Source: Minisyncoccia bacterium (GTDB lineage: Bacteria; Patescibacteriota; Minisyncoccia; Phycocordibacterales; UBA918). Taken from it: 64,000 nucleotides of DNA. Shown here piece after piece: positions 1 through 64,000 of the stretch. Under the pieces are notes generated by a model that was given only the letters and a program-made list of their open reading frames with translations, ran no database searches and was not told the DNA's origin. The stretch spans positions 12,895-76,894 of the forward strand of contig JBGSJJ010000009.1 in the NCBI GenBank assembly GCA_041742075.1, in the 5' to 3' direction. Both the position numbers and the translations under genes were made by a program. Position 1 is the first letter of the stretch. The number at the start of each line of letters is the position of its first letter.

Positions 1-347
1 TAGCACCGATGGTGGCCTGGGCGACGCTATCAAGCCTGAGTCTCCGGCCAAGGGATTCTCGTATTGACTCAAGCAGGTCAATACTCTTGATACTTGTTAA
101 GTCTCCAGGAAAATATTTGTTCAAAAGTGGAATATCAAAGTGGTTGCTGTTGTAGCCAACGAGGGCGTCAGCTGTCTCGATGATGGGCCATAGTTTCGAT
201 AGTTCAGTGATATCAACGGTGGTGTACTTGTCAGTACCGTAGTCATACACAGTAGCAACGGAAATATCAAGATCTGCCGGGTCATTACTCCCGATGTCTT
301 GAAAAATATTTTGGGTTTCGAGGTCAAAAACAAGGTAACGCACAGTA

Positions 348-1604
348 CTAGCTAAGCAAATGAGTAATCAGTTCAGGGAGTGTACCCTTGGTTTCGGTAC
401 TTGTCGTTAAGTCTTTAAGTGCAAATGTTCCAGCTTTGAGTTCATCTTCACCAAAGACAAGAGCAAACCCGACAAATTGCTTCCCAGCATCACTAATTTT
501 TTTACCAACTTTTTTTGTACTCATGTCGACAGCCACGCTGATGCCAGACTCACGGATTTGGCCAGAAATCTTTTGTGCCTGTAGATTAAGTGCGTCACTG
601 CTTGGAATAACCATAACGGTTGGCGCGGTAAAGTCTGAAGTGAGTAAGTCGTGGGTGGTTAAAAAGTCTCGCATGGTGACGTCACCCATGCCAAAACCGA
701 TTCCCGAGATTGGCTCATCACTGAAAAGTTGGGTCAAGTTGTCGTACCGTCCACCACCGAGCATCGAACGATTGTTTTCGCTTGAGACGTCGAAAATTTC
801 AAAAATGGTGCCAGTGTAGTAGTCAAACCCGCGCGCGAGTGAGCGGTCGAGTACTACGTTTTCTATACCAAGCGCTTTAAGACCCTCGATAACCTGGTTA
901 CTACCTGTGGTGTCACTCACGAGCTTGGCGACGTTCTTAGTCAACTTGTCGTCCTTAAGAAGGGTACGAAGAGCTTCTAGGTATTCAGCCTCGGTTACTT
1001 TGTGTTTACGGTCGTTAATACGGGTGATGCGGGTAATAGTTTCTTGGTCAGTAATCCCAAGCTCGTTATAAAGTGTCTGCATCTCAGCGCGATTGTTAAC
1101 GTGGATAGAAAAAATGTCTGGTGTGGCGCCGAAGTTTATGAGAGTTTGATAGGCCAGCGCAATCACTTCAACGTCCGCCGTGTAGTCGTCACTCCCAAAC
1201 AGGTCACAGTTTAACTGCCAGTGCTCACGCAGTCGACCCCGTTGCGGACGTTCATACCGAAATAAGTTTGGGATGGAGTACCAACGAAGCGGGAACACTA
1301 AGTCTCGTTTTTTCCCAGCCACCATGCGGGCTACGGTCGGGGTCATTTCTGGTCGTAGGGTCACCTCGCGCTCACCACGGTCGGTAAACGTATAGGTCTG
1401 TTCGTTGACCATTTCTTCATTTTCTACACCCTTACTTCGATATAAATCAGACGGTTCAAGGATAGACGCATCATAGCGTTCATAGCCAAAGCTTTCGGCA
1501 GTCTGACTCCAAACGTCAAAAATATAACGCTGAATTGCCATGTCTTCCGGGTAGAAGTCACGAACACCTTTGTAGGCTTCAGTTGAAAGCGTTTTGTGTT
1601 TCAT
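348..1604 (-). CDS. hisS: histidyl-tRNA synthetase (class II)
   Basis: 418-aa ORF; class II aaRS motifs and typical HisRS N-terminus (YKGVRDFYPED), RYERPQRGR motif. Confidence 0.85.
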   Translation of the reverse strand: MKHKTLSTEAYKGVRDFYPEDMAIQRYIFDVWSQTAESFGYERYDASILEPSDLYRSKGVENEEMVNEQTYTFTDRGEREVTLRPEMTPTVARMVAGKKRDLVFPLRWYSIPNLFRYERPQRGRLREHWQLNCDLFGSDDYTADVEVIALAYQTLINFGATPDIFSIHVNNRAEMQTLYNELGITDQETITRITRINDRKHKVTEAEYLEALRTLLKDDKLTKNVAKLVSDTTGSNQVIEGLKALGIENVVLDRSLARGFDYYTGTIFEIFDVSSENNRSMLGGGRYDNLTQLFSDEPISGIGFGMGDVTMRDFLTTHDLLTSDFTAPTVMVIPSSDALNLQAQKISGQIRESGISVAVDMSTKKVGKKISDAGKQFVGFALVFGEDELKAGTFALKDLTTSTETKGTLPELITHLLS

Positions 1605-1652
1605 AGATAGTTATAGGATTGTAGGTGAGTAGGTCGGGGATTGCAAGCTCAG

Positions 1653-2222
1653 CTACGCTTGGCTTTTCTCGTCAGGGTTTTGGTACACAACCTTCAAGCG
1701 AGTATCCATTGCTTCTTGAATCAAGGATTGCAAACCTCGTGGGTCAGGGAGACCAACAGACGTGAAGTTGCTTTCGGCAGCACTAGCGGTTTGGGCGTTA
1801 ATGGTTCCGAAATTGAGAAAGGTTGCGATAATCCCGTCAATGGATACTTTGATGTCTTGGAGTCGCTCGAGTCTAAAACTACTGATTTTTCGATGGAAGA
1901 ACTGTACTTGCTCAATCACAATAATTCGTCGGTCCGTAATAATCCAGAGGTCGAGATAAAAATGGGTCCAGATCATTGCTCCAACCATAATAGAAAGAAT
2001 CCACCAACCGGCGAGCGTGTAGAAAATCACTGGTGTGTAGCCGGTTAAGCTTATGTTGTTACCTACTTCGCTTGGTAGGGCCAGAAAACCAATCACAATA
2101 AAGAATGGCACCAGTGCCACAAAGAGCACGGCAAATAGTTCAGCAAAAATGATAAACCAGTGTTTGCGTACCATGGTGATGATTCTTTCGTCTTCTTCAA
2201 GTTGGATTTTTTCAAGCAACAT
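1653..2222 (-). CDS. membrane protein with bacterial PH-like (YdbS/YdbT, DUF304-type) domain
   Basis: 189 aa; two N-terminal TM helices followed by a soluble domain, architecture typical of bPH_2 proteins. Confidence 0.45.
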   Translation of the reverse strand: MLLEKIQLEEDERIITMVRKHWFIIFAELFAVLFVALVPFFIVIGFLALPSEVGNNISLTGYTPVIFYTLAGWWILSIMVGAMIWTHFYLDLWIITDRRIIVIEQVQFFHRKISSFRLERLQDIKVSIDGIIATFLNFGTINAQTASAAESNFTSVGLPDPRGLQSLIQEAMDTRLKVVYQNPDEKSQA

Positions 2223-2228
2223 ATACGG

Positions 2229-2447
2229 TTAGATAAACATTCTTGTTATGAACATAAGTAAAAAAAGGGGAATGGTACTGCCAAAGTAGATGAGTGAAGT
2301 GAGGGTATACACTCGAGCACTAGTGCCATAGTTTTTCCAGTGAAAAATGAGGATGGCGGAAAAAATGATATAGACCAGCAAAAGTATGTATATAAGTACT
2401 TCAGTCAGAGCTGAAGTGTCTACGGCTTGCGAGAGCGTTTCAATCAT
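2229..2447 (-). CDS. small two-TM membrane protein (hypothetical)
   Basis: 72-aa ORF with two hydrophobic helices, tightly spaced between neighbouring minus-strand genes. Confidence 0.35.
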   Translation of the reverse strand: MIETLSQAVDTSALTEVLIYILLLVYIIFSAILIFHWKNYGTSARVYTLTSLIYFGSTIPLFLLMFITRMFI

Positions 2448-2452
2448 TGCTT

Positions 2453-3289
2453 CTATTTTCTCATAGTGAGGACAGAGAAGCGAGGAATTCCGTATTGGTC
2501 GCTGTGAGTAGTCACCAAGTCGAACCCAGCACCGTTAGCGAGAGTGAGGATTACTTCTTTGTGCTCAGGTTCGTGCTCCATCCACAGTTGGCCACACTGA
2601 GTTAAATGAGCAGGTGACTGATTGATAATCTTTTCAATGAGTTCCAGTCCAGCCTCCCCGCCATAGAGAGCCACGTGGGGTTCATAATTCTTGACTGAAG
2701 ACTCAGCTCGATCAATTGTGGGGTCGATATAGGGTGGGTTTGAAACAATGTAGTCAAACTGACCAGATATATTGGCAAACAGGTCGGATTGAATAATAGA
2801 ATAATTATCAATCCCATTCTCCAAGCAATTCTTTTCAATAGTAGTAAGGTGACTTTCCTCAATTTCGCCAAACGTGATGTGAGTGCTCGGAATCGCTTTA
2901 TTAATTGCAACACCAATACAACCAGACCCGGCACACAAATCAAGTACACGAAGCTGTCCTGAGGTTTCGCCACGGGACACTCCGCCATGGGCTGTCCCGA
3001 GCTCCGTCCTTGGGAGGATGGTTTTGATTACCTCTCCCGTCCAGAACTCAGTCTCTGTGCGTGGAATGAGTGGTTTTGAATCGAGATAGATACGACAGTT
3101 CAAAAAGGGAACGAAGCCAATAACGTAGCCAAGTGGTTCGCCAGCAGTGAGCCGGGCACAATCGGCGAAAAATCCTTCACCCCAAGAGTACTTGTTTTTA
3201 ATCTCGTCCAAAGACTCGTTAAAAACTAGCGCGCTTATTTCACCGTTGTACTTTTCTTTGAGTAACCATTGTTCGTCTTGACTCATCAT
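2453..3289 (-). CDS. prmC: release-factor glutamine N5-methyltransferase PrmC/HemK
   Basis: 278 aa; SAM-binding motif LDLCAGSGCIG and catalytic NPPY motif (IVSNPPYIDP). Confidence 0.8.
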   Translation of the reverse strand: MMSQDEQWLLKEKYNGEISALVFNESLDEIKNKYSWGEGFFADCARLTAGEPLGYVIGFVPFLNCRIYLDSKPLIPRTETEFWTGEVIKTILPRTELGTAHGGVSRGETSGQLRVLDLCAGSGCIGVAINKAIPSTHITFGEIEESHLTTIEKNCLENGIDNYSIIQSDLFANISGQFDYIVSNPPYIDPTIDRAESSVKNYEPHVALYGGEAGLELIEKIINQSPAHLTQCGQLWMEHEPEHKEVILTLANGAGFDLVTTHSDQYGIPRFSVLTMRK

Positions 3290-3303
3290 AATATGGTGTT
3301 ACT

Positions 3304-3681
3304 ATGCATTTAGAATCAAATTACGTCAATGGAGGTACATCAATGAAAAAAAGCTTTGAGAAGGTTAAAATAACCTCGAAGAAAGCATTAGCATATGCAG
3401 AGGGATTTAACGCATATCGAAACAAACTAGCCGAACGTCTCCGGGTAGACGCAAAAGGTGTCATTGCGGATGATGTTTTTATTTCTGGAGTAAAAGCAGC
3501 TGCTGAAGTAGGTATAGATGTATCGTTTACACTAGCTAGATTGGGAGTAGTAGGTGTAGTTTGGACAAATGCTGATGTTCGTAATAAGGTTTTCGAGTGG
3601 GAATATGGCAATAATCTTCCAAATCAAGAAGAGCGCCAGATTGCGTTTGAGGGATTGGCTGGTGTCTTGTTACATACATAA
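3304..3681 (+). CDS. hypothetical protein
   Basis: 125-aa ORF followed by a strong intrinsic terminator; no recognisable domain. Confidence 0.4.
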   Translation: MHLESNYVNGGTSMKKSFEKVKITSKKALAYAEGFNAYRNKLAERLRVDAKGVIADDVFISGVKAAAEVGIDVSFTLARLGVVGVVWTNADVRNKVFEWEYGNNLPNQEERQIAFEGLAGVLLHT

Positions 3682-3714
3682 AGCACATTATCTGCTTAAC
3701 TACATGATTTAGTA

Positions 3715-3749
3715 GACCCGAGCGTTCGCGCTCGGGTCTTGCTTTTTTA
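3715..3749 (+). terminator. rho-independent terminator
   Basis: GACCCGAGCG-TTCG-CGCTCGGGTC hairpin followed by TTGCTTTTTT. Confidence 0.5.
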
Positions 3750-3780
3750 TACTGCACTAAAATGCTATACTCATACCATT

Positions 3781-4530
3781 ATGTCTACCCCAATGCTTGA
3801 AATAAAGAACCTGGTAAAAGTCTACGGAACGGGTAAGACCGCCAAGACGGCTGTCGATAACATCTCACTTACCGTAGAGAAGGGCGCATTTTTTGGTCTC
3901 CTGGGACCAAACGGGGCTGGTAAGAGTAGTACGATTCACTGTATTACCGGTATTGCTCAGCCGACGTCTGGTCAGATACTGATTGACGGTACTGATGTGG
4001 TAAAAGACTACAAGCAAGCGCGTACGATGGTAGGCCTCTCCCCACAGGAGTTTAATGTCGATATTTTTGCAACACCCGTCCAGCTCATGAGTTACATGGG
4101 TGGCTACTATGGCATAACTAAAGAGGTGCGCGACGCGCGCATTGAAGAACTTATTAAGCGGTTTGACTTAGAGAAGCACCGAAACGTTAAGTTCATGAAG
4201 CTCTCGGGTGGTCTTAAACGAAGAGCGATGCTCGGCAGGGCACTCATTCACACACCAGACCTACTTATCTTAGACGAACCGACAGCGGGAGTCGATGTTG
4301 AGCAACGACGCGACTTGTGGGCGTACCTAAAAGAAATGAACGAAGCCGGGAAGACCATCATCCTTACTTCCCACTATCTTGAAGAGATTCAGTATCTTTG
4401 TAACGAGATTGCTGTTATTAATAATGGCAAAATTGTCGCATCGGGAACGAAAGAGGAGTTTATGAAAGGAGGGAAGTCGGTGGAGGAGCGATATCTAGAA
4501 ATTACTCGCGAAGACGACAAAAAATCTTAA
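3781..4530 (+). CDS. ABC transporter ATP-binding protein
   Basis: Walker A GPNGAGKS, ABC signature LSGGLKRR, Walker B ILDEPT; start chosen at MSTPMLEIKNL because the upstream ATG at 3739 lies inside the preceding terminator. Confidence 0.85.
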   Translation: MSTPMLEIKNLVKVYGTGKTAKTAVDNISLTVEKGAFFGLLGPNGAGKSSTIHCITGIAQPTSGQILIDGTDVVKDYKQARTMVGLSPQEFNVDIFATPVQLMSYMGGYYGITKEVRDARIEELIKRFDLEKHRNVKFMKLSGGLKRRAMLGRALIHTPDLLILDEPTAGVDVEQRRDLWAYLKEMNEAGKTIILTSHYLEEIQYLCNEIAVINNGKIVASGTKEEFMKGGKSVEERYLEITREDDKKS

Positions 4531-4663
4531 AATGAGCGATCAACTTTGTCCGACTACAAAAAATAACACGCACCGTATGCCAACATACGTTTTGTATTAT
4601 TTTTCTTGTCCTCTGCGTTGCTCATCTCATTTAAAAATTTTTAACAGCATTTATAAATAGTAT

Positions 4664-5449
4664 GTGCGTATGAAAAACGAAACAGGAATTAACTGGATAG
4701 GTCTCTATACAATGCTCCGTCGCGAAGTTGAGCGTACTATGCGTGTCGTTATTCAAACACTCGTTGCGCCGGTGATTTCGGCAGCCCTTTACATATTTAT
4801 TTTCGGAACCGTCATTGGTTCGAAGATTGATGATTTTTCTGGCGTTCCCTATATTTCTTTTGTATTCCCGGGTGTTCTAATGCTTTCAATCATCAACGCC
4901 TCGTTTTCAAGCGCGTCTTCCGCTCTTTACTTCATGCGGTTTACAAAGGGTATAGAAGAAATTCTCATTACACCGTTTTCATATCTCGAAATGTTGGTTG
5001 GGTTTGTCGGGAGCGCCGTCACACGGGCACTGATGGTGGCGTTCTTGATTCTGGGGGTAGGACTGCTCTTTGGAGCAGTTCAGCTTGAAAGTCCGATTTT
5101 GTTTGTGCTCTACGTGTCGGCTATTTCGGCTATCTTTGCGATGCTCGGGATTTTGGTGGCGCTGTGGGCTGATGGGTTTGAACAGCTTCAGGTTTTAAAC
5201 ACCTTTGTCATTACACCGCTCACGTACCTGGGAGGAATCTTTTACTCCATCACTATGCTCCCACCCTTGGTAGCTACTCTCACTAGAGCAAATCCATTTT
5301 TCTATTTTGCCGATGGAGTGCGAAGTAGCATGATTGGGTACAGTGAAGCGAATAGTTTTGTGGGGCTACTCGTTATTGGCGGTCTTTTACTTGGTCTCGG
5401 ACTACTTGTCACTCATTTGTTTAGAAAGGGTTGGCGCATTCGGAATTAA
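4664..5449 (+). CDS. ABC-2 family transporter permease
   Basis: 261 aa, six hydrophobic segments, directly downstream of the ABC ATPase. Confidence 0.7.
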   Translation: MRMKNETGINWIGLYTMLRREVERTMRVVIQTLVAPVISAALYIFIFGTVIGSKIDDFSGVPYISFVFPGVLMLSIINASFSSASSALYFMRFTKGIEEILITPFSYLEMLVGFVGSAVTRALMVAFLILGVGLLFGAVQLESPILFVLYVSAISAIFAMLGILVALWADGFEQLQVLNTFVITPLTYLGGIFYSITMLPPLVATLTRANPFFYFADGVRSSMIGYSEANSFVGLLVIGGLLLGLGLLVTHLFRKGWRIRN

Positions 5450-5506
5450 TTGACTTGCTGGTACAGCAGGGTAAAGTGAGGTTAGTGAGTGAACAACGGA
5501 GGTGAA

Positions 5507-5662
5507 ATGAAAGACGATAGCACTGATAAGACTCAACACCTGAAATCATCCCCGTACCGCACATCTGTGCGCTTCTGGGAAGTTCTGAACCAGGTTTGCT
5601 TTTGGCTTGTACTCGCCACTGCCGTGGTGATAGTGTACGAAATCTGGATGTATACCAGGTAG
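5507..5662 (+). CDS. small tail-anchored membrane protein (51 aa), not in ORF track
   Basis: ATG preceded by GGAGGTG RBS at 5-nt spacing; C-terminal TM helix (VCFWLVLATAVVIVYEIW); followed by a terminator hairpin at 5678-5716. Confidence 0.4.
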   Translation: MKDDSTDKTQHLKSSPYRTSVRFWEVLNQVCFWLVLATAVVIVYEIWMYTR

Positions 5663-5677
5663 ACTTGGTTCTGAATC

Positions 5678-5716
5678 CGTCCGGTGCGCTCGCGCACCGG
5701 ACGATTTATATTTCTT
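5678..5716 (+). terminator. rho-independent terminator
   Basis: CGTCCGGTGCGC/GCGCACCGGACG 12-bp stem then ATTTATATTTCTT. Confidence 0.45.
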
Positions 5717-5802
5717 GACTAGTACATTCGGCATACCACGCGTGAGGCTCTTTACACAGTGCATACTTGGGTTACTTCGGTTACTTGGTACACTGTATGT
5801 AT

Positions 5803-6828
5803 ATGTCAGATTCACAAGCGCTGTATAAAACAGCCAAAACACTTGTCACACCAAGAAAGGGAATTCTTGCTGCTGACCAAAGTCCAACCTCAATGAACAA
5901 GCAATTGGCAGCGCTCGGTATTCCAGAAACCCCTGAGATGCGTCGTCTGTATCGTCAGCTATTATTTACCACTCCAGGAATCGAAGAGTTTGTAACTGGC
6001 GTTATTTTGCACGACGGTACTATTCGTAATCACACTGATGATGGCACCCAGTTTTCAGATGTCCTCATTTCAAAAGCGATTATTCCAATTATTAAAGTCG
6101 ACACCGGCACCGTACCGCATCACAACTTTCCAGGTGAAGTCTTGACGCAAGGACTCGATGACCTCGAAAAGCGCATGAATGAGTATTACGACATGGGCGC
6201 AAGGGCAGCCAAGTGGCGTGCTGTGATTACTATTTCTGACACTACTCCTACCCTTGAAAATCTCCGCACTGACGCCGTGTTTTTAGCACGCTACGCTTCT
6301 ATCTGTCAGTCCGCCGGTATTGTACCGATGATTGAACCGGAAGTGCTCTACAGCGGTTCACACTCAATCGAGCGAGCTGAAGCGGTCACCAGTGAAACAA
6401 TTAGAATTGTGTTTGATGCTCTTAAAGAACAACGAGTGGACTTGAAAGGACTCATCCTGAAAAGCAGTATGGTGCTCGCGGGTAGTGAATACCATGAACA
6501 ATCCTCATCTTCGCAAGTTGCTGAAGCCACCCTGCGTGCGTTTGCGCACTCAGTTCCGCCAGAGGTGCCAGGCGTGGTATTTCTCTCGGGTGGGCAGACA
6601 CCAGAGCGTGCCACTGAAAACCTAAACGCCATCGCACTTAAAGAGCAAAATGAAGGACCACTGCCGTGGCAGTTTGCGTTTTCTTTCTCTCGTGGGATTG
6701 AAGATCCAGTACAACGAGCGTGGCTGGGTGAAAAGGAAAATGTACCAGCAGCGCAAGTGGAACTCTTAAAGCGACTACGACTTAATAGTTTGGCTGATTC
6801 GGGGCTATACCGTGCCTCAATGGAGTAA
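5803..6828 (+). CDS. fructose-bisphosphate aldolase, class I (eukaryotic-type)
   Basis: N-terminal KGILAADQS motif characteristic of class I FBA and full-length similarity pattern; start at MSDSQ. Confidence 0.8.
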   Translation: MSDSQALYKTAKTLVTPRKGILAADQSPTSMNKQLAALGIPETPEMRRLYRQLLFTTPGIEEFVTGVILHDGTIRNHTDDGTQFSDVLISKAIIPIIKVDTGTVPHHNFPGEVLTQGLDDLEKRMNEYYDMGARAAKWRAVITISDTTPTLENLRTDAVFLARYASICQSAGIVPMIEPEVLYSGSHSIERAEAVTSETIRIVFDALKEQRVDLKGLILKSSMVLAGSEYHEQSSSSQVAEATLRAFAHSVPPEVPGVVFLSGGQTPERATENLNAIALKEQNEGPLPWQFAFSFSRGIEDPVQRAWLGEKENVPAAQVELLKRLRLNSLADSGLYRASME

Positions 6829-6896
6829 ATTTAAATCACAAAATTTTTGCGAATTACTTCGTTACTGTTCGGTAAAATTTCACTCATCGTATAATA

Positions 6897-7018
6897 AATA
6901 CGTTTCGTGAAATTTTCCTCCAGCGCCTTGTACTTCATCAAAAATTTTGTGATTTAATGAAGTTCGTGAAATTTTGCTTGAGCGCCTCGTATCTGACGCA
7001 AAATTCTGACATTTATAC
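6897..7018. repeat. two imperfect ~58-nt tandem direct repeats in convergent intergenic region
   Basis: TTCGTGAAATTTTCCTCCAGCGCCTTGTACTTCATCAAAAATTTTGTGATTTAATG versus TTCGTGAAATTTTGCTTGAGCGCCTCGTATCTGACGCAAAATTCTGACATTTATAC (~75% identity); weaker third partial copy at ~6835. Confidence 0.4.
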
Positions 7019-7076
7019 AGTAAGAGGTATTTAGTTTATTAAAATCAGTGTTTTACTTACAAGAGCAATCAACAAA

Positions 7077-7109
7077 AGTCCCAAGCCTACGGCTTGGGAC
7101 TTTTGTTTT
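7077..7109. terminator. bidirectional intrinsic terminator
   Basis: AGTCCCAAGCC-TAC-GGCTTGGGACT followed by TTTTGTTTT; A-run on the other side serves the minus-strand rpmG. Confidence 0.55.
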
Positions 7110-7119
7110 AGATTAACTA

Positions 7120-7299
7120 CTACTTCTTCTGCTTGTAGACCATGTGGGTCTTCGTAACCGGGTTGTATTTCTTAGCCTCGTACTTCTTAGAAGGATCCTT
7201 CTTGTTCTTATTGTTGAAGGTGGTGTAGTAGGTATGACCTTTACCGAGGCCGTTCTTGTCGCCTTGGGTAACCATCTTAATGAGTCGTTCTTGTGACAT
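7120..7299 (-). CDS. rpmG: 50S ribosomal protein L33 (Cys-less C- form)
   Basis: C-terminal pattern YYTTFNNKNKKDPSKKYEAKKYNPVTKTHMVYKQKK matches the L33 KNK..P..LE.KKY.P...KH consensus; start moved to MSQERLIK. Confidence 0.7.
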   Translation of the reverse strand: MSQERLIKMVTQGDKNGLGKGHTYYTTFNNKNKKDPSKKYEAKKYNPVTKTHMVYKQKK

Positions 7300-7483
7300 A
7301 ATGACGCCGATTGTAACAGAATTGACCATATACGTCAATCACACGGAAACACAGCCTATATCGGTAAAAAGTCATGAACAGGTAAGGCTAAAATAGAAAA
7401 GTGACCATGCTATACTAAATGCGAAGAGCTATGTTTCTTCGCCGAATTTTGTATATGTTTTTACTCAGACAAGCAATTAAGGC

Positions 7484-8710
7484 ATGAGAGTGCTTACTTT
7501 TGGTTGGGATTTTCCGCCCGAAACCTCAGGTGGCCTTGGCATAGCGTGCCAAGGGTTAACGCGTGAGCTGGCTGAAGAAGGAGTGGAAGTGCTGTTTGTC
7601 CTGCCAAAATCGCAAAAAGTATCGGGGTCACCCCGTTTTATTTTTGCTGATGCCAGCAAGAGTTTGGTCATTCGGGAGATTATATCTTCACTCGTGCCGT
7701 ATGGTACGAGTGAGACTATGGTGGATGTTTTTGACCGCATAACCGGTAAACGACTCTACTCACGACCACTGCTTGAGGAGGTTCGAGAATATGCCTATAA
7801 GGCAGCGAGAATTGCACAGGAGGAAGAATTCGACCTTATCCATGCTCACGATTGGACAGCGTATTTGGCTGGGGTCGCAGCGAAGATTGTAAGTGGCAAG
7901 AAGCTTATCCTCCACGTGCACGCGACCACCTTTGACCAAGCAGCGAGCGAAAACATTGACCCATCGATTTATGCTATTGAATTAGAAAGCTTTTCCTACG
8001 CTGACCAGATTATTGCGGTTAGTAACTACACAAAAAGTATTTTAATTGAAAAGCATAAAGTGCCAGCCCATAAGATTACCGTCGTCCATAACGGCTGTGA
8101 TACCAATGAACCAACAAAGTATGCGCCAACACTACAAAGTTTACGTGCCGAAGGAAAAAAGATTGTCCTGTATCATGGGCGCATCACGATTCAAAAAGGG
8201 GTAGATTATTTTGTGCACGCAGCGAGAAAGGTAATTGACACTGATCCAAATGTTGTATTTGTTATTTCTGGTAAAGGAGACATGGAGGCACAAATCGTTG
8301 AGCAGGTGGCTCGCCTGGGATTATCAGAACATGTTATTTTTGCTGGTGCTTTGTGGTATGAAGACCGTGATCGCATGTATCAGAGTGTCGACTTGGTGGT
8401 GATGCCGTCAGTCTCAGAACCTTTTGGCTTGGTGCCACTTGAAGCGATTCAGCATGGAGCACCATCTCTCATAAGTAAACAGTCCGGTGTTGCAGAAGTT
8501 ATTTCTCACGTACTCAAGGTCGACTTTTGGGATGTTGAAGACATGGCCAATAAAATTTTAGCCACCTTACGCTATCCGGTTATGCATGATCAGCTTGTAC
8601 GAGAAGGCAGGCAGGAGCTAAAACGCCTCTCTTGGAGTATTGCAGCAAAGAAAGTTATATCAATTTATAATTCACTTATTCAATCTTTTTCCAGAACTCC
8701 AGTATGTTAA
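7484..8710 (+). CDS. GT4-family glycosyltransferase (glycogen-synthase-like)
   Basis: 408 aa; GT-B fold with C-terminal E-X7-E-like region (EPFGLVPLEA); operonic with GH57 and GH15 genes. Confidence 0.75.
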   Translation: MRVLTFGWDFPPETSGGLGIACQGLTRELAEEGVEVLFVLPKSQKVSGSPRFIFADASKSLVIREIISSLVPYGTSETMVDVFDRITGKRLYSRPLLEEVREYAYKAARIAQEEEFDLIHAHDWTAYLAGVAAKIVSGKKLILHVHATTFDQAASENIDPSIYAIELESFSYADQIIAVSNYTKSILIEKHKVPAHKITVVHNGCDTNEPTKYAPTLQSLRAEGKKIVLYHGRITIQKGVDYFVHAARKVIDTDPNVVFVISGKGDMEAQIVEQVARLGLSEHVIFAGALWYEDRDRMYQSVDLVVMPSVSEPFGLVPLEAIQHGAPSLISKQSGVAEVISHVLKVDFWDVEDMANKILATLRYPVMHDQLVREGRQELKRLSWSIAAKKVISIYNSLIQSFSRTPVC

Positions 8711-10176
8711 GTATCTGTCCTTATTTTCACGTTCACCAACCATACCGGGTGAAGCGGTATCGTGTTTTTGATATTGGCAACGATACTGAGTATTTTAATG
8801 ACTCAGGCACGAGCGATCTTAACAACCGCAAAATTATCGACAAGGTGGCTGAGAAGTCGTATCGACCAATGAATCGACTGCTTGGTGAATTACTTGAAAC
8901 ACATCCTGAGTTCCGGTTTGCACTTTCGTTTTCTGGAACAGTTCTTGATCAGTTTGAAGCGTATGCGCCTGATGTGCTCGAAAGTTACCAAAAGCTGGTC
9001 GCAACTGGTCGGGTAGAGATTTTGGCTGACACGTATCACCACTCACTGTCTTTTTTCTATTCAGTGCCAGAGTTTGAAAGGCAGGTCGCTAAGCATGCGA
9101 AGCGTATTAAAGAATTGTTTGACTATACACCAAGAGTTTTTCGAAACACTGAGTTGTCGTATCGAAACGACCTTGGTAAGTGGTGTGAAGACAACGGTTA
9201 CTTAGGGATTATGGCTGAAGGCTGGGAGCCGGTACTCGGGTGGCGAAGCCCAAACTATTTGTACCATCCACCAGGCTGCAATAAAATTAAAATTCTCTTA
9301 AAGAACTACAAACTCTCAGACGATATTGCGTTTCGTTTCGGTAATCGGGGATGGACAAGTTGGCCTCTCTCAGCAGAGACGTATCGCGACTGGGTACTTG
9401 CTCACCACGGAGACGGAAACACCATTAATCTCTTTATGGATTACGAAACCTTTGGTGAGCACCAATGGGAAGATACCGGTATCTTTAATTTTATGCGCGC
9501 TCTTCCAGGGATGCTTCTTGAACATCCTGATACGACGTTTAAAACACCAACCGAAACCGTACTTTCGTATCCGGCAGTCGGTGAACTTGATGTGCCAAGC
9601 GTGCTTACCTGGGCCGACACCGACCGGGACTTAACCGCTTGGACAGGCAACGATATTCAAAAGGATGCGCTCGCGCGTACCTACGCGCTTGAAGAGCCCG
9701 TCTTAGCAACTGAGGATGAAGTCATGATTGAAGTGTGGCGAAAACTTACGACCTCCGATCACTTCTATTATATGTGTACTAAGTGGTCAGCTGATGGTGA
9801 TGTGCATGCGTACTTCAGTCCGTACCAATCCCCATATGATGCATATGTCGCTTTCATGAATGCGATAAGTGATTTACAATTACGTATAACACATGCGCAT
9901 TCAGTGAAAGCGAAAGCTAACGCCGATGCGATGGAGTTGGAGGAAAAAAGAGAAGTGGTACAAGTGCCAGTTGTTTCCTATGAAGAACCAATGAGCATCG
10001 TCCGTCAAATATATGAATGGATTATCAAAACAAGCAAACAAGTCCAGCGTTCTTTACAAGTTCATTTTAAATCATTTTATGCCAACCCAAAAAATCCAGG
10101 TCGAAAAACCAGTAAAAAAAGTAGCAGCCAAAAAATCAGTAGTAGTAAAAAAGCCAGCAGTCGCAAAGGTAGCTAA
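8704..10176 (+). CDS. glycoside hydrolase family 57 (alpha-amylase/branching-enzyme-like)
   Basis: N-terminal HVHQPYR signature of GH57 and conserved GH57 core; C-terminus runs into poly-A tracts with a Lys-rich tail. Confidence 0.75.
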   Translation: MLSICPYFHVHQPYRVKRYRVFDIGNDTEYFNDSGTSDLNNRKIIDKVAEKSYRPMNRLLGELLETHPEFRFALSFSGTVLDQFEAYAPDVLESYQKLVATGRVEILADTYHHSLSFFYSVPEFERQVAKHAKRIKELFDYTPRVFRNTELSYRNDLGKWCEDNGYLGIMAEGWEPVLGWRSPNYLYHPPGCNKIKILLKNYKLSDDIAFRFGNRGWTSWPLSAETYRDWVLAHHGDGNTINLFMDYETFGEHQWEDTGIFNFMRALPGMLLEHPDTTFKTPTETVLSYPAVGELDVPSVLTWADTDRDLTAWTGNDIQKDALARTYALEEPVLATEDEVMIEVWRKLTTSDHFYYMCTKWSADGDVHAYFSPYQSPYDAYVAFMNAISDLQLRITHAHSVKAKANADAMELEEKREVVQVPVVSYEEPMSIVRQIYEWIIKTSKQVQRSLQVHFKSFYANPKNPGRKTSKKSSSQKISSSKKASSRKGS

Positions 10177-10489
10177 AAAGGCTGTTGCCAAAAAAGTAGC
10201 GAAGCCAAAAGCTGACTCTGCCAAAAAACTCATCCGAGCTAAAGAGAGTGAGTGTTTTTGGACTACAGATGGCCACATCCTGCGTGACTTATCTCAATTA
10301 GAGCAGGCACTGAAAGCTATGAACGCAAAAGTTTTTAGTCATCACGTACAGGCTGGTAAAAACGACTTTGCTGATTGGGTTGAGTATATCCTTGAGGATG
10401 TCTCTTGTGCCCAAGAACTGCGAAAAACTAAAACCTTAGCACAGACTCATAAAGTTGTTGTAAAGCATCTTAAGACCTACAAAATTTAA
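10079..10489 (+). CDS. Lys/Ala-rich histone-H1-like protein with C-terminal globular domain (or frameshifted C-terminal extension of GH57)
   Basis: KPVKKVAAKKSVVVKKPAVAKVAKKAVAKKVAKPKADSAKK repeats then a conserved-looking 85-aa domain; overlaps the GH57 3' end in a different frame within A-homopolymer runs; start uncertain (10013 or 10079). Confidence 0.4.
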   Translation: MPTQKIQVEKPVKKVAAKKSVVVKKPAVAKVAKKAVAKKVAKPKADSAKKLIRAKESECFWTTDGHILRDLSQLEQALKAMNAKVFSHHVQAGKNDFADWVEYILEDVSCAQELRKTKTLAQTHKVVVKHLKTYKI

Positions 10490-10494
10490 TTTGT

Positions 10495-12468
10495 ATGGCA
10501 CGTGCGGTTACGCTTGGAAATGGAAATATCTTAGTTGGACTTGACTATAAAGGTCAGGTGCGTGACTTGTATTTCCCGCACGTCGGACACAGTAATCACG
10601 TCAGTGGTGCCAGTGGTAGCTTTGTACACAGAATTGGAATTTACGTTGACGAGAAATTGGTTTGGTTTGACGACCCAAGTTGGAAAATAACGGTAAATTC
10701 TGATGATGATGCGCCAGTCGGCATAGTGCATGCGGTCAACGCGGAACTCGAAGTCACCTTAGTTTCTACTGACGTCGTTCATAATGAAGATAATATTTTT
10801 TTACGCTCATTTATTCTCCAGAATGATGCAAAGGAAGAACGGGAGATAAAAGTTTTTTTTGCCCAACAATTTCGAATTGACGAATCAAGACGTGGTGACA
10901 CCGGCTTCTATGACCCACGCGTCGGGGCACTTATACACTACAAGGGACACACGACACTGCTCGTGAACGCATTTCATAAAAATGAACAGTTTGAAGATTA
11001 CAATATCGGTCTTTTTGGTATAGAGGGGAAGGAGGGGACATATCATGACGCGAGTGATGGAGTTTTGGAGAGAAACCCGGTTGAGCACGGTTCGGTTGAT
11101 TCTGTGATTGGTCTGACGGTTCAACTTAAGAGCGAAGCACAAACGACACTGACCTACTGGATAGCCTGCGGAGAGACAATCGACGATGTGCACGACTTAA
11201 ACGCACTCGTGATCCACAAGACTCCGGAGGCACTTATTTTGACGACAACCAAGTACTGGAATGCCTGGATGAGTAAAAACGATCGTGATTTAAATATTCT
11301 GGCGCCGGAACTTCAAAAATTGTACCGTCGCTCGCTTGCTACTATCCGCGTTCATTCAGACAACGACGGAGCCATTATTGCGTCAAGCGATACCGGGATG
11401 CTTCATCATGGACGAGATACCTACAGTTATGTGTGGCCACGAGATGCTTCTTTGATCGCAAACGCGCTTGATAAGGTTGGGTACGGAGACGTGGCCGAGC
11501 GTTACTTTACGTTTATCACGAGCAAGATTGATAGAAAAGGCTATCTCCACCATAAGTATCGCTCCGATGGCGTGCTTGGCAGTTCATGGCACCCGTGGAT
11601 GATTGACGGTCGTCCGGGTTTACCAATCCAAGAAGACGAAACCGCCCTCACACTTACGATGTTGTGGCAACATTACCTCATCTCAAAAGATATCGAGTAT
11701 TTGGAATCAAAGTATGACAGCTTCATCGAGCCAGCGGCTGACTTTATGGTGGAACACTTTGAGTCGGCTTATGGACTGCCGAGTGCCTCGTATGACTTAT
11801 GGGAAGAAAAGTATGGCACTAGTACTTACACCGCCTGTTCGGTCTATGCTGCGCTTGCATCAGCCACGCAGTGTGCGCTTCTTTTGGGTAAAGAAGAACG
11901 CGCCCGCACCTATAGTGTGATTGCTGAACGTATCCAAGCCGGTATCCTTGAGCACTTGTATAGTGAGGAGCTGGGAATGTTTGTGAAGCATGTAAAGATT
12001 GTTGACGATGAAATCGTAGCGGTTGATCGAACTATCGACATGAGTAGTTTCTTTGGACCTATTTTCTTTGGAGTAATAGAGGTGGGCGATGCACGAGTGA
12101 AGAAGTCATTTGCCACTATCGAAGCGACGCTTCGCGTTGACGCTGCGAGTGCCGGGTATGTACGCTATCAGCATGACAACTACTACACGATGCACGAGAC
12201 AGGCTCTCCAAACCCGTGGGTCATTACCACTCTGTGGGTGGCTCAGTATCATATTATGAAAGCAAAAAAGATTGGCGACTTGAAAACTGCCTATGAGCTC
12301 CTCGAGTGGACGTGTTCACATGCCTCAGAAGGGGGTGTACTTTCAGAACAAATGCATCCGCAAACGCGTGAGCATCTTTCGACAGCACCCCTTATTTGGA
12401 GTCATGCTGAGTTTGTTGTAACCGCAGATGCGTATATCCTTAAGCATCAAGAATTATCGGGAGCGTAA
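10495..12468 (+). CDS. GH15-family glucoamylase/glucodextranase-like hydrolase
   Basis: 657 aa; N-terminal beta-sandwich plus (alpha/alpha)6 catalytic region typical of prokaryotic GH15 glucoamylases. Confidence 0.75.
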   Translation: MARAVTLGNGNILVGLDYKGQVRDLYFPHVGHSNHVSGASGSFVHRIGIYVDEKLVWFDDPSWKITVNSDDDAPVGIVHAVNAELEVTLVSTDVVHNEDNIFLRSFILQNDAKEEREIKVFFAQQFRIDESRRGDTGFYDPRVGALIHYKGHTTLLVNAFHKNEQFEDYNIGLFGIEGKEGTYHDASDGVLERNPVEHGSVDSVIGLTVQLKSEAQTTLTYWIACGETIDDVHDLNALVIHKTPEALILTTTKYWNAWMSKNDRDLNILAPELQKLYRRSLATIRVHSDNDGAIIASSDTGMLHHGRDTYSYVWPRDASLIANALDKVGYGDVAERYFTFITSKIDRKGYLHHKYRSDGVLGSSWHPWMIDGRPGLPIQEDETALTLTMLWQHYLISKDIEYLESKYDSFIEPAADFMVEHFESAYGLPSASYDLWEEKYGTSTYTACSVYAALASATQCALLLGKEERARTYSVIAERIQAGILEHLYSEELGMFVKHVKIVDDEIVAVDRTIDMSSFFGPIFFGVIEVGDARVKKSFATIEATLRVDAASAGYVRYQHDNYYTMHETGSPNPWVITTLWVAQYHIMKAKKIGDLKTAYELLEWTCSHASEGGVLSEQMHPQTREHLSTAPLIWSHAEFVVTADAYILKHQELSGA

Positions 12469-13271
12469 CGTTTTGACCAAAAGCCTAACTGAAAAGGAAG
12501 TTTCTGATAGTTGCCTATGATTGTTCGGTCGATGCTATAGGCCAGACCAATCGTTCCGCATTCACGAGCGATAACTTCAGCTAAGGTCCGCATGTACGTA
12601 CCAGAGGAAGCAATACAGGTAAAGGTAGCAATTTGAAACGTGTCACTGGTGGGTGTACCGAGAAAGGATTCCCAGGAAGCGCGCACATCGACACGTCTGA
12701 AGTCAGCCCCAAGTGCCTTTCGTTCGTCGGTAACTAGCTTGATACTGTTTATTTTTAAAAGCGCATCTCGAGTCAGGTCAGTTTTTTTAAGAGTACGTAA
12801 TTGTTGCAATTGAAGTTTATAAATCGTTGAGTCCTTAGTGGGGATTTCAATTTCGCTGAGTCGACCCTCGAGGGTCCAGGTATGGAGCGGTTTACCTTGT
12901 ACGGTCTTGGAGGAGAAGTGTGGGTAGGGAAGCGAGATGTGCCCGGTGAGTTTCGCAGTAACCGCCTTGAGACGGGCTTCGTCTACGGAAGGGGCGTTTT
13001 GCCACGAAAGCAGACCGAGGACGTCAGCAGTGTCTGAAGCAACACCAAAAAGTACTTCAAAAGTGTACTCCTTATCAAGAGCGTGGTACTTTTCCTGAAC
13101 TTTGCATTCATCGTCCACGAGCACCAAAAGTGCTCCCGAAGCCATGGGGTCAAGTCGGCCAGCGTAGGCCATCGGGACGCTTTGGTATTCGCTATGCGAA
13201 GCTTTATACGCCTCCAGAACTTCAAGTGGGGTTTGGCCGACAGCTTTGTGTAACACTAAAAAATCTCGCAT
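12447..13271 (-). CDS. truB: tRNA pseudouridine(55) synthase TruB
   Basis: catalytic motif AYAGRLDPMASGALLV (GxLDPxAxG) and TruB-like length; 22-nt convergent overlap with the GH15 gene. Confidence 0.8.
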   Translation of the reverse strand: MRDFLVLHKAVGQTPLEVLEAYKASHSEYQSVPMAYAGRLDPMASGALLVLVDDECKVQEKYHALDKEYTFEVLFGVASDTADVLGLLSWQNAPSVDEARLKAVTAKLTGHISLPYPHFSSKTVQGKPLHTWTLEGRLSEIEIPTKDSTIYKLQLQQLRTLKKTDLTRDALLKINSIKLVTDERKALGADFRRVDVRASWESFLGTPTSDTFQIATFTCIASSGTYMRTLAEVIARECGTIGLAYSIDRTIIGNYQKLPFQLGFWSKRYAPDNS

Positions 13272-13335
13272 TAGAGAGAGTCTAACACGAGATTAGGGTA
13301 GTTGGGGACGGCCCGCTTACGGGCCGTCCGAGCGT

Positions 13336-13785
13336 TTATTCACTTTGCAGCGAGTCCAAGCCACACTCTCTGAGCAGTCCTGTTGCCAGGGTGTCGTAGG
13401 TCATCGGAGCGATAGAAAAATCCGAACTGAAGATAATGACGATGTTTTCCTCGGGACGGTCGGAAATAAATTCATCGTACACCACGGCGTACTCGACGAG
13501 CTCGTAGATGCGAGATTCTTTTGAATACAATCGTCTAAGAACGGGCTCGCAGATGAAGACGCCATCCTCCGCGAGGTAGCCACCTAAACCAACGAATTCA
13601 AACAAACTGTATGGCTCAAACGTACCCATGCCATCGTCGTTTATCCAGGCGATGACTTCGGTGTAAACCTCTACAACCGTTGTTGATTCTTGACTGAGCG
13701 GCGTAGGTGCCACTGGGTTTGGTGCGTAGGCGAAAGCTGGAAGGGAAGAAAGACCGAGCAGAGCGAGAGCTATAAGGGCCTGCAT
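13336..13785 (-). CDS. secreted hypothetical protein
   Basis: 149 aa with N-terminal signal peptide MQALIALALLGLSSLPAFAYA. Confidence 0.45.
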   Translation of the reverse strand: MQALIALALLGLSSLPAFAYAPNPVAPTPLSQESTTVVEVYTEVIAWINDDGMGTFEPYSLFEFVGLGGYLAEDGVFICEPVLRRLYSKESRIYELVEYAVVYDEFISDRPEENIVIIFSSDFSIAPMTYDTLATGLLRECGLDSLQSE

Positions 13786-13889
13786 GCATGTGTATCCTCA
13801 ACAAGTGGTTTGGGTTTTTTCCCGCACCTTCTAAAGTAGAACTATAGCACATTTTATACAATAAGTAAAGTGCATGGAATGCCTCATTG

Positions 13890-14852
13890 CTACTCAGTAT
13901 CGTCTTCATCTTCGATTTCGAACTGAATGATTTCTTCAATAATGTCTTCGAGAGTAATCAGACCAAGGTATTGGGAGTTTTTGGTTTTCACAATCGCCAT
14001 ATGCTTTCGTTTTTTAAGCATGGCTGCGAGTACAACGTCGAGATTTTCGCTTGGAGAGACTGAGAGGAAATTCCGTTCCAAGGCTTCAGTGGTTTGACCG
14101 AGTGGTATGTCATCATCTTCGCCAAGTAGATCTTTAGTATATAAAATTCCGACAATATTCTCTTGGTTGCCACTATAAACCGGGTAGCGAGAGTAGTTGT
14201 GCTCGTTTATGACCGCAATAAGTTCAGGGGTGAGTCGTTCGTTTATTTCAAATGCATGTACGAGTTCTTTTGGTGTCATGACTTCCCGTACTGTTTTGTG
14301 AGAAAACTGGAGGGCACCGTGTACGATACGCTCCTCGTCTTGATCTATAGTGCTATGTTCAGAATCTTCATGTTCAGACACAATCTCCATTATCTCAAAC
14401 TTACTGTACATGGCAGGCACTTCTTGACCGAGTAGTCTATCTAGAAGTCGAGCTATGGGATACGTGATAGGACTTGTAATGATGAGAAGTATCCGTACAT
14501 AGGGTGAAGCAATAGCACCAAAACGAAGAGCGTGCCTGGCAAAAGCCGCCTGAGGAAGAATTTCACCAAAAATAAAAATAAGCACTGTTGCAAAAAGTGC
14601 CGCTAAGGCACCACTGGCGATACTCGAGAGGTAGACCGAGAGGATGGTATTTACTGCTACGTTACCAAGCAGTAAGGTTGTGAGTAATTGGTTACTATTT
14701 TCCCTTACCTTAAGGACACGGATAGCGTCTTGGTTACCATGCTTGGCCTGCCTTCGTAAGGTTTGTTTATGCAATGAAAAATACCCGAGTGTTAATCCTG
14801 AAAAACAAGCGGAAAGAAAAATAAGTACTAGCGAAACAAGGTAAATAGTCAT
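13890..14852 (-). CDS. CNNM/HlyC-CorC family transporter (DUF21 + CBS pair)
   Basis: N-terminal DUF21 membrane domain (LGNVAVNT motif) followed by tandem CBS domains; lacks the C-terminal CorC_HlyC domain. Confidence 0.75.
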   Translation of the reverse strand: MTIYLVSLVLIFLSACFSGLTLGYFSLHKQTLRRQAKHGNQDAIRVLKVRENSNQLLTTLLLGNVAVNTILSVYLSSIASGALAALFATVLIFIFGEILPQAAFARHALRFGAIASPYVRILLIITSPITYPIARLLDRLLGQEVPAMYSKFEIMEIVSEHEDSEHSTIDQDEERIVHGALQFSHKTVREVMTPKELVHAFEINERLTPELIAVINEHNYSRYPVYSGNQENIVGILYTKDLLGEDDDIPLGQTTEALERNFLSVSPSENLDVVLAAMLKKRKHMAIVKTKNSQYLGLITLEDIIEEIIQFEIEDEDDTE

Positions 14853-14961
14853 GAATACTGGGATACTAGCTTTCTTTAGTTACGACAAGAAAGCATTCAC
14901 CATGAGGAGTAGTATAAACCCGCCTAAAACGAGCAAAACTGTTTTCATACGTTCTAAAGTA

Positions 14962-14998
14962 TATCACAGCAAAAGGGCGTGCCGATAGCGGCACGCCC
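14962..14998 (-). terminator. rho-independent terminator for the 15027-15482 gene
   Basis: GGGCGTGCCG-ATAG-CGGCACGCCC hairpin; on the minus strand it is followed by TTTTGCTGTG. Confidence 0.5.
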
Positions 14999-15026
14999 CA
15001 CAGATAGGTGGTGGCAGATGATCGTG

Positions 15027-15482
15027 TTAGGAGACCATGTTCAGGTATTCAGGGCGGTTGTATTGTTTCCAACACGCGCTTGATTCCGCCCAGGGTTGCA
15101 GTTTTCCTTGGTCATAGAGTATTCGTACGAACCTGAAGTAATCAGCATCATAGTGGGGGTTAAGCCCGCGACGCTGTAGTTCTTCGTCATGCAAACCCAT
15201 CAGCACTTGAAAGACACCCCGTGCGCTTCCGCCGGTCTCATTGCGCTTCAGTGAACCGTCTGGTTCTCTATGGACAAGGCCGGCCGATTCGCAATTGGCG
15301 ACAAACAGCATGATAGGAGCATCAGGAAAGACCTGCTGGATTTTCTCCGCGATTTTTCTGCCTTCTGCTGACAGGTTGAGTCCTGCCAGTTTGGTCACGG
15401 TTTGTGTATCGGCTGATAGGGGAGATGCAAGCATCACCGCCAACAGACACACGATCTGTGACCATCTTCGATGTACATTCAA
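15027..15482 (-). CDS. secreted lysozyme-like (SLT/transglycosylase-like) domain protein, paralog A
   Basis: signal peptide; motif ANCESAG...GSARGVFQV...PW...CW shared with the ORF at 26097-26642. Confidence 0.5.
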   Translation of the reverse strand: MNVHRRWSQIVCLLAVMLASPLSADTQTVTKLAGLNLSAEGRKIAEKIQQVFPDAPIMLFVANCESAGLVHREPDGSLKRNETGGSARGVFQVLMGLHDEELQRRGLNPHYDADYFRFVRILYDQGKLQPWAESSACWKQYNRPEYLNMVS

Positions 15483-15561
15483 CGTTCCGTTCCTTAGATG
15501 GCTTTAGAAACGGCGGCAAAAAACCTAAATTTTCTGCTACCAAACCTTATGACGAGTAAAG

Positions 15562-16329
15562 GTGCTGTTTCTTACCGAGGTCGGTGTTCGTGGTACTGTA
15601 GGGTATATGTATATCGTGATTTCTGTATTTATAACCGCTCTGGTTTTGGGTGCGGTTTTGGTCTATACCGACAGTTTTCGCTTACTTAAGACTATTTGGT
15701 TGATTTCAAGTGTGGCCCCGTATGAACAAATAGTTCCAAATGCGCCGGTGATTCTGGTCTTGGGAGATAGTACTGGCTATGGTACTGGTGCTAAGGACAA
15801 TACCAAAAGTATTGCCGGCCGGATGGGTAGTGATTTTCCTACCTACACTATCGTCAACAGAAGTGTTAATGGTCGCACGATTAAGGATGCGCTCCTCGAA
15901 ATACGAACGTTTCCTGATGAGAAAAAGTATCATCTTATCCTACTGCAACTTGGGGGAAACGATATCTTACAAAAGCGTCCGGTCAGTGTAGTAAAAAGTG
16001 AGTTAGAAATTTTGCGCGAAGAAGCTCTCAAGCGAGCGACCACTGTGGTCCTTATGACCTCTGGCAACGTCGGTGGAGCGCCAGCTTTTAAAGGTAAAGA
16101 AGCGCGCGACTACGAGGCGCGCACCCGGGAATTGCGAGCAATTGCAGAGTCTATTTTTGCAACTCCCGAGGCGCGGTATGTTGATCTTTTTTTAGAGCCT
16201 GAACAGGACATTATTGCCCAGAGTCCAAAAGTCTATCTTGCTTTTGATGGACTTCATCCAAACGAAGTGGGGTATGGGGTTTGGTATGAATCACTCAAAC
16301 TAGTTTTAGTGGAGATACTTAAAAAGTAG
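15562..16329 (+). CDS. SGNH/GDSL-family hydrolase
   Basis: blocks VLGDSTGYG (GDS), LQLGGNDI (GGND), DGLHPN (DxxH); N-terminal TM anchor; start may be the ATG at 15607. Confidence 0.7.
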   Translation: MLFLTEVGVRGTVGYMYIVISVFITALVLGAVLVYTDSFRLLKTIWLISSVAPYEQIVPNAPVILVLGDSTGYGTGAKDNTKSIAGRMGSDFPTYTIVNRSVNGRTIKDALLEIRTFPDEKKYHLILLQLGGNDILQKRPVSVVKSELEILREEALKRATTVVLMTSGNVGGAPAFKGKEARDYEARTRELRAIAESIFATPEARYVDLFLEPEQDIIAQSPKVYLAFDGLHPNEVGYGVWYESLKLVLVEILKK

Positions 16330-16336
16330 TACCACA

Positions 16337-16370
16337 AAAGACCGGCGCCAAGGGCGCCGGTCTTTTGTTC
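16337..16370. terminator. bidirectional intrinsic terminator
   Basis: GACCGGCGCC-AAG-GGCGCCGGTC flanked by an A-run and TTTTGTT, between convergent genes. Confidence 0.55.
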
Positions 16371-16383
16371 TATGAGTTACTGA

Positions 16384-17739
16384 TTACACATTTTGTACGA
16401 AAGAAAGCGCAATGCCTTTTTCTGCGCCACGGCCAGTTCGACCGATGCGGTGTACGTAATCTTCAAAGGTGTTTGGTAGGTCGTAGTTGATAACGTGTGA
16501 GACGTTGTCTACGTGGATACCACGGGCAGCTACATCAGTTGCTACTAGGACACGCACGTTTCCACTCTTGAAACGCTTAAGAGCATGTTGTCGTTGACCA
16601 TGAGACTTATTACCATGGATAGCATCAGCTTTGATGCCAGCGCTGGTTAGTTCTTGGCTTAGTTTTTCAACACTGTGCTTCATAGCACCGAAGACAAGTA
16701 CTCGCTTGAGTGATTCGTCACCGAGGAGTTTTACCAGGGTGTCGAACTTGTCATGGTGATGATACGCCACTACGTCTTGGAAGATACTATTCGTAACGTC
16801 TTTCTTTTTTACCGAAATAGTAATCGGGTCACGGAGGAAGTCGCTCACGAGCTTCTCGATTTCTTTTGACATAGTCGCTGAGAAGAACAGTGTTTCATGA
16901 TCTGCCGGGATGTCTTCAAGAATCTTGCGCATGTCATGGATAAATCCCATGTCGAGCATTCGGTCAGCTTCGTCTAGTACGACAGTTCGAATGTCTTGCG
17001 GGCGAAGGTTACCTCGTTCCATCAAGTCCATGACGCGTCCCGGAGTTCCGATAATGAAGTGGTTCTTGCGTCGTAGGCCTTGGATTTGGGGACGAATGTT
17101 GGTTCCGCCAACACACACGGTTGAATAGAGCTTATTGCCTTCACTAAACTTGCGTAGCTCTTCCTGAATCTGGAGCGCTAGTTCACGGGTTGGGGCAAGA
17201 ATAAGCGTTTGCCTGCTGTATTCCTTAAGGGTCTTGTGAATGAGGGGTAAGAGAAAGGCTGCTGTTTTACCTGTACCAGTTTGTGCGAGACCAATGACGT
17301 CGCGTCCTTCCATGATGTATGGAATAACTTGGTCTTGGATTGGTGAGGGGACAGTGAGTCCATGTGCAAGCACTGCTGACACGAGTCTTTTCTCTAAACC
17401 AAAATCAGTAAAGTTGTGCTTTGGTACGTAGACTTCTTCCGATACTTCAACCGGATTGGTGTTGATAAACTTTGATGGGTCGAAGGTAGGCATTTTTCGG
17501 CCTCCTCGTCCACCACTACTGCGTCCACCGCCACCACCGCGATTGTTACCAAAGTAGCTACTGCCACCACTGCTTCGGCCACCTTGGCCTCGGTCGCGAC
17601 TGCCGCCACCACTACTGTGTGATGAACGTCCACCTCGACTACCGCCTGACTGAGGGGTGCTTGAATAAGGTGTTCGTCTTCGGGCGCTTCCACCACGAGA
17701 ATCTCCTTGCCGACTTGGTCGGTATGTTCGTTGTTCCAT
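16384..17739 (-). CDS. DEAD-box ATP-dependent RNA helicase with N-terminal RGG-rich region
   Basis: Q motif, AQTGTGKT, DEAD (VLDEADRM), SAT, HRIGRTGR; first ~85 aa are Gly/Arg/Ser-rich low complexity. Confidence 0.85.
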   Translation of the reverse strand: MEQRTYRPSRQGDSRGGSARRRTPYSSTPQSGGSRGGRSSHSSGGGSRDRGQGGRSSGGSSYFGNNRGGGGGRSSGGRGGRKMPTFDPSKFINTNPVEVSEEVYVPKHNFTDFGLEKRLVSAVLAHGLTVPSPIQDQVIPYIMEGRDVIGLAQTGTGKTAAFLLPLIHKTLKEYSRQTLILAPTRELALQIQEELRKFSEGNKLYSTVCVGGTNIRPQIQGLRRKNHFIIGTPGRVMDLMERGNLRPQDIRTVVLDEADRMLDMGFIHDMRKILEDIPADHETLFFSATMSKEIEKLVSDFLRDPITISVKKKDVTNSIFQDVVAYHHHDKFDTLVKLLGDESLKRVLVFGAMKHSVEKLSQELTSAGIKADAIHGNKSHGQRQHALKRFKSGNVRVLVATDVAARGIHVDNVSHVINYDLPNTFEDYVHRIGRTGRGAEKGIALSFVQNV

Positions 17740-17913
17740 TGTTGTCTTTATATGTATTAAGGAAAAAGCGTCATTTTATAAAAAATGCACTGTTTCCAGG
17801 GCTGTGCAGGAAAAATAATCAAAGGCGCAAGTGTGCGCCGTACCCAAGAGCCCTACACGAGTATCTCAAGTCCAGATAATGTAACACGTAACTGCTTTGC
17901 AGTCAATGTACAG

Positions 17914-18540
17914 CTACACTTCGCAGGTAAGACCACAGGCTTCAGGGGGTGGAGTACCTCGTTCAGGGCAAAGGCCGGAGTAAATACAAGAATCGGTGGT
18001 CACTTCATCTTGATATGTTTCTATGACAGTTTGGTCGGCTGGGCCATAGTAAAACAGAATCCGCTCGTTTTGTTGGTTGATGTGGTTGGCGGGATTCTCA
18101 ATTTTTTCGCCATTTACATACACTAAGAACGAGTTTGTCTCGTCCGTGCAGTACGCTCGGCCGGTGTCTAAGGTCAGGCAGTCATTTGTTACGGTAACGC
18201 CAAGCGAGGTAAAGAAGTCGCCCAAGGTGAGTCCGTTGGCGTGACGATGAATGACCTCGTCGTTGTTGTCATGAAAGTGCATGTCTTTTAAAAGTACCTG
18301 CTTTGCAGTCGATTGGTAGCGGTCGTCAGTAAATCGTATACGTTCTTCTAGAGCATAGAAAAGAAAATCGCTGTGTACATGGACTTCAGAGTCATGAGAA
18401 TGACTCGACTCTAGAATTCCGTATTTTGCGAGAAAATCTTGCGCTACGTGGCTGTCAAAGTGTGAGTAGGCAAATAAAGCACTTCCCCCGAGGAGAGAAC
18501 CAATCACAAATGAAAGCAATGGTGTATTAAGATTTTTCAT
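17914..18540 (-). CDS. secreted His/Cys-rich hypothetical protein
   Basis: signal peptide, multiple HxH/HD clusters, conserved Cys pairs near the C-terminus. Confidence 0.45.
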   Translation of the reverse strand: MKNLNTPLLSFVIGSLLGGSALFAYSHFDSHVAQDFLAKYGILESSHSHDSEVHVHSDFLFYALEERIRFTDDRYQSTAKQVLLKDMHFHDNNDEVIHRHANGLTLGDFFTSLGVTVTNDCLTLDTGRAYCTDETNSFLVYVNGEKIENPANHINQQNERILFYYGPADQTVIETYQDEVTTDSCIYSGLCPERGTPPPEACGLTCEV

Positions 18541-18623
18541 ACGGGCTTCACTGTATCATAATTTAAATAATTGAGGAGATGTACCAAAAACATGCAACAG
18601 AGTAGTGGTATTATATTTTTATA

Positions 18624-21278
18624 ATGAAAACGCTGAATTATTATAGTGAGACAGTTGAAGTTGTGCTGAACTCACTTGAGACAGACTCCGTCATTGGACT
18701 CACCTCACCCGAGGTCGTAGCTCGGCAGAAAATGTATGGAACCAATGAAATTAATGAGAAAAACACTCCCTCTAAACTGACTCTTCTTTTAAGGCAGTTT
18801 CAAAGTCCACTCGTACTTATCTTAGTGTTTGCAATGGTGGCAACCAGTTTTTTAGGAGAGTGGCTCGACACAGTAGTTATTTTTCTGGCCGTCGGTACTA
18901 ATGCAGTCCTTGGTTTTTATCAAGAACACCGGGCTGAGTCAGCCATATCTCACTTACGGTCATTCATTACGGTTCGGACGCGTGTCGTTCGTGAAGGAAA
19001 AGAAATGGAAATAGATGCGCGCGATGTAGTGCCCGGCGACCTAGTTCATTTGGTAACCGGTAGTCGAGTACCTGCTGACGGCCGGTTACTATCAGCTCAA
19101 AACTTAAGTATTGATGAAGCTATATTGACAGGTGAGTCGCTACCGACCGTGAAGCAAGTAACGGTGCTTAAGGAAGGGGTGGGAGTAGCAGACAGAATTA
19201 ATACCTGTTTTGGTGGGACGCTGGTAACTGAGGGCGGGGGACTGATGGTTGTAACAACAATTGGCGCGCAAACTGAGTTTGGAAAAATCGCTGAGCTCGT
19301 GAGCGTAACTCCGCGCGAACAAACACCACTTCAGTTAGCGATGGTAAAACTGGCGTGGGTAATTACCATAGTCGTCTCGCTTCTCGTAACTGGTGTATTT
19401 GCCCTTGGCGTCTCTCGGGGTGAGTCTATATATGAAATGTTTCTCGTGTCAGTCGCGGTAGCGGTTGGAGCAATACCTGAGGCCCTCCCGATTGCGCTTA
19501 CAGCAGTGCTGGCCGTCGGTGTTGAGCGCCTCTCGAAGCGAAAAGGGGTTATGCGAACACTCACAGCAGCGGAAACGCTCGGTTCAACAACTGTGGTTAT
19601 GACAGATAAAACCGGTACGCTCACCGAAGCGAAGCTGGAACTTGTTACCGTTGCGACTATTGAACATATTGCCAAAGGTACGCTCGGGGACAAGAAAATT
19701 GAGTACCACGAGTATAGCCAAGCGCAGAAAGAGTTAGTTACCCTCGCTTCGGCCGGAACCACCGTGATTATCGAAAACCCTCATGAAGTACCACAGGTGT
19801 GGCGCATGAGTGGGAGTCCACTTGAAACGACGTTGGTGCGGACCGCTGGGCTCATGGGGATTCCAGTTTCAGAACTGCATAGTCAGAAACCATATCGGTT
19901 ACTGATTCCATTTGCCTCAACCCATAAATTTTCGGTCACTGAGGGAATGCTTGATTTAGATTCTGATCTGACTGGAAAAGAAAAAGGCTACGCGCACATA
20001 GTGGTTGGCGCGCCTGACGTACTGCTTAGCCGAACAAGTATGCGTGAAGAAGACAAGGAAGTAGTCTCTAAGTATATTGAAACAGAAAGTACCGAAGGGA
20101 AGCGGTTACTTGGTGTCGCGGTATCGTACATCGATAAGGCTTCGCATACTCATGGAAACCACACCCCAGCCGATATTACCCAGTTGCAGTTTGTGGGGAT
20201 TATTTCGTTCCTTGATCCAGTCCGAAAAGAGGTGCCAAAAGCCATTAAACAAATAGAAAACTTCGGAGTTCGAGTAGTTATCGCTACGGGCGACTTAGCC
20301 GGTACCGCAGTTGCAGTGGCGCGTGACCTCGGTTGGGTAATCTCGCCTAATCAGGTGATCACGGGCGAAACCATGCGCCAGCTTTCGGATCGCGCCCTTG
20401 GTGAAGCACTTAAAGAAATACGTATTTTTGCCCGCGTGACACCCACCGATAAGCTTAGGATTGCGAAGCTATATCAGACGCGAGGAGAGATTGTCGCTAT
20501 GACGGGAGATGGTGTAAATGACGCGCCATCGCTTAAGGCCGTAAATATCGGTATTGCGGTTGGTTCGGGAAGCGATGTCGCAAAGGGTGTGGCTGATTTG
20601 ATTTTGCTTGACGATAACTTTCAGACCATTGTCTCAGCTATCGAAGAAGGGAAGCGTGTACTGCATAACATCCGAAAGACATTTGTGTATTTGATGTCGA
20701 GCTGTCTTGATGAAGTGTTTTTAATTGGGGGAAGTTTACTACTCGCTCTTCCACTTCCACTTACCGCGATGCAGATTATTTGGGTTAACTTCTTTACCGG
20801 AAGTTTACCAGCAATTGCGTTTGCTTTTGATACCAACAACCAGGAAACAGGTCAAGTTCGGAAAGGAGGTCGGGAGATAATCAGTGGACGAGTGAAGATA
20901 ATCACCTTTGTGGTTTCGGTAGTGAGTTCAGGAGCACTCTTTGGTCTGTACTATGGACTGCTTAAGCTCGCGCTTCCACTTGAGACCGTGCAGACTTTCA
21001 TTTTTGTTTGTTTCTCCTCGTATATTTTGGTCATTGCGTACTCATTTAGAAACATGTACGCACCGCTTTGGACCTATAACCCATTTTCAAATACCTTTAT
21101 GAACTACGGCGTACTGGCAGGTTTTGCCCTCTTAGCGCTCTCGCTCACGGTACCCTTCCTGCAAGATACCTTTAGTACTACAAGCTTGAGTCTTCCGTGG
21201 TATGGCTTTGTATTTCTATGGGTAGTAGCAAACGTAGCTTTGGTTGAGTTGCTTAAATGGTTAGTATTCCGCCCTTAG
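18624..21278 (+). CDS. P-type cation-transporting ATPase (P2-type, Ca2+/Mg2+-like)
   Basis: DKTGTLT phosphorylation motif, TGES, TGDGVNDAPSLK hinge motif, 10 TM topology. Confidence 0.85.
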   Translation: MKTLNYYSETVEVVLNSLETDSVIGLTSPEVVARQKMYGTNEINEKNTPSKLTLLLRQFQSPLVLILVFAMVATSFLGEWLDTVVIFLAVGTNAVLGFYQEHRAESAISHLRSFITVRTRVVREGKEMEIDARDVVPGDLVHLVTGSRVPADGRLLSAQNLSIDEAILTGESLPTVKQVTVLKEGVGVADRINTCFGGTLVTEGGGLMVVTTIGAQTEFGKIAELVSVTPREQTPLQLAMVKLAWVITIVVSLLVTGVFALGVSRGESIYEMFLVSVAVAVGAIPEALPIALTAVLAVGVERLSKRKGVMRTLTAAETLGSTTVVMTDKTGTLTEAKLELVTVATIEHIAKGTLGDKKIEYHEYSQAQKELVTLASAGTTVIIENPHEVPQVWRMSGSPLETTLVRTAGLMGIPVSELHSQKPYRLLIPFASTHKFSVTEGMLDLDSDLTGKEKGYAHIVVGAPDVLLSRTSMREEDKEVVSKYIETESTEGKRLLGVAVSYIDKASHTHGNHTPADITQLQFVGIISFLDPVRKEVPKAIKQIENFGVRVVIATGDLAGTAVAVARDLGWVISPNQVITGETMRQLSDRALGEALKEIRIFARVTPTDKLRIAKLYQTRGEIVAMTGDGVNDAPSLKAVNIGIAVGSGSDVAKGVADLILLDDNFQTIVSAIEEGKRVLHNIRKTFVYLMSSCLDEVFLIGGSLLLALPLPLTAMQIIWVNFFTGSLPAIAFAFDTNNQETGQVRKGGREIISGRVKIITFVVSVVSSGALFGLYYGLLKLALPLETVQTFIFVCFSSYILVIAYSFRNMYAPLWTYNPFSNTFMNYGVLAGFALLALSLTVPFLQDTFSTTSLSLPWYGFVFLWVVANVALVELLKWLVFRP

Positions 21279-21286
21279 TCTTTTTG

Positions 21287-21949
21287 TTACCAAATAATTG
21301 GTTCTTGCCCGTACGCTTTGAGGTAGTTGTTCGTCTGACTAAACTGTTTAGTGCCAAAAAACCCTTTGTAGGCTGAGAGTGGAGACGGATGAGCTGATTC
21401 TAAAACTAAGTGTTTAGAACGGTCGATGTGCATACCTTTTGCTCGGGCGTAATTACCCCACAGCAAAAACACCACATGTTCGCGCTCGCGAGAGAGGGTA
21501 CTAATAACAGCATCAGTAAACATCTCCCAGCCTTTATTTTGGTGAGAACCTGCTTTATGAGCTTCTACCGTGAGCGTTGTGTTTAAAAGAAACACCCCCT
21601 GGGCACATAAGTATGAAAGATCGCCTGAGTTTAGAGGCTCGTGGCCAGTATCAGTTTCGATTTCTTTAAAAATATTTTTAAGTGACGGGGGAAGTGGGGT
21701 TCCTTCCAAAACTGAAAAGGCCAGGCCGTGGGCTTGGTTTAGTCCGTGGTACGGGTCTTGACCTAGGATAACGACCTTCACTGTATACAGCGGGCATTGA
21801 TTGAAAGCAGTAAACACCTGTTCTTTAGGGGGGAAGACGGTAGTGTGTTGATAGGCTTCTTTCACGAAGCTTGAGAGTTCAGTAAAGTAAGGTTTTTCAA
21901 ATTCATCTCTGAGAGCTTCTTGCCACGAGGGTTCGATACTGGCGTGCAT
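21287..21949 (-). CDS. ung: uracil-DNA glycosylase (family 1)
   Basis: motifs VVILGQDPYH and AHGLAFSV, HPSPLS; start placed at MHASIEPSW to avoid overlapping mutM. Confidence 0.8.
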   Translation of the reverse strand: MHASIEPSWQEALRDEFEKPYFTELSSFVKEAYQHTTVFPPKEQVFTAFNQCPLYTVKVVILGQDPYHGLNQAHGLAFSVLEGTPLPPSLKNIFKEIETDTGHEPLNSGDLSYLCAQGVFLLNTTLTVEAHKAGSHQNKGWEMFTDAVISTLSREREHVVFLLWGNYARAKGMHIDRSKHLVLESAHPSPLSAYKGFFGTKQFSQTNNYLKAYGQEPIIW

Positions 21950-21972
21950 GGTAGGTAGTGTAGCGTATGGGC

Positions 21973-22839
21973 TTACTTTTGGCACGAAGGGCAGTAGTGG
22001 GTTCCCCGACCAGCCACTCTCATTTTCTTAATCTCAGTGCCACAGCGTGCACAAGGTGTTCCTTGTTTACCAAAGACTTTAAGATATGAAGTGAAGTTAC
22101 CAGTACTACCTTCGGTATCAAGAAAATGCTGAAAGGTTGTCCCGCCAACTAAGATAGCTTCACGCATCACTGCTCCGGCTTCATGGGCGAGCAATAACGC
22201 TTCTTTTTTACTCAGCGTCTTGGCACTTCGGGTCGGACGTACTTTTGCTCGCCAGAGTGCTTCGTCAACGTAAATATTTCCCAGCCCTGCGACAAAAGAT
22301 TGATCAAGCAAAACTGCTTTGACACTTGTTTTCCGCTTCCGTATAGCATCAGCAAACCACACGGTATCAAAGTTTTTTGCAATCGGTTCTGGACCAAAAC
22401 CAGACCGAGCACGAGCTACCTCAGTTGCGTCGGCGATTTTAAAATACCCAAACAAACGCATATCATTAAAATATAAAGAAGTGGTATCAGTAAAGTGAAA
22501 GGCAACTCGGGTGTGTTTTCCAGGAAGCTCACGATGGTCAGTGGCTGACTGAGAGTGTCCACCACCACTTACATCGCCACGTGTATCAACGTAAAAGAAC
22601 TGACCAGTCATTTTTAAGTGACCAAGTAAAAACAAATCAGACTCTTCTTTAAAAGAAAAAATTAGGAGTTTACCAATCCGGTCGATGTCAGCAAATACCT
22701 TACCGGTTAGAATTTTTTTATAGGCACTATTAAAAGCAGTGGTCTTTGGGTGAAACACATCAACTTCGGCAATCTCCTTGTCGATAAGGGCTCGCTTCAG
22801 TTGGATGCGCACAGTTTCTACTTCAGGGAGTTCAGGCAT
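21973..22839 (-). CDS. mutM: formamidopyrimidine-DNA glycosylase
   Basis: N-terminal MPELPEVE catalytic Pro2/Glu3 and C-terminal zinc finger CARCGTEIKKMRVAGRGTHYCPSCQ. Confidence 0.85.
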   Translation of the reverse strand: MPELPEVETVRIQLKRALIDKEIAEVDVFHPKTTAFNSAYKKILTGKVFADIDRIGKLLIFSFKEESDLFLLGHLKMTGQFFYVDTRGDVSGGGHSQSATDHRELPGKHTRVAFHFTDTTSLYFNDMRLFGYFKIADATEVARARSGFGPEPIAKNFDTVWFADAIRKRKTSVKAVLLDQSFVAGLGNIYVDEALWRAKVRPTRSAKTLSKKEALLLAHEAGAVMREAILVGGTTFQHFLDTEGSTGNFTSYLKVFGKQGTPCARCGTEIKKMRVAGRGTHYCPSCQK

Positions 22840-22856
22840 AGTGATTTTACATTGTA

Positions 22857-24146
22857 TTAATCAGAGCGTTTTCCATACAGTGAGAGTGGGTGAAGGCGTG
22901 AAGCAACAGAGTAGGCAGCTATAGTGCTGAGGATGAGTGGAATAATGAGCAGTGGTTCATCAGTTAATTCAAATACAATAATACTGGCGGTAAATGGCGC
23001 GTGAGCAACTCCTGCAAACAGGGAAGCCATACCAAGTAGTATTAAAAGTGTCGAATCAACCGCAATAAAAGGTAGATTTTCAAGTACAGCTCCAAATGAA
23101 CTGCCAAGGATACACCCGATAAATAGCGCTGGCGCAAAAATTCCACCTGACCCACCACTACCTAGGGTGATTGAAGTGGCAACAATTTTTGCGATCAGGA
23201 GAGCAAGTAGGAGGTAAAATGGCAGGGTTACTTCAGAGAGAGAATTGAGTATAAACGGATAGCTCGCTGGCTCATGCACATAGGGGAACAGTAGCGCAAT
23301 CAATCCCACCAACAAACCTCCGAGAGCAGGTTTTAAGATATAGTGAATTGGTAGATTGGTAAAAACTTTTGTCGTAATGCGAAAACAGTAGCCAAAGAGT
23401 ACCGCTACTACTCCAGCGAGGATGCCCAACACGACAATTGTCACCAGGTCTTGCGGTAAGAAACTCACTTCTCCCAAAAAGTTAAATGCGAGCACCGGCT
23501 GACCAATGACAAAAGTGGTAACGTACGCCCCGATGAGACCAGTCAGTAGAAATTGTCCATATCTAATGAGCGGAAGCTTTCGAAACAAAATTTCGCTACA
23601 AAAAATCACTCCGGCAAGCGGTGCCCCAAACGTACCCCCAATACCCGCGGCGGCTCCGGCCCCGAGGAGCATCTTTAACTCGCGGGTATCTAGTTTAAAG
23701 TATTGACCAATGAGTGAACCGATTCCTGCGCCAATCTGAATTATCGGACCTTCTCGACCAGCTGAACCGCCGGTACCAATGGTGAGTGTGGAGGTGAGAA
23801 TTTTAATGGGTGCCACAAAGCGATTGATTTTTCCACCCCGAAGAGCTAGTACTGACAGCACCTCGGGCACACCTTCACCACTGGCGTCATAGGCTTTTGT
23901 TGTATGTATTACAACCCCGACCAAAAGTCCACCAAGAGCGGGAAGAAAGACACGATACCAAACCGGGAGCGATTCTACGCTGGAAATAAAGGTACCAGCA
24001 CCATTAAAACCAAAAGAAATGCTGGTTACTAGTTGTATGAGTACATGAAGAATTATTGCACCAAGTGCACCGCCAAAACCAACAAAAATAGTCAAAAGTA
24101 TGATCTTTATATATGCCGGACGGGGAATAGATTCATTGGAAGTCAT
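22857..24146 (-). CDS. ClC-family chloride channel/transporter
   Basis: selectivity-filter motifs GSAGREGP, GIFAP and GxFxP-type helices; ~10-12 TM. Confidence 0.8.
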   Translation of the reverse strand: MTSNESIPRPAYIKIILLTIFVGFGGALGAIILHVLIQLVTSISFGFNGAGTFISSVESLPVWYRVFLPALGGLLVGVVIHTTKAYDASGEGVPEVLSVLALRGGKINRFVAPIKILTSTLTIGTGGSAGREGPIIQIGAGIGSLIGQYFKLDTRELKMLLGAGAAAGIGGTFGAPLAGVIFCSEILFRKLPLIRYGQFLLTGLIGAYVTTFVIGQPVLAFNFLGEVSFLPQDLVTIVVLGILAGVVAVLFGYCFRITTKVFTNLPIHYILKPALGGLLVGLIALLFPYVHEPASYPFILNSLSEVTLPFYLLLALLIAKIVATSITLGSGGSGGIFAPALFIGCILGSSFGAVLENLPFIAVDSTLLILLGMASLFAGVAHAPFTASIIVFELTDEPLLIIPLILSTIAAYSVASRLHPLSLYGKRSD

Positions 24147-24277
24147 GATGGCTAGAGATGCTTAAAGTATACTATATGGCCCATTTTCGGTATTAGCGAC
24201 CGTCTATTGAAACTATTGGCATTTTCTGTACAATGACAGGCACTCACCGTAGTTTGGTGAGTAGTAGAAGAGGAGAT

Positions 24278-24557
24278 TCCGGTGTAGCTCAGTGGTAGAG
24301 CAGTGCGCTGTCAGCAGGCAGCTCCTATTGGAAACTTTAGGATGAACTCTTTGGGATATCGGTGAACGCTAAGTCTAAAATTTAGATATGCCAATACCGA
24401 GGGAACCACACATGCTGTGTGGGCGCCGTAGAGACTAGATACCGAAGTGCCTACTTTCGCACACGTGCGGATAAGGTAAAGATATAGTCCACGCCTTTGT
24501 GAAAACATAGGAAGTCGTGTAACGCATTGGTCGTAGGTTCGAATCCTACCGCCGGAG
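24278..24557 (+). tRNA. tRNA-Asn(GUU) interrupted by a group I intron in the anticodon loop
   Basis: Exon 1 24278-24311 is TCCGGTG-TA-GCTC-AGTGGTA-GAGC-A-GTGCG-CTGT. Exon 2 24520-24557 is TAA-CGCAT-TGGTC-GTAGG-TTCGAAT-CCTAC-CGCCGGA-G. Spliced, this gives a canonical cloverleaf with anticodon loop CUGUUAA, discriminator G73, CCA not encoded. Confidence 0.6.
24312..24519 (+). ncRNA. group I self-splicing intron (~208 nt)
   Basis: 5' exon ends in U, able to pair GCUGU/GCAGC with the internal guide (U-G at splice site); intron ends in G; conserved cores GTAGAGACTAGA (R-like, 24428-24439) and AAAGATATAGTCC (S-like, 24478-24490) giving P7 GACTA/TAGTC; GGGAA loop. Confidence 0.55.
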
Positions 24558-24980
24558 CAAAATGAACCCCGAAAGGGGTTTTCATTTTGCTTCGGCGAGC
24601 AAGGTGTGGGACACCTTGCGTGTAGGATTCGAAAACCTTGCCAGCTATTTTGCAAAAATAGCGACAAGGTGTACTGAAACTGTAAGTTTCGAAATTCCTA
24701 CTGTTCAAACGAGCAAGCAATACTAATGTTTACATTTGTATTGTTCTTGTGAGTGCAGAATAGAAAGCTTTGCTTACCGCCTAAGCCACAAAACTGAATA
24801 CCAAAAACACTTGAAAGTGTCATGAAATTGGTGCCCTTACGGCCTGATAAAGGTAACCAGCTCCAGTCTAAAAAATGATACTGCTAGTACATACTCACCA
24901 CTACATTATTTCTAGCAATAGTATCCAATAAATGAGCCAATTTGACGTTATTAGATATTGTGAACCTTAAATATTAAATT

Positions 24981-25521
24981 ATGAAAAAAATTATTTTTGC
25001 CTTATTCAAAGACATTGAAGTAGCAGATCAGGCTATTAGCAAGTTGCATACTGAATTAAATATATCGAACGACAAAATTTCGTATATGTACAAAGACAGA
25101 AACGGAAAAAATACTTCTGGTAATGCTGGTGACTCTACTACTATGACCGCTACCGAAGGGGCTGTTAGTGGAGCTGCTACAGGTGGAATGATTGGTGCAG
25201 CCATTGGTTTGGTAGGAATTGCTGGTCTAACTCGGGCCACTTGGACCAATCGTGGTAGCAGGACCCTTGGCTACATTTCTGGGCATCGCTGGTGGTGCAG
25301 GGGCAGTGGTTGGTACGGGTGTTGCGGGGGCAGTTATTGGAGGACTCGTTGGTGCCCTTATCTCCATGGGAGTAAGTGAACCACAGGCGAGGAATTTTGA
25401 AGAACGTGTCGATGCGGGTGACGTGCTTGTTATCATTCATGCTGAAGAAACCGAAGCAGTTAGCGCTATCCTTCGTGAATTTAAAGCAGAAGAAATAACT
25501 GCCACTGAGACGAAGATTTAG
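24981..25521 (+). pseudogene. glycine-zipper membrane/stress protein split by a frameshift
   Basis: ORF 24981-25379 ends in nonsense-like sequence after GAATGGMIGAAIGLVGIAGL while ORF 25252-25521 continues the Gly-zipper (LGIAGGAGAVVGTGVAGAVIGGLVGA) and a conserved C-terminal domain; frame switch near 25230-25260. Confidence 0.45.
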
Positions 25522-25610
25522 GCATAGCCTAAAAGTTAAAGGAATTAAAGTCCCGGCAATAACTAAAATAACCCGTTACAGGGTTATTTTAAGTACCTAA
25601 TAATATAGAG

Positions 25611-25892
25611 CTAAATAGTTATATCTTCCTCCGGTTCTTTTTCATTGACCTTAGCTGCTTCAATATGTTCTTTGGCCGCTTCTACATGTACGGCGGCTGC
25701 TTGCACGTGCACTTCGGCAGCCTCGACGTGGACTTCAGCAACAGTGGCACGAGCCCCGTCAACTTTCTCCTCTACTTTTTCGGCTTCTACCTCCAAGGCT
25801 TCAACTTTATCGTTAGCGAGTACGAGGCACTCGTCATTTTTTTCATTCTCAGTCATAAAATTATGAACGTGATTATTGATAGATGGGGTCAA
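25611..25892 (-). CDS. small acidic protein with tandem AEVHVEAA-type repeats (hypothetical)
   Basis: 93-aa ORF (likely start at the internal MTENEK); triplicated AEVHV(E/Q)AA peptide repeat mirrored by 18-21-nt DNA repeats. Confidence 0.3.
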   Translation of the reverse strand: MTPSINNHVHNFMTENEKNDECLVLANDKVEALEVEAEKVEEKVDGARATVAEVHVEAAEVHVQAAAVHVEAAKEHIEAAKVNEKEPEEDITI

Positions 25893-26042
25893 TCTACATT
25901 AATCATTGTACATGAATTAAGCTCAAAGTGGTACTGTAAAAATGGCTCAAAATATAGGTTGTAATGAATTTATTATTTATACGGCATATACTGTGGACAA
26001 GTTTTTTAAAGATGAATTTGTGAATTAAAAAGTCTAGACGTA

Positions 26043-26072
26043 AGCAAAAAACACCCCTGGGGTGTTTTTTGC
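26043..26072. terminator. bidirectional intrinsic terminator
   Basis: AAAAAACACCCC-TGGGGTGTTTTTTG palindrome with flanking A/T runs, downstream of the minus-strand gene at 26097. Confidence 0.5.
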
Positions 26073-26096
26073 AAATACATTTTACTTATTAGAAAT

Positions 26097-26642
26097 TTAT
26101 AGCTTTGCCAGCTGGGTTTGGAGTAGAGCGACCTGCTTAAGGAGAAGCTGGATTTGGGCAAGTAGCTTGGCACGATCAGCTACACTTACGACGGACTTAG
26201 ATGCAGTATTCCAACAGGCTTTAGAAGAATTCCACGGTTGTGTCCCTGACACAGTATACAGATGCTTCGCGTAGCCGAGGTTGCCCGGTAGGGTAGTGAG
26301 GTCAAACCCAAGACGTAGAGCATCTTTGGTGTGGATCGCTTCATTGAATTGAAATACACCGACCATTCCGTAGCCAAGACCGCCACGCAAGACAGTACCA
26401 GCGTCGTTGAATTGTCTGAACTCTGATTCACAGCGAGCGATTTCAACCATAGCGGGCGAATCTTTAAAGAAAGTAGTGAGGAGTGACTTAACAACGCTTG
26501 CACCAGCGTATCCGGTTGGTATAGAAACAGGAGTACTAGTACTTGTGTTTGCTATGGTACTAGCCTCCACTGTAAATACTTGTGGTACCAGAAAAAAACT
26601 TACTACAAACAGAACACCCAAAAAAGAAGATTTACCTGACAT
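26097..26642 (-). CDS. secreted lysozyme-like (SLT/transglycosylase-like) domain protein, paralog B
   Basis: signal peptide MSGKSSFLGVLFVVSFFLVPQVFTVEA; IARCESEF...GMVGVFQF...PW..SKACW motif block shared with 15027-15482; C-terminal leucine-rich coiled coil. Confidence 0.5.
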   Translation of the reverse strand: MSGKSSFLGVLFVVSFFLVPQVFTVEASTIANTSTSTPVSIPTGYAGASVVKSLLTTFFKDSPAMVEIARCESEFRQFNDAGTVLRGGLGYGMVGVFQFNEAIHTKDALRLGFDLTTLPGNLGYAKHLYTVSGTQPWNSSKACWNTASKSVVSVADRAKLLAQIQLLLKQVALLQTQLAKL

Positions 26643-26661
26643 GATTACATCATTAATCAAC

Positions 26662-27033
26662 TTATGAACCCTCAGGCATGAGGTAGTACTGACCAGCTTC
26701 TTCTGTGAAGACATTTTTTATATTTTTCCAACCAGTCGTGTCATCAAGTGAGCCAACTGCCATCAAGATGTTTGGTCCGGTAAGTTGTTCTTTAAAAAGA
26801 GCCGACCCACACAAGTTACAGAAACCACGGCGCGCTTCGCTTGAAGACGCATACCAAGCGAGGCCTGTCTCGTTTGTAAAGTGAAAGTTTGCTTTTTCAG
26901 TCATGACCATCGGGTTGTAGTTACCATGAAGTCTTTGACAGAATTTGCAGTGACAGCTGATTACGCCAGTAATTTCTCCTTGGGCTTCATAGGAAACTGC
27001 TCCACAGCCACATGCTCCTGTTATTTTTTGCAT
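26662..27033 (-). CDS. GFA-family (glutathione-dependent formaldehyde-activating-like, CENP-V fold) protein
   Basis: Cys pattern CGCG...CHCKFCQ...CNLCGS typical of the GFA zinc-binding fold. Confidence 0.7.
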   Translation of the reverse strand: MQKITGACGCGAVSYEAQGEITGVISCHCKFCQRLHGNYNPMVMTEKANFHFTNETGLAWYASSSEARRGFCNLCGSALFKEQLTGPNILMAVGSLDDTTGWKNIKNVFTEEAGQYYLMPEGS

Positions 27034-27193
27034 ACCTATATTTTAGCATTCTGAAAATAGACGCGGATACAGTCTGGGTAAAACTAGCGCAATGTGGGGT
27101 ATTGTACCAAGTAATAGCGCCAGTATTGACAAATAGCGTTTTTTTAGCGATTGTTATCAATTAGAAGTTCACAAAACTAATGGAGGAAGTCCT

Positions 27194-27598
27194 ATGCTTG
27201 ACTGGTTAGGCTCTGAAAGCATTGATCGCCCGGTGTTGATTTCGATGATATCTATAATCCTGTTGCCTATTATGGTGCTACTTGTGGTGAGGTATTTTGG
27301 TCAGAGGTCACTCCATCGACCCGTCGCTAGTCGCATCATACGGAAGCATCAGCGGATTACTGGTCGTGACATTTTCTTCACAGTGGTCCTAGTGGCGGTT
27401 ATTATTGAGGTCTTGATTGACTATCGACATCCTGCCTTCGACGACTGGACTGATGAGCTCATATTTCTGATCACTTTACCACTTGTAATCGGTTATTGGC
27501 TCTATTTTGTCGACAAGCCTGAGCAAGAGCGGAAGCGTCACGAGCGACCAGAACCCGATGTTTGTCGACAGGACAAGGTCGACAATCGAGAAGAATGA
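27194..27598 (+). CDS. membrane protein (hypothetical, 3 TM)
   Basis: ATG preceded by GGAGGAAG RBS; three hydrophobic helices and a charged C-terminal tail. Confidence 0.5.
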   Translation: MLDWLGSESIDRPVLISMISIILLPIMVLLVVRYFGQRSLHRPVASRIIRKHQRITGRDIFFTVVLVAVIIEVLIDYRHPAFDDWTDELIFLITLPLVIGYWLYFVDKPEQERKRHERPEPDVCRQDKVDNREE

Positions 27599-27767
27599 TG
27601 CGCTCTAAGCGCTGATTGAGCGGGCTCTCACGCGAAAGCCCGCTCTACTCTTTGTACCTCCCTCTAAGGGTACGCGAGGGTATGTATACCTTTACACCAC
27701 TCTAGAAGAGGTGCATAATCGGCCCCGGTTTGTAATTCTGGATCTTCACAATAAAAGGAGTGCATCC

Positions 27768-29105
27768 GTGCACGAGACCACAACTACCTTCACCAATACC
27801 TGGGTCGGCTACGCCGCACTCACGGTACTACTTGTCGGTTATATCTTTGTAATTGCCGAGGAGAAAATCCATCTGCGAAAGTCGAAGCCAGTGCTCTTCG
27901 CTGCTGGTATCATCTGGCTCCTGATCGGTATCGCGATGTATGGTACCGAGCAGGCTGAGGCAGCGGCAGAACATCTCAGGCATAATTTCTGGGAGTGGGC
28001 TGAGATTCTCGTATTCCTCATGGTAGCAATGAGTTACGTGAATGTGCTCGAGGAACGTCGTGTTTTTGATACGCTTCGCTCGCGCCTCATCAGGGGTGGT
28101 TGGACGTATCGACAGCTCTTCTGGCTTACCGGCACAATTGCATTTTTCTTGTCACCTGTTGCAGACAACATGACCACTGCGCTTATAATGGGCGCAGTCG
28201 CGATTGCGGTCGGTGGACGTAACTCTGCGTTCATCTCTGCTTCGTGTGTCAACATTGTGGTGGCAGCAAACGCTGGCGGGGCTTTCAGTCCCTTTGGCGA
28301 CATCACCACGTTGATGGTGTGGCAGGCAGGCATCCTACCGTTCTTTGACTTCTTCCACCTCCTTCCGTCAGCACTTGTAACGTGGCTGTTGCCAGCGATC
28401 ATTATGTCGCTTACCATACCCAACCGGCGTGCAGTGAGTAATCGTGTGGAGAGTGTTGTCACCATGAAAGTTGGCGCTCGTCGGGTAATGATGTTGTTTG
28501 CTCTGACTATCGCTTGTGCGGTGGCGGGGCATAACTTCTTCCACTTCCCGCCAGTTGTCGGTATGCTGTTTGGCCTCAGCTTCCTCAAACTGTTTGGTTA
28601 CTACCTCAAGATGAGCTCGACTGATGACAACCCCTTTGATGTCATGCCTCTTGTGCAGCGGATCGAGTGGGATACTCTGCTTTTCTTTGGCGGAATTATC
28701 CTGGCGGTCGGAGGCATCGGCTACCTTGGCTATCTATCCCTGCTTTCTAGCACAGCGTACGAAAGTTGGGCCGGTATGTCACGTGAGATGAGCGTGACTG
28801 TCGCCAATGCTGGAGTTGGGGTACTGTCGGCACTAATCGATAACATTCCGATTATGTTCGCGGTGCTCTCGATGAATCCAGAGATGAGCGAGTGGCAGTG
28901 GCTTCTCGTGACTCTTACGGCTGGTGTGGGAGGTTCGATGTTGTCGATTGGTTCTGCGGCGGGTGTGGCTCTCATGGGTGCTGCACGTGGCCACTACACC
29001 TTTGCGAGTCACCTTCGCTTCACACCAGTAATTGGCCTTGGCTACATTGCTGGTATTGCGACGCACTACGGTTACGCTGTATTGCTCGTACCGCACTTGT
29101 TCTAG
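27768..29105 (+). CDS. NhaD/ArsB-superfamily ion transporter (Na+/H+ antiporter NhaD-like)
   Basis: ~12 TM, internal repeat architecture and motifs resembling NhaD; GTG start at 27768 is preceded by AAAGGAG at 8-nt spacing. Confidence 0.7.
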   Translation: MHETTTTFTNTWVGYAALTVLLVGYIFVIAEEKIHLRKSKPVLFAAGIIWLLIGIAMYGTEQAEAAAEHLRHNFWEWAEILVFLMVAMSYVNVLEERRVFDTLRSRLIRGGWTYRQLFWLTGTIAFFLSPVADNMTTALIMGAVAIAVGGRNSAFISASCVNIVVAANAGGAFSPFGDITTLMVWQAGILPFFDFFHLLPSALVTWLLPAIIMSLTIPNRRAVSNRVESVVTMKVGARRVMMLFALTIACAVAGHNFFHFPPVVGMLFGLSFLKLFGYYLKMSSTDDNPFDVMPLVQRIEWDTLLFFGGIILAVGGIGYLGYLSLLSSTAYESWAGMSREMSVTVANAGVGVLSALIDNIPIMFAVLSMNPEMSEWQWLLVTLTAGVGGSMLSIGSAAGVALMGAARGHYTFASHLRFTPVIGLGYIAGIATHYGYAVLLVPHLF

Positions 29106-29427
29106 TCCTTGCAGCTTTTGCTGTCTCACCGTCCCGGGTTTTCTCGGGGCGGTTTTTCTATACACAAAAGGCTAATGTAAGTTGAAATTTTGCTGAAGGA
29201 TGACATAAAAAGCCATGAAATAAACGTTTTTTCACTATGCACAGGGTAGCTCTCGGCAGGTGATTTCTAGGCGTGGTAAACTAGTAGGTATATGGAAAAA
29301 GATTTTGATTTTGAATTACCAGCAGTGGTCGACACTGCTCCAGTGAAGCCTCGTGTACACATGGCGGTTGGGGAGTCGGTTTGTATCAGTTGTGAAGGGT
29401 AGTCAGTCAAAAAAATTTGTCGGTAAA

Positions 29428-29464
29428 CAAAAAGAGCAACTTCAAGTTGCTCTTTTTGTTTTAC
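29428..29464. terminator. bidirectional intrinsic terminator
   Basis: AGAGCAACT-TCA-AGTTGCTCT perfect 9-bp stem with AAAAA upstream and TTTTGTTTT downstream. Confidence 0.55.
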
Positions 29465-29694
29465 TCACACTTGTTGTAGGTCGGCTCGACACCGAGCGTG
29501 CCCCAACGGACTTTGCCCCAAACCCGTTCGTGGGTGTAATAGAAAAGAACTTTTATGGTAACGTCGATGGCTCCCACACTCGCCACTAAACCTAAGTCAC
29601 CCGTAACAAAATACACAGTGAGCATCGTCGTGCCGGAGGCGATTACTCGCCAGGTAATACCTTTTAAAATGCTCCGTAAATGTGATTCTTTCAT
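29461..29694 (-). CDS. DUF2061-like small membrane protein
   Basis: motif ITWRVIASGTT...KVLFYYTHERVW typical of DUF2061; start at the internal MKESHL. Confidence 0.5.
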   Translation of the reverse strand: MKESHLRSILKGITWRVIASGTTMLTVYFVTGDLGLVASVGAIDVTIKVLFYYTHERVWGKVRWGTLGVEPTYNKCE

Positions 29695-29804
29695 AATTAT
29701 ATGAAGTGTAACATACGAGAGGTTGTATAAACGTGCACTGATTTCGTCCACAGGGCTGATATATTTGGTATACTGTAGTTGTTACTAGGTAAGCAAAATT
29801 TCCG

Positions 29805-30107
29805 ATGCTCATACTCTATTATCGACCCACGTGCCAGTTTTGTCAGAAGGTGTTAGCGGCCGGTACCGCTCTCGGTGTATCGTTTGAACTGAAAGATATC
29901 AGTGACGAACAAAACCTCCATGAACTGATTGAGAAAGGAGGTAAACGGCAGGTACCTTTTTTAATTGATACTGAAACGACTACTGAATTGTATGAATCAG
30001 AAGCCATAATTGCCTACCTCGAAGAAAAAAACGGCACCGTGTCAACTCCTCACAGCAGTAACGTACAACTTCATCGTAGTATACATGTGTGCGATCCTGT
30101 CGAATAA
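29805..30107 (+). CDS. glutaredoxin-like protein
   Basis: thioredoxin-fold N-terminus YYRPTCQFCQKV (CxxC) and conserved VPFL, 100 aa. Confidence 0.65.
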   Translation: MLILYYRPTCQFCQKVLAAGTALGVSFELKDISDEQNLHELIEKGGKRQVPFLIDTETTTELYESEAIIAYLEEKNGTVSTPHSSNVQLHRSIHVCDPVE

Positions 30108-30137
30108 ATGTTTTTTAGCTTGTAACAAAAAAATTAC

Positions 30138-30503
30138 ATGTCACTTCCATCAATTCAATTTAAAACCACTCGTACAAATGTCACCGAAAACATAAAGCAG
30201 GTAGTAGAAGATAAATTCCAATCACTCGAAAAATATATTGGCTCTGAGAGTGATGTAAAAATTGCCATAGAATTTGAACAAGTGGCTCCCCATAACAATG
30301 GTCCAATTCATCGGGTGGAAGCTAACTTTTGGCTCGCGGGAAAGCTATTTCGAGCCGAAGCAACCGAAGAAAGTTTTGAACGAGCGATTGACGTGGTACG
30401 CGCTGAGCTTGATCAAGAGCTCCGTACTGCACGTACCAAAAAGGAAAGTATGATGCGCAAGGGTGGCAGAAAAATAAAAGAAATGATGCGCTTTGGTAAA
30501 TAA
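30138..30503 (+). CDS. hpf: ribosome hibernation-promoting factor (RaiA/YfiA family)
   Basis: 121 aa, S30AE-family pattern (IEFEQV...HRVEANFWLAGKLFRAEATEESFERAIDVVRAELDQELR). Confidence 0.75.
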   Translation: MSLPSIQFKTTRTNVTENIKQVVEDKFQSLEKYIGSESDVKIAIEFEQVAPHNNGPIHRVEANFWLAGKLFRAEATEESFERAIDVVRAELDQELRTARTKKESMMRKGGRKIKEMMRFGK

Positions 30504-30518
30504 GTTTACGTATACTTT

Positions 30519-30980
30519 ATGAGTGAGAGTCCATTTAGGATTGTTAGTGATAATCCAGAAATTAAAAAGCCGACCGCTGAATATAGAGCTAAAAGACTCG
30601 AGGAGACAATGGTATATGAAGGTGGTAAGTCGGCGCAGGATGGTCTATTTACTAAGATTGACTCCTTTGTGCTTATAAATGTTGAACCGCGTCTAGCGCT
30701 CCGCAAACTTAGTGAACTCATGCATGAATTCCATACTTTGACTGGTCTAACTGGAGAAGAGAGAGATGCATTTTTGCGTGAACACCAAACGATGATTGAT
30801 GTTTGTCGCGATCAACTGAATGCGATATTTGAGTTTGAGGGTATTCCCGGACTAAACCGAGCTATGCTTAAAGGCCTGCAAAGATGTAGCAAGAATGAGG
30901 AGTATGAAATCGGGGAAACAGTGTTTCAATTGGTTGCGCTCGAAAAAGCGGACAGTCTAATCACAGAGGTGTCTACGTAA
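30519..30980 (+). CDS. hypothetical protein
   Basis: 153-aa ORF, no recognisable motif, good coding periodicity. Confidence 0.4.
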   Translation: MSESPFRIVSDNPEIKKPTAEYRAKRLEETMVYEGGKSAQDGLFTKIDSFVLINVEPRLALRKLSELMHEFHTLTGLTGEERDAFLREHQTMIDVCRDQLNAIFEFEGIPGLNRAMLKGLQRCSKNEEYEIGETVFQLVALEKADSLITEVST

Positions 30981-31836
30981 CGTAATCAGAAAAGTTCATT
31001 TCGGATTTACCTTCAGGCACTATCCGGTTAATGGTAAGTTTTCCTGATGCGTCTAGTTTTGCGTCTTTAATTTTTATACGTTTACCTTCGTGTCTAAAAA
31101 AAGTTTCTGGCCAGCCATCAAAGGCACAGATTTTTCTATACATGTCGTAGGCTTTCGTGCCGTCTGGTAGCGAATAAGGGTCGATTACGAGTTCACTCAT
31201 GTCCTTGGTGATTTTTGTTGAAAACGTGGCCTGGTCGTGGTCTTGTTCTTTGGCGGTAATCTCTCCAAGTGGTAGTTTTTGCATCACGTCTACCAAGAGG
31301 CATCCAGAAATCCGTGCGAGCGTAGTATCGAGTTCCATACCAGGAATTGGTTCAGTCAGAGTAACAGCTTGCTGAGTGAGGATAGGGCCATGGTCAAGCT
31401 CACGGTCCATCTGCATGATGGTGACACCGCAAGCAGAGAGGTCAGACAGAAGTGTGCTTCTAATCGGACTGGCTCCACGCAACTTAGGTAGTAGGGAAGG
31501 ATGAGCGTTGAGTGTTCCGTAAGTAGGAATACTAATGAGCCATTCCGGCATAATTTTGCCGTAGGCTAAAACCACAAAAAAATCCCAAGTTGATTCTGTA
31601 AGCGGGGTAAGTGCCTCAGCGTTTTTAAGATTGCTTGGTTGAAAAACTGGTATGCCGTTTAACTCAGCCCAGACCTTGGTTGGAGGAGGGGTAAGTATTT
31701 GCTTGCGACCAACCGGCGCGTCGGGGTTACAAACAACCAGGGTTGGTTTGTAACCAAAGGTGGCCATTTCCTCAAGAGCGGTAACAGCTAACTCCGGAGT
31801 ACCAAAAAAAGCAAAGCGAGGTGAAACACTAGACAT
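30973..31836 (-). CDS. fmt: methionyl-tRNA formyltransferase
   Basis: N-terminal FFGTPELAV and formyltransferase core, C-terminal domain; def-fmt gene order. Confidence 0.85.
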   Translation of the reverse strand: MSSVSPRFAFFGTPELAVTALEEMATFGYKPTLVVCNPDAPVGRKQILTPPPTKVWAELNGIPVFQPSNLKNAEALTPLTESTWDFFVVLAYGKIMPEWLISIPTYGTLNAHPSLLPKLRGASPIRSTLLSDLSACGVTIMQMDRELDHGPILTQQAVTLTEPIPGMELDTTLARISGCLLVDVMQKLPLGEITAKEQDHDQATFSTKITKDMSELVIDPYSLPDGTKAYDMYRKICAFDGWPETFFRHEGKRIKIKDAKLDASGKLTINRIVPEGKSEMNFSDYVT

Positions 31837-31840
31837 ATTT

Positions 31841-32368
31841 TTACTTGGCTTCTCGTTTATTCATTTTTTCCATTTCTTCTTTGGTGTACATGCGCTCGGC
31901 GCGGTCAGTAAAGAGAATGCCATCTAAGTGGTCGCATTCGTGCTGAATAATTTGAGCCAACAGACCACTGGCGCCTCGTTCAAACGCCTTCCCGGTTTCA
32001 TCGAGCGCTCGCATGGTGATGTGCGTATGACGAACAACTTCACCATAGCGGTCTGGCACTGAGAGACAACCCTCACCAACGAGGTGGGTTTTCTTCGACA
32101 TTTTAACTATCTTGGGGTTGATAGCCACAAAGGAAGGAAGTTTTTCGCGGTCGGTACTTTGGTCATCAATCATAAACAATCGCTTCGAGATACCAATCTG
32201 TGGGGAAGCGATAGCGACCGCAATAAACCCATCTACACTGTATGACTTGAGGGCCTGTTTGAGGTCTTTGACGAGCTTCTTCACCGTGCCGTTTTGGATT
32301 TCTTCAGGAGAGATTTCCTCAGCAATGGTGTGAAGTGCTGGATGATTTTCGGGGACGAGTTTAGCCAT
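31841..32368 (-). CDS. def: peptide deformylase
   Basis: motifs SPQIG (GxxAxQIG), EGCLSVP, QHECDHLDG (HExxH). Confidence 0.85.
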   Translation of the reverse strand: MAKLVPENHPALHTIAEEISPEEIQNGTVKKLVKDLKQALKSYSVDGFIAVAIASPQIGISKRLFMIDDQSTDREKLPSFVAINPKIVKMSKKTHLVGEGCLSVPDRYGEVVRHTHITMRALDETGKAFERGASGLLAQIIQHECDHLDGILFTDRAERMYTKEEMEKMNKREAK

Positions 32369-32415
32369 AATTATGGTTGTACTATAGCAAACGGTAAAAA
32401 TTTTGCGAATAATCC

Positions 32416-34332
32416 TTACACGATGCGTTCTGGGTTCACTTCAATTTTTATAAAGGGTGGCAGACTAGAAAGTGCGCGCATGAGTTCAGGGTTCGGCCAC
32501 TCACTCTTCGGGATACGGATAAGGCCATAGCGAACGGTTTTTTCGGGTGTCGAGTGCGGGGCGTTATAGTACTGAACCGAGTGAGTACGGACAGTAGCGT
32601 CAATCGTACTTTCGTAGCTGTTGGTCTGCTCAGTGGTGCCATTTGTCGTGAGTAAAATAAAGGTGGAAAAAGGTGGATACTGAAGCGCTTTTCTAACAGA
32701 AATTTCTTCCGTGTAGAACGAATCAATAAGACCTTTTTGAATACTTTTTAAGAGCGGTTCCGGTTCTGATCTAGTCTGGACATACATGTCTTTCGTAGTT
32801 TTTTGTCTGATTGCACTAATGAGTGAAAAAATACTTTCGTCGGCGCGCCAGGTATTCATACTGCGTGTCGCTTCGTATGAAGTAATGACAGACAGGTCGA
32901 TATCGGAATTAAAATACGGGACAGCTAAAGCGGTGCCAATGACGATGCAACTTTTCGTTGCCGAAAATTCATGAGCAATCTTTTTTGCCTTAATCAGCGT
33001 AGTTGCTGTGGTTGCGTCAAAGACAAACTGTGGAGTGTTGGGGAAGCGCTCGCTCACTTCGTCTATCAAGTGTTGGATACCGATACCTTGTTCACGTAGT
33101 CGCCAGCTTCCACACTCTGGACAAACGTCGGCAGCACGAATTTTTTTTCCAGAGGTACTCGAAATAAACCAGCGTCGTTCTACCTCACCATCTTGGGTGC
33201 GGATAAGGGAATAGGGTGCTCCACTGTCTGGACAGCGGAATAAGTAGCCACAATCATAGCAGGTCACGACCGGTGCCAATCCGCGTCTGGCTGAAAAAAG
33301 AAACACCTTACCTTTTAACTCGAGTGTGCGCAAAATGGCGGAGACGGTCTCCGGTAGCAAGATACTAAACTTTTTGCTCGGGGCCTTCTGCTCGGGTTTC
33401 TCTACGATAGTAAGTGGGGCCGTAAATTGAATTCTTTGGACGTGTTCTTCAAATGTCGTGTAGATTTCTTCTCGCCTCTGAATCTCGTCTTCGGTGGCAA
33501 CTAAGGTGTCGCCAAGTATCACTGAACGTTTGGTTAGCTTGGCGTATAATTTAAGAACCTCTCGTGCGTCTAGGTAGGGCCTTGTGCGTGCGCGGTAGTA
33601 TGAACTGCCAGATTCATCGATAACAATTGTACCGATGTCACTTCGGTCGAGCATACTATAGGAGGGAGTGGCAATAATAAGAATCGATTCTTTTTTACTC
33701 AAGAAGTCTGCGTAGGATTGCTCAAGTTTTTTCTTTGTGAGCGTACCTGAAAAAACCACGACGCGCTTTTCAATACCGTGACTGAGTTCGGCTACGGCCT
33801 TGGCTACGTGAGCACCGGTTGGTACCACAAACAGCACACTGGCTTTTCGAGCAAAGGACTGCCTTATATAGCTACGGTAGGCGATATAGCGGTCAACGGT
33901 AGTACCGGTTAGTACCGCTGGCGGCGGTAAACTTTCAGCCATCGTAGGTACCAGATCCTCATGTACCGGATAGCGCGTTACTCCGGCTCGTACATCAGGT
34001 GGCAGGAGCGCAAAGAGTATAGCGCCTATCTCGGCGGGGTAATAGTCAGCTAGGGTTTTGGCAGTTTTGAGGACACTCTCTGGAAGGTGTGAAAGATTTT
34101 TTTGTACACCTAGTTTTCGGAGTGAAAAAGTGGCTGCCCTGAGGGCGGCTTTGGCTGCTGAAACTGATTGTACGTTCACGACCAGTGCTTGCACCTCACT
34201 TTTTCTAATCGGTATCGTGATGAGGGTTCCAACGGGGAATTGCTCAGCACTATAATAGGTGAGCGCCTCGGTAATGCTCCCGCGGGAAAGCGGTACAGCT
34301 TCAACAATATACATAAGAGCATAGTATAACAA
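32416..34332 (-). CDS. priA: primosomal protein N' (PriA) homolog with degenerate helicase ATP-binding motifs
   Basis: PriA-type N-terminal 3'-DNA-binding domain, Cys4 zinc-binding insertion (CYDCG...CPECG), C-terminal domain; Walker A position reads GTTVDRY and Walker B DESG. Confidence 0.75.
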   Translation of the reverse strand: MLYYALMYIVEAVPLSRGSITEALTYYSAEQFPVGTLITIPIRKSEVQALVVNVQSVSAAKAALRAATFSLRKLGVQKNLSHLPESVLKTAKTLADYYPAEIGAILFALLPPDVRAGVTRYPVHEDLVPTMAESLPPPAVLTGTTVDRYIAYRSYIRQSFARKASVLFVVPTGAHVAKAVAELSHGIEKRVVVFSGTLTKKKLEQSYADFLSKKESILIIATPSYSMLDRSDIGTIVIDESGSSYYRARTRPYLDAREVLKLYAKLTKRSVILGDTLVATEDEIQRREEIYTTFEEHVQRIQFTAPLTIVEKPEQKAPSKKFSILLPETVSAILRTLELKGKVFLFSARRGLAPVVTCYDCGYLFRCPDSGAPYSLIRTQDGEVERRWFISSTSGKKIRAADVCPECGSWRLREQGIGIQHLIDEVSERFPNTPQFVFDATTATTLIKAKKIAHEFSATKSCIVIGTALAVPYFNSDIDLSVITSYEATRSMNTWRADESIFSLISAIRQKTTKDMYVQTRSEPEPLLKSIQKGLIDSFYTEEISVRKALQYPPFSTFILLTTNGTTEQTNSYESTIDATVRTHSVQYYNAPHSTPEKTVRYGLIRIPKSEWPNPELMRALSSLPPFIKIEVNPERIV

Positions 34333-34388
34333 AGGTCCACACTCGGCGAATTTTAAGTGGATTTATTGACACTTTCACACTGCACAAG

Positions 34389-35126
34389 CTAATTTGAAGC
34401 GTTTTCAGCAAGATATGACTCAAGTTGAGTCTCGTCAACGGGTGTATCTGGGTGGTGTTGGTTGTAGATTGAAACTACGTTCTGAACAGTTTCGGGAGTA
34501 CAAACACGGTTTTCTGGTGAAAGCGTCGCTAGTACAAGGTCAAACACTTCGTTGCCACAACTATTTTTGCGAATTAAGTAATTTACACCAGCACTTGACC
34601 ACCCGTCTCTCGGTCCATTGTTTGGCAGTGATTCATTATTACGTTCCGGACGGCCATTAGTAGGGGTTGAAAGAAAACGCCAGTCACGAAACCATATACC
34701 TTTCGTGAGCGATCCTACAGAGCCGTGCGCCACTTTGGTGTTTAATACGTTTAAGTAATTGCTAAATCTTGTTGTTTCGTCTTTTAGGTCCCCATCAGTC
34801 ACACGAATATGTGTTCCGTGTTTATACAACTTAAAGTCGTCAGCGTCACTTTCAATACTGGGCTCATTGTCGTCAGTAATGGACACGCCAAGTGTTTTGA
34901 AAAAGTTTATTCTCAAGCTCTCTATTGAAGTTCTACTAGAGATATCAATCTTACACTCAACAAACTGAGACGCTGCCGCTAAGAGACTTTCCTGCAAGTT
35001 CGGATTTCCCTGAGAAAGTTCATACGACTTACGAAGGAGTGAGAACAGTTCCGCCTCAGTTTTTATCTCAAATAGTGGCTCTGACTCCTGCTCACTTTCA
35101 TGTGCGTTAGGTGGAAATTGCTCCAT
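34389..35126 (-). CDS. hypothetical protein (245 aa)
   Basis: starts MEQFPPNAHESEQE 7 nt downstream of the murA stop; the long upstream extension in the ORF track is out-of-frame overlap with murA. Confidence 0.45.
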   Translation of the reverse strand: MEQFPPNAHESEQESEPLFEIKTEAELFSLLRKSYELSQGNPNLQESLLAAASQFVECKIDISSRTSIESLRINFFKTLGVSITDDNEPSIESDADDFKLYKHGTHIRVTDGDLKDETTRFSNYLNVLNTKVAHGSVGSLTKGIWFRDWRFLSTPTNGRPERNNESLPNNGPRDGWSSAGVNYLIRKNSCGNEVFDLVLATLSPENRVCTPETVQNVVSIYNQHHPDTPVDETQLESYLAENASN

Positions 35127-35133
35127 ATTTTTT

Positions 35134-36636
35134 TTAAAACTCTTCAATGTACGACACGTCGGCACCAAGACTATTGAGGCGCTCAACGAGTTTTTCGTAA
35201 CCGCGGTTAATACTGTAGATGTTGCGCAGTACCGAGCGCCCACTGGCACCAAGCATAGCAATAAGAAGGATGGTGGCTGGGCGGAGAGCCGGCGGACAGA
35301 TAAGTTCAGTTGGGCGGAGTTTGGTCGGGCCGTTGATGTAAATACGGTGCGGGTCAGCGAGCACCGTGTCAGCACCGAGTTTGTCGAGCTCTGTGAAGTA
35401 GATGGCGCGCTTCTCATAGACCCAGTCGTGAATGAGTGTTTGTCCGGTTGACTGGGTGGCAATTACGGCAAAGAAGGGAAGATTGTCTATATTGAGTCCT
35501 GGGTAGGGGCGCGCGTAGACCTTTTCATGGAGCGCCATGAGCTTCGATGGTTTGGTAGTTATGTCGACTAAGCGAGTCATACCGTTGTGGCTCAAGTACG
35601 GCTTACTCTTAGTGTATTTAAAGCCCATTTTTTCAAGCTTGAGGAGTTCGAGTTCAAGGAAATCAATCGGACAGCGAGTAATGGTAATCGCTGACTGAGT
35701 AACGATAGCGGTCGCCAAGAAGAACATACTATCGGTCGGGTCTTCAGACAGGGTGTAGGTAATAGTTTCATGTATCTGCTTTACACCAGTTACGGTCAGG
35801 GTGGTCGTACCAACCCCTTCGATTTTTACACCACAGGCAATTAAAAATGCACAGACTTCCTGCACCATGTAGTTGGCTGAAGCGTACTTAATGACGGTGG
35901 TTGATGGCGTCAGAGCGGCAGCAAAGAGGGCGTTTTCTGTTACGGTGTCGCCGGACTCGTAGAGAATAATCTCCGTTGGTTTTTTAGGTACATGCTTCAC
36001 CACAAAGGCATCGTCAGTAGTTTTAATATCTACCCCAAAGTGTTCCAGCGCAAAAAAGTGTGGTTGGACAGTTCGACTACCAAGCTTGCATCCGCCTGAC
36101 TGAGGAAGAGAAAAAGTGGCGAGCTTATGCATAAGGGGACCGATGAACATGACGATACTTCTGGTCTTCCTGGCTGCTTCGACGTCAATCGCTTTGAGAT
36201 TGAATTTCTTTGGCGGAGTGAGGTGTACGTCTTTGTCCTTCCACTCAATTTTCATACCGATACTCTCGAGTACCTCAATAATGCGGTGCACTTCTTCTAT
36301 GCGGGGCATCTGTTTTAAAATAGTCGTTCCTTCATTTAAAAGGGAAGCGCAGAGGAGGCCGACAGCGCCATTTTTGGAAGTGTTGGTTTCGATAGTGCCT
36401 GTCAGTTTTTTGCCACCCTCAATTGCGATGTTGACCGAACCCGGTTGGGCTGACACGATGTTGCGCTTTAAAGCGGTACTCACTTTACGAAGTAGGTCAG
36501 TTGAAACATTTTGCTTGCCTGACTCGATGCGCGCCACGGCGCTTTGAGTACTTTTGATAAGTAGAGCGAGTTCCTTCTGTGTTAGCCCAACATCTTCCCG
36601 AATCTGCGCAATTCTTGCTCCGATGTGTGTTTGCAT
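35134..36636 (-). CDS. murA: UDP-N-acetylglucosamine 1-carboxyvinyltransferase fused to an N-terminal XRE-family HTH domain
   Basis: residues ~1-60 HTH (GLTQKELALLIKSTQSAVARIESGKQ); remainder is MurA/EPSP-synthase fold (GGKKLTGTIETNTSKNGAVGLLCASLL, C-terminal RGYEKLVERLNSLGADV). Confidence 0.75.
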   Translation of the reverse strand: MQTHIGARIAQIREDVGLTQKELALLIKSTQSAVARIESGKQNVSTDLLRKVSTALKRNIVSAQPGSVNIAIEGGKKLTGTIETNTSKNGAVGLLCASLLNEGTTILKQMPRIEEVHRIIEVLESIGMKIEWKDKDVHLTPPKKFNLKAIDVEAARKTRSIVMFIGPLMHKLATFSLPQSGGCKLGSRTVQPHFFALEHFGVDIKTTDDAFVVKHVPKKPTEIILYESGDTVTENALFAAALTPSTTVIKYASANYMVQEVCAFLIACGVKIEGVGTTTLTVTGVKQIHETITYTLSEDPTDSMFFLATAIVTQSAITITRCPIDFLELELLKLEKMGFKYTKSKPYLSHNGMTRLVDITTKPSKLMALHEKVYARPYPGLNIDNLPFFAVIATQSTGQTLIHDWVYEKRAIYFTELDKLGADTVLADPHRIYINGPTKLRPTELICPPALRPATILLIAMLGASGRSVLRNIYSINRGYEKLVERLNSLGADVSYIEEF

Positions 36637-36649
36637 ATACACAACATGA

Positions 36650-36667
36650 TATAGCGTATCTGCTATA
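36650..36667. promoter_or_regulatory. palindromic candidate operator TATAGC-N6-GCTATA upstream of HTH-murA (extra half-site at 36726-36731 before mreB)
   Basis: perfect 6-6-6 inverted repeat 14 nt upstream of the HTH-murA start, in the divergent murA/mreB intergenic region. Confidence 0.3.
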
Positions 36668-36748
36668 GTGCAAGCCTACCACTGTGGAGTGTGGTTTTTA
36701 TGCTTTCGTTTCAATTTTCCTCGATTTAGGCTACTATAGCTGTCTTAT

Positions 36749-37762
36749 ATGTTTAATCGATTTACTCCAAAGATCGGTATTGATCTCGGCACCACCACAG
36801 TCCTCGTGTATATACCCGGACAGGGAATTGTTCTCAATGAACCATCAGTCGTGGCAATTTCAAGCGATAACAAAGTGTTGGCCGTCGGTAGTGAAGCAAA
36901 ACGAATGATTGGGCGAACACCGGAAAACATCCGTGCCTATCGACCGATGAAAGACGGCGTGATTGCCGACTATCGGGTGACTGAAGCCATGCTTCGCTAT
37001 TTTCTGCGGAAGGCACTCGGGAAATACCAACTCTTCAGACCTGAAGTGATGATTTCTGTGCCAGCTGGCGTGACCTCAACCGAAAAGCGGGCGGTGGTTG
37101 AAGCAGCGGCGAACGCCGGAGCAAAAAACACCTACGTGGTTAAGGAGCCGATTCTAGCAGCGATTGGCGCCGGGATACCTATATATGAAGCGCAGGGACA
37201 TATGATTGTCGACATAGGAGGTGGAACTATCGACGTGGCAGTAATTGCGCTCGGGGGCATTGTGGCTGCCAACTCCGTGAAGTGTGCCGGCAACCGCATA
37301 GACTCGGCTATCATTGACTATGTTAAGAAAAGTAAAAATCTTTCAATAGGTGAGAAAACCGCCGAAGAAGTAAAAATTCAAATCGGTTCAGCGCTTCCCC
37401 TGGAGGAAGAGCTGGTCATGACTATTAAGGGACGCGATGTTGTCTCTGGTTTGCCCCGAACAACTGAAATTAAAACGAACGAAATCGTGCGCGCTATCTC
37501 AAAAGAACTCCGTGACATGATTCGCGCTATTAAGGACGTGTTTCAAAATACGCCACCTGAGCTGTCTTCAGACATTATTGATGGCGGGATTATTATGACC
37601 GGCGGTACTTCACAATTAAGAAACTTTCCTGAACTAATTCGGCGTCGAACGGGAGTAAAAGCAGTGGTGGCAGACCAAGCACTTTTCTGTGTGGTGAAGG
37701 GGACGGGGATTGCGCTGGAACACCTAGACACCTACAAGCGCTCCATCTTAGCAAAGCGATAA
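36749..37762 (+). CDS. mreB: rod shape-determining actin-like protein MreB (paralog 1, isolated)
   Basis: IGIDLGTTTVLVY phosphate-1 motif, DIGGGT phosphate-2, full-length actin fold. Confidence 0.85.
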   Translation: MFNRFTPKIGIDLGTTTVLVYIPGQGIVLNEPSVVAISSDNKVLAVGSEAKRMIGRTPENIRAYRPMKDGVIADYRVTEAMLRYFLRKALGKYQLFRPEVMISVPAGVTSTEKRAVVEAAANAGAKNTYVVKEPILAAIGAGIPIYEAQGHMIVDIGGGTIDVAVIALGGIVAANSVKCAGNRIDSAIIDYVKKSKNLSIGEKTAEEVKIQIGSALPLEEELVMTIKGRDVVSGLPRTTEIKTNEIVRAISKELRDMIRAIKDVFQNTPPELSSDIIDGGIIMTGGTSQLRNFPELIRRRTGVKAVVADQALFCVVKGTGIALEHLDTYKRSILAKR

Positions 37763-38027
37763 TTCTCGGAAATTACTTTGTCGTGCCGCTAATTTTTTCA
37801 GTCACCGTATATGAAATACGGCTTCTTCTAAAATTAACTGCTCTTCGCGTACTTCCTCGAGAATTATCGCTTTGCACCTGATTACATCAAATTGGACAGT
37901 TTTTGAATACGTCTTTGTTCAAAATCACCGTTTGGGAATTTGCCTAATACTTTATTTTGTAATACAGGAAAGTCTTGTCCACCCATGAGGTGACGTGAGA
38001 AGTGCCAGAGCAACATATAATAGATGT

Positions 38028-40802
38028 ATGGCTGAAGGTATCCCAAAAAGATTCTCGTCCCCCGAGGAAGAGATTGCGTATTTGCGTGAGCAGATAGCGA
38101 CGCGCGAGCGTGAGTTGTTTAACCGTTCGGGAGAGACAGACAGGACTGACCACGAAACCGTGGCCAAGGCTGAACTCCATGAGTACGGTACGTTTACCCC
38201 GAACACGGTACTTGAAAAAGACCACCAGCTCAAACCTGACGAGCTCGCTCGGCGGGTCGAGCAGGTTGACTCAGCGAGAGAGCCGGTAGAAGAAATTGTG
38301 CAGATAGCGATAGAAAGGGGTGTTCACAATGCTCTCACGGTACTTGAAAAAACTAAGAACGCCTTCATGACTGACGAAGTACACCGTCGCTTGATTGAGC
38401 ATGTAAAGTCTGGCGCGACCGTTCAGAACTTAAAAGAAGGTGTCCCGCCGTGGCAGGTACTACATATGACGTTGTTTGAAGTGTCACTACCTGAAGTAAA
38501 CGAGCAAAAAGGTAAGTCGTACCAGCTGTCTGAGCTCGTTAGCATGATGGAACAGTTTTATGCTGGTATGCAGAATGTGGGTCAGTATGAAACCAGCACC
38601 CACTACGCGATAGAAATTGCCGTAGCTGATAAGAGTGACGACATTGTTTTTTATGTCGCGGTACCGAGTCAGTATGTCGACCTGTTTCAAAAACATCTTC
38701 TTTCACTGTATCCGCACGCGCATTTGACGGAGCAGATTCATGACTACAACATCTTTGTGGCCGGTGGAAGTTCTTTGGTTGCCAGGGCAGAGCTCAAAAA
38801 GCACCACATCTATCCGATTGCGACGAAAGAATCATTTGAATCTGATCCGCTCGCAGTTATCTTAAACGCCTTTTCAAAAATTGAACGTGAAGGTGGGGGA
38901 GCCGCTTTGCAGTTTGTTATTCGTCGTGCTCCCCAAAAATACACCGGGGTGTATGAAGGGATTATTAAACGCGTTCGTGGCGGTATGAAAGTGTCTGACG
39001 CTATAGCGAGAAGTTCGCTTGGTGGTGAGGTGGTGGCCAGTTTAAAAGAGCTCGTGTTTTCAAATTCTGCTAAGAAAAAAGAAGAAGCACTACCAACCCG
39101 AGACCATATTGACACAGAAGCACTCGAACTGTTTGCAGAGAAAATTAAGCACCCAGTCTTGGACGTTAATATACGTATCGCCGTGTCTTCAACGACTGAG
39201 TCTCGCTCAAAACAAATTTTATCTGAAATCGAATCAACGTTTAATCAGTTTGAACGTACCCAAAGTAATCGATTCGTGTTTTCAGTCTTGAAGGGGAGTG
39301 CACTTACACAAGCCGTGAAAGCATTTTCCTTCAGGGATTTTGTACCCGCGACCGCATTACCGCTGACGCTCCGCGAGCTTGCCACCGTGCTTCACTTTCC
39401 GGGTGCGGGTATCGATAGCTCACCACAGTTTAAGCAATCAAGAGCTAAGACGGCGTCAGCGCCAACCAATACACCAACTACTGGTACGCTCCTTGGTTTT
39501 AACGACCATCGAGGAGAAAAGAAGGATATCTACATCAGTGAGCTCGATCGCATGCGCCATTTCTACATCATTGGTCAGACTGGTACGGGTAAGACGACTC
39601 TGATGAAGAACATGATTGTGCAAGACATCGAGGCTGGTCACGGTGTTTGCTTTATTGACCCTCACGGTACCGACATAGAAGATATCGTGAGTTGTATTCC
39701 TAAGGAACGTGAAAAGGATTTAATTTATTTTGACCCGTCACAATTTGACTCAGTGGTTGGACTCAACATGCTTGAGTATGACGAAAAGAAGCCTGAACAG
39801 AAGACGTTTGTGGTAAACGAACTGTTTTCTATTTTCCAAAAACTCTATGGGGCAAACCCAGAGTCGATGGGCCCGATGTTTGAGCAGTACTTCCGCAACG
39901 CGACGTTGCTTGTGATGGAAGACCCAAGTAGCGGAAATACCCTCATGGATATTAGTCGGGTAATGGCAGACAGTAAGTACCGGCGGATGAAACTAGAGAA
40001 AGCGAAAAATCCAGTCGTGGTGCAGTTTTGGCGTGAGATAGCCACCAAGGCAGGTGGAGAAGCGTCACTTGAAAACATTGTGCCGTACATCGTTTCAAAG
40101 TTCGATGTCTTCACCGCCAACGACTACATGCGACCAATCATTGGTCAACAAAAATCTTCGTTTAACTTCAGGCAGATTATGGATGAGCGGAAGATACTTC
40201 TCGTGAACCTTTCTAAAGGTCGCTTAGGGGAAATTAATGCCAACCTTATCGGTATGATTGTGGTGGGAAAACTTTTGATGGCGGCGCTGTCGCGAGTTGA
40301 TGACGCGAGTCGAAGTTTCCCACCGTTTTACTTACACATGGACGAGTTCCAAAACGTTTCGACGAACTCTATCTCAGCGATTCTGTCTGAAGCGCGCAAG
40401 TATAAGCTTGGCCTGACTATTGCTCACCAATTTATCGCTCAACTGGATGAAAAAATAAAAGAATCGGTGTTTGGAAACGTGGGGTCAATGGCGGCGTTTC
40501 GAGTTGGTCCAGAAGATGCACAGTTTCTTGAGCATCAGTACCACCCAACCTTCACCGCTGCCGACCTCATGAATGTACCCAACCAAACTGCGTATATGCG
40601 GATACTCGCGAGCGGTATTCCGACTAAACCATTTAGTCTCAGCACCTTTGCCCCGCCAGTGACTGACCCAACTCGTGTTCAAGCGCTTATTGCTCAAAGC
40701 AATAGCCGTTACGGACGACCACGAGACGAGATTGAAGCAGAGATTCATAAACGTTATCAAAAAGAAACAGTGCCAACCGAGAATCCGTTTGCTAAGATGT
40801 AA
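38028..40802 (+). CDS. soluble FtsK/HerA/VirD4(TraD/TraG)-superfamily P-loop ATPase with novel ~460-aa N-terminal region
   Basis: Walker A IIGQTGTGKTT followed by CFIDPHG (HerA/T4CP-like), Walker B YLHMDEFQN, sensor TIAHQFIAQL; no TM helices; ATG has no RBS but TATAAT 7 nt upstream (possible leaderless). Confidence 0.7.
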   Translation: MAEGIPKRFSSPEEEIAYLREQIATRERELFNRSGETDRTDHETVAKAELHEYGTFTPNTVLEKDHQLKPDELARRVEQVDSAREPVEEIVQIAIERGVHNALTVLEKTKNAFMTDEVHRRLIEHVKSGATVQNLKEGVPPWQVLHMTLFEVSLPEVNEQKGKSYQLSELVSMMEQFYAGMQNVGQYETSTHYAIEIAVADKSDDIVFYVAVPSQYVDLFQKHLLSLYPHAHLTEQIHDYNIFVAGGSSLVARAELKKHHIYPIATKESFESDPLAVILNAFSKIEREGGGAALQFVIRRAPQKYTGVYEGIIKRVRGGMKVSDAIARSSLGGEVVASLKELVFSNSAKKKEEALPTRDHIDTEALELFAEKIKHPVLDVNIRIAVSSTTESRSKQILSEIESTFNQFERTQSNRFVFSVLKGSALTQAVKAFSFRDFVPATALPLTLRELATVLHFPGAGIDSSPQFKQSRAKTASAPTNTPTTGTLLGFNDHRGEKKDIYISELDRMRHFYIIGQTGTGKTTLMKNMIVQDIEAGHGVCFIDPHGTDIEDIVSCIPKEREKDLIYFDPSQFDSVVGLNMLEYDEKKPEQKTFVVNELFSIFQKLYGANPESMGPMFEQYFRNATLLVMEDPSSGNTLMDISRVMADSKYRRMKLEKAKNPVVVQFWREIATKAGGEASLENIVPYIVSKFDVFTANDYMRPIIGQQKSSFNFRQIMDERKILLVNLSKGRLGEINANLIGMIVVGKLLMAALSRVDDASRSFPPFYLHMDEFQNVSTNSISAILSEARKYKLGLTIAHQFIAQLDEKIKESVFGNVGSMAAFRVGPEDAQFLEHQYHPTFTAADLMNVPNQTAYMRILASGIPTKPFSLSTFAPPVTDPTRVQALIAQSNSRYGRPRDEIEAEIHKRYQKETVPTENPFAKM

Positions 40803-40808
40803 GTACGT

Positions 40809-43800
40809 ATGAAAGAAGAGTGGGGATTAGAAAGTAGAGGGAAAAAATACAACAGACCACAGCGTGGTCGTGTTCGTGATGTAGTTGTACCACCTCCGCT
40901 ACCGAGAGAGGTAGTTAAAGAAAAACCGTCAGCTGATAGTGTTTGGAAAGCGGAGGTTGAGAAGCTGCTAAACAAGACCGAAGTAAATACTGAACAACCA
41001 GAAGCAGTAGGAGAAATACCCGGAGAGGAAGTTTTGCAAGAAGTGACAGAGGAGCATGGTGCTGCCGGTGGTACTGCAGAACTGTCACTGGTAGATCATG
41101 AGGAACGGAAAGAATTAGCTCGAAAAGCCGTGCGCATGTTTAATGAGGTTCGGTTACTTAAAGACTCAATTACGACTCATGAAAGTGGACAGTCGTCACC
41201 TAACCTCGAGATCGATGGCTATGGTGACTTTCAAAATGCATATGCATTACTTAAAGATCAACTTAAACTAGTAGAATGGTCAAAAAATAAAGACGAGGAA
41301 ATTACAGCTGAAGTAGTTAGTGAAATTGAACGTCTTTATGGCGTATTATCAGAAGCTCATACACGAGTCGAACAGGCTGCTCTAGAAAGAGAAATCGAAC
41401 TTGCCTATGAAGATGAAGAAGCGCCGACTGCTCAAATAGAAGCATCAACCTCAGAAATCAACCAGCCAAGCAATCAAAATGAACTAATTACTGGTAAAGA
41501 ACCAGACAAGCATAAGGTGGCGGCTGTAGAATTTACTGTAAAGGAACCTAGCATAAGAGTCGGAAAATTCTACCAAATGCTTATAAATAATAATCTGACT
41601 GAAGTTCGTGTTATAGCGAAAGCAAATGAAGCAAACGGGAGCGCATTTATAGTAAGCCATGAAGTAGATGGTCAAGCATTACTCAGGGAATCTGTGAAAG
41701 CTGATGACCTGATTGAGATCAAAGAAAAATCTACTCCTAGTAACAGATTTGGTAAGCGGTATTCTACACTCGCCAGGACTAGCGACAGCAATCTTGTTTT
41801 AGGAGAGTCTTCTTTAGCTGAAGCTGACCTAGGTGAAGCTATTTCAAGTGAACAAGAAATGGCTACTCTTAAATCTGAAGCAGAAACTACTTCTGGTAAA
41901 AAAGCACATCAAATTGGCCAAAAGTACTTACTACTAATTGGGAATCAGCCTATAGAAGTAACTATAGTTGATGTAGACGAAAATGGTCTAGCTCAAGTCA
42001 CTTACGATAAAGACGGAAAGCACTTTTCAAAGTTTTTTGTCAAACCCGAACAACTTTCAGAAATTGCTCCTCAAACTACGGCTGAACTTAATACGTTTGT
42101 CAGTGAAAAATTGAAAAACGATGAAGGATCTTTTATTAACCAAGTAAGCGAAGTCTTAGAAGAAAATCCTGAACTGACTGAAGAAGTATACAATGCAAAA
42201 GTATTACCACTATTTAAGGAGAGACTTTTGAGTGCTGGCTACACAAGTGACGAGATTCAGAATTTATTCGCCTTAAATTTTCAGTTAGAACAGAAAGCGC
42301 ATAGTAACTTTAATAAGGAAACGGGCACGTTAAAAACTGAAGACGTCTTGAATCGTGCACGCAGTATTGAGGTTAGTATTTTAAATAAAAAACCGAAACA
42401 GGAAGAAAACCCACCTGAACTTCCTGTAAACAACGGTTTCTCAGCTGTGTCTCAAGTAACTACTCCACCCTCTTTTATAAAAGATAACCGAAATCTTAAT
42501 AAACGTGACTCAGTTAGATTTGAGAAATGGCAAAATAAAGAATGGACACCAGGTGAGTATCTGGATTTAGACGAACAAGCGGAACTGTCGAAACAAACGG
42601 ACCCACGAAATATAAGAATAATAACTGAAAATATTTCCGAGGATGAAGTATTTTTGAAAAAAATGCGCGGTGAGTACGAGTCCTTGGTAGCAGAAGCTGA
42701 TAGGCTCGGTCGGAATCCGCTGACACCATCAACACTCAACATTGCGATTATGTCGCTTGATAGAGCAATCAGAGTGTACGAAGAACGACTTGCAAACGAA
42801 GGCCAGTCTGATAATGAAATTACGCAAATGGAATCTGACCGCCTACGCGAAGAACTGATTGAATTGCGAACGCTTATTTGTGAACCTAAGGCACACATTG
42901 AAGGAGAAGTAGAGGCTACCCAGACTGGAACAAACACTGACGAAAATCCACACGTTGAAACAGAAGAGTCCTTAGCTACAGAGCCACCAACACCGGAAGA
43001 TACCGAGCCACCGCGCGAATCACCAGCAGAAGACGAAAAAAGTGCCGAGGCGTTTCTAAAAGGTGAAGTCTTAGGTAAAGAAGTGTCTCTAGCTGAAGTA
43101 GCACTAGGGAAAATGTTTTATGTACCGCGTAAGGCTGGTGGATATACACTTTGTCAGGTTGTAGACATAGATCAAACCTCTGGTGATGTCCAGCTAGCAG
43201 GGCATGACGAAGCTGGAAAATTTACTAAATGGGTACACCACAGTGTACTCTCAGTTGAAGAGCCCTTTAAAGATGGAGAAGTAAAGCCAGATGAACAGCA
43301 GGTAAGAGAAGCTAGGGAGATAGAAGAAGCAGAAGTCGTAGAATCTTTGTCCACTGATACACAGATACCAGAAACAACGAAAGAAAACTATCGACCTAAA
43401 TCAGCTGAACGAATAGCACTTGATGAAAAGCATAAAGAATTTTCTTCCGCTAAGAAAGCGTATTATAGTCAGGAGTTTCTCGCGCAAAAAAAAGAGTTAG
43501 CGCAACTTGAAGCTGAGCTAAAAAATCCAGCTCACTCAGACCGAGCCAGAGATGAAATGCGTGGCCGACGCGATGCGCTCTTTACTGCAGCGGAGCAAAT
43601 TGCCTACCGCTATAAAGAAGCCAAGCAACCGTACGCCGAAGCACTCCAAGAGTATTTGACTAAGAAAGAAACAAAGGCTGGTACTTCACTCACGCCTGAA
43701 CAAGCGAAAGCGATGGTAGGCGGGCGCTTCTTTGGTAAAACCAAAGCCGAGCGGTATACAGGAACTGGTGTCATAGGAAGAGACGGCTTGGAAAAACAAG

Positions 43801-45767
43801 TGGGTTTACTAGACAGCGAGCTACAAAATCCAATTCATACTGAAATGGAAAAAGAAGCGTTGCGGGTTAAACGTCTGGAGCTTGTAGATAGAATTAATAA
43901 AATTCCTGCAGAACACACCGCTGATGTTTCATACAAGTCCTATCGAGAGCAAGAGCTCGCGCTTCGCGAAGCGGTGCTTTCGTTTGAGCAAAAAGGTACT
44001 TTTGTACGTATGAAGGAAAAGTTCGATAAGCTAAATCCAAAAGCAAAAATTGCAGTTGGGGGAGCCATCTTAGGAGCTTCAGTTTGGAATGTGGGTCTTA
44101 TACCGGTTTTAGCTGGTTTGACAGCTGGTGTAGGAGTTCGCTTAGGAGTAAAAAAAGGTGGCTACGCCACGATAGATGCACTCCGGAATCAAGGTAGGCA
44201 AAATAAACTCAGTGCTTTTGACGCCAGTAATTTAGTGCAATTTGAGTCGGCACTCGATAAGGGTGAAGAACGAGAAAAAACAGCGAAGAAGGCTGTCAGT
44301 GGCGTTGCATTCGTGAGTGGAGTAGCAGCTGGTGCTACGGCTGGTCTTGGTGCCAGAGGGGTTGGTGTGGACGAGGTGTTTCAAAATTTAGTGGACAGTG
44401 TGACGCAAAAATCAGGTACTGGCTCAGGAACTTTTGTTCCTAGTGCTGATCAAGCGCCATCGATAACTCAAAGTGAAGTCCCTCTTACATACGAAAAAGA
44501 TCCGATTGTAATTACCATCGAACCTGGTCAGTCCGGGTACGTCGAATTAGATGGAGTAGTAGCAACCCCAGATGCGTCAGCGACTAATGTTGCTGGTGAG
44601 GGTGCTGCAATCGGGGGAGACGAAGTGGTGAAGGAGGTTCCTGTCGCGGATTTGCAGGTAGAAGTGTCTGAAGCACCAGCTCGCAAAGAAATGACGGGTA
44701 CAGAACCTCAAGCTTTCGAAAAAGGAAATATTGCACCGGTAGAAGAGGTTGTAAAGAAACCGCTTGAGTTTAGCAGTGCGGAACGCTACCAGACACATTT
44801 TCACACTGTCCCGAACCCTGACAAAATTGACCAAAATGCTCCAGCCTTTGAAAAAGCAAGTACTGTGTCTGACATTCTCTTTGAGCGCTGGAAAGTTGGT
44901 CAGTTTGACCATCTTGGGTGGGTGCCACAGCATGGGGAAGTGAACGAGACGGAATTTTTGCAAGTGATGAATGAAGCAATTCATACTGCCTCTGCAGACA
45001 CTCTCAGAGCAATGATGATTGATAGTGGAGACATTGATGTTGTGTATCCCGGTGAAAGGCTCGACATGGTACCAATTCTTTATCAAATGTTTCCACCAGA
45101 AGTCAGTAGTACCGTTAGTCAAGCTTCTGAGGCAGTCTCTTTGTCGCCTGAACCAGAAGTTACTCCTACGGTTGAAGCCGCACCTCTCTCTTCTGTGAAC
45201 GAAGAGTTAACAGTTCAGTCTACTCTAGTACCGGTAGAAGTAGATGTGTCACCTAATGATCTTGAATCAGTTGTTTCTTACGCGAATCGGTATGATTCGC
45301 TCGAGGCAAACCAGCTTGCAGAAATTATTACCGAAGCAAAAGAGCGGGTTATGGAAAATATGAGTGAGTCAGACACGATGGCGCTCTCGGCTGAAGAAAT
45401 TAATGAGCGGATTAAAACTGAAGTTGATGTGCTTGCCACCACGGAGCTTATAGCTAAAACACTTAACGCCAGTGGTCAGTCTGGTGAGGGAGTGGTCGAG
45501 TTTATGAATGTCGCTTATCAAGATATCAAAAACTTTCCTCCTGAAAAAGCCGTTGGAATTGACTTTGAGACTGCTAAGTTTCTCTTTAATTACGCTCAGT
45601 CTCAATTAGATTCACTCAGTCAAGAAGTTAAGAGTCAAATAGCTTCTCCAAGCTTAAGCAATCTAGTCGAAGCGCTGGTGCGAGATGGCCGACTAGAAGT
45701 ATCAGGTGACCAACATACGCTCGTACAGCCAGGAAGTCGAAATCACGTGCTAAACCTCAGAAACTAA
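40809..45767 (+). CDS. giant (1652 aa) acidic coiled-coil protein with central Gly-rich hydrophobic segment
   Basis: 7-nt gap after the ATPase gene; Glu/Lys-rich low complexity with long heptad-like stretches; residues ~1075-1200 contain AVGGAILGASVWNVGLIPVLAGLTAGVGV and VAFVSGVAAGATAGLGARGVG. Confidence 0.6.
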   Translation: MKEEWGLESRGKKYNRPQRGRVRDVVVPPPLPREVVKEKPSADSVWKAEVEKLLNKTEVNTEQPEAVGEIPGEEVLQEVTEEHGAAGGTAELSLVDHEERKELARKAVRMFNEVRLLKDSITTHESGQSSPNLEIDGYGDFQNAYALLKDQLKLVEWSKNKDEEITAEVVSEIERLYGVLSEAHTRVEQAALEREIELAYEDEEAPTAQIEASTSEINQPSNQNELITGKEPDKHKVAAVEFTVKEPSIRVGKFYQMLINNNLTEVRVIAKANEANGSAFIVSHEVDGQALLRESVKADDLIEIKEKSTPSNRFGKRYSTLARTSDSNLVLGESSLAEADLGEAISSEQEMATLKSEAETTSGKKAHQIGQKYLLLIGNQPIEVTIVDVDENGLAQVTYDKDGKHFSKFFVKPEQLSEIAPQTTAELNTFVSEKLKNDEGSFINQVSEVLEENPELTEEVYNAKVLPLFKERLLSAGYTSDEIQNLFALNFQLEQKAHSNFNKETGTLKTEDVLNRARSIEVSILNKKPKQEENPPELPVNNGFSAVSQVTTPPSFIKDNRNLNKRDSVRFEKWQNKEWTPGEYLDLDEQAELSKQTDPRNIRIITENISEDEVFLKKMRGEYESLVAEADRLGRNPLTPSTLNIAIMSLDRAIRVYEERLANEGQSDNEITQMESDRLREELIELRTLICEPKAHIEGEVEATQTGTNTDENPHVETEESLATEPPTPEDTEPPRESPAEDEKSAEAFLKGEVLGKEVSLAEVALGKMFYVPRKAGGYTLCQVVDIDQTSGDVQLAGHDEAGKFTKWVHHSVLSVEEPFKDGEVKPDEQQVREAREIEEAEVVESLSTDTQIPETTKENYRPKSAERIALDEKHKEFSSAKKAYYSQEFLAQKKELAQLEAELKNPAHSDRARDEMRGRRDALFTAAEQIAYRYKEAKQPYAEALQEYLTKKETKAGTSLTPEQAKAMVGGRFFGKTKAERYTGTGVIGRDGLEKQVGLLDSELQNPIHTEMEKEALRVKRLELVDRINKIPAEHTADVSYKSYREQELALREAVLSFEQKGTFVRMKEKFDKLNPKAKIAVGGAILGASVWNVGLIPVLAGLTAGVGVRLGVKKGGYATIDALRNQGRQNKLSAFDASNLVQFESALDKGEEREKTAKKAVSGVAFVSGVAAGATAGLGARGVGVDEVFQNLVDSVTQKSGTGSGTFVPSADQAPSITQSEVPLTYEKDPIVITIEPGQSGYVELDGVVATPDASATNVAGEGAAIGGDEVVKEVPVADLQVEVSEAPARKEMTGTEPQAFEKGNIAPVEEVVKKPLEFSSAERYQTHFHTVPNPDKIDQNAPAFEKASTVSDILFERWKVGQFDHLGWVPQHGEVNETEFLQVMNEAIHTASADTLRAMMIDSGDIDVVYPGERLDMVPILYQMFPPEVSSTVSQASEAVSLSPEPEVTPTVEAAPLSSVNEELTVQSTLVPVEVDVSPNDLESVVSYANRYDSLEANQLAEIITEAKERVMENMSESDTMALSAEEINERIKTEVDVLATTELIAKTLNASGQSGEGVVEFMNVAYQDIKNFPPEKAVGIDFETAKFLFNYAQSQLDSLSQEVKSQIASPSLSNLVEALVRDGRLEVSGDQHTLVQPGSRNHVLNLRN

Positions 45768-45769
45768 CT

Positions 45770-46120
45770 ATGGAACCACAACAACTTACAACTGATGTTG
45801 GAAAACTAATTGGCCTTGAGAGCTTAAACGAATTTGAGCAGGCTGAGTTTTTAGCGCAAATCGGAGAACTAATTATCGAGTCGGCTTTACTGCGACTGAC
45901 CGAAACACTGACTCCTGATCAACAGATGGCTATCAACCACTACCTCGAAACCGAACCAACCCCAGAAGTGTTTATGAGTTATTTGGTTACTCATCATGCA
46001 TCGTTTCAAACTATTCTTGACGAAGAAATAATTGCGTTCAAAGAAGAGTGTATCGCTGTGATGGGACGTGGTGCACTTAAAGAAATTTCGCAACCCATGC
46101 ACGCGACTGTGTTAAAGTAA
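45770..46120 (+). CDS. small acidic hypothetical protein (116 aa)
   Basis: starts 3 nt after the giant ORF stop; helical, no known motif. Confidence 0.45.
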   Translation: MEPQQLTTDVGKLIGLESLNEFEQAEFLAQIGELIIESALLRLTETLTPDQQMAINHYLETEPTPEVFMSYLVTHHASFQTILDEEIIAFKEECIAVMGRGALKEISQPMHATVLK

Positions 46121-46157
46121 TACACAGGCAACTTAAAAATTTGTAACAAAATTTTTA

Positions 46158-47657
46158 TTGCTATCGTGTATACTAATAGTAATTATGGGAGGTGATCTAG
46201 GTTCTTCAACTGTCGGTTCTTTTGCACCGCATACAGCGGGTACGGTTTTTGATATTACCAAAGAAATCGACGCTCTGGCTGTCCTTAAAGCTATTCACCG
46301 GAGTCAGATAGACGTCGGCACAAAAAATACCCTCCGCGATGCGGTGTTTGACTATCGGCAAAACCTTGATCAAGCCACCCTCACCAATGCCTGTGAGTTA
46401 TTTGCTCAAGTTGGAATTATTGTTATTGGGTGTACGCCGGATTCAGTACCAGCGACTGAAACAGTATTACCCGCTACACAAACGCCTTCAGCAAGTGAAG
46501 AACGTCCACCCGTTTCAAAGCTAAGAATCGGTCGCCCGAGGCCAACTTTTGGGGTGAGTACAACTCCAGTTGTGGCAACTCAAAAACCAGTCGAGCGAGC
46601 CAGTACTGAACCTATGACTCCGACTGCTTCTTATGAAGCAAGTGCACCCGTTGCCCCTCAGGTAGCAGTACCTAGAGAGAACGAAGCAATGGTTGCAGAA
46701 GCCGTGATAGAGGGACCTGCGGAACCAGTTGTGACAGCAGAACCGACAGCTCAGCCCATTAGTGTTCCTACTACGTCTACGGCACTCCCAGTTAAGGCGG
46801 TTGATCGTATAAACGAAATTAAGAAACTTGTTAACGAAAAAATCGGCAATCCGGTGAATTTGATTGAGGCGCACAATGAACTCGGTCGCGAGTATATGAA
46901 CGCACTTCTTGAGGCAATGAAAAAAAGTAACGGTGGACAAGCCTCTGAACTGGCTGCTGCTATGGAGAGACTTGAAAAGGCTTTCGCGCTCGTAGAAGCG
47001 ACCCTCGATAAAAGTGTTCATGTTGAGACGACACCAGTGGTACACGTTCCGATTGAGCCAGTCGTAACGCCAGAGCCGGTAGTTGAAGAACCTCCAGTTT
47101 CAGTTCAGGTTGAGACAGTGCAAGAAACCGTTACACCGCTTAGTCCGCCACCAGAACCTAAAGAAGAGGTACCCGTGTCTACTCCTGTAGTTGCGCCGGT
47201 AATCACGTCGGTCGCTAAGACTAAACAGGTAGAAGAGCTTATGCATAAGCAGATGATTGAATCATCAGAGAAAGCTGAGATTGCTGAGCGTATCGCTGAA
47301 GAGAAGATGGACCCGGTTATGGTGTCTGAAGTTACCAGTGGCCTCCGTCAACTTTTATCAGAGTGGAGCTTGTTTAAAAGTAGTGGTATTTTTGGTACCG
47401 GTCCAAGTGGTATTGACCACGCTCTCTATAAGAAGCTGAGCTCACTTCCTATGCAAGCGGTGATTGCTGGTCGGTTTGAAGGTTCAACACCACAGATACG
47501 ACAAAGTATCTCTGACTATATGAATGGGTGGCGCTATGAAGAGGGAGTGGTATTTGATTACGGAGAATCGTTTGAGCACTACTTACGTCGCGTGATTCGC
47601 CACATTCTTGATAAAAAAGCTCAGCAGGCTAACCCTCTTTTGACTAAGAAACTCTAG
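46158..47657 (+). CDS. Pro/Val/Glu/Thr-rich protein with conserved C-terminal globular domain (hypothetical)
   Basis: 499 aa; long PxxP/PVV low-complexity linker then a ~150-aa C-terminal domain (GIFGTGPSGIDHALYKKL...). Confidence 0.45.
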   Translation: MLSCILIVIMGGDLGSSTVGSFAPHTAGTVFDITKEIDALAVLKAIHRSQIDVGTKNTLRDAVFDYRQNLDQATLTNACELFAQVGIIVIGCTPDSVPATETVLPATQTPSASEERPPVSKLRIGRPRPTFGVSTTPVVATQKPVERASTEPMTPTASYEASAPVAPQVAVPRENEAMVAEAVIEGPAEPVVTAEPTAQPISVPTTSTALPVKAVDRINEIKKLVNEKIGNPVNLIEAHNELGREYMNALLEAMKKSNGGQASELAAAMERLEKAFALVEATLDKSVHVETTPVVHVPIEPVVTPEPVVEEPPVSVQVETVQETVTPLSPPPEPKEEVPVSTPVVAPVITSVAKTKQVEELMHKQMIESSEKAEIAERIAEEKMDPVMVSEVTSGLRQLLSEWSLFKSSGIFGTGPSGIDHALYKKLSSLPMQAVIAGRFEGSTPQIRQSISDYMNGWRYEEGVVFDYGESFEHYLRRVIRHILDKKAQQANPLLTKKL

Positions 47658-48277
47658 TGTATGATAGTGGTGCTATGCATCATGCCATTTTGTATATTGG
47701 AAACAGTTTAGAATCGTCTGGTTTACCGAGCGTGTATCACACCGCAAGTCCGAGTGTGACTCATCTCATGCAAGATTCTTTTACAATTGCCGATGCGCGT
47801 GCACTTAAGGAGCTTATTTACCAGCGACCTATAGAAGGGAGTACAGCTGTTTTTGTTATCAAAAGTCACACTATCGCTTCTGAAGCTCAGCAGGCACTGC
47901 TAAAAATCCTCGAGGAACCACCGGTACATGCACAGTTGTTTATTGTGGTTCCGCGACTGGATTCGCTTTTGCCGACGGTGCGCTCACGCCTGCTGTACGA
48001 GCAGGTATCAGTAGTAAGCGAAGAAGCAAATCCAGTTTTCGAAACCTTTAAAGCATTGTCACTTAAAGAAAGAATAGAAACGATTGCCGAGAAAACAAAA
48101 GCAAAAGATCTAAAGTGGATAGAAGCAATTCTTGCTGGAGCGGAAAGTCTCGTGAGGAGTGATCAATTGCGCTATAAAGAGCTTGCACATGAAATTCTAT
48201 TAGTTCGTTCGTACATCGCCAGTCGTGGTGCTTCAAAAAAGATGCTCCTTGAGTCACTCGCCTGTAGTCTGCCTTAG
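47657..48277 (+). CDS. holB: miniaturised DNA polymerase III delta' subunit-like protein
   Basis: MHHAILYIG (HHAxL), ALLKILEEPP, TVRSRL (SRC motif) but no P-loop/zinc module; 206 aa. Confidence 0.55.
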   Translation: MYDSGAMHHAILYIGNSLESSGLPSVYHTASPSVTHLMQDSFTIADARALKELIYQRPIEGSTAVFVIKSHTIASEAQQALLKILEEPPVHAQLFIVVPRLDSLLPTVRSRLLYEQVSVVSEEANPVFETFKALSLKERIETIAEKTKAKDLKWIEAILAGAESLVRSDQLRYKELAHEILLVRSYIASRGASKKMLLESLACSLP

Positions 48278-48319
48278 GGAGGCGTATTATGGTATAATGC
48301 AAAAATCAGTTAGAAATAT

Positions 48320-48865
48320 ATGTTAGTAAAGCAATTTGAAGAACGTGGCAAAGAAGTCATTAGTTGGCTCGAACGAGAGTATATGGGAATTAGGTCTGGT
48401 CAGGCTACGCCTGCTCTTCTTGATGGTGTTAAAGTTTCTAGTTACGGAGCGCTCGTGGCACTAAATCAGGTGGGGAGTGTAAACGTAGAAGACGCCCGCA
48501 CCCTTCGTGTGTCGCTTTGGGACACCAGCCAAGTCAGTGCCGTTGAGACGGCGATTCGCGATGCAGATCTTGGCTTGTCAGTTGTGACTGACTCCTCTGG
48601 CTTGCGGATTATTTTTCCTGAGCTCACCAGTGAGCGTCGAGTCCAGCTGATGAAGTTGGCTAAAAGTAAGCTTGAAGATGCTCGCGTGTCACTTCGAAGT
48701 GGCCGTGATGAAGTGATGAAGCAACTTGAAAAACAAGAAAAGGCTAACGAAATTAGTGAAGACGAAAAATTTACTTTGAAGGAATCCATTCAAAAAGTAG
48801 TAGAAGCCACCAACCGATCACTCGATATTTTGTTTCAGAAGAAGGAAGTAGAAATTAGTAATTAA
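48320..48865 (+). CDS. frr: ribosome recycling factor
   Basis: 181 aa; typical RRF three-helix bundle sequence (IRSGQATPALLDGVKV...RDEVMKQLEK). Confidence 0.85.
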   Translation: MLVKQFEERGKEVISWLEREYMGIRSGQATPALLDGVKVSSYGALVALNQVGSVNVEDARTLRVSLWDTSQVSAVETAIRDADLGLSVVTDSSGLRIIFPELTSERRVQLMKLAKSKLEDARVSLRSGRDEVMKQLEKQEKANEISEDEKFTLKESIQKVVEATNRSLDILFQKKEVEISN

Positions 48866-48882
48866 TCCGAGTACGAAACACT

Positions 48883-49974
48883 ATGACTATTATCCTCTTT
48901 TTTGCCGTACTGTTTGTATTGATTCTAGTCCATGAATGGGGGCACTATATAACGGCTAAAAAGACCGGTATGCGGGTTGATGAGTTTGGAATCGGTTTCC
49001 CGCCGAAGTTATTTGGTATTAAAAAAGGTGAGACTGAATACACGTTTAATGCACTACCAATTGGTGGCTTTGTGCGTATTTTTGGAGAGGATGCGCTTGG
49101 GGCTAGTCAATCAGCTGACTATGAGCGTTCTTTTGTGGCTAAACCAAAGTGGGCACAAGCAATAGTCCTCATTGCTGGTGTAACAATGAACATACTATTC
49201 GCGTGGTTTCTGTTTGTACTGGTGTTTCTGATTGGGGTGCCGTCGGCAGTAGAAGAGACAGATGCCGGCCAGAATGCACAATTGCTCATTACCAACGTGC
49301 TTCCTCAAAGTCCGGCTGGTGAAGCCGGAATCCCGCCTGGTGCCGTTGTAGTGAGTATGACCAATACAACCGAATCGATAATTAAGGTTACACCGAGCAG
49401 TATTCGTGAGTTTACCCAAAAAACAGGAGCAAACGAATTGACCGTAGTCTATGTAGTTGGTGAGGAAGAAAAATCAGTCACAGTTACACCAGCACAGGGT
49501 CTCGATAGTGAAAACCCAGAACGATATGCGGTTGGTATTGCAACAGCTCTCGTGGAAATTAAATCTGAATCAATTCAAGGAGCACTACTTAAGGCAACAA
49601 CTGCAACCTATGACTCACTCATCGCAATCACGGTTGGCCTCTTTAGTTTACTCAGTGATGCATTTTTACTGAAAGCTGACTTCTCGCAAGTGGCTGGCCC
49701 GGTCGGTATCGTGGGGATGGTGGGGGATGCGGCCGCCTTTGGCCTCACGTCACTCCTTTTGTTTACCGCTACCATTTCACTCAACTTAGCTGTAATAAAC
49801 TTACTCCCATTCCCAGCGCTTGATGGTGGGCGTCTCGTGATGGTGGGTATCGAAGCCATAACGCGAAGGCCAATTAACCCAGCTTGGGTGATGCGACTCA
49901 ACACGGTTGGGTTTATTTTGCTTTTGCTACTAATGGTGGCAGTGACCTATAGCGACATCGTCAAGCTTCTATAA
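48883..49974 (+). CDS. rseP: RIP zinc metalloprotease RseP (site-2 protease)
   Basis: HEWGHY (HExxH) in TM1, PDZ domain, LDGG motif in C-terminal TM region. Confidence 0.8.
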   Translation: MTIILFFAVLFVLILVHEWGHYITAKKTGMRVDEFGIGFPPKLFGIKKGETEYTFNALPIGGFVRIFGEDALGASQSADYERSFVAKPKWAQAIVLIAGVTMNILFAWFLFVLVFLIGVPSAVEETDAGQNAQLLITNVLPQSPAGEAGIPPGAVVVSMTNTTESIIKVTPSSIREFTQKTGANELTVVYVVGEEEKSVTVTPAQGLDSENPERYAVGIATALVEIKSESIQGALLKATTATYDSLIAITVGLFSLLSDAFLLKADFSQVAGPVGIVGMVGDAAAFGLTSLLLFTATISLNLAVINLLPFPALDGGRLVMVGIEAITRRPINPAWVMRLNTVGFILLLLLMVAVTYSDIVKLL

Positions 49975-50257
49975 ACTACTTCATCTACTTCGTTAAATGA
50001 GCAAACGAGCGGAAGCGACTATTGCGAATTTATGTCCCGATTTGTTCTACCTCGGGCAAATCGCTGGACTGAATTCTTCAAAAAAATTCTTTCAATGTAC
50101 CACTAAGTACACCTCAAGAATTTTTTCTTGTCCGTCTTGCATCTAAAGCAGTTTCAAGAAGCTTGATAACGAAGCATTTTGAAGTTAGGATGCAGTAAAT
50201 CTGCGTATGCTATACTCACCACATAAATTACCAGTGAACAAGTACCGATAACTTTCT

Positions 50258-51514
50258 ATGAGACAGTCACAACTCTTTACCAAAACCAGAAAAGAAGCGC
50301 CAGCTGATGAAGTAGCCAAGAATGCTCAACTTTTGATTCGGGCTGGCTATATCTACAAGAACATGGCTGGAGCCTATACCTTTTTACCGCTCGGATTAAG
50401 GGTTTTAGGTAAAATAAATACCATTATTCGTGAAGAGATGGACGCAATTGGCGGGCAAGAACTTACCATGCCATCACTTCAAGACAGTGAGTTGTGGGAA
50501 AAGACGGGCCGCTGGAGTGATGATGCGGTTGATGTATGGTTTAAGAGTGAGCTTAAAGCTGGTGGGGTGGTAGGTCTTGGTTGGACACATGAAGAAGTCA
50601 TTACCAATATCATGAAGCAATTTATTGCTTCGTACAAAGATTTGCCTAAGTTTCCGTACCAAATACAAAAGAAATTTAGAAATGAGATGCGTGCCAAAAG
50701 TGGCATCATGCGCACCCGGGAGTTCGACATGAAAGACTTGTATTCTTTCTCTGCTACCCAGGAACAACATGATGCTTTCTACTCAGCTTGCGCCAGTGCC
50801 TATATGAAAGTATTTGAACGATTTGGGATTGGTAATGAAACCTACCAAACATTTGCTTCGGGCGGTGCGTTTTCTAAGTTTAGCCATGAGTTCCAAACCC
50901 TCGCTGAAGCTGGTGAAGATGTCGTATACGTAAATGAGGAAAAAGGAATTGCCGTCAACGAAGAAGTCCTTGAAGTGGCTGATTTAGATGAGCTTGGAGT
51001 GAAACGAGAAGAGCTTGAAATGCGAAAAAGTATTGAGGTAGGAAATATATTCTCTCTTGGCACCAAGTTTTCTGAAGCACTCGGGCTCACTTTCACTGAT
51101 GAACAGGGAGTAGAGTGTCCTGTAATCATGGGTTGCTACGGAATTGGACCAGCGCGGTCAATGGGTACAATAGTTGATTTACTCTCAGATGAAAAGGGAA
51201 TTGTTTGGCCTGAAAGCGTTGCACCATACCGTGTACATCTCGTCGGTATCAATACAGACGATACTGCTGTGCGTGACTGGACAGAAGGAATTTACAACAA
51301 TCTGAAAGATGCGGGTGTAGAAATTTTATTTGACGACCGAGACGCTCGAGCTGGTGAAAAGTTTGCTGACAGTGACTTACTCGGGATTCCGTACCGCGTG
51401 GTAGCTAGTAAGCGGGGTAAAGAAGAGGGAAAGTTTGAAGTGGTGACGCGGAAAACTGGCGAAGTCAGAATGCTGACAGAAGAGGAATTATACGCAGATT
51501 TTGGGGTTAACTAG
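50258..51514 (+). CDS. proS: prolyl-tRNA synthetase, bacterial-type but lacking the INS editing domain
   Basis: class II motifs and bacterial ProRS N-terminus (MRQSQLF...YTFLPLGLRVL) plus anticodon-binding domain; only 418 aa. Confidence 0.85.
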   Translation: MRQSQLFTKTRKEAPADEVAKNAQLLIRAGYIYKNMAGAYTFLPLGLRVLGKINTIIREEMDAIGGQELTMPSLQDSELWEKTGRWSDDAVDVWFKSELKAGGVVGLGWTHEEVITNIMKQFIASYKDLPKFPYQIQKKFRNEMRAKSGIMRTREFDMKDLYSFSATQEQHDAFYSACASAYMKVFERFGIGNETYQTFASGGAFSKFSHEFQTLAEAGEDVVYVNEEKGIAVNEEVLEVADLDELGVKREELEMRKSIEVGNIFSLGTKFSEALGLTFTDEQGVECPVIMGCYGIGPARSMGTIVDLLSDEKGIVWPESVAPYRVHLVGINTDDTAVRDWTEGIYNNLKDAGVEILFDDRDARAGEKFADSDLLGIPYRVVASKRGKEEGKFEVVTRKTGEVRMLTEEELYADFGVN

Positions 51515-51569
51515 GCAGAGGAGTGTACGTTTTGGCAATATTCGGTGGTTCATGTAAAATGGGACTCTT

Positions 51570-52646
51570 ATGAGTGTTGTTTCTCGATATTTTAGTAGCG
51601 TTTTTAACGCCCTCTCAACTGATATAGGAATCGACCTTGGTACTGCCAACACGCTCGTCTATGTGCGCGGTAAAGGGATTGTCTTAAATGAGCCAACAAT
51701 AGTTGCGATAAACAAAAAAACTGGCCAGCTTGTTGCGGTCGGAAACGACGCCAAGGCCATGCTCGGTCGGACACCGCATCACATTGAGGTGGTTCGTCCG
51801 CTTGTTGACGGAGTAATTTCTGACTTCGAAGTAACGGAAGAAATGCTCTCGTATCTCATTAGTAAAGTTCGAAGTGAGACTCGCTCAATAGTGGCACCAA
51901 GGGTACTGGTTGGAGTGCCATCAGGTATCACCAATGTCGAGATGCGTGCCGCGAGAGACGCTGCCAAAAATGCTGGCGCGCGTGAAGTGTTGCTCATCGA
52001 GGAGCCAATGGCAGCCGCTATTGGAGCGAAGTTACCAATCACTAAAGCCATTGGTAACATGATTATTGATATTGGTGGCGGGACGACAGACATTGCCGTA
52101 ATCTCGCTTTCGGGAATTGTGGTTGCTAAAAATCTTCGAGTGGCTGGCGATCATCTAAACGCAGCGATTGTAACGTATATCCGAGATCAGTTCAAAGTAC
52201 TCGTGGGTGACAAGACAGCCGAAGACGCCAAAATTGTCTTGGCGTCAATCGAGCAGGTAGAAGACGGAAAAGAAATGGTGGTGCGTGGTCGAGACGTGGT
52301 AACCGGTCTTCCGCGGGAGGTAGTTATTACAGATGCCGACATCAGAGAAGCTATATCTGTTTCGATTGACTCAATCGTTGAGGCAGTTCGCTCAGTCCTT
52401 GAAAAGACCCCGCCAGAGGTTTTAGCCGACGTGATGCAGAGAGGAATCCATATTTCAGGCGGGGGAGCCTTAATACCAGGTATAGCACCACTGCTTCAGG
52501 AGTTGATGCAGGTTCCAGTATTCATTGTGCCTGACCCCCTTCGTGCAGTCGTCCGTGGAACTGGTATAGTACTTGAGAACTTAGATCAGTATGAAGAAAT
52601 TCTCATCGATAATGAGGGTGAACTATCGCCGTACCTCGCGGAATAA
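51570..52646 (+). CDS. mreB: rod shape-determining protein MreB (paralog 2, in mreBCD-mrdA cluster)
   Basis: IGIDLGTANTLVYV, DIGGGTTD, 358 aa. Confidence 0.85.
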   Translation: MSVVSRYFSSVFNALSTDIGIDLGTANTLVYVRGKGIVLNEPTIVAINKKTGQLVAVGNDAKAMLGRTPHHIEVVRPLVDGVISDFEVTEEMLSYLISKVRSETRSIVAPRVLVGVPSGITNVEMRAARDAAKNAGAREVLLIEEPMAAAIGAKLPITKAIGNMIIDIGGGTTDIAVISLSGIVVAKNLRVAGDHLNAAIVTYIRDQFKVLVGDKTAEDAKIVLASIEQVEDGKEMVVRGRDVVTGLPREVVITDADIREAISVSIDSIVEAVRSVLEKTPPEVLADVMQRGIHISGGGALIPGIAPLLQELMQVPVFIVPDPLRAVVRGTGIVLENLDQYEEILIDNEGELSPYLAE

Positions 52647-53580
52647 AAATTTATTTCTGGTAGCGGTTTTTGGTGGTGTTCTCTTACTCCTGATTGTTTT
52701 GCTACCAATTTTACTTGCTACGACAGCTTCATACGTCATAGTACCTATAGCGAAGACCAAGACGTGGTTTGCTGAATCAACCTCCAGTCTCCCGCAGTTT
52801 TTGCGTGAGCGCAGTGCTCTTATTAGTGAAATACAGAGTCTGGAGGAAAATATTGCGAGTGCTAGCGGAAACCGTTCAACGATTGATTCTTTAGTAAAAG
52901 AAAACGAAGAACTCAGAAGTTTGTTAGGGTATGAAGGAGAAAAGCGAATTCTGGCAGGCATTATCGGTCGTCCAGACACGTTACCAAACGATACGCTTAT
53001 GCTCGATCGGGGTAGTCAGCAAGGTGTACTCGTCGGAGCACCGGTGTTTATTAATGACAGTACGATTATTGGTATCGTGAGGTTTGTCACTCCCCAGAGT
53101 TCGCTCGTCGAGCTTATTACTACTCCGGACTTTGAGACAACGGTGTTTATCGTTGGGCCAGATATTTTTACGACTGCCGTTGGGGTCGGCGGCGGCCAGT
53201 TGCGTGTTGGTGTGCCACAGGGTATACCGCTTGAGGTAGGCAATTTAGTAGTCATTCCTTCAGTCACTTCGGGCGTGTATGGTGAGATAAACGTTGTGAA
53301 TTCTGTCCCTTCAAAGCCTGAACAGTATGGTTTTGTCTCACCACAAATACCCCTTTCGAGTATGCGTTTAGTGAGTATTGGGAGTACACCAGTAACTCCG
53401 ATATCGTTTGAAGAAGCGCAGGTGATTCTTGCTGGTCAAAGAGAGAGGTTACTTATTGTACCCGTACCAGAAGACAAGCTTATCGAAATTGATTCAGCTA
53501 CGTCAACCGCAACCAGTACACCAGTGGTAGAGCGTATGCCAAGTAATCAAGCCACCACCGCTAGCAGTACCCGCTTATGA
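52612..53580 (+). CDS. mreC: rod shape-determining protein MreC
   Basis: N-terminal TM helix, coiled-coil (IQSLEENIASASG...ENEELRSLL), beta-rich C-terminal domain, position after mreB; start uncertain (no in-frame start after the mreB stop). Confidence 0.6.
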   Translation: MRVNYRRTSRNKNLFLVAVFGGVLLLLIVLLPILLATTASYVIVPIAKTKTWFAESTSSLPQFLRERSALISEIQSLEENIASASGNRSTIDSLVKENEELRSLLGYEGEKRILAGIIGRPDTLPNDTLMLDRGSQQGVLVGAPVFINDSTIIGIVRFVTPQSSLVELITTPDFETTVFIVGPDIFTTAVGVGGGQLRVGVPQGIPLEVGNLVVIPSVTSGVYGEINVVNSVPSKPEQYGFVSPQIPLSSMRLVSIGSTPVTPISFEEAQVILAGQRERLLIVPVPEDKLIEIDSATSTATSTPVVERMPSNQATTASSTRL

Positions 53581-53819
53581 TGAGAATAGTACTATTTATC
53601 ACCATACTAGTTAGTGCGCTCACTGGCCCGCTCGTCTTCGCTATTTGTCTAGGAGTACTGTATGCGTTTTTATATACAGCCTACGAATTATTGATTCTCG
53701 CTATGATAGTCGATGTGTATTATTTCCAGGGAGAGATACCGTACCATTTGCTTGGTACTATCTTGTATCTGTTTGTACTGGAGTGGCTCAAGCCCAGATT
53801 ACTGTTTAAGTCATCATAA
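53577..53819 (+). CDS. mreD: MreD-like small membrane protein (positional call)
   Basis: 80-aa ORF with two TM helices, overlapping the mreC stop and followed by mrdA; assignment by position only. Confidence 0.35.
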   Translation: MMRIVLFITILVSALTGPLVFAICLGVLYAFLYTAYELLILAMIVDVYYFQGEIPYHLLGTILYLFVLEWLKPRLLFKSS

Positions 53820-53822
53820 GTA

Positions 53823-55517
53823 ATGTTTTCATTTTTTAAGAAAAAACGAACCAATGAAATGGCTTTTGAAGAAATTCTACTCGATTCTTCGAACCTTCCA
53901 TCCTTTAACCAGGGTCGGATGGAAGGTAAGTTGGAACTACCGATAACGCAACAAAATGTTTTTTTCGTCGGAGGTTTTTTTGTTCTTGTAGCAATACTTT
54001 TTTGGGCGAAACTTTTCTCACTGCAAGTTATTGAAGGCAAGGAGTATTTACACATTAGTCAAAACAACAGTATTGATAAAAGCGTCATTATTGCTGAGCG
54101 CGGAGTCATCTACGACCGAAACAACGAAATGTTGGCCTGGAACGCTGAAGATAAGGGTCACCAGTTTGGTTTTCCCATGCGGGCGTACTCAGACAGGGAA
54201 GGACTTGGTCAGTTAGTCGGATACGTTAGCTATCCGCAAAAGGACAAAAAAGGTTTTTATTTCCGTACTGAGTACGTTGGTATTAGTGGCGCTGAATCAG
54301 CGTTTAATGAAAACTTACAAGGTAAAAATGGTGACCAGGTACTCGAACGTGACGCACTTGGTGAAGTGATTGGTGAACACATTGTTGAAAATCCTATTCC
54401 AGGCACACCGGTCACTCTCTCACTCGATGCTGCATTATCGGAAGCGATGTTTGACATCATAGCAACCTCTACCACTCAAGCGGGGTTTCGAAGTGGGGCA
54501 GGGGTTATTATGAATGTTCATACCGGAGAAATTCTTGCCATGACTAGTTACCCCTCGTATGACCCAGAAGTGATGGCTGACGGTCTTGATGAAGAACTGA
54601 TTGCGTCATACAACGTTGACGATCGCTATCCGTTTTTAAATAAAGTCTTAGGCGGAGTCTATACACCCGGTTCTGTCATGAAGCCGTTTTTGGCCTACGC
54701 TGCACTGGTAGAAGGAATCATTGACCCAAATAAAATAATAGTCAGTACCGGAGCGATTGTGATTCCAAATCCCTACAACCCAAGCAACCCGGCTCGCTTC
54801 ACTGACTGGCGGGCTCATGGCAAGATGACAATGCGGGAAGCGATTGCTTTTTCTTCAAACGTTTACTTCTACTATATTAGTGGTGGCTATGGTGACCAGC
54901 CTGGTCTTGGTATCACAAAAATGAACCAGTACTATGATTTGTTTGACTTCGGTGAAGCGACTGGAGTTGCTCTTGATAATGAGCAGATTGGAACAGTGCC
55001 CAGCCCAGCTTGGAAAAAAGAAGTATTCAATGATGATTGGCGTCTAGGGGACACATACTTGACCTCAATCGGTCAGTTTGGTTTCCAAGTGACGCCACTG
55101 CAGATGGTGCGCGCATATGCGGGGCTCGCAACAGGCAAATTAGTAACTCCACAGATAGTTGCAGGTGCGCAAGGTGATGTAGTCGACTTAAAGCTCGATA
55201 AAGCTAAGCTGAAGATTGTTCAAGAGGGTATGCGGATGGCGGTAAACTACCCCGGCGGAACCGCACGTTCACTTGAGCGAAAAGACATCGCCATTGCTGC
55301 CAAATCAGGTACAGCGGAAATCGGTGCTGGCAATGCCTATGTGAACTCATGGGCGGCCGGCTTCTTTCCGTACGATGATCCTGAGTACGCTTTTGTCTTG
55401 ATGATGGATAAAGCTCCACGCAGTAACGCGCTTGGCGCCACAAGAATTATGGGTAACGTAATAGAGTGGATGAGCAGTAACACACCACAATACCTAGGTC
55501 TAGAACCAGCCTCGTAA
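53823..55517 (+). CDS. mrdA: penicillin-binding protein 2 (elongasome transpeptidase)
   Basis: SxxK (GSVMKPF), SxN (FSSNVYF), KSGT (AKSGTAE); dimerisation domain; downstream of mreBCD. Confidence 0.8.
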   Translation: MFSFFKKKRTNEMAFEEILLDSSNLPSFNQGRMEGKLELPITQQNVFFVGGFFVLVAILFWAKLFSLQVIEGKEYLHISQNNSIDKSVIIAERGVIYDRNNEMLAWNAEDKGHQFGFPMRAYSDREGLGQLVGYVSYPQKDKKGFYFRTEYVGISGAESAFNENLQGKNGDQVLERDALGEVIGEHIVENPIPGTPVTLSLDAALSEAMFDIIATSTTQAGFRSGAGVIMNVHTGEILAMTSYPSYDPEVMADGLDEELIASYNVDDRYPFLNKVLGGVYTPGSVMKPFLAYAALVEGIIDPNKIIVSTGAIVIPNPYNPSNPARFTDWRAHGKMTMREAIAFSSNVYFYYISGGYGDQPGLGITKMNQYYDLFDFGEATGVALDNEQIGTVPSPAWKKEVFNDDWRLGDTYLTSIGQFGFQVTPLQMVRAYAGLATGKLVTPQIVAGAQGDVVDLKLDKAKLKIVQEGMRMAVNYPGGTARSLERKDIAIAAKSGTAEIGAGNAYVNSWAAGFFPYDDPEYAFVLMMDKAPRSNALGATRIMGNVIEWMSSNTPQYLGLEPAS

Positions 55518-55524
55518 TCCACAT

Positions 55525-55552
55525 TTGACCTAGCCGTCAGTCTGCGTATAAT
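55525..55552 (+). promoter_or_regulatory. sigma70-like promoter upstream of greA
   Basis: TTGACC -35 and TATAAT -10 separated by 16 nt, ~28 nt upstream of the greA ATG. Confidence 0.4.
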
Positions 55553-55579
55553 TGAGTAAATTTTAAGTTTGACCTAATT

Positions 55580-56050
55580 ATGAATGACACACAATCGTAC
55601 TTGACCCCAGAGAAGTTTGATGAACTTAAGAAGGAGCTCGAAAATCTAAAAACAGTTCGCCGAAAAGAAGTTGCTGAATCACTTGAATACGCACGAAGTC
55701 TCGGTGACCTCTCAGAAAACGCTGAGTACCAAGAAGCCCGTGATATGCAAGGAGCGATTGAAGAGCGGATTGGATACCTAGAACAGGTAATTAAGGAAGC
55801 AAAAATTGTTGCACACGAAAAGAAGGGAGACATTGTTGGTCTGGGAAGTGTGGTAACTATCACGAAAGAAAAAGATAAAGCCAACCATACCTACACGATT
55901 GTTGGTTCTGATGAAGCAAACATTCACCAAGGAAAACTTTCATATCTTTCACCGCTCGGTGAAGCCCTCATGGGGAAGGGTAAGGGCGACTCGTTTACCT
56001 TTGAAACTCCAGGTGGAAAGCAGTCGTACAAAGTAATGAAGGTTGAATAA
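55580..56050 (+). CDS. greA: transcription elongation factor GreA
   Basis: N-terminal coiled coil with conserved DLSENAEY acidic tip and FKBP-like C-terminal domain. Confidence 0.85.
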   Translation: MNDTQSYLTPEKFDELKKELENLKTVRRKEVAESLEYARSLGDLSENAEYQEARDMQGAIEERIGYLEQVIKEAKIVAHEKKGDIVGLGSVVTITKEKDKANHTYTIVGSDEANIHQGKLSYLSPLGEALMGKGKGDSFTFETPGGKQSYKVMKVE

Positions 56051-56137
56051 AGAAGTACTAGAGAAAACACCTGTATCCGATTGGATGCAGGTGTTTTCCA
56101 TTGCAAAAAGCCAACAAAACGCTACTATAGAGAAATT

Positions 56138-57595
56138 ATGTCAGCACACGAAGAACTTATTCAAGAACGAAGGCGGAAACGAGATGTGCTTATCGAAGCG
56201 GGAATGCATCCGTATAGTGCGACTACCAAAGCGACACACACGATGAAAGCAGTAAAGGAAGCTTTCCTTGAGCTTGCTACAGGTAACGTACCAGTAACGG
56301 TAGCAGGTAGAGTGGTGGCGCTTCGTGGACATGGAGCACTCGTGTTCTGTGATGTCTTCGATGGCACCGAAAGACTCCAACTTTTTTTCTCAAAAGAAAC
56401 TTTACCTGAGGAGGTATTCAACTTATTTGTAGACGCCATCGATGTCGGAGACTTTATTGAAGCAACCGGGGTACCCTTTATAACGAAGCGTGAGACCCAG
56501 GCAGTGCATGTTTCAGCTTGGCAAGTTTTAACAAAGTCACTTCAAGCTATCCCAGCTGAGCACTTTGGTATTAAAGACGAAGACGAACGTTATAGAAAGC
56601 GGTACTTAGACTTACTGCAAAATGAAGAGCTTCGTCATATGTTTCTTTTAAAAGAAAAATTCTGGGACGTCACTCGAGCGTTTATGAAACGTCAGGGTTT
56701 TTTAGAAGTCGAAACACCAACGATAGAAATCACGACTGGTGGAGCCGAAGCAAGGCCCTTTAAAACGTATCACAATGATTTTGATACTGAAGTGTTCATG
56801 AGAATTTCCGTCGGAGAGTTATGGCAGAAGCGACTGATGGCCGCGGGTTTACCAAAAGTTTTTGAAATAGGCAAAGCGTACCGAAATGAAGGAACTAGTC
56901 CAGAGCATCTCCAAGAGTTTACGAACATGGAGTTTTACTGGGCCTACGCTGATTATCGACAAGGCATGAAACTCGTACGTGAGCTCTACATTGAAATAGC
57001 CCAAGCGTTGTTTGGTACCACTACCTTCACCGCTCGCGAGCACACGTTTGACTTAGGGTCAGAGTGGCCGGAAATTGATTACGTGAGTGAAATTGAATCA
57101 CAAACGGGGGTTAATGTGATTTCAGCCAGTGAAGATAAGATGCGTGCTAAACTGGCAGAACTTAAGGTAACGTTTGAGGGTGCCAATCGCGAACGACTCA
57201 CCGACTCACTGTGGAAGCATTGTCGCAAGAGTATCGCCGGGCCAGCCTTTTTGGTAAACCACCCACTCTTAGTAGCACCTCTAGCAAAAACACGACCCGA
57301 TGGGGCGACCGTTGAGATGTTCCAGCCGATTATTGCTGGAAGCGAGGTAGGACGTGGCTATAGTGAGCTCAATGACCCAGATGATCAACGGGCACGCTTT
57401 GAAATCCAGCGAACGCTTCTCGAAGCGGGTGATGAAGAAGCGATGATGCCTGACTGGGAGTTCGTAGAAATGCTTGAGTACGGTATGCCACCAACCTGTG
57501 GTTTTGGTTTTGGTGAGAGATTCTTTGCCTTTTTAGTCGGGAAGCCACTTCGGGAAACACAATTATTTCCCCTCATGAAACCCCGCAACGATTAG
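56138..57595 (+). CDS. lysS: lysyl-tRNA synthetase, class II
   Basis: OB anticodon-binding domain, class II motifs and C-terminal GMPPTCGFGFGERF; start at the ATG giving MSAHEEL. Confidence 0.85.
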   Translation: MSAHEELIQERRRKRDVLIEAGMHPYSATTKATHTMKAVKEAFLELATGNVPVTVAGRVVALRGHGALVFCDVFDGTERLQLFFSKETLPEEVFNLFVDAIDVGDFIEATGVPFITKRETQAVHVSAWQVLTKSLQAIPAEHFGIKDEDERYRKRYLDLLQNEELRHMFLLKEKFWDVTRAFMKRQGFLEVETPTIEITTGGAEARPFKTYHNDFDTEVFMRISVGELWQKRLMAAGLPKVFEIGKAYRNEGTSPEHLQEFTNMEFYWAYADYRQGMKLVRELYIEIAQALFGTTTFTAREHTFDLGSEWPEIDYVSEIESQTGVNVISASEDKMRAKLAELKVTFEGANRERLTDSLWKHCRKSIAGPAFLVNHPLLVAPLAKTRPDGATVEMFQPIIAGSEVGRGYSELNDPDDQRARFEIQRTLLEAGDEEAMMPDWEFVEMLEYGMPPTCGFGFGERFFAFLVGKPLRETQLFPLMKPRND

Positions 57596-57624
57596 TCATG
57601 TTTGTGAGTTGTAGTTAACTATAT

Positions 57625-58302
57625 ATGGAAGCGCTTCCTCAGCACGTTGCTATTATAATGGACGGTAATCGTCGTGCCGGAAAAGCACTCTTTAGTGACC
57701 CACTTAAAGGTCACCGCGTCGGAGCAGAGACAGTAGAAGCGATTGTGCGTGCTTGTGCCAAACGAAACATTCCATTCCTGACGCTTTATGCGTTCTCGAC
57801 GGAAAACTGGAAACGAACGAAAATCGAAGTAGATACACTATTTGAATTGTTGTCAGTTTTTTTTGACTATCATCTTGAGCGACTTTTAAAAGAAAATGTG
57901 CGGGTCCGGGTTATCGGGAGACGTGATCGTTTACCGATTAACTTGGTTAAAAAAATTGAATCAATTGAGGTGATGTCAGCCAAAAAAAATGGTATCACGG
58001 TTACGATAGCGATTGACTACGGTGGTAGAGATGAGTTAGTTAGAGCAGTAACAAAAATTATAAGAACTGATACTGAGGTCAGCGAAGAGTCCCTGTCGCT
58101 CCTACTTGATACAAGCGGTGTCCCTGATCCAGACCTCATGATTCGAACCGGTGGAGAGAAGCGCTTGTCGGGTTTTTTACTTTGGCAAACGGCGTATGCA
58201 GAATTGTATTTTATTGATACTCTCTGGCCTCAATTTACAGAAACAGATTTAGATGAAGCACTCGCGTGGTTTGCCGGAAGAGAGAGGCGGAGAGGAAAGT
58301 AG
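57625..58302 (+). CDS. uppS: undecaprenyl-diphosphate synthase (cis-prenyltransferase)
   Basis: HVAIIMDGNRRAG, TLYAFSTENWKR, RTGGEKRLSGFLLWQ motifs. Confidence 0.85.
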   Translation: MEALPQHVAIIMDGNRRAGKALFSDPLKGHRVGAETVEAIVRACAKRNIPFLTLYAFSTENWKRTKIEVDTLFELLSVFFDYHLERLLKENVRVRVIGRRDRLPINLVKKIESIEVMSAKKNGITVTIAIDYGGRDELVRAVTKIIRTDTEVSEESLSLLLDTSGVPDPDLMIRTGGEKRLSGFLLWQTAYAELYFIDTLWPQFTETDLDEALAWFAGRERRRGK

Positions 58303-58317
58303 TTCTTTGTACCAAAG

Positions 58318-58348
58318 AAAAGGCGCGCCCGTAGGGTGCGCCTTTTTC
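58318..58348 (+). terminator. rho-independent terminator after uppS
   Basis: GGCGCGCCC-GTA-GGGTGCGCC hairpin followed by TTTTTCG. Confidence 0.5.
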
Positions 58349-58453
58349 GATATGTGTATAACTGTGGTTGGTGGTGGGGTATAGTGGTGTATAGTGTAAG
58401 TGTGGTGGGAGATAGTGGAATATGCAACGAAAGTTGTATAAACTAATCAAGAC

Positions 58454-58888
58454 ATGTTAATTGGTGAATATAAGCATACGTTGGATCCTAAGAAACGGCT
58501 GTCCTTACCGTCTAAATGGCGGAAGGATCTTGGGAAAAAGCTTGTAGTAACCAAAGGTCTTGATAACTGTCTCTTTGTATATCCGCTCAAGGAGTGGCAG
58601 AAGATCACTGAAAAAATTGGTCAACTGCCACTCGGGCAAGCGGATACGAGAAGTTTCAATAGATTCTTCTTATCCGGAGCAGTAGAAGTTGAGGTTGATA
58701 GCGTTGGACGAATTCTCGTTCCAGATTTCTTAAAGGAATTTGCCTTGCTCGACAGTAAAGTCGTGCTCGCAGGTATCCATGATCGTGTAGAGATTTGGGC
58801 AGAGAATACGTGGGACGACTATAAAAAGCGAATCGAACTCGAAGCAGATCGGCTTGCTGAAAAACTTGGAGAAATCGGCGTCCTCTAA
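58454..58888 (+). CDS. mraZ: transcriptional regulator MraZ
   Basis: tandem MraZ repeats with DxxxR motifs (LDPKKRLSLP ... VDSVGRILVP), 144 aa. Confidence 0.85.
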   Translation: MLIGEYKHTLDPKKRLSLPSKWRKDLGKKLVVTKGLDNCLFVYPLKEWQKITEKIGQLPLGQADTRSFNRFFLSGAVEVEVDSVGRILVPDFLKEFALLDSKVVLAGIHDRVEIWAENTWDDYKKRIELEADRLAEKLGEIGVL

Positions 58889-58934
58889 TTTATTGCATCA
58901 GAGTGAGTACAGGTACCACACAACACCTACTCAA

Positions 58935-59834
58935 ATGCAACATATTACGGTCCTTCAAAATGAAGTGCTCGAGGTATTGCGTCCACCAAAAGATGCCGTC
59001 ATCGTAGACTGCACACTCGGTAGTGGAGGTCATGCGGAGACTATAGTAAGTACACTCAGTAAGAAGAGTGTATATATTGCTATAGACCAAGACCCCACTG
59101 CACTGGAGTCCAGTCAAAAAAGACTCGGTGAGACAAAGGCCACACTTCATTTTGAAAACGGTAACTTCAAAGACATCAAAGCCATTGTTCTAAAATACGG
59201 CTACCAAGAGGTCGACGCAATCATTGCAGACCTCGGTTGGCGGATAGAGCAGTTTGATGGCAGTAGTGGAGTACCAAGAGGGTTTTCCTTCAAGGCAAAC
59301 GAACCACTCCTGATGACGTATGGCGATCCTGACTCCTACTCATTTACCGCATACGACATAGTAAATGAGTGGCACGAGGAAGATATAGCCAACGTCCTGT
59401 ATGCCTACGGAGAAGAGCGCTTTTCACGAAGAATCGCTCACGCGATAATTCTAAGAAGAGAAGAGCAGGTCATTGCAACGTCTGACGATTTAGCCGAAGT
59501 AATAGCTAGTGCCGTACCAAAAGCATACGCCAGAGGTAAGACACACCCGGCCACAAAAAGTTTTCAAGCACTCCGGATTGCAGTCAATGATGAATTTGAT
59601 TCACTGACCGCACTCATAAACGAAGGGTTTGAACTTTTGAAGCCAGGCGGAAGAATGGCAATCATTACCTTCCATAGTCTTGAAGACAGAATAGTTAAAG
59701 AACATTTTAGAAATCTTACACGCGATCAACGTGCCGTCCTCGTACACAAGAAACCAATCGTACCAAACTATGATGAAGTGAAGACAAATAGCCGGGCCCG
59801 CAGTGCCAAGCTCAGAACCATCGAGAAATTGTAG
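58935..59834 (+). CDS. rsmH: 16S rRNA (cytosine1402-N4)-methyltransferase RsmH (MraW)
   Basis: HITVLQNEVLE...DCTLGSGGHAE, DLGWRIEQFD, ITFHSLEDRIVK motifs; start at MQHITVL after the mraZ stop. Confidence 0.85.
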   Translation: MQHITVLQNEVLEVLRPPKDAVIVDCTLGSGGHAETIVSTLSKKSVYIAIDQDPTALESSQKRLGETKATLHFENGNFKDIKAIVLKYGYQEVDAIIADLGWRIEQFDGSSGVPRGFSFKANEPLLMTYGDPDSYSFTAYDIVNEWHEEDIANVLYAYGEERFSRRIAHAIILRREEQVIATSDDLAEVIASAVPKAYARGKTHPATKSFQALRIAVNDEFDSLTALINEGFELLKPGGRMAIITFHSLEDRIVKEHFRNLTRDQRAVLVHKKPIVPNYDEVKTNSRARSAKLRTIEKL

Positions 59835-59846
59835 CTACCACAAACA

Positions 59847-60173
59847 ATGAATCTACCACGCACAGCAACATATGTACTTAAAAATGACACTCTGGTTGTC
59901 TATGTGCTCGTTTGTTGTATTTGTTCGCTCGTGTCTCTTTACCTCTACTTTGTGAGTGCCTCGATTCACCATGTAGTGATGCGTACAGAGATTGAGCACA
60001 AAATCGGTGCGCTTCATTCAGAATTAAGTGCGCTTGAGACTGACCTCATGATGGTGCAACACAAAGTCAGTGCCGAGATAGCAACGCTCTCAGGCTACGT
60101 AGAACCTAAGGGAAAAGTATTTATAAACAGAGGTACCGAGAGTCTCGTACTCGGTGAACGACAAGAACCATAA
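59847..60173 (+). CDS. ftsL: cell-division protein FtsL-like (positional call)
   Basis: 108 aa, single TM helix followed by a coiled coil, located between rsmH and ftsI. Confidence 0.45.
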   Translation: MNLPRTATYVLKNDTLVVYVLVCCICSLVSLYLYFVSASIHHVVMRTEIEHKIGALHSELSALETDLMMVQHKVSAEIATLSGYVEPKGKVFINRGTESLVLGERQEP

Positions 60174-60181
60174 CCTCAGCT

Positions 60182-61900
60182 ATGAGGAAAGATGCTGTAT
60201 TGCGAATACGAATAATCACTGGAACGGTTTTAGCAATCGCTCTTCTTTTAGTAGGGAGGCTTTATTATATTCAACTGTACGACCATAAAACGTACGTAGA
60301 GCGTGCTGAACAGCAGTATGTACATACTGTGCAAGACCTGTATGACCGGGGGAGTATTTTTTTTACCACTAAAGACGGCGATCATGTATCTGCCGCGACT
60401 ATTCAAACTGGCTTTGTGCTCGCAATAGACGCAACCCGAATTACCGATGGTGAAGCGGTCTATACAGCGTTAAATGCTGTTCTACCAATTGAACGTGAAC
60501 GCTTTATGTCCCAGTTGCTGAACAAAGAAAAAACCTACCAGGAAGTTAACCAAAGGGTTTCAAACGAGGATGCTGAGAAAATTTCTGCCCTAGATCTACC
60601 GGGTGTTCAGCTCTATCGGACACACTGGCGCTATTACCCTGGTCAATCACTTAGTGCGCGAACTGTTGGCTTTGTCGGCTTTACCGAAGACTCTGGTGAT
60701 AAACTCACTGGACGATTTGGCTTGGAGCTTTACCACGAAGATGTGTTGAGTCGAAACGCCCAGAAAAAATCAGTAGACTTTTTTGCAGAAATATTTACAA
60801 ACCTAGGGAGTGTCGTCTTTGATAACAAACCAGCCAGGGAAGGAGACGTGATTACCTCTATTGAACCGACCGTAGCTCGTATGCTCGACAACAAGCTGGC
60901 TGAGGTGCAAGAGCAGTATCAAAGCCGTTTAACCGGTGGCATTATTATTAACCCGCAAGACGGCTCGATTTACGCGATGAATGTTCTCCCAACGTTTGAC
61001 TTAAATGATCGGACTGGTAAGACCATCGAGGATTTCAGTAACCCGCTCGTACAAGAGACTTATGAAATGGGTTCGATTATTAAGGCGCTCACGATTGCGG
61101 CCGGGCTCGATAGCGGTGCGATACTCCCAACGAGTACCTACTACGATGCGGGGTTCTTAGAGTTGAACACCTTTACTATCAAAAACTATGACGGTAAAGG
61201 AAGAGGTACAGTGGATATGCAACAGGTACTCAGTCAGTCACTCAATACCGGCGTGTCACACATCGTTTCGAAAATGGGTAATAAAGCCTTCCGAGACTAC
61301 TTCAAGGCCCTTAAACTCGATAGTGAAACTGGTATCGATATACCGTATGAAGCACATGGTACCTTAACAAACTTAAACTCTCCTCGTGACGTAGAGTATG
61401 CGACGGCTTCATTTGGTCAGGGAATTGCCATGACACCGATTGCTACCGTACGCGCACTTTCTGCTCTCGGTAATGGAGGGCGCTTGATTACACCACACAT
61501 TGCCACTGAAATTCAGTACTTAAGCGGTAAGCGAGAACCGATTACGTATCCGGAAGGAGAACAGGTATTTTCGCCTGAAACCAGTGAAGAAATATCACGC
61601 ATGCTCACGGTGGTAGTTGATGAAGCCCTTCGAGGCGGAAAAATGAAGATAGAGAACTATTCTATCGGAGCTAAAACCGGAACCGCGCAGATACCAAACC
61701 CAAATGGCGGGGGATACTATGATGACCGTTATCTCCACTCCTTTTTTGGTTATTTTCCTGCCTATGAACCAAAATACCTAGTTTTCTTGTATACTGTAGA
61801 GCCTAAAGGCGTTCAGTATGCTTCAGAAACGTTGACTGAACCGTTTATGGATATTACTAAGTTTTTAATTAACTACTACAACGTTCCCCCTGATAGATAG
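60182..61900 (+). CDS. ftsI: penicillin-binding protein, FtsI/PBP3-like transpeptidase
   Basis: N-terminal TM, SxxK (GSIIKALT), SxN (SQSLNTG), KTGT (AKTGTAQ); dcw cluster position. Confidence 0.8.
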   Translation: MRKDAVLRIRIITGTVLAIALLLVGRLYYIQLYDHKTYVERAEQQYVHTVQDLYDRGSIFFTTKDGDHVSAATIQTGFVLAIDATRITDGEAVYTALNAVLPIERERFMSQLLNKEKTYQEVNQRVSNEDAEKISALDLPGVQLYRTHWRYYPGQSLSARTVGFVGFTEDSGDKLTGRFGLELYHEDVLSRNAQKKSVDFFAEIFTNLGSVVFDNKPAREGDVITSIEPTVARMLDNKLAEVQEQYQSRLTGGIIINPQDGSIYAMNVLPTFDLNDRTGKTIEDFSNPLVQETYEMGSIIKALTIAAGLDSGAILPTSTYYDAGFLELNTFTIKNYDGKGRGTVDMQQVLSQSLNTGVSHIVSKMGNKAFRDYFKALKLDSETGIDIPYEAHGTLTNLNSPRDVEYATASFGQGIAMTPIATVRALSALGNGGRLITPHIATEIQYLSGKREPITYPEGEQVFSPETSEEISRMLTVVVDEALRGGKMKIENYSIGAKTGTAQIPNPNGGGYYDDRYLHSFFGYFPAYEPKYLVFLYTVEPKGVQYASETLTEPFMDITKFLINYYNVPPDR

Positions 61901-61912
61901 TAGCTATGACGT

Positions 61913-63205
61913 ATGAAAGAATTCCTAAAATCTATTGTTGTTGCAATTCTTACTTTTGAAGCAAAGATACTCTTAAGACGGGCTAAGCCAACCATTATTG
62001 CAGTGACTGGTAGTGTGGGTAAGACATCGACCAAGGATGCAATTTACTCTGCTCTTAAAGACAGTGTATACATTCGTAAGAGTCAAAAAAGTTTTAACTC
62101 GGAAATCGGGGTACCACTTTCAATTCTCGGTTTAGAGAATGGGTGGAGCAACCCATTTCTCTGGCTTAAAAATATTGTTGACGGCGCTCTTCTTTTAGTA
62201 ACTCCACTTAAGTACCCAAAAGTCCTCGTGCTGGAGATGGGTGTTGATAGGCCAGGCGATATGCAGAAACTGATGACCTGGATTACCCCCGACGTCGTCG
62301 TGCTGACACGGTTGCCTGACGTACCGGTACATGTAGAGTACTTCAGAGACCCTGAAGAAGTCATTCAGGAAAAACTTCATCTTGTAAATAATTTACGTGA
62401 TACAGGAATTTTGGTGTATAACCATGATGACGAACGGGTACGAGTTGAAGCCGAAAACATTCGACAAAAAACGTTTGGCTATAGTCGGTACAGCCCATCA
62501 GACTATACTCTTTCGGGTGATGAAATTATTTTTGAGAATAGACGGCCAATCGGTATGACCTGTACGCTCGAGCATGTAGAGGAGTCTGTCACTCTCATGA
62601 TTACGGGCTCACTTGGTGTTCAACATGCCTATAGCTACGCCGCTGCGTGCGCGGTAGCTCAACACTTTGGGGTGTCACTTGAAGACTCAGCCCGCGCTCT
62701 GTCGCTTGACGTACCACCACCGGGACGGATGCGGATACTGCCAGGTATTGAACATACCTTGATTGTTGATGATACGTATAACTCTTCACCAGTGGCGGCT
62801 CTCCGTGCCCTTGAGACGTTGGCCGAGCTAACCTCATACGGCCAACGAAAGATAGCGGTGCTCGGCGACATGCTTGAGCTCGGAAAATACTCAACGCGTG
62901 AACATGAGCGAGTCGGTGAGTATGCTGCAAAAGTAGTAGATGTGCTCGTGACCGTCGGGGTACGTTCACGGAAGACCGCCGAAGCAGCCTTAGAGGCAGG
63001 TCTCTCAGAAAAAGTGATTTTGCAGTACGACACGATAGAGGATGCGATTGCAGAAGTACCGCGGATCTTGCAAGACGGAGATGCGGTGTTGGTTAAAGCT
63101 TCACAAGGGGTTCGTGCGGAAAAATTAGTGGCAATTCTTATGGAAGAACCAGAACGAGCCAGAGAACTCTTGGTGCGACAAGATGCAATGTGGGATAAAA
63201 AGTAA
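61913..63205 (+). CDS. murF: UDP-N-acetylmuramoyl-tripeptide--D-alanyl-D-alanine ligase
   Basis: Mur ligase P-loop IAVTGSVGKTSTKD (MurF-type TGSxGKTS), central and C-terminal Mur ligase domains. Confidence 0.8.
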   Translation: MKEFLKSIVVAILTFEAKILLRRAKPTIIAVTGSVGKTSTKDAIYSALKDSVYIRKSQKSFNSEIGVPLSILGLENGWSNPFLWLKNIVDGALLLVTPLKYPKVLVLEMGVDRPGDMQKLMTWITPDVVVLTRLPDVPVHVEYFRDPEEVIQEKLHLVNNLRDTGILVYNHDDERVRVEAENIRQKTFGYSRYSPSDYTLSGDEIIFENRRPIGMTCTLEHVEESVTLMITGSLGVQHAYSYAAACAVAQHFGVSLEDSARALSLDVPPPGRMRILPGIEHTLIVDDTYNSSPVAALRALETLAELTSYGQRKIAVLGDMLELGKYSTREHERVGEYAAKVVDVLVTVGVRSRKTAEAALEAGLSEKVILQYDTIEDAIAEVPRILQDGDAVLVKASQGVRAEKLVAILMEEPERARELLVRQDAMWDKK

Positions 63206-63240
63206 AAGGGCGCACCACTTCTTGGTGCGCCCTTCGGTCC
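63206..63240. terminator. bidirectional intrinsic terminator after murF
   Basis: AAGGGCGCACCA-CTTC-TTGGTGCGCCCTT perfect hairpin between convergent genes. Confidence 0.6.
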
Positions 63241-63248
63241 TCTGGGTA

Positions 63249-63737
63249 TCAATGTATACCTGGTAAAGGATGTATAAGATACATAGAATAAAACTTGCTC
63301 GTATCACGACCAGCCATTCCGGCTTCAAATACTGGTGCCAGATCGCCAAAATCTTCGAAAAGGTCTTTAATAAGATTGTGGACTGAACCCTCACTTTCAA
63401 GTATCTCGCTGTCGTCAGTGGTGTCGTATTCAAGCTGTTCAGTTATATAGTTTAGTGAAAACTGACCACCTTTGTGATACCGGTTAGCAATATTGATGGC
63501 CTGCAAAACCTGCTTCTCATAGGCCATTGAAATTGCTTGCAGGTAAATAACTTTTACCTGTACAGTCTCTTCATCTTCGTATACGCTAAACTCAAAGCGA
63601 ATACTAGTTTTTCCTTTCCGGTATGGAATAACCACTGATTCTGAATGTTGTGTACTGTCATATTGCCAACCAGCAGTCACAGCTAAGGCATAGATGGAGC
63701 TATCACCGCTTGGATAACCGTCATCAACATTGCTCAT
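63249..63737 (-). CDS. hypothetical acidic protein (162 aa)
   Basis: ORF with good codon periodicity; no diagnostic motif (possibly a YbjN-like chaperone fold, unverified). Confidence 0.4.
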   Translation of the reverse strand: MSNVDDGYPSGDSSIYALAVTAGWQYDSTQHSESVVIPYRKGKTSIRFEFSVYEDEETVQVKVIYLQAISMAYEKQVLQAINIANRYHKGGQFSLNYITEQLEYDTTDDSEILESEGSVHNLIKDLFEDFGDLAPVFEAGMAGRDTSKFYSMYLIHPLPGIH

Positions 63738-64000
63738 GACAAAGAACTCCTGTTGCTATTTAGTTCATTTGTACTGCCATTTTCATTATTTGACAAGTAT
63801 TTGCACGTACGAAGGTTCCTTGCTATAAAAGGAAAGGAATATAACCTCTCTCAGGGAGCCTATAATTGAAAATAGTCTACAAAGACGCTTCCACTGAAAC
63901 CAGAACCAGACCACCAAGTCGAAAACCTCCCAGACCCCCGCGCTGAAGTCGCAAACGGCCCGCCTCTTTTAAAGAGAGCGGGCCGGTCTATTTTTTAGGA

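Follow-up and report, generated by a model that had tools for sequence, protein, structure and literature searches.

The four classical types of bacterial tRNA intron were extended to 21 by Williams in 2020 (bioRxiv 10.1101/2020.01.27.920355), who also pointed out that the Rfam seed for group I introns contains no bacterial sequence at all. One of these types, as cited in PMC13011429, is 'Asn.4Ug', which is sometimes mis-scored as 'Thr.2Ug'. More recently, Nakagawa et al. (2026, mSystems, PMC13011429) analyzed 95 complete Patescibacteria genomes and described 15 introns in tRNA-Asn(GUU) and 3 in tRNA-Asp(GUC), all inserted between nucleotides 35 and 36, while 4,934 complete genomes contained 28 introns at this position, 19 of them in Patescibacteria. 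In the same study, one Asn and one Asp intron were spliced accurately at 35/36 in vitro in a GTP-dependent manner, with a terminal G-to-C change abolishing the reaction, and all Patescibacteria tRNA introns were filed under subgroup IA. The study also documented that ARAGORN and tFind mis-call such genes as tRNA-Thr(UGU) with an intron at 33/34. Its Table S3 contains a 205-nt Asn intron from Paceibacteria GCA_030583765.1 that has the compact architecture described below, and the same core in an Asp gene (Paceibacteria GCA_023898525.1) and a Tyr gene (Doudnabacteria GCA_016699995.1).

Here, we describe a locus that very probably constitutes a split tRNA-Asn(GUU) gene, from a Patescibacteria-like host, in which a 208-nt group I ribozyme with no ORF separates U35 from U36. 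Such an arrangement has already been described and spliced in vitro in Patescibacteria (2020–2026), and since the published data also contain an intron built in the same way, the locus is a further example and not a discovery. The initial annotation had considered an Asn(GUU) host with an insertion at 35/36 to be unusual next to the four classical bacterial cases, which does not hold: this is the 'Asn.4Ug' type of Williams 2020, and it accounts for 15 of the 22 intron-containing tRNA genes of Patescibacteria (PMC13011429).

The split gene and its surroundings

The split gene occupies positions 24278-24557 on the forward strand of the window, by which we mean the whole 64-kb stretch of DNA that was analyzed. 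Its parts, and the two elements that bracket it, are as follows.

24207..24234, + strand: promoter-like site (TTGAAA, 16-nt spacer, TACAAT; 10 of 12 consensus matches)
24278..24311, + strand: tRNA-Asn exon 1, TCCGGTGTAGCTCAGTGGTAGAGCAGTGCGCTGT; 34 nt, ending ...GCGCUGU; it runs from the acceptor 5' strand (U1...) through the D arm and the anticodon-stem 5' strand to C32, U33, G34 and U35
24312..24519, + strand: group I intron; 208 nt, no ORF; starts CAGCAGGCAGC and ends ...GUCGUG
24520..24557, + strand: tRNA-Asn exon 2, TAACGCATTGGTCGTAGGTTCGAATCCTACCGCCGGAG; 38 nt, starting UAACGCAU; it runs from U36, A37 and A38 through the anticodon-stem 3' strand, variable loop and T arm to the acceptor 3' strand (A72) and the discriminator G73
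24564..24591, + strand: intrinsic-terminator-like hairpin (GAACCCC-GAAA-GGGGTTT, hairpin at 24564-24581), then a T-rich run

When the exons were joined in silico by removing 24312-24519, they formed a canonical 72-nt cloverleaf that ARAGORN called tRNA-Asn(gtt). This agrees with the initial annotation, which had read the host as tRNA-Asn(GUU), had its two halves fold as a cloverleaf once the intervening sequence was removed, and had taken G73 as fitting Asn. Indeed, the U1-A72 pair and G73 of the product are shared with the three tRNA-Asn genes of the fetched loci that have no intron, whose ends read UCC...GGAG-G73. CCA is not encoded after exon 2, where the following bases are CAA. Exon identity to published tRNA-Asn exons was 81–83%. 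Among the loci listed, exon 1 was the same in four MAG loci (L058, L005, L092 and L044; two labeled Lloydbacteria and two unclassified), and across both exons the sole difference from these four nearest relatives was a compensatory T-stem pair, U-A versus C-G, a pattern that suggests selection on the exons.

A permissive Rfam scan of 24150-24700 yielded a full-model match (1-253) to RF00028 (Intron_gpI) at 24301-24512 with 48.8 bits and E=2e-11, flanked by partial RF00005 matches, one on the tRNA 5' half and one on the T arm. Thus, the covariance-model check proposed alongside the initial annotation gave a match, though below the gathering score of 50. As the score lies 1.2 bits under this value, the scan of the whole 64-kb window at gathering thresholds reported nothing; the Rfam gathering threshold is an operational and not a biological limit. 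Default ARAGORN likewise returned zero tRNA genes for the whole 64-kb window, the split tRNA-Asn included.

The split gene looks like its own transcription unit, since the promoter-like site and the hairpin terminator bracket it. The last base of the promoter-like site lies 44 nt before the start of the tRNA. The site is a weak consensus match, shuffled versions of the region containing 2.2 sites of this kind on average; its position suggests a promoter role, and transcription would start and stop at these two sites. We found no other copy of the tRNA 3' end in the 64-kb window at up to 3 mismatches, nor an att-like repeat in the window that would mark an integrated island.

The neighbors are ordinary chromosomal genes, encoding a P-type ATPase, a UDG-superfamily glycosylase, Fpg, a CLC channel, a GFA-family protein and a CitMHS transporter. 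For the larger proteins of the window, NCBIfam matches were either far under equivalog cut-offs or absent. The best homologs of the CLC channel were only ~50% identical, and those above rank 100 that carried organism names all came from Patescibacteria, Paceibacterota or Parcubacteria. The host is probably a CPR/Patescibacteria bacterium, a group in which the Asn 35/36 type is enriched without being strictly confined to it, and the tRNA-Asn exons shared with the four MAG loci, save for the one T-stem pair, would place it near Lloydbacteria. The window's proteins were also present in the Logan assemblies of SRR28170465/67. A tblastn search of 11 neighboring proteins against the at least 119 related loci introduced below revealed no common neighborhood, and the contigs of two closer CLC homologs (53% and 49% identity) carried no tRNA-Asn adjoining the CLC gene.

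A compact intron and its relatives

The helices and core elements of the intron, together with the exon nucleotides that enter P1, are given below.

24308..24322, + strand: P1, with C32-G24321, U33-A24320, G34-C24319 and a U35·G24318 wobble (RNAalifold, 26 homologs)
24308..24322, + strand: intron extension and loop of P1, with a C24312-G24317 pair and the loop AGCA
24317-24322, + strand: P1 guide, GGCAG(C), of which GCAGC is intron nt 7-11 (24318-24322)
24324..24341, + strand: P2 hairpin, CCUAUUG, GAAA loop, CUUUAGG; two U-U mismatches in this copy
24349..24354, + strand: P3 5' strand, CUUUGG; partner at 24442-24447
24359..24400, + strand: P4, UCGGUG (24359-24364) with UACCGA (24395-24400), enclosing P5
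24368-24391, + strand: P5, inside P4; its pairs covary
24401..24427, + strand: P6, GG (24401-24402) with CC (24426-24427); Rfam alignment and RNAalifold
24406-24412 with 24416-24422, + strand: P6a; Rfam alignment and RNAalifold
24428-24439, + strand: R-like core element, GTAGAGACTAGA
24433..24437, + strand: P7 5' strand, GACUA within the conserved GUAGAGACUAGA; guanosine-binding helix, aligned to the Rfam core
24442..24447, + strand: P3 3' strand, CCGAAG
24448..24478, + strand: P8, UGCC (24448-24451) with GGUA (24475-24478); distal hairpin at 24458-24469
24478-24490, + strand: S-like core element, AAAGATATAGTCC
24479..24489, + strand: J8/7 and P7 3' strand, AAGAUA and UAGUC (24485-24489); invariant in the family; Rfam core AAGAUAUAGUC
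24494..24511, + strand: P9 hairpin, CCUUUGU, GAAA loop, ACAUAGG; one U-U mismatch in this copy
24519, + strand: omega-G, the last intron nucleotide, directly before U36

The core is therefore compact, running from P1 to P9 without P7.1/P7.2 or P5abc, and corresponds to the minimal architecture seen in classical tRNA introns. Subgroup IA is defined by extra P7.1/P7.2 helices between P7 and P3'; in this copy such helices are absent, the spacer between P7 and P3' consisting of GAUA only (24438-24441). The main elements named in the initial annotation could all be located, namely a P1 with a U·G wobble (U24311·G24318) and GCAGC at intron nt 7-11, a P7 formed by the R- and S-like cores (GACUA at 24433-24437 with UAGUC at 24485-24489), and a terminal G (G24519), and with 208 nt and no ORF there is indeed no room for a homing endonuclease. 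The group I assignment itself is borne out by the full RF00028 match, by covarying helices and by a conserved family. The folding energy of the single sequence was unremarkable and non-discriminating (z=-1.5).

Related loci were collected from a single genome of each species by a motif scan, in which AGATATAGTC had to precede a GGTCNNNGGTTCRA T-arm by 25-55 nt. At least 119 genome loci matched; among those listed, the 3' junction was Asn-like in 77 and Asp-like in 17. In a blastn search with the split gene, the best match among the loci listed was L058 (Lloydbacteria; 80% identical over 290 nt, E=4e-66), while L005, L044, L092, L027 and L043 gave full-length matches of 75–79% identity. At least 50 split genes (49 loci and this window) are of the Asn type, with the form ...CUGU | intron ...G | UAA... 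and U1-A72/G73. The compact core was present in at least 26 of these 50, this window included, and the rest carry the longer core of the type known from the literature. Together with the guide GCAGC, the compact core occurred in at least 34 Asn-like and at least 16 Asp-like loci.

We aligned 26 compact introns, including this window and the published GCA_030583765.1 (alignment A2). RNAalifold recovered the tRNA anticodon stem, P1, P2, P3, P4, P5, P6, P8 and P9 from this alignment, and the pseudoknotted P7 was added to the structure by hand. In the resulting structure 96.3% of cells were in standard pairs, compared with 37–42% when partners were slid by 1–3 columns, compensatory (both-sided) changes were seen at 32 of the 53 pairs, and none of 500 shuffles reached any of the observed measures of pairing or covariation. 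All seven P2 pairs showed compensatory changes across the family, as did six of the seven P9 pairs and four of the six P3 pairs, P3 being paired in 100% of cells; three of the four P8 base pairs covaried, and the closing pair of P4 switched between A-U and U-A (19 versus 6 sequences). The extension pair of P1 covaried as well (GC in 17, CG in 5, UG in 3 and AU in 1). Because the four exon pairs of P1 and both strands of P7 (GACUA and UAGUC) are invariant in 26/26, they contribute no covariation evidence. The G directly before TAA was also invariant in 26/26 rows, which is partly so by construction, since the pattern used to select the loci required that G. Of the 53 consensus pairs, 50 are intact in this copy, the exceptions being the two U-U mismatches in P2 and the one in P9. 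This lies inside the range across the family, which is 46-53, excluding row L059 (36; N run in the intron). It also has the shared base at every invariant column of alignments A1 and A2. Taken together, this copy and its 25 aligned relatives provide a covariation-supported structure for the compact form.

Splice register and competing readings

A U·G wobble in P1 marks the 5' splice site of group I introns. Given that P1 pairs C32-G, U33-A, G34-C and U35·G in 26/26 sequences, this wobble falls on U35, so the predicted splice site lies after U35 and the insertion at 35/36; with the 5' site there, only G24519 as terminal G yields a seven-base anticodon loop. The same intron could nevertheless be placed 2 nt upstream, between U33 and nucleotide 34 (24310-24517), with tRNA-Thr(UGU) as the product. 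This is what intron-enabled ARAGORN reports, for this locus as tRNA-Thr(tgt) i(33,208) and likewise for most relatives among the loci listed; in-silico removal of 24310-24517 also gives tRNA-Thr(tgt), and in this register, too, the 5' cut follows a U and the 3' cut follows a G (24517). However, it would put the cut after U33, which sits in an invariant Watson-Crick U-A pair of P1, and the G that it requires two nucleotides upstream of G24519 is A or U in 8 of the 50 Asn-type loci among those listed, while 3 of the 50 would end up with an anticodon other than UGU. With U1-A72 and G73, the acceptor end is moreover of the tRNA-Asn type, unlike that of the eight tRNA-Thr genes in the fetched loci, which start GCC and end GGCT (G1-C72). 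This signature is the informative one, global identity to ARAGORN-called tRNAs being too coarse for isotype, with long Ser tRNAs ranking top. Finally, the mis-call documented by Nakagawa et al. (PMC13011429) is this very one, and the sequenced spliced product of a homolog was tRNA-Asn, joined at 35/36. We therefore regard a tRNA-Thr(UGU) gene as extremely unlikely and retain tRNA-Asn(GUU) split at 35/36. The insertion point favored by the initial annotation thus stands on the wobble at U35, the U33-A pair and the alternative terminal G missing from 8 of the 50 listed relatives; its view of the Thr(UGU) register as the weaker one is equally sustained, given the pairing of U33, the non-Thr acceptor end and the incomplete conservation of the alternative G.

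The locus might also be a decaying relic, that is, a pseudogene with an intron that no longer splices and an intact tRNA-Asn elsewhere in the genome. The two U-U mismatches in P2, the one in P9 and an RF00028 score slightly under gathering would fit such decay, which we nonetheless consider very unlikely: with the shared base kept at all invariant columns of both alignments and 50 of 53 pairs intact, this copy is no worse than its relatives, its exons form a perfect cloverleaf that only a compensatory pair separates from the four nearest of them, a promoter-like site and a terminator flank the gene, and default ARAGORN finds no other tRNA in the 64-kb window. That ordinary intergenic or protein-coding sequence merely resembles a group I intron by chance is an idea we discount almost entirely. 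Rfam at the gathering threshold does report nothing, and mechanically called minus-strand ORFs overlap the locus (24311-24667 and 24451-24720), but these antisense ORFs have no Pfam match and the public gene calls for the contig show no gene at the position of the split tRNA. The chance match is refuted by the RF00028 match (E=2e-11), the blastn match to homologous loci (E=4e-66) and the strong covariation.

For the split tRNA-Asn gene, we propose that transcription would begin at the promoter-like site (24207-24234), stop at the hairpin terminator (24564-24591) and yield a single precursor. The intron would fold into P1-P9, its guide GGCAG pairing with C32-U33-G34-U35 and the first intron base such that U35 lies in the U·G wobble. 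Free guanosine bound at P7 would then attack after U35, the terminal G24519 would take over the site, and the freed 3'-OH of U35 would attack after G24519. Joining of the exons would give the 72-nt tRNA with the anticodon GUU, to which CCA would be added after splicing. We infer that this copy splices because a homologous tRNA-Asn intron does so in vitro (PMC13011429).

The locus is probably a required tRNA-Asn gene that is invisible to standard annotation: default ARAGORN and Rfam at gathering thresholds miss it, and intron-aware ARAGORN mislabels it as tRNA-Thr(UGU). In a genome with this locus, tRNA-Asn would be counted as missing and a surplus tRNA-Thr as present, which would distort completeness estimates of small CPR genomes. 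This effect of mis-annotation on the completeness of CPR genomes is already in print (PMC13011429); what the locus adds is a further divergent case of the compact form.

Comparison with described introns

The nearest published intron, that of GCA_030583765.1, lies in the same host tRNA at the same 35/36 site, after a 5' exon ending in U and with ...GUG before UAA. Both introns are ORF-less and ~205-210 nt long, and they share the guide GCAGC pairing with CUGU as well as the core strings GGGAUAxCGGUGAA, CCGUAGAGACUAGAUACC and AAGAUAUAGUCCAC; ARAGORN mis-calls the published gene as Thr(UGU) at 33/34 too. The two are collinear over their full length, with 68% identity in the intron and 81% in the exons. 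They come from different genomes, and the sequences of P2, P5, P6a and the distal part of P8 differ through compensatory changes.

A second tRNA-Asn intron, from Saccharimonadia GCA_016700035.1 (234 nt), has been validated in vitro (PMC13011429). It shares the host tRNA with this copy, the exons being 83% identical, and its insertion site, P1 guide, terminal G and helix order are the same. On account of the shared host tRNA, site, guide and terminal G, the same two-step, guanosine-initiated splicing would be expected here. The published intron, however, carries an extra P7.1 hairpin between P7 and P3' and a P3-P4-P6 core of the GGUGAAUUGCGGGAA / UAAUCCGCAGCCAAG type, whereas this copy has a GGGAUAUCGGUGAA / AAUACCGAGGGAAC core and joins P7 to P3' by GAUA only; intron identity is 59%. 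Since the published GCA_030583765.1 intron also lacks P7.1, this hairpin does not define the Asn 35/36 class.

The 35/36 introns of tRNA-Asp(GUC) and tRNA-Tyr(GUA) have the same core, the guide GCAGC and a 3' end in ...GUG, with 65–66% intron identity, and over its 3'-terminal 45 nt the published Asp intron is nearly identical to this copy (GGUAAAGAUAUAGUCCACGCCUUUGUGAAAACAUUGGAAGAAGUG versus ...ACAUAGGAAGUCGUG here). They differ in the host tRNA, the 3' exon beginning with CAC (Asp) or AAA (Tyr) and not with UAA. The four-base guide GCAG reads C32-U33-G34-U35, a string common to the Asn, Asp and Tyr tRNAs (GUN anticodons), so the compact introns may have moved between tRNA genes. Tentatively, and with more doubt than conviction, we suggest that the compact, P7.1-less intron might be not a typical subgroup IA intron but a structural lineage of its own that has possibly moved among Asn, Asp and Tyr tRNA genes at CUGU. 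Such transfer, with no homing endonuclease involved, would use the shared CUGU site for reverse splicing or recombination. The occurrence of the same core and guide in at least 34 Asn-like loci, at least 16 Asp-like loci and one published Tyr gene allows this reading, and the published survey may already imply transfer between GUN-anticodon tRNAs.

The classical IC3 introns, found in Azoarcus tRNA-Ile(CAU), Agrobacterium tRNA-Arg(CCU), cyanobacterial tRNA-Leu(UAA) and tRNA-fMet, resemble this copy in architecture. Like it, they are compact (~200-250 nt), ORF-less and inserted in the anticodon loop, and they run from P1 to P9 without P5abc or P7.1/7.2, P3' following directly after P7. The Azoarcus intron also has GUAGAGACUAGA and then P3' directly. 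With no P5abc, P2.1 or P7.1/7.2, the helix arrangement of this copy would fit IC3, formal assignment to which goes by the best-scoring subgroup covariance model. The classical introns differ from it in their hosts, in their insertion sites, which are 33/34, 34/35 and 36/37 as opposed to 35/36 here (PMC13011429), and in their guide.

The tRNA-Asn gene and the DNA downstream of it

The intron-containing tRNA-Asn(GUU) gene ends in G73 followed by CAA (24557-24560). As no CCA is present in the gene, its sequence implies that the 3' end would have to come from a CCA-adding enzyme. Repeats lie directly downstream of the tRNA terminator, and the approximately 1.5 kb 3' of the gene hold short ORFs only:

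24599-24700: imperfect repeats in a cluster, some direct and some inverted
around 24635-24670: palindrome of 36 nt, part of this cluster
within 24558-26096: ORF of 132 aa, sub-threshold TAA-Trp-ring match
within 24558-26096: ORF of 89 aa, sub-threshold DUF1269 match
within 24558-26096: ORF of 93 aa, no domain match

The imperfect pairs in the cluster are AGGTGTGGGACACCTTGC / AGGATTCGAAAACCTTGC and TGTAGGATTCGAAA / TGTAAGTTTCGAAA. A permissive Rfam scan of 24150-24700 gave no match to the cluster. Part of it (GGATTCGAAAACC) bears a loose likeness to a tRNA T-arm. The coding density of 24558-26096 is low for a small genome.

Host lineage and a putative coupling ATPase

The host belongs to a deep-branching, poorly sampled lineage. 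When the housekeeping proteins PriA, PBP2, an FtsI-like protein and a DEAD-box helicase from the window were scored against NCBIfam, all of them fell far below the equivalog cut-offs, and the closest homologue of the window's CLC channel in a search of 5.8 billion proteins was just 53% identical. Two large adjacent coding sequences were found elsewhere in the window:

in 37995-45767: 935-aa protein, weak TraD/VirD4-type coupling-ATPase match
in 37995-45767, directly after it: 1652-aa ORF, no NCBIfam match

The two together may form a module for secretion or for DNA uptake, of a type that many CPR genomes carry.

The compact intron in tRNA-Asp

The compact intron core (P1-P9 without P7.1) also interrupts tRNA-Asp(GUC) at position 35/36, in at least 16 loci of other genomes from the split-tRNA scan (15 of them being L010, L012, L023-L025, L045, L050, L056, L057, L064, L070, L071, L079, L089 and L091). 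These introns carry the guide GCAGC and the ...GUG 3' end of the tRNA-Asn copies, and the shared core, guide and 3' end therefore point to one intron lineage in several GUN-anticodon tRNAs.

L005 and L039 are two contigs of the MAG GFS_1518 with an identical intron 3' end and exon 2; they probably represent a single split tRNA gene at which the contig ends overlap, not two separate genes. In the Harrisonbacteria locus L059 (77-302), a run of N (masked sequence) falls in the P4-P6 region, and its pair counts in alignment A2, the set of 26 compact-core introns, are therefore incomplete.

Split tRNA-Asn genes under other taxonomic labels

Among the loci listed, split tRNA-Asn genes of the Patescibacteria type were present in MAGs labelled Gammaproteobacteria, Bdellovibrionales or Bacteroidia (L004, L016, L027, L028, L041, L043, L048, L063, L067, L076, L085, L087, L102 and L111). 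Many of these MAGs are automated 'binchicken' co-assemblies.

A near-identical tRNA-Asn (UCCCCCUUAGCUCAGUCGGUAGAGCGAGUGGCUGU...) was common to Omnitrophota and Planctomycetales MAGs among the listed loci (L031, L042, L052, L060, L072, L090, L095, L119 and L120), with a 35/36 intron of 199 to 431 nt that has the other, non-compact core type.

For the Patescibacteria-type genes under Gammaproteobacteria, Bdellovibrionales or Bacteroidia labels, either the taxonomic labels of the MAGs are unreliable, or this type of split tRNA-Asn is spread more widely than the survey of tRNA introns in complete genomes by Nakagawa et al. 2026 (PMC13011429) suggests.

Follow-up and report, generated by a model that had tools for sequence, protein, structure and literature searches.

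The locus described here raises the question of why MurA, an enzyme of peptidoglycan synthesis, should carry a helix-turn-helix (HTH) domain of the XRE/Cro-C1 type at its N-terminus, and of whether the resulting protein reads a palindrome that lies just upstream of its own gene. MurA, which fosfomycin targets, catalyses the first committed step of peptidoglycan synthesis, and its known controls are mostly post-translational, acting through proteolysis or feedback inhibition. Enzymes that also regulate transcription, termed “trigger enzymes” or enzyme-repressors, are known from other pathways, with the biotin ligase-repressor BirA, PutA and NadR as examples. A full-text literature search in a limited library found no description of an HTH-MurA fusion, and likewise no account of MurA in the role of a “trigger enzyme”. 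In the present work the fusion, the palindrome and the neighbouring genes are compared between the window (the whole stretch of DNA that was analysed, 64,000 nucleotides in length) and related loci, and the resulting evidence is used to weigh the explanations that have been considered for this gene arrangement.

The HTH-MurA fusion

A single, continuous reading frame of 500 codons encodes both an XRE/Cro-C1 HTH and a full MurA (Table 1), and matches to the Pfam families HTH_3 and EPSP_synthase bear out the original prediction on this point. The open reading frame in the window extends over 35134..36642 on the reverse strand if it is taken from a GTG at 36642; the conserved start is the ATG at 36636, since at the corresponding position of the alignment an in-frame ATG is also present in the relatives. 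The fusion is genuine and maintained by selection. A database protein (P0001) is identical to the 500-residue product, both domains are present in all of the 120 best database homologues (77-100% identity), and 78 fused reading frames, each of 480-560 amino acids, are intact in the genomes of relatives (Paceibacteria/Parcubacteria), with a mean pairwise identity among these orthologues of 70% in the HTH and 77.5% in the MurA domain. Relatives of the protein are encoded on 424 stretches of a species-representative genome collection.

The explanation that the fusion is an artefact of assembly or gene calling, and that the HTH belongs to a distinct upstream gene, has a probability that is practically nil: no point in its support was found, and against it stand the unbroken frame in the window and in 78 independent assemblies, the 120 fused homologues, and the relatives on 424 stretches. 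Thousands of database entries for such proteins are labelled simply MurA, and the DNA-binding half is invisible in annotation because the entries carry this label only.

Table 1. Coordinates of the features of the HTH-murA/mreB locus (positions in the window)
Feature	Position	Strand	Basis
HTH-murA CDS, 500 aa, ATG 36636, stop codon 35134-35136	35134..36636	-	ORF list, Pfam, NCBIfam
MurA (UDP-GlcNAc 1-carboxyvinyltransferase) domain, residues 68-500	35137..36435	-	Pfam, NCBIfam, phmmer, Foldseek
Catalytic Cys codon, Cys183 (Cys115 in E. coli numbering), motif SGGCKLGSR	36088..36090	-	Translation, alignment columns
Linker between HTH and MurA, residues 57-67	36436..36468	-	AlphaFold2: lacks regular secondary structure; pLDDT of the block about 68
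XRE/Cro-C1-type HTH, residues 5-56	36469..36624	-	Pfam HTH_3, AlphaFold2 model
Recognition helix QSAVARIES, residues 31-39	36520..36546	-	Translation
Putative HTH-murA -10 hexamer TATATC	36648..36653	-	Consensus of relatives; TATAnT after TG in most
Predicted operator, palindrome TATAGC-N6-GCTATA (core ATAGC-N6-GCTAT, 36651-36666)	36650..36667	.	
Putative mreB promoter: TTTCAA (36709-36714), 17 nt, TACTAT (36732-36737)	36709..36737	+	Sequence; conservation in relatives
Divergent mreB	36749..37762	+	Pfam MreB_Mbl E 1e-129, NCBIfam PRK13927

The two domains of the protein

The N-terminal domain matches the Pfam family HTH_3 with an E-value of 2e-11 (44.2 bits against a cutoff of 23), and matches to HTH_31 (31.4 against a cutoff of 27) and HTH_19 were also obtained, while the RodZ-type family HTH_25 in Pfam gave none. 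AlphaFold2 predicts with high confidence a compact helical bundle containing the helix-turn-helix, with four helices at residues 5-15, 20-26, 31-39 and 46-56 (pLDDT 86-98 there). The nearest solved relatives of the HTH by sequence are the DNA-binding XRE proteins C.AhdI, ClgR, HigA and PlcR, and RodZ is absent from its sequence matches in the PDB. Across the 78 orthologues the segment TTQSAiARiEsGkQN, recognition helix included, is conserved at 90% or above, and the recognition-helix motif is also found in HTH proteins that are encoded elsewhere beside the same palindrome.

The remainder of the protein is a divergent MurA, since it scores 299.5 against the cutoff of 392.7 of the murA equivalog model TIGR01072, which is below the threshold; its score with the NCBIfam MurA subfamily PRK09369 is 311.5 bits, above the cutoff of 297. 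EPSP_synthase (PF00275) matches residues 75-489 with an E-value of 4e-44 and is covered from position 2 to position 417 of its 417 profile positions, and phmmer comparison with MurA chains in the PDB gives full-length matches with E-values of 1e-40 to 1e-48. The AlphaFold2 model (pLDDT 94.6) superimposes in Foldseek on 1uae, 1a2n and 3sg1 with a TM score of 0.95 and an rmsd of 1.8-1.9 Å. The catalytic set of MurA, which we take to be Lys22, Arg91, Cys115 (or Asp), Arg120, Asp305 and Arg397 in E. coli numbering, is present: K22, N23, R91, C115, R120, D305, R331, R371 and R397 are all retained. In the 66 canonical MurA sequences of the alignment these columns vary little or not at all, position 115 excepted, where an alternation between Cys and Asp is known. 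On the evidence of these residues and of the predicted fold, the MurA domain looks active. No second murA was found within the 64-kb window.

A conserved palindrome upstream of HTH-murA

The arms of the palindrome (36650-36655 and 36662-36667) are separated by 6 nt, and its end lies 13 nt from the ATG at 36636 and 7 nt from the GTG at 36642, so that the 14 nt given in the original prediction was about right. Judged from the window by itself, the palindrome could be a chance occurrence: with up to one mismatch allowed, the core ATAGC-N6-GCTAT is found once, against an expectation of 1.16 occurrences per 64 kb. Its significance therefore derives only from the comparison with relatives. In all 79 of the related loci for which upstream sequence was available (696 kb in total), the exact core occurs once per locus, just upstream of the HTH-murA ATG and mostly 9-14 nt before it, with a consensus of taTATAGCATATATGCTATAcT. 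The centres of the half-sites are 11 bp apart, or about one helical turn. No further copy was found in the window (with up to one mismatch) or in the 696 kb of related loci, a sample amounting to less than one genome-equivalent. The candidate operator is conserved, fixed in position, and associated with this HTH subfamily.

The right half of the palindrome doubles as an extended -10 element (TGnTATAnT) in the relatives. The TG, the A and the last T of this element are kept on the gene-proximal side only, with T in 76/78 at position 10, A in 71/78 at position 16 and T in 70/78 at position 18; the gene-distal half keeps ATAGC but has no mirrored copy of the last -10 T, and is for that reason not a promoter element. 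A simple scan of the window found no match to a sigma-70 promoter, so the assignment of the HTH-murA promoter rests on the consensus of the relatives, from which the window site departs in having CG for TG and TATATC for TATAnT. The ATG follows the putative -10 hexamer by 8-9 nt, and the mRNA is therefore probably leaderless or nearly so.

Co-variation of palindrome and HTH in distant relatives

The palindrome tracks the HTH in the sequences compared, being missing in three unfused relatives and co-varied in distant fused clusters. The unfused relative L081 (59% identity) keeps TGCTATACT but has AATGC in place of ATAGC, and such a palindrome is absent in two further unfused relatives. It is likewise absent upstream of P0126, a protein of fused length in which the N-terminal part has ceased to match HTH profiles. 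Among the distant fused relatives, the same position is occupied by ATATC-N6-GATAT in L082, L091, L213 and L214, by ATCTC-N6-GAGAT in L085, and by ATAAC-N6-GCTAT in L092, and these changes go with the recognition helix: T[T/K]QS is paired with ATAGC, and TSQS with ATATC, ATCTC or ATAAC. Palindromes upstream of P0144 and P0145 were discounted as AT-rich 6+5+6 repeats of different spacing.

In seven distant fused clusters the catalytic residues have been lost. Four of the six loci examined for such clusters lie among mur genes, with Mur ligases, ddl and a canonical murA-murB among the neighbours; the palindrome is located in the shared intergenic region between divergent mur operons. These relatives with a degenerate MurA body look like dedicated regulators derived from the HTH-MurA design.

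The same site in unrelated operons

A metagenome scan for TATAGCATATATGCTATA provides an independent association. Among the matches listed, which are a sample, a related HTH is encoded within 800 nt downstream in 77 of 122 occurrences; where both flanks extend for at least 900 nt, 35 of 50 occurrences have a related HTH and the other 15 have no HTH nearby. Conversely, 77 of the 84 HTH matches in 674 kb, again among the matches listed, sit within 800 nt downstream of TATAGCATATATGCTATA. The same HMM, applied as a control to the 696 kb of related loci, finds no HTH beyond the fusions. The contexts of the 18-mer are pairs of a Gp49/RelE-type toxin with an HTH antitoxin, and solo XRE regulators of other CPR lineages. 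At the level of sequence, the independent association between the 18-mer and a closely related HTH in unrelated operons is strong.

The mreB side of the intergenic region

The neighbours of HTH-murA in the window are mreB and an unannotated reading frame. In 78 related loci mreB is upstream and divergent, and in 69 of them it is directly adjacent; the palindrome lies a median of about 57 nt away from the mreB ATG. A further TATAGC half-site, said in the original prediction to lie 18 nt upstream of mreB, is not supported as a second binding site by this comparison. The hexamer (36735-36740) is 8 nt from the ATG at 36749 and overlaps the -10 box TACTAT, which is conserved upstream of mreB in the relatives together with a -35 element, TTGTrG. 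A lone TATAGC is unremarkable, because the window contains 37 copies of the hexamer. Of 78 loci, only 9 carry TATAGC or GCTATA at 45 nt or less from the mreB ATG, and a part of these matches are the main palindrome itself. As it is not conserved and overlaps a conserved -10 box, it was rejected as a second operator. The back-to-back arrangement of the promoters is the only reason for still considering a coupling between HTH-MurA and mreB, and an effect of HTH-MurA on the neighbouring mreB promoter is speculative.

Probable autoregulation and its alternatives

The explanation that we favour, with a good degree of confidence, is that HTH-MurA is both an active enzyme and a repressor of its own promoter, a “trigger enzyme” with negative autoregulation. 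The autoregulation suggested in the original prediction has thus gained comparative support, from an operator that is invariant in 79 of 79 loci, from its overlap with the -10 element, from its co-variation with the HTH, and from the presence of the 18-mer near related HTHs. Two HTH domains would bind the two half-sites of ATAGC-N6-GCTAT, and the protein so bound would block RNA polymerase because the operator overlaps the gene's own -10 element, with the result that MurA would set its own transcription. Operator binding, repression and the transcription start are what we infer from these patterns; the palindrome is most likely bound by the HTH of MurA. Several points count against this explanation: MurA enzymes are usually monomers, whereas a DNA-bound dimer is proposed; the site could be taken in trans by other CPR proteins that share the recognition helix; the MurA part is divergent, scoring below the TIGR01072 cutoff; and the window site departs from the promoter consensus as described above.

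The second of these points can be extended into an alternative explanation, in which the palindrome is the operator of a separately encoded XRE protein and the HTH of MurA is otherwise employed or a passive remnant. Proteins able to read the site do exist outside MurA, since the same 18-mer precedes solo HTH operons and Gp49/HTH toxin-antitoxin pairs in CPR. A separate binder does not, however, sit well with a palindrome that is matched one-to-one with the fused HTH in every related locus, does not occur in the three unfused relatives and changes along with the fused HTH in distant clusters, nor with the conservation of the fused recognition helix at 90% or more, and no other HTH of the same kind is encoded in the 64-kb window or in the 696 kb of related loci; we consider this explanation improbable. 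The constant presence of mreB as divergent neighbour in the 78 related loci, and the established ability of RodZ to bind MreB through an XRE-like HTH, suggest instead a protein-protein module that tethers MurA to MreB filaments. This is very improbable as the main explanation, and was set aside as such: Pfam gives no RodZ-type HTH_25, the nearest solved sequences are those of DNA binders and not of RodZ, the conserved palindrome and its link to related HTH proteins would be left unexplained, and the synteny of murA and mreB is independent of the HTH, because the unfused L081 keeps the same mreB neighbour. Tethering and DNA binding are not mutually exclusive.

A very low probability is assigned to a palindrome that merely reflects overlapping divergent -10 boxes or a hairpin in the 5' leader RNA. 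The right half does fit an extended -10 element, and a stem of 6-7 bp is possible, but the final -10 T has no mirrored counterpart in the distal half, and a separate pair of conserved -35 and -10 elements serves mreB. An RNA element was rejected, since Rfam gives no match and the predicted fold energy equals that of shuffled sequences (z = 0.0); the arms, moreover, are invariant in sequence within the clade and not co-varying, and a strong association with genes of one HTH subfamily is a further point against this explanation.

If autoregulation is accepted, the ligand state of the MurA body may tune DNA binding, which is speculative. Candidate signals are the open and closed states with UDP-GlcNAc and PEP, or the “dormant” complex with UDP-MurNAc that is known from other MurA enzymes; occupancy by these substrates, or by UDP-MurNAc as feedback ligand, would shift the seating of the HTH pair on the operator. 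A broader proposal, in which the MurA body is a feedback sensor, the dead paralogues are transcription factors of mur clusters, and there is cross-talk between toxin-antitoxin systems and the cell wall, is put forward tentatively, being rather unlikely. The cross-talk could arise because CPR antitoxins would read the same operator. Should the sensor proposal be true, the precursor pool would directly set the transcription of murA, and possibly that of mreB through the back-to-back promoter; the dead HTH-MurA-like paralogues, if they are regulators, would be an undescribed family of enzyme-derived transcription factors in CPR mur clusters.

If the favoured explanation is true, the reading of its own promoter by MurA would be a new and very direct means of balancing the synthesis of cell-wall precursors, and this control would operate in bacteria whose genomes are tiny and whose regulators are few. 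The family may also offer a natural series that leads from an active enzyme-repressor to a catalytically dead regulator within mur clusters. Because the candidate operator is both short and invariant and goes with a small HTH, the model is readily testable even though the host bacteria are uncultured.

Comparison with known systems

HTH-MurA resembles BirA, PutA and NadR in joining a metabolic enzyme and a DNA-binding domain in one polypeptide, with an operator, here putative, at a promoter that serves the enzyme's own gene or pathway. It differs from them in that the enzyme is MurA, for which such a role was not found described in the literature searched, in its use of an XRE/Cro-C1 HTH with a ligand control that is here speculative, and in a family that also has catalytically dead descendants. 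With the canonical MurA of E. coli and E. cloacae (1uae, 1naw) it shares the fold (TM 0.95), the catalytic residues and a full-length match, but it has about 67 additional N-terminal residues (HTH and linker), an identity of only 22-26% in structural alignments, and Ala in place of Asp369, a substitution also present in unfused CPR relatives.

The HTH itself is up to 50% identical to those of Gp49 (HigB/RelE-like)/HTH antitoxins and solo CPR XRE regulators, with which it shares the motif T[T/K]QSxxxR[I/L/M]E and the 18-bp palindrome upstream of the operon; unlike the Gp49/HTH and HigA-like antitoxins, it has no toxin partner and is fused to an enzyme of 430 amino acids. It is a small HTH like those of 434 repressor/Cro and C.AhdI, whose dimers read short palindromes with 6 bp at the centre, as is proposed for HTH-MurA, but its half-site sequence is different, phage or restriction-modification context is lacking, and it is joined to an enzyme. 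As in RodZ, an XRE-like HTH is genetically linked to mreB; in HTH-MurA, however, there is no transmembrane or periplasmic part and no HTH_25, the MurA fold follows after residue 67, and the conserved palindrome argues for DNA binding.

The fusion and its relatives

The HTH-murA gene is a single open reading frame (see Table) whose product matches Pfam HTH_3 in its N-terminal part (E 2e-11) and EPSP_synthase along the remainder (E 4e-44), which bears out the original prediction that an XRE-type helix-turn-helix (HTH) domain and MurA occupy one protein. The MurA body belongs to the NCBIfam subfamily PRK09369 (311.5 bits, cutoff 297) and does not reach the cutoff of the equivalog TIGR01072. ATG 36636 is the conserved start codon, with its aligned counterpart present in relatives, and the identical database protein has 500 aa.

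As regards the occurrence of the fusion in relatives, which the original prediction had proposed to check, both domains are present in all 120 of the best homologues in the database protein search (identity 77-100%; named as Kaiserbacteria, Nomurabacteria and Parcubacteria). A scan at one genome per species gave 424 stretches encoding relatives, the best 80 of which were taken as the related loci L001-L080; in these loci and the window, intact ORFs of 480-560 aa occur in 78 of 81. Among the 78, mean pairwise identity is 70% for the HTH, 70% for the linker and 77.5% for MurA, and conservation reaches at least 90% in the motif TTQSAiARiEsGkQN. These comparisons indicate a genuine, long-standing fusion that is kept by selection. 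The possibility that it is an artefact is excluded. No earlier description of an HTH-MurA fusion was found in the full-text literature searched.

A wider search of 1.84 billion cluster representatives added fused clusters at 31-53% identity (P0121, P0126, P0132, P0133, P0142, P0144, P0145, P0209 and P0258) and near relatives that are unfused, namely P0122 (59% identity), then P0123, P0128 and P0131. P0121, in a high-GC genome (L085; GCA_018603905.1, 877-kb contig), is catalytically intact at 53% identity and lies in a different neighbourhood without mreB, with a palindrome of its own.

Two further features of the window concern its gene order. Between murA and priA stands an ORF without Pfam match, of which a homologue occurs in only 1/80 related loci; priA lies directly 3' of murA in 43/80, and the ORF looks like a lineage-specific insertion. 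Beyond mreB, a P-loop ATPase gene, kept there in 58 related loci, has downstream of it two ORFs (1652 aa and 499 aa) without Pfam match.

The enzyme part

The MurA body matches solved MurA chains across their whole length. The AlphaFold2 model (mean pLDDT 94.6, pTM 0.88) comprises a four-helix HTH, a linker at residues 57-67 of lower confidence and a MurA fold, with TM 0.95 to 1uae and 3sg1 in Foldseek. In an 87-sequence alignment, the catalytic residues Lys22, Asn23, Arg91, Cys115, Arg120, Asp305, Arg331, Arg371 and Arg397 (E. coli numbering) are retained both in the query and in its clade. Among the 66 canonical MurA sequences, eight of the nine positions show no or almost no variation; position 115 is Cys in 36 of them and Asp, a known alternative, in 30. 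Asp369 is replaced by Ala in the query and likewise in unfused relatives from the candidate phyla radiation (CPR). On the alignment and the model, the MurA part looks functional.

Seven fused relatives (P0132, P0133, P0142, P0144, P0145, P0209 and P0258) no longer have several of the catalytic residues, including Arg91, Cys115 and Arg120. Their contexts could be judged at 6/7 loci, the contig of P0145 (L090, 2.8 kb) being too short, and in 4/6 the degenerate gene is surrounded by peptidoglycan-precursor genes. In L082 and L092 it is transcribed divergently from canonical murA and murB, with ddl and/or a Mur ligase downstream of it, and the canonical murA there retains the Cys115 and Arg120 motif; in L213 the divergently transcribed operon comprises an unknown gene, a Mur ligase and murA, and the gene next downstream encodes a Mur ligase; in L214 the degenerate gene comes after murB and relA. 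The palindrome falls within the short shared intergenic region in L082, L092 and L213. Such dead-enzyme relatives point to a regulatory role.

Table. Features of the window and of other loci
Locus	Feature	Position	Strand	Remarks
Window	ORF between murA and priA	34389-35120	-	
Window	HTH-murA ORF	35134-36642	-	uninterrupted reading frame
Window	inverted repeat TATAGC-N6-GCTATA	36650-36667		
Window	weak terminator-like hairpin	36678-36695	+	5 pairs then T-run; between palindrome and mreB promoter
Window	mreB promoter-like TTTCAA-17-TACTAT	36709-36748 region	+	ends 11 nt before mreB ATG
Window	mreB, divergent upstream gene	36749-37762		Pfam / NCBIfam
Window	VirD4/TraG/HerA-like P-loop ATPase	37995-40802		weak Pfam matches; with the two ORFs that follow, 37995-47657
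L085 (P0121)	palindrome of intact HTH-MurA			ATCTCATATGTGAGAT
L082 (P0133)	degenerate HTH-MurA-like	4001-5503		palindrome ATATCATATATGATAT, directly after TTGACA
L091 (P0209)	degenerate HTH-MurA-like	1474-2952		palindrome ATATCAGATATGATAT, inside TGATATAAT
L213 (P0132)	degenerate HTH-MurA-like	3498-5003		palindrome ATATCATATATGATAT, touching ATG
L214 (P0258)	degenerate HTH-MurA-like	4001-5467		palindrome ATATCAAATATGATAT
L092 (P0142)	degenerate HTH-MurA-like	4001-5530		palindrome ATAACATATATGCTAT, one mismatch
L093	example TATAGCATATATGCTATA site (metagenome)	819-836		
L095	example TATAGCATATATGCTATA site (metagenome)	925-942		
L131	example TATAGCATATATGCTATA site (metagenome)	460-477		

The palindrome

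The predicted palindrome is present upstream of HTH-murA, 13 nt before ATG 36636, close to the 14 nt claimed. Within the 64-kb window alone it is not significant: at up to one mismatch, a single copy of its core is present against 1.16 expected. In the 696 kb of L001-L080 and the window, the exact core ATAGC-N6-GCTAT occurs 79 times, once in each of the 79/79 loci that include upstream sequence, always immediately 5' of the fused gene and mostly 9-14 nt from its ATG, and nowhere else; an apparent exception (L075) comes down to a wrongly set start. Outside the site, the intergenic DNA of the relatives cannot be aligned.

The site-anchored consensus of relatives is taTATAGCATATATGCTATAcT. Towards the gene, T10 (76/78), A16 (71/78) and T18 (70/78) are conserved, giving TGnTATAnT, an extended -10; away from it, the mirror positions are less well conserved (57/78 and 56/78), and the final T has no conserved counterpart. 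Because conservation is asymmetric, the right half would combine promoter and half-site, and the left half would be kept for a non-promoter reason. Because the -10 hexamer precedes the ATG by just 8-9 nt, the mRNA would be leaderless or nearly so. The window's own site, TATAGCAGATACGCTATAtc, has intact half-sites with the TG and the final T changed, and a simple promoter scan of the window gave no match.

The unfused P0122 gene (L081), divergent from mreB, keeps TGCTATACT with AATGC in place of ATAGC. No such palindrome precedes the unfused MurA genes of L087 and L088, which lie downstream of tRNA genes, or the gene of P0126 (L086), a protein whose N-terminal part has lost its match to HTH profiles. 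The six distant fused clusters in the Table carry a 5+6+5 palindrome at the same place, and their arms co-vary, as is predicted for a symmetric dimer site. Helices that start with T[T/K]QS pair with ATAGC, and those that start with TSQS with ATATC (4 cases), ATCTC or ATAAC, in a small sample that is not phylogenetically independent. The palindromes of the five degenerate genes in the Table are each of the ATATC-N6-GATAT type.

The mreB side

In 78 loci the gene divergent from HTH-murA is mreB, adjacent in 69 of them. The original prediction had placed a second TATAGC half-site 18 nt upstream of mreB; it lies at 36735-36740, 8 nt before the ATG, and TATAGC/GCTATA occurs within 45 nt of the mreB ATG in 9/78 loci only, the conserved elements being instead TACTAT and TTGTrG (TTGTrG-17-TACTAT in relatives). 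Since TACTAT is conserved and TATAGC rarely present, this half-site is better read as the tail of the mreB -10 box. The mreB mRNA, like that of murA, may have little or no leader. Between palindrome and mreB ATG the median distance is ~57 nt, which places the palindrome immediately beyond the mreB -35, and an effect on mreB is possible, if speculative. The window holds 37 TATAGC/GCTATA hexamers (20.5 expected), a number reached in 1/100 shuffles.

The same operator beside other genes

A metagenome scan for TATAGCATATATGCTATA gave at least 120 stretches (L093-L212), with 122 occurrences among the matches listed, of which only 11 adjoin HTH-MurA. With a profile made from the HTHs of the fusions (E <=1e-3), an HTH encoded no more than 800 nt downstream of the site and pointing away from it was found for 77/122 of these listed occurrences and for 35/50 of those with both flanks of at least 900 nt, and 77 of the 84 HTH matches in the 674 kb of listed stretches have this placement. 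On the 696 kb of control loci the profile found no HTH apart from the fusions. At the level of sequence, these counts show an independent link between operator and HTH subfamily.

One context of TATAGCATATATGCTATA is that of ~100-aa proteins in which an HTH follows an N-terminal extension (GTKQSVISRLESGRANPS), and another that of Gp49/RelE-type toxins paired with HTH antitoxins (GTTQSAVARIE.G.QN); by exact look-up they are named as XRE regulators (Daviesbacteria and Blackburnbacteria) and a RelE/ParE toxin (a candidate-phylum bacterium). The exact 18-mer precedes many of the toxin-antitoxin operons and also solo XRE regulators of ~100 aa in other CPR lineages, so that one operator sequence is common to unrelated operons.

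Mechanism

The best-supported reading is that HTH-MurA is a trigger enzyme, whose dimer would bind two half-sites spaced by 11 bp and repress the gene's own promoter. Of the direct autoregulation originally predicted, the fusion, the conserved operator and the link to the HTH subfamily are established, and binding and self-repression are inferred. A separate trans-acting regulator could occupy the palindrome instead, but this is less likely because palindrome and fused HTH co-occur one-to-one and the arms co-vary with the HTH.

If the HTH were a RodZ-like tether, the palindrome would be left unexplained; the nearest solved relatives of the HTH by sequence are DNA binders (C.AhdI, ClgR, HigA, PlcR and MBF1), and RodZ is absent among them. 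That the palindrome is only a promoter or an RNA hairpin is contradicted by the asymmetric conservation of its halves and its association with HTH genes, and a hairpin also by an RNA fold test (z = 0.0) and the lack of an Rfam match. For HTH-MurA as a trigger enzyme, tuning of DNA binding by ligand and control of mreB are both speculative extensions. The enzyme-repressor proposed here would be of the same kind as BirA and PutA.

Follow-up and report, generated by a model that had tools for sequence, protein, structure and literature searches.

A conserved DUF8128 ATPase of Patescibacteria and its fast-evolving neighbours: a possible stand-alone membrane-motor module

Introduction

What is the role of an ATPase of the FtsK/HerA/VirB4/VirD4 superfamily that is encoded among the housekeeping genes of a bacterial chromosome, directly in front of a giant acidic protein? 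Such a block is found in a stretch of 64,000 nucleotides from a Minisyncoccia bacterium (hereafter, the window). The hosts of this gene, the Paceibacteria, are ultra-small and belong to the candidate phyla radiation; the bacterium of the window is itself a member of the Patescibacteria, of the Kaiserbacteria/Paceibacteria type. So far, the literature has remarked only on "orphan T4CP homologues" in Patescibacteria. In 2025, Quinonero-Coronel et al. reported thousands of VirD4-like genes of Patescibacteria that lie away from virB4 and are "possibly exapted"; of 5,713 such genes in 2,918 genomes, 148 are near virB4 (PMC12102498). The ATPase of the window almost certainly belongs to this "orphan" class. 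Analyses of domains and of conserved neighbours are absent from that paper, and what is added here is the VirB4-like domain predicted for the N-terminus, the partners (DUF5663 and the giant protein), and the synteny with mreB1 and p499.

The Locus and Its Genes

Four open reading frames on the + strand (37995-40802, 40809-45767, 45770-46120, and 46158-47657) are separated by 6, 2, and 37 nt and run on into a holB-like gene, frr, and rseP, in agreement with an earlier note on this DNA, which had also placed an mreB paralogue immediately upstream. Because homologues of the ATPase are about 924 aa long, its start is probably ATG 38028, and because the database copy of p499 has 490 aa, that protein probably starts at ATG 46185, which makes the third spacer 64 nt. 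The genes are as follows.

36749..37762, +: mreB1, an isolated MreB paralogue (Pfam MreB_Mbl, 1.2e-129)
38028..40802, +: DUF8128 ATPase, 924 aa, from ATG 38028 (mechanical ORF start, GTG 37995)
40809..45767, +: giant acidic protein, 1652 aa; belongs to the variable family of "big proteins" encoded after the ATPase
45770..46120, +: p116, small, acidic, and helical; a divergent DUF5663 member
46185..47657, +: p499 family protein, 490 aa, from ATG 46185
47657..48277, +: holB-like gene (DNA polymerase III delta' type), 206 aa (Pfam DNA_pol3_delta2, 6e-14; NCBIfam holB models)

The stop codon of p499 and the GTG of the holB-like gene overlap by 1 nt. To judge from the spacing, the four genes may be co-transcribed; a scan for promoters and terminators gave no signal above the shuffled expectation in either direction. 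The genes of the region all point the same way and are closely spaced, even the clearly unrelated frr, rseP, and an aaRS gene. From its synteny, mreB1 could be a member of the module, whereas the holB-like gene, though conserved downstream of the block, is probably outside it. No T4SS or relaxase genes were found within the 64-kb window.

Domains and Conservation of the ATPase

The ATPase can be divided as follows, with residues counted from ATG 38028.

38028..38447, +: N-terminal helical extension, aa 1-140, with a conserved "SPEEEIAYLREQIA" motif
38457..39422, +: DUF8128 core, aa ~144-465, alpha/beta, with a predicted fold like the VirB4 N-terminal domain
39495..40742, +: P-loop ATPase domain, aa ~490-905, VirD4/HerA-like
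39573-39596, +: Walker A, GQTGTGKT, aa 516-523
39651-39668, +: FIDPHG, aa 542-547
40332-40355, +: Walker B, LHMDEFQN, aa 769-776
40422-40445, +: AHQ motif, AHQFIAQL, aa 799-806

A database protein (P0001) is 100% identical to it over 924 aa and carries PF26449 (DUF8128). The description of the ATPase as novel was overstated, since the family is catalogued in Pfam, counts over 1100 close homologues as well as 844 clusters at the level of 50% identity, and falls in a class that has already been remarked upon (PMC12102498). Relatives are encoded at no fewer than 511 loci of species-representative genomes, and the NCBI name for homologues is [quoted passage not shown]. Across its clade, the ATPase is 65-80% identical over the full length, and the P-loop domain is nearly invariant among 40 homologues. 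The gene is chromosomal and strongly conserved in Patescibacteria of the Paceibacteria type.

The assignment to the superfamily holds: the motifs are in place, and the P-loop domain scores slightly above the Pfam cut-offs for DUF87, TrwB_AAD_bind, and T4SS-DNA_transf and slightly below that for TraG-D_C. Its best sequence families are SXT_TraD (4.7e-15), CD1115 VirD4-like (1e-8), and T4SS-DNA_transf. The NCBIfam TraD and CD1115 VirD4-like models score it far below their cut-offs (TraD, 55 vs 366 bits). Judged by these scores and by the lack of T4SS and relaxase genes around it, the ATPase is not a canonical conjugative coupling protein, in line with the earlier note. The first ~460 aa, said to match nothing, are now modelled as a VirB4-type N-terminal domain: the top 11 Foldseek matches of the ATPase model are all TrwK, and because RecA-type ATPases are absent among the matches, the similarity is specific to the N-terminal domain of VirB4. 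In the model, then, a VirB4-type N-terminal domain (DUF8128) and a VirD4/HerA-like P-loop domain are joined in one protein of 924 aa.

DUF8128 proteins of ~800 aa can be aligned only from aa ~144 of the query onward; these proteins, and fusions of 1694 and 1773 aa, have at their start a TM helix and then basic residues. In the ~920-aa type, the soluble 140-aa extension takes the place of this helix (helices H12-127 of the AF2 model lie within the extension). The N-terminus of the ATPase has no hydrophobic segment, which bears out the absence of a membrane anchor, and its sole hydrophobic stretch (aa ~736-754) is inside the P-loop domain. The fusions carry in cis a Pro/Ala/Glu-rich tail of ~800 aa, comparable to the acidic proteins that are partners in trans.

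The Neighbouring Proteins

The giant protein is acidic (pI 4.8; 291 D+E vs 186 K+R) and has two Gly/Ala-rich hydrophobic stretches (aa 1079-1116 and 1162-1187, from hydropathy), much as the earlier note had read it. Because it also contains three beta-type repeats of ~55 aa, it is not simply a coiled coil.

44061..44351, +: conserved membrane module, aa 1085-1181 (hydropathy and iterated HMM)
41544..43253, +: region of the three ~55-aa beta-type repeats
41544-41711, +: repeat 1, aa 246-301
41913-42059, +: repeat 2, aa 369-417
43089-43253, +: repeat 3, aa 761-815

The membrane module consists of a Gly/Ala-rich hydrophobic hairpin, a polar linker of ~45 aa, and a second Gly/Ala-rich hydrophobic stretch. 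The iterated HMM finds it in 13 of 33 big proteins, including those of the 50%-identity clade (loci L049, L052, and L053), and a C-terminal domain of ~100 aa is present in 15 of the 33; only these two parts are widely conserved. An HMM built from the three repeats finds one copy in locus L002 and none elsewhere. A signal peptide is absent from the giant protein, and searches of Pfam, NCBIfam, PHROG, and PADLOC gave no match to it. It evolves fast, and big proteins can barely be aligned even where the ATPases are 78% identical.

The p116 protein, acidic as had been stated (pI 4.4), falls below the Pfam threshold for DUF5663 when taken alone; a profile built from 23 orthologues recovers proteins of PF18908 (DUF5663) with E values of 1e-12 to 1e-19, and the orthologue in locus L092 is weakly flagged as DUF5663. 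It has no WXG100 match in Pfam. In p499, the predicted Pro/Val/Glu linkers and conserved C-terminal module were both found, together with two further conserved modules; the linkers are disordered and join these helical parts.

46245-46427, +: p499 helical module 1
46797-47015, +: p499 helical module 2
47211-47651, +: p499 helical module 3, C-terminal

Recurrence in Related Genomes

The block is syntenic in relatives, and the arrangement, which is found again in dozens of genomes, is not a matter of chance. In the clade of the window, the order is mreB1, ATPase, an acidic protein of 204-1847 aa, a DUF5663-like protein of ~100 aa, the p499 family, holB, frr, and rseP, and the order mreB1-ATPase-big-(DUF5663)-p499-holB is kept in about 45 loci. 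In these loci, mreB1 is 77-91% identical (tblastn) and lies directly upstream of the ATPase, an order that L092 shares. In all loci of this clade a holB-like gene follows the p499 homologue. The clade also has priA two genes upstream.

The trio of ATPase, big protein, and DUF5663 occurs in at least three unrelated flanking contexts. Besides that of the window, these are a RecJ/ComEC context (L049, L052, and L053; in loci of the L053 type, RecJ is upstream and an RNase H-like gene and ComEC are downstream) and an FKBP/TGT/UvrB context (L081 and L083-L086; UvrB, UvrA, and UvrC are near the ATPase in L081-L086). In the loci examined, DUF5663-like genes lie exclusively 2.4-5.5 kb downstream of the ATPase. 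A TM-anchored version of 799 aa is followed directly by dnaX and then by GIY-YIG, UDG, and ExoVII. No T4SS or relaxase genes occur across more than 90 related loci.

As a partner of the ATPase, the giant protein is not obligatory. In the clade of the window, the gene next after the ATPase differs in size by a factor of more than eight; several loci of this clade have only p499, with neither DUF5663 nor a giant that bears the hairpin; and in about 25 loci of a sister clade (~50% identity; map-ATPase-ndk context), neither the big protein nor DUF5663 adjoins the ATPase.

Comparison with Known Systems

VirB4 (e.g., TrwK of R388; PDB 7o42 and 8rtd) resembles the ATPase in having an alpha/beta N-terminal domain followed by an FtsK/HerA-superfamily P-loop domain, a length of about 800-900 aa, no TM helices of its own, and an expected docking on small membrane proteins. 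Unlike VirB4, the ATPase scores only 17.6 bits with TIGR00929 (cut-off, 643), has no CagE_TrbE_VirB match, carries the extra 140-aa helical extension, and has a P-loop domain nearer in sequence to the T4CPs; no VirB3, VirB6, or VirB8 genes are near it, and its context is chromosomal and housekeeping. The T4CPs (VirD4, TrwB, TraD, and TraG) provide the best P-loop matches (PF02534, PF10412, TIGR03743, and NF045973). However, the modelled N-terminal half has the VirB4-type fold and not the TM domain of T4CPs, the curated models stay far below their cut-offs, no relaxase or T4SS is nearby, and TrwB was matched in PDB searches at the P-loop level only. A T4CP without TM helices can be recruited by a partner, as TraJ of pIP501 is by TraI, and here too a TM-less ATPase adjoins a membrane protein.

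The Firmicute T7SSb (EssC, EsaA, and EsxA) likewise combines an FtsK/HerA motor, a variable membrane protein of ~1000 aa, and an acidic helical protein of ~100 aa, with fast-evolving partners. It is an organisational analogue only and is not homologous: in Pfam, FtsK_SpoIIIE is below cut-off and confined to the P-loop and p116 has no WXG100 match, and the motor of the window has one ATPase domain, not three. In the DNA-import systems of Helicobacter (ComB4) and crenarchaea (Ced), a VirB4-superfamily ATPase works outside conjugation with small TM-hairpin membrane proteins, and ComEC is two genes away from the ATPase in L049, L052, and L053. However, CedD was matched at the P-loop level only (21.6 bits; cut-off, 600), and no partner family of the ComB or Ced systems turned up.

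A Possible Membrane Motor and Its Alternatives

We tentatively propose to read the block as a membrane-motor module that works on its own, descends from the ATPases of type IV secretion, and has dedicated partners and a polypeptide cargo. The ATPase would oligomerise into a ring on the cytoplasmic side of the membrane and, in TM-less lineages such as that of the window, would be docked in trans, perhaps on the Gly/Ala-rich hairpin module of the giant protein, by analogy with VirB4 on VirB3/VirB8. The DUF5663 protein may serve as substrate or chaperone, or as a small adaptor. Energy from ATP hydrolysis would drive the translocation or assembly of polypeptides at the envelope, most likely of those portions of p499 and the giant protein that are acidic and evolve fast, so that a surface or envelope structure would be built or exported. 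Of this proposal, the part with the better support is that a VirB4-like membrane motor has been put to new use together with partners of its own, and the choice of protein over DNA as cargo is its weakest step; the evidence is compatible with both a protein or envelope role and a DNA-handling role. The loci of the window's own clade without hairpin giant and DUF5663, the limited reach of the hairpin HMM, and the lack of a signal peptide in the giant protein speak against the proposal, and the partners may be dispensable for the core function because the sister-clade loci lack them beside the ATPase.

The ATPase might instead be a DNA translocase that pumps or hands over DNA at the membrane, for uptake (ComFA/ComB4/Ced-like, beside ComEC) or for segregation or replication-coupled handling (FtsK-like), with the giant protein, DUF5663, and p499 as anchors, regulators, or unrelated proteins. 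We consider this rather unlikely, even though the P-loop domain is closest to DNA-transfer coupling proteins and VirB4 homologues serve in DNA uptake in Helicobacter (ComB4) and in DNA import in archaea (CedB). Genes of DNA metabolism recur in independent contexts (holB/priA; dnaX; RecJ/RNase H-like/ComEC; UvrABC), which counts against the motor module, and the contrast between an extremely conserved motor and partners that hardly align fits DNA, as a universal cargo, better than a fast-evolving protein. On the other hand, information-processing genes abound in these small genomes, and a DNA gene within three neighbours in four of five contexts has, on a rough estimate, a p of about 0.08. The N-terminal domain is of the VirB4 type, and VirB4 is an assembly or dislocation ATPase, not a DNA pump. 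The conserved trio partners would be left without a role, and Pfam detects no DNA-binding domain except the P-loop-level TrwB_AAD_bind match. In Southlakia, deletion of comEC abolishes competence and leaves the cells viable (PMC12857230), so that DNA uptake alone would not explain such strong conservation of the ATPase.

It is improbable that the ATPase is the T4CP of a chromosomal Patescibacteria T4SS encoded elsewhere, acting in trans, with the downstream genes as possible substrates or effectors. The NCBI name and the Pfam T4CP matches would suit this, t4cp is often far from virB4 in the genomes surveyed in PMC12102498, and large acidic proteins adjoining a T4CP could be effectors. However, the lack of a TM domain, the modelled VirB4 fold, the low scores with curated T4CP models, and the absence of T4SS genes from the window all argue against it; T4CP-like genes occur in 2,918 genomes vs virB4 in 2,417, with few near virB4 (PMC12102498), and in Southlakia the t4cp homologue is reported to be non-essential, the T4SS essential. 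Least probable of all is that the genes have no common function, the ATPase being an independent housekeeping gene beside a hot spot of fast-evolving disordered "filler" genes and the operon-like appearance a result of genome compactness. The packing of the whole region, the lack of promoter or terminator signals, and downstream genes that vary widely in size, barely align, or are missing altogether from many loci agree with this idea. However, the ATPase-big-DUF5663 order persists across flanking contexts, DUF5663-like genes are confined to their position, big proteins of different clades share the hairpin module and C-terminal domain, and there are proteins in which a TM anchor, the ATPase, and an acidic tail are fused in cis.

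The arrangement of a DUF8128 core and an ATPase domain is also found in phages. In phrog_5156, it matches aa 193-911 of the ATPase with an E value of 7.5e-80, and the "VirD4-like" proteins of Bacillus phage G (gp156) and SPO1-like phages share the same architecture at ~22% identity (tblastn). All of these proteins lack the N-terminal extension, belong to a phage context, and are very distant.

Layout and genomic setting of the block

The four-gene block is best described as a real, conserved module in which an ATPase of the T4SS superfamily has been put to a new use. Its genes are co-directional and tightly packed, as the earlier note had described, with spacers of 6, 2, and 37 nt:

37995-40802, + strand: ATPase ORF (homologue-supported start ATG 38028, 924 aa)
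40809-45767, + strand: giant protein ORF (1652 aa)
45770-46120, + strand: p116 ORF
46158-47657, + strand: p499 ORF (homologue-supported start ATG 46185, 490 aa)

The lengths of the homologues indicate that the true ATPase and p499 products are slightly shorter than their ORFs. The p499 stop overlaps the GTG of the downstream holB-like gene by 1 nt. No tRNA or Rfam matches were found in the window, and promoter- and terminator-like sites showed no excess over the shuffled expectation in a sequence scan. Upstream of the block lie the minus-strand genes fmt, def, priA, and one for an HTH-fused MurA, followed by mreB1; downstream, the order is the holB-like gene, frr, rseP, a class II aaRS gene, mreB2, mreC, and PBP2. 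The remaining large ORFs of the 64-kb window encode transporters, glycogen enzymes, aaRSs, a PBP, and a Mur ligase, with no T4SS genes among them. The two MreB paralogues (mreB1, 36749-37762; mreB2, 51570-52646) share 42-45% identity, and mreB2 sits with mreC and PBP2 in a canonical elongasome. The other copy, mreB1, is indeed isolated, and it is found directly upstream of the ATPase gene across the window's clade.

A prophage or mobile-element origin was considered and rejected, because the phage relatives of the ATPase are only ~22% identical, the GC content is flat over the block region, and the flanking housekeeping genes keep their order in related genomes. These phage relatives, from Bacillus phage G (JN638751.1 gp156), SPO1-like Bacillus phages, and phrog_5156, have the architecture of a DUF8128 core followed by the ATPase domain.

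Family membership and conservation of the ATPase

The ATPase belongs to the DUF8128 family (PF26449) and has a DUF87/T4CP-like P-loop domain. This assignment was made through a 100%-identical database protein (P0001), and it is the precomputed Pfam annotation of that protein and of nearly all of the 120 homologues listed. The motifs quoted in the earlier note, GQTGTGKT, FIDPHG, LHMDEFQN, and AHQFIAQL, are all present. More than 1100 related proteins were found at E <= 1e-5, the best 120 of which show 65-80% full-length identity. The highest-ranking homologues derive from MAGs of Candidatus Kaiserbacteria, Nomurabacteria, and Paceibacterota, which places the window in a Paceibacteria-type member of the Patescibacteria (CPR). 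In a scan of one genome per species, at least 511 loci encode a relative, and a search with just aa 1-479 brings up 844 clusters (50%-identity clusters). The C-terminal half is almost invariant in a 40-sequence alignment. Across the clade, the ATPase is 65-80% identical, above frr or rseP in the same loci, and this conservation, among the best in the clade, argues for an important function.

The Pfam matches are marginal and all fall within aa ~510-840 (DUF87, TrwB_AAD_bind, T4SS-DNA_transf, and TraG-D_C). Two T4CP models of Pfam are narrowly passed (PF02534, 24.5 bits, cut-off 20.1; PF10412, 25.3 bits, cut-off 20.5), the NCBIfam T4CP models score far under their cut-offs (55 vs 366, 34 vs 250, and 32 vs 648), and a PDB profile search found TrwB at no better than E 0.01, across 40 residues. 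Neither Pfam nor NCBIfam assigns the protein confidently to the canonical conjugative T4CPs, in keeping with the earlier note, which could place the block in no described system. With the VirB4 model TIGR00929, the score is 17.6 bits (cut-off 643.1), confined to the P-loop, and the VirB4 family of Pfam (PF03135, CagE_TrbE_VirB) is absent from the matches. The protein does not qualify as a HerA helicase, which would have a HAS-barrel N-terminal domain and a NurA partner and pass the HerA models: the model NF040819 gives 13 bits against a cut-off of 970, the DUF87 match is limited to aa 518-636, and the HerA structure 4d2i in the PDB is reached at E 0.18. Nor does it qualify as FtsK/SpoIIIE, with that family's motor domain, N-terminal TM segments, and gamma domain, as the model PF01580 gives 20.4 bits (cut-off 24) over 33 residues at the P-loop; the Ced models of NCBIfam are also far under cut-off, and the combination typical of type VII secretion, a multi-domain FtsK-like ATPase with a WXG100 substrate, was not found. 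PDB searches with the single sequence and with a 40-sequence profile returned P-loop-level matches only. By these comparisons, the P-loop domain is nearer in sequence to the coupling proteins than to VirB4. Because both its sequence and its gene neighbourhood set the protein apart from VirB4 as well as from the T4CPs, it is filed under DUF8128 only.

A role in defence was likewise rejected, since only a weak PADLOC mad8 match (2e-12) and P-loop HerA matches were obtained, with no defence partners.

A VirB4-type N-terminal half

According to the earlier note, the first ~460 aa of the ATPase matched nothing recognizable. PDB sequence searches do stop at the P-loop, but the predicted fold of this part resembles VirB4. 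The AF2 model of aa 1-479 (pLDDT 79, pTM 0.73) shows a soluble N-terminal half, with a helical extension (aa ~1-140) followed by an alpha/beta core. A Foldseek search with this model placed 11 TrwK chains on top (E 8e-6 to 9e-4), with nothing else below 1e-3. No other RecA-type ATPases were among the matches, so the resemblance is to the VirB4-specific N-terminal domain; the model matches VirB4 and not HerA. On the strength of the model, the protein has a VirB4 architecture, with an N-terminal domain of the VirB4-type fold.

The N-terminal TM domain expected of a T4CP is missing, as the earlier note had observed: the first 500 residues contain no hydrophobic segment, and the maximum 19-residue hydropathy of the protein (1.82, at aa 736) lies inside the ATPase domain. 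Other DUF8128 proteins, of ~790-815 aa, can be aligned only from query residue ~144. At their start they carry a TM helix and then basic residues; in place of this helix, the ~905-935-aa type found in the window has the soluble helical extension. From this difference, we infer that DUF8128 is a family that works at the membrane and that the window's lineage lacks an anchor of its own. Two database homologues, P0438 (L090 10001-15085) and P0459, are fusions of 1694 and 1773 aa, in which an N-terminal TM helix, DUF8128, and the ATPase domain are followed by a ~800-aa Pro/Ala/Glu-rich tail ending in a conserved KGE[VI][YF]VDE.GNV motif.

The partner proteins

The giant protein, p116, and p499 have no usable matches in Pfam, NCBIfam, PADLOC, or PHROGs. 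The giant protein is acidic (pI 4.8) and can barely be aligned even with its counterpart in L002, a related locus whose ATPase is 78% identical. Its central Gly-rich hydrophobic hairpin, noted earlier from the sequence, corresponds to two hydrophobic stretches rich in Gly and Ala (aa 1079-1116 and 1162-1187). An iterated HMM recovered a ~100-aa module, consisting of a hydrophobic hairpin, a polar linker, and a second hydrophobic stretch, in 13 of the 33 variable acidic "big proteins" encoded after the ATPase, in both clades (aa 1085-1181 of the window's giant protein). A C-terminal domain of ~100 aa is common to 15 of the 33 and is undetectable in the giant protein. Self-BLAST of the giant protein revealed no repeats; with a hand-seeded HMM, three repeats of ~55 aa emerged, which are limited to the closest relatives. 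Pseudogenisation of the giant gene in the closest relative was checked and rejected.

The p116 family comprises acidic, helical proteins of ~100 aa. Even at E <= 1, p116 itself matches nothing in Pfam, including DUF5663. A profile of 23 orthologues picks up 41 proteins annotated as PF18908 (E 1e-12 to 1e-19), and the orthologue in L092 is weakly flagged as DUF5663; by these profile matches, p116 is probably a divergent DUF5663 member. The 759 homologues of p499 all lack a Pfam domain. The conserved C-terminal domain and linker reported for p499 were borne out as three conserved helical modules joined by disordered linkers, and a fold search was uninformative.

Gene order in related genomes

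We searched 80 related loci by tblastn with the window proteins, the window's clade being defined by an ATPase identity of >= 57%. In this clade, the order is priA, HTH-murA, mreB1, ATPase, a variable region, the p499 C-terminal module, holB, frr, rseP, aaRS, and mreB2, as confirmed by one Pfam-annotated locus (L092). The block order is thus kept, and the objection foreseen in the earlier note, that the four genes might be syntenic in no relative, falls away. The first gene after the ATPase starts -19 to +171 nt from its stop and encodes an acidic protein of 204-1847 aa with an E+D content of 10-23%. HMMs run over all loci detected DUF5663-like genes in the window, in L081-L086, and in 26 of the 80 loci. 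Each of these genes shares the strand of the ATPase and lies 2.4-5.5 kb past it, with one big ORF between. The p499 modules were detected in the window and in 38 loci, in every case in the holB context.

The trio of ATPase, big protein, and DUF5663-like protein also occurs in a second context (RecJ-ATPase-big-DUF5663-RNaseH-ComEC) and a third (ATPase-big-DUF5663-FKBP-TGT-UvrB). In ~25 loci of a ~50%-identity clade, the arrangement is map-ATPase-ndk, and the big protein and DUF5663 are absent. Searches of the window and of 90 related loci, with flanks of up to 10 kb, revealed no association with a relaxase or a T4SS, and no VirB3-, VirB6-, or VirB8-like Pfam families occur among the scanned window neighbours or L081-L092.

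Several individual loci deserve mention. In L049, L052, and L053 (e.g., L053 7957-19366), which form one subclade, RecJ is upstream of the trio, and downstream there are genes for an RNase H-like protein, ComEC (DUF4131 + Competence), and, separately, a metallo-beta-lactamase. In L073 (7955-9895), a protein of 646 aa that carries a prepilin N-terminal methylation motif is encoded directly upstream of the ATPase, after map, and L076 has an 862-aa protein without a Pfam match in the equivalent position. The distant L089 (492-4005) encodes a TM-anchored DUF8128 ATPase of 799 aa with 40% identity, followed directly by dnaX and then by GIY-YIG, UDG, an exo/endonuclease gene, and ExoVII; dnaX after the ATPase echoes holB after the window's block.

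A possible mechanism and its rivals

The analysis shows a conserved, chromosomal ATPase of VirB4 architecture with recurrent partners and no T4SS nearby. VirB4 docks via its N-terminal domain onto VirB3 and VirB8, as seen in the R388 structures. By analogy, the TM-less ATPase would dock as a ring on the hairpin module of the giant protein at the membrane, DUF5663 may serve as an adaptor or a substrate, and ATP hydrolysis would move a polypeptide at the envelope. We offer this scheme tentatively. A broader and more doubtful extension is that the module could be a hitherto undescribed, T4SS-independent envelope machine and a core trait of the Paceibacteria. In this view, the giant protein would form a channel or anchor of glycine-zipper-like type, on which a hexameric motor derived from VirB4 would dock, and DUF5663 would again be the adaptor or substrate. 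The machine would then either export or assemble acidic, hypervariable polypeptides of the surface, as a host-contact structure, or import DNA.

The main rival to this polypeptide-moving scheme is a role of the ATPase in DNA handling, to which holB and priA beside the window's block, dnaX directly behind a TM-anchored version, RecJ and ComEC in one context, UvrABC neighbours in another, and the extreme conservation of the motor all point; on balance, we consider it rather unlikely. That the ATPase is a coupling protein acting in trans for a distal T4SS is less probable again, given that its N-terminal domain is of VirB4 type, that it lacks a TM domain, and given the published gene counts and essentiality data (PMC12102498). 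Pure coincidence of the gene neighbourhood is the least credible reading, as the trio is conserved across contexts.

Relation to previous work

The earlier note called the ATPase novel, a description that is too strong for the gene class, which is known from the published counts of VirD4-like genes and from the DUF8128 (PF26449) catalogue. In 2,918 Patescibacteria genomes, 5,713 VirD4-like genes were counted, only 148 of them near virB4, and their exaptation was raised as a possibility (Quinonero-Coronel et al. 2025, PMC12102498). A 2025 review also counts VirD4-like components among the Patescibacteria T4SS genes. We found no literature on DUF8128, PF26449, or DUF5663, and the gene is absent from the main text of a Paceibacteria metatranscriptome paper. 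As far as our searches show, what is new within this literature is the VirB4-type N-terminal domain, the dichotomy of TM-anchored and TM-less DUF8128 forms, the conserved partners, and the family-specific mreB1/p499 synteny.

The VirB4 architecture, the lost anchor, and the two partners travelling with the ATPase, a DUF5663 protein and the hypervariable giant with its membrane module, make a defined, testable module of what had been a vague "orphan T4CP" and give a first structural and functional lead for DUF8128, DUF5663, and the unnamed p499 family. Patescibacteria make up a large part of bacterial diversity and live by attachment to other cells, and few of their conserved unknown genes have a proposed mechanism. 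Should the module prove to be a machine for export or for the envelope, it would be a candidate host-interaction apparatus of the Paceibacteria and would exemplify the evolution of a new system from T4SS parts; if that machine is T4SS-independent, it would represent a new class of secretion or uptake system with T4SS-descended parts. If the ATPase is instead a DNA motor, it bears on DNA uptake or segregation in nucleotide-auxotrophic cells.

Other observations

The MurA-like enzyme upstream of mreB1 (EPSP_synthase fold; 35134-36642, minus strand) carries an N-terminal XRE-type HTH_3 fusion; it is 72-87% conserved in relatives, and L092 has the same fusion. A 357-aa ORF without a Pfam match (34389-35462, minus strand) overlaps the 3' part of this gene and is probably spurious. 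The holB-like gene (47657-48277, 206 aa) matches the DNA_pol3_delta2 profile at positions 78-152 only, and its product therefore looks like a truncated delta'. A glycogen-/starch-type cluster at 7484-12468 encodes a GT4/GT5-like glycosyltransferase, GH57, and GH15. Many MAG records (L001, L003, L005, and others) bear the title "uncultured Candidatus Saccharibacteria", yet the proteins in them share 65-79% identity with those of Kaiserbacteria/Paceibacteria and have the same synteny, so this label looks generic rather than taxonomic.
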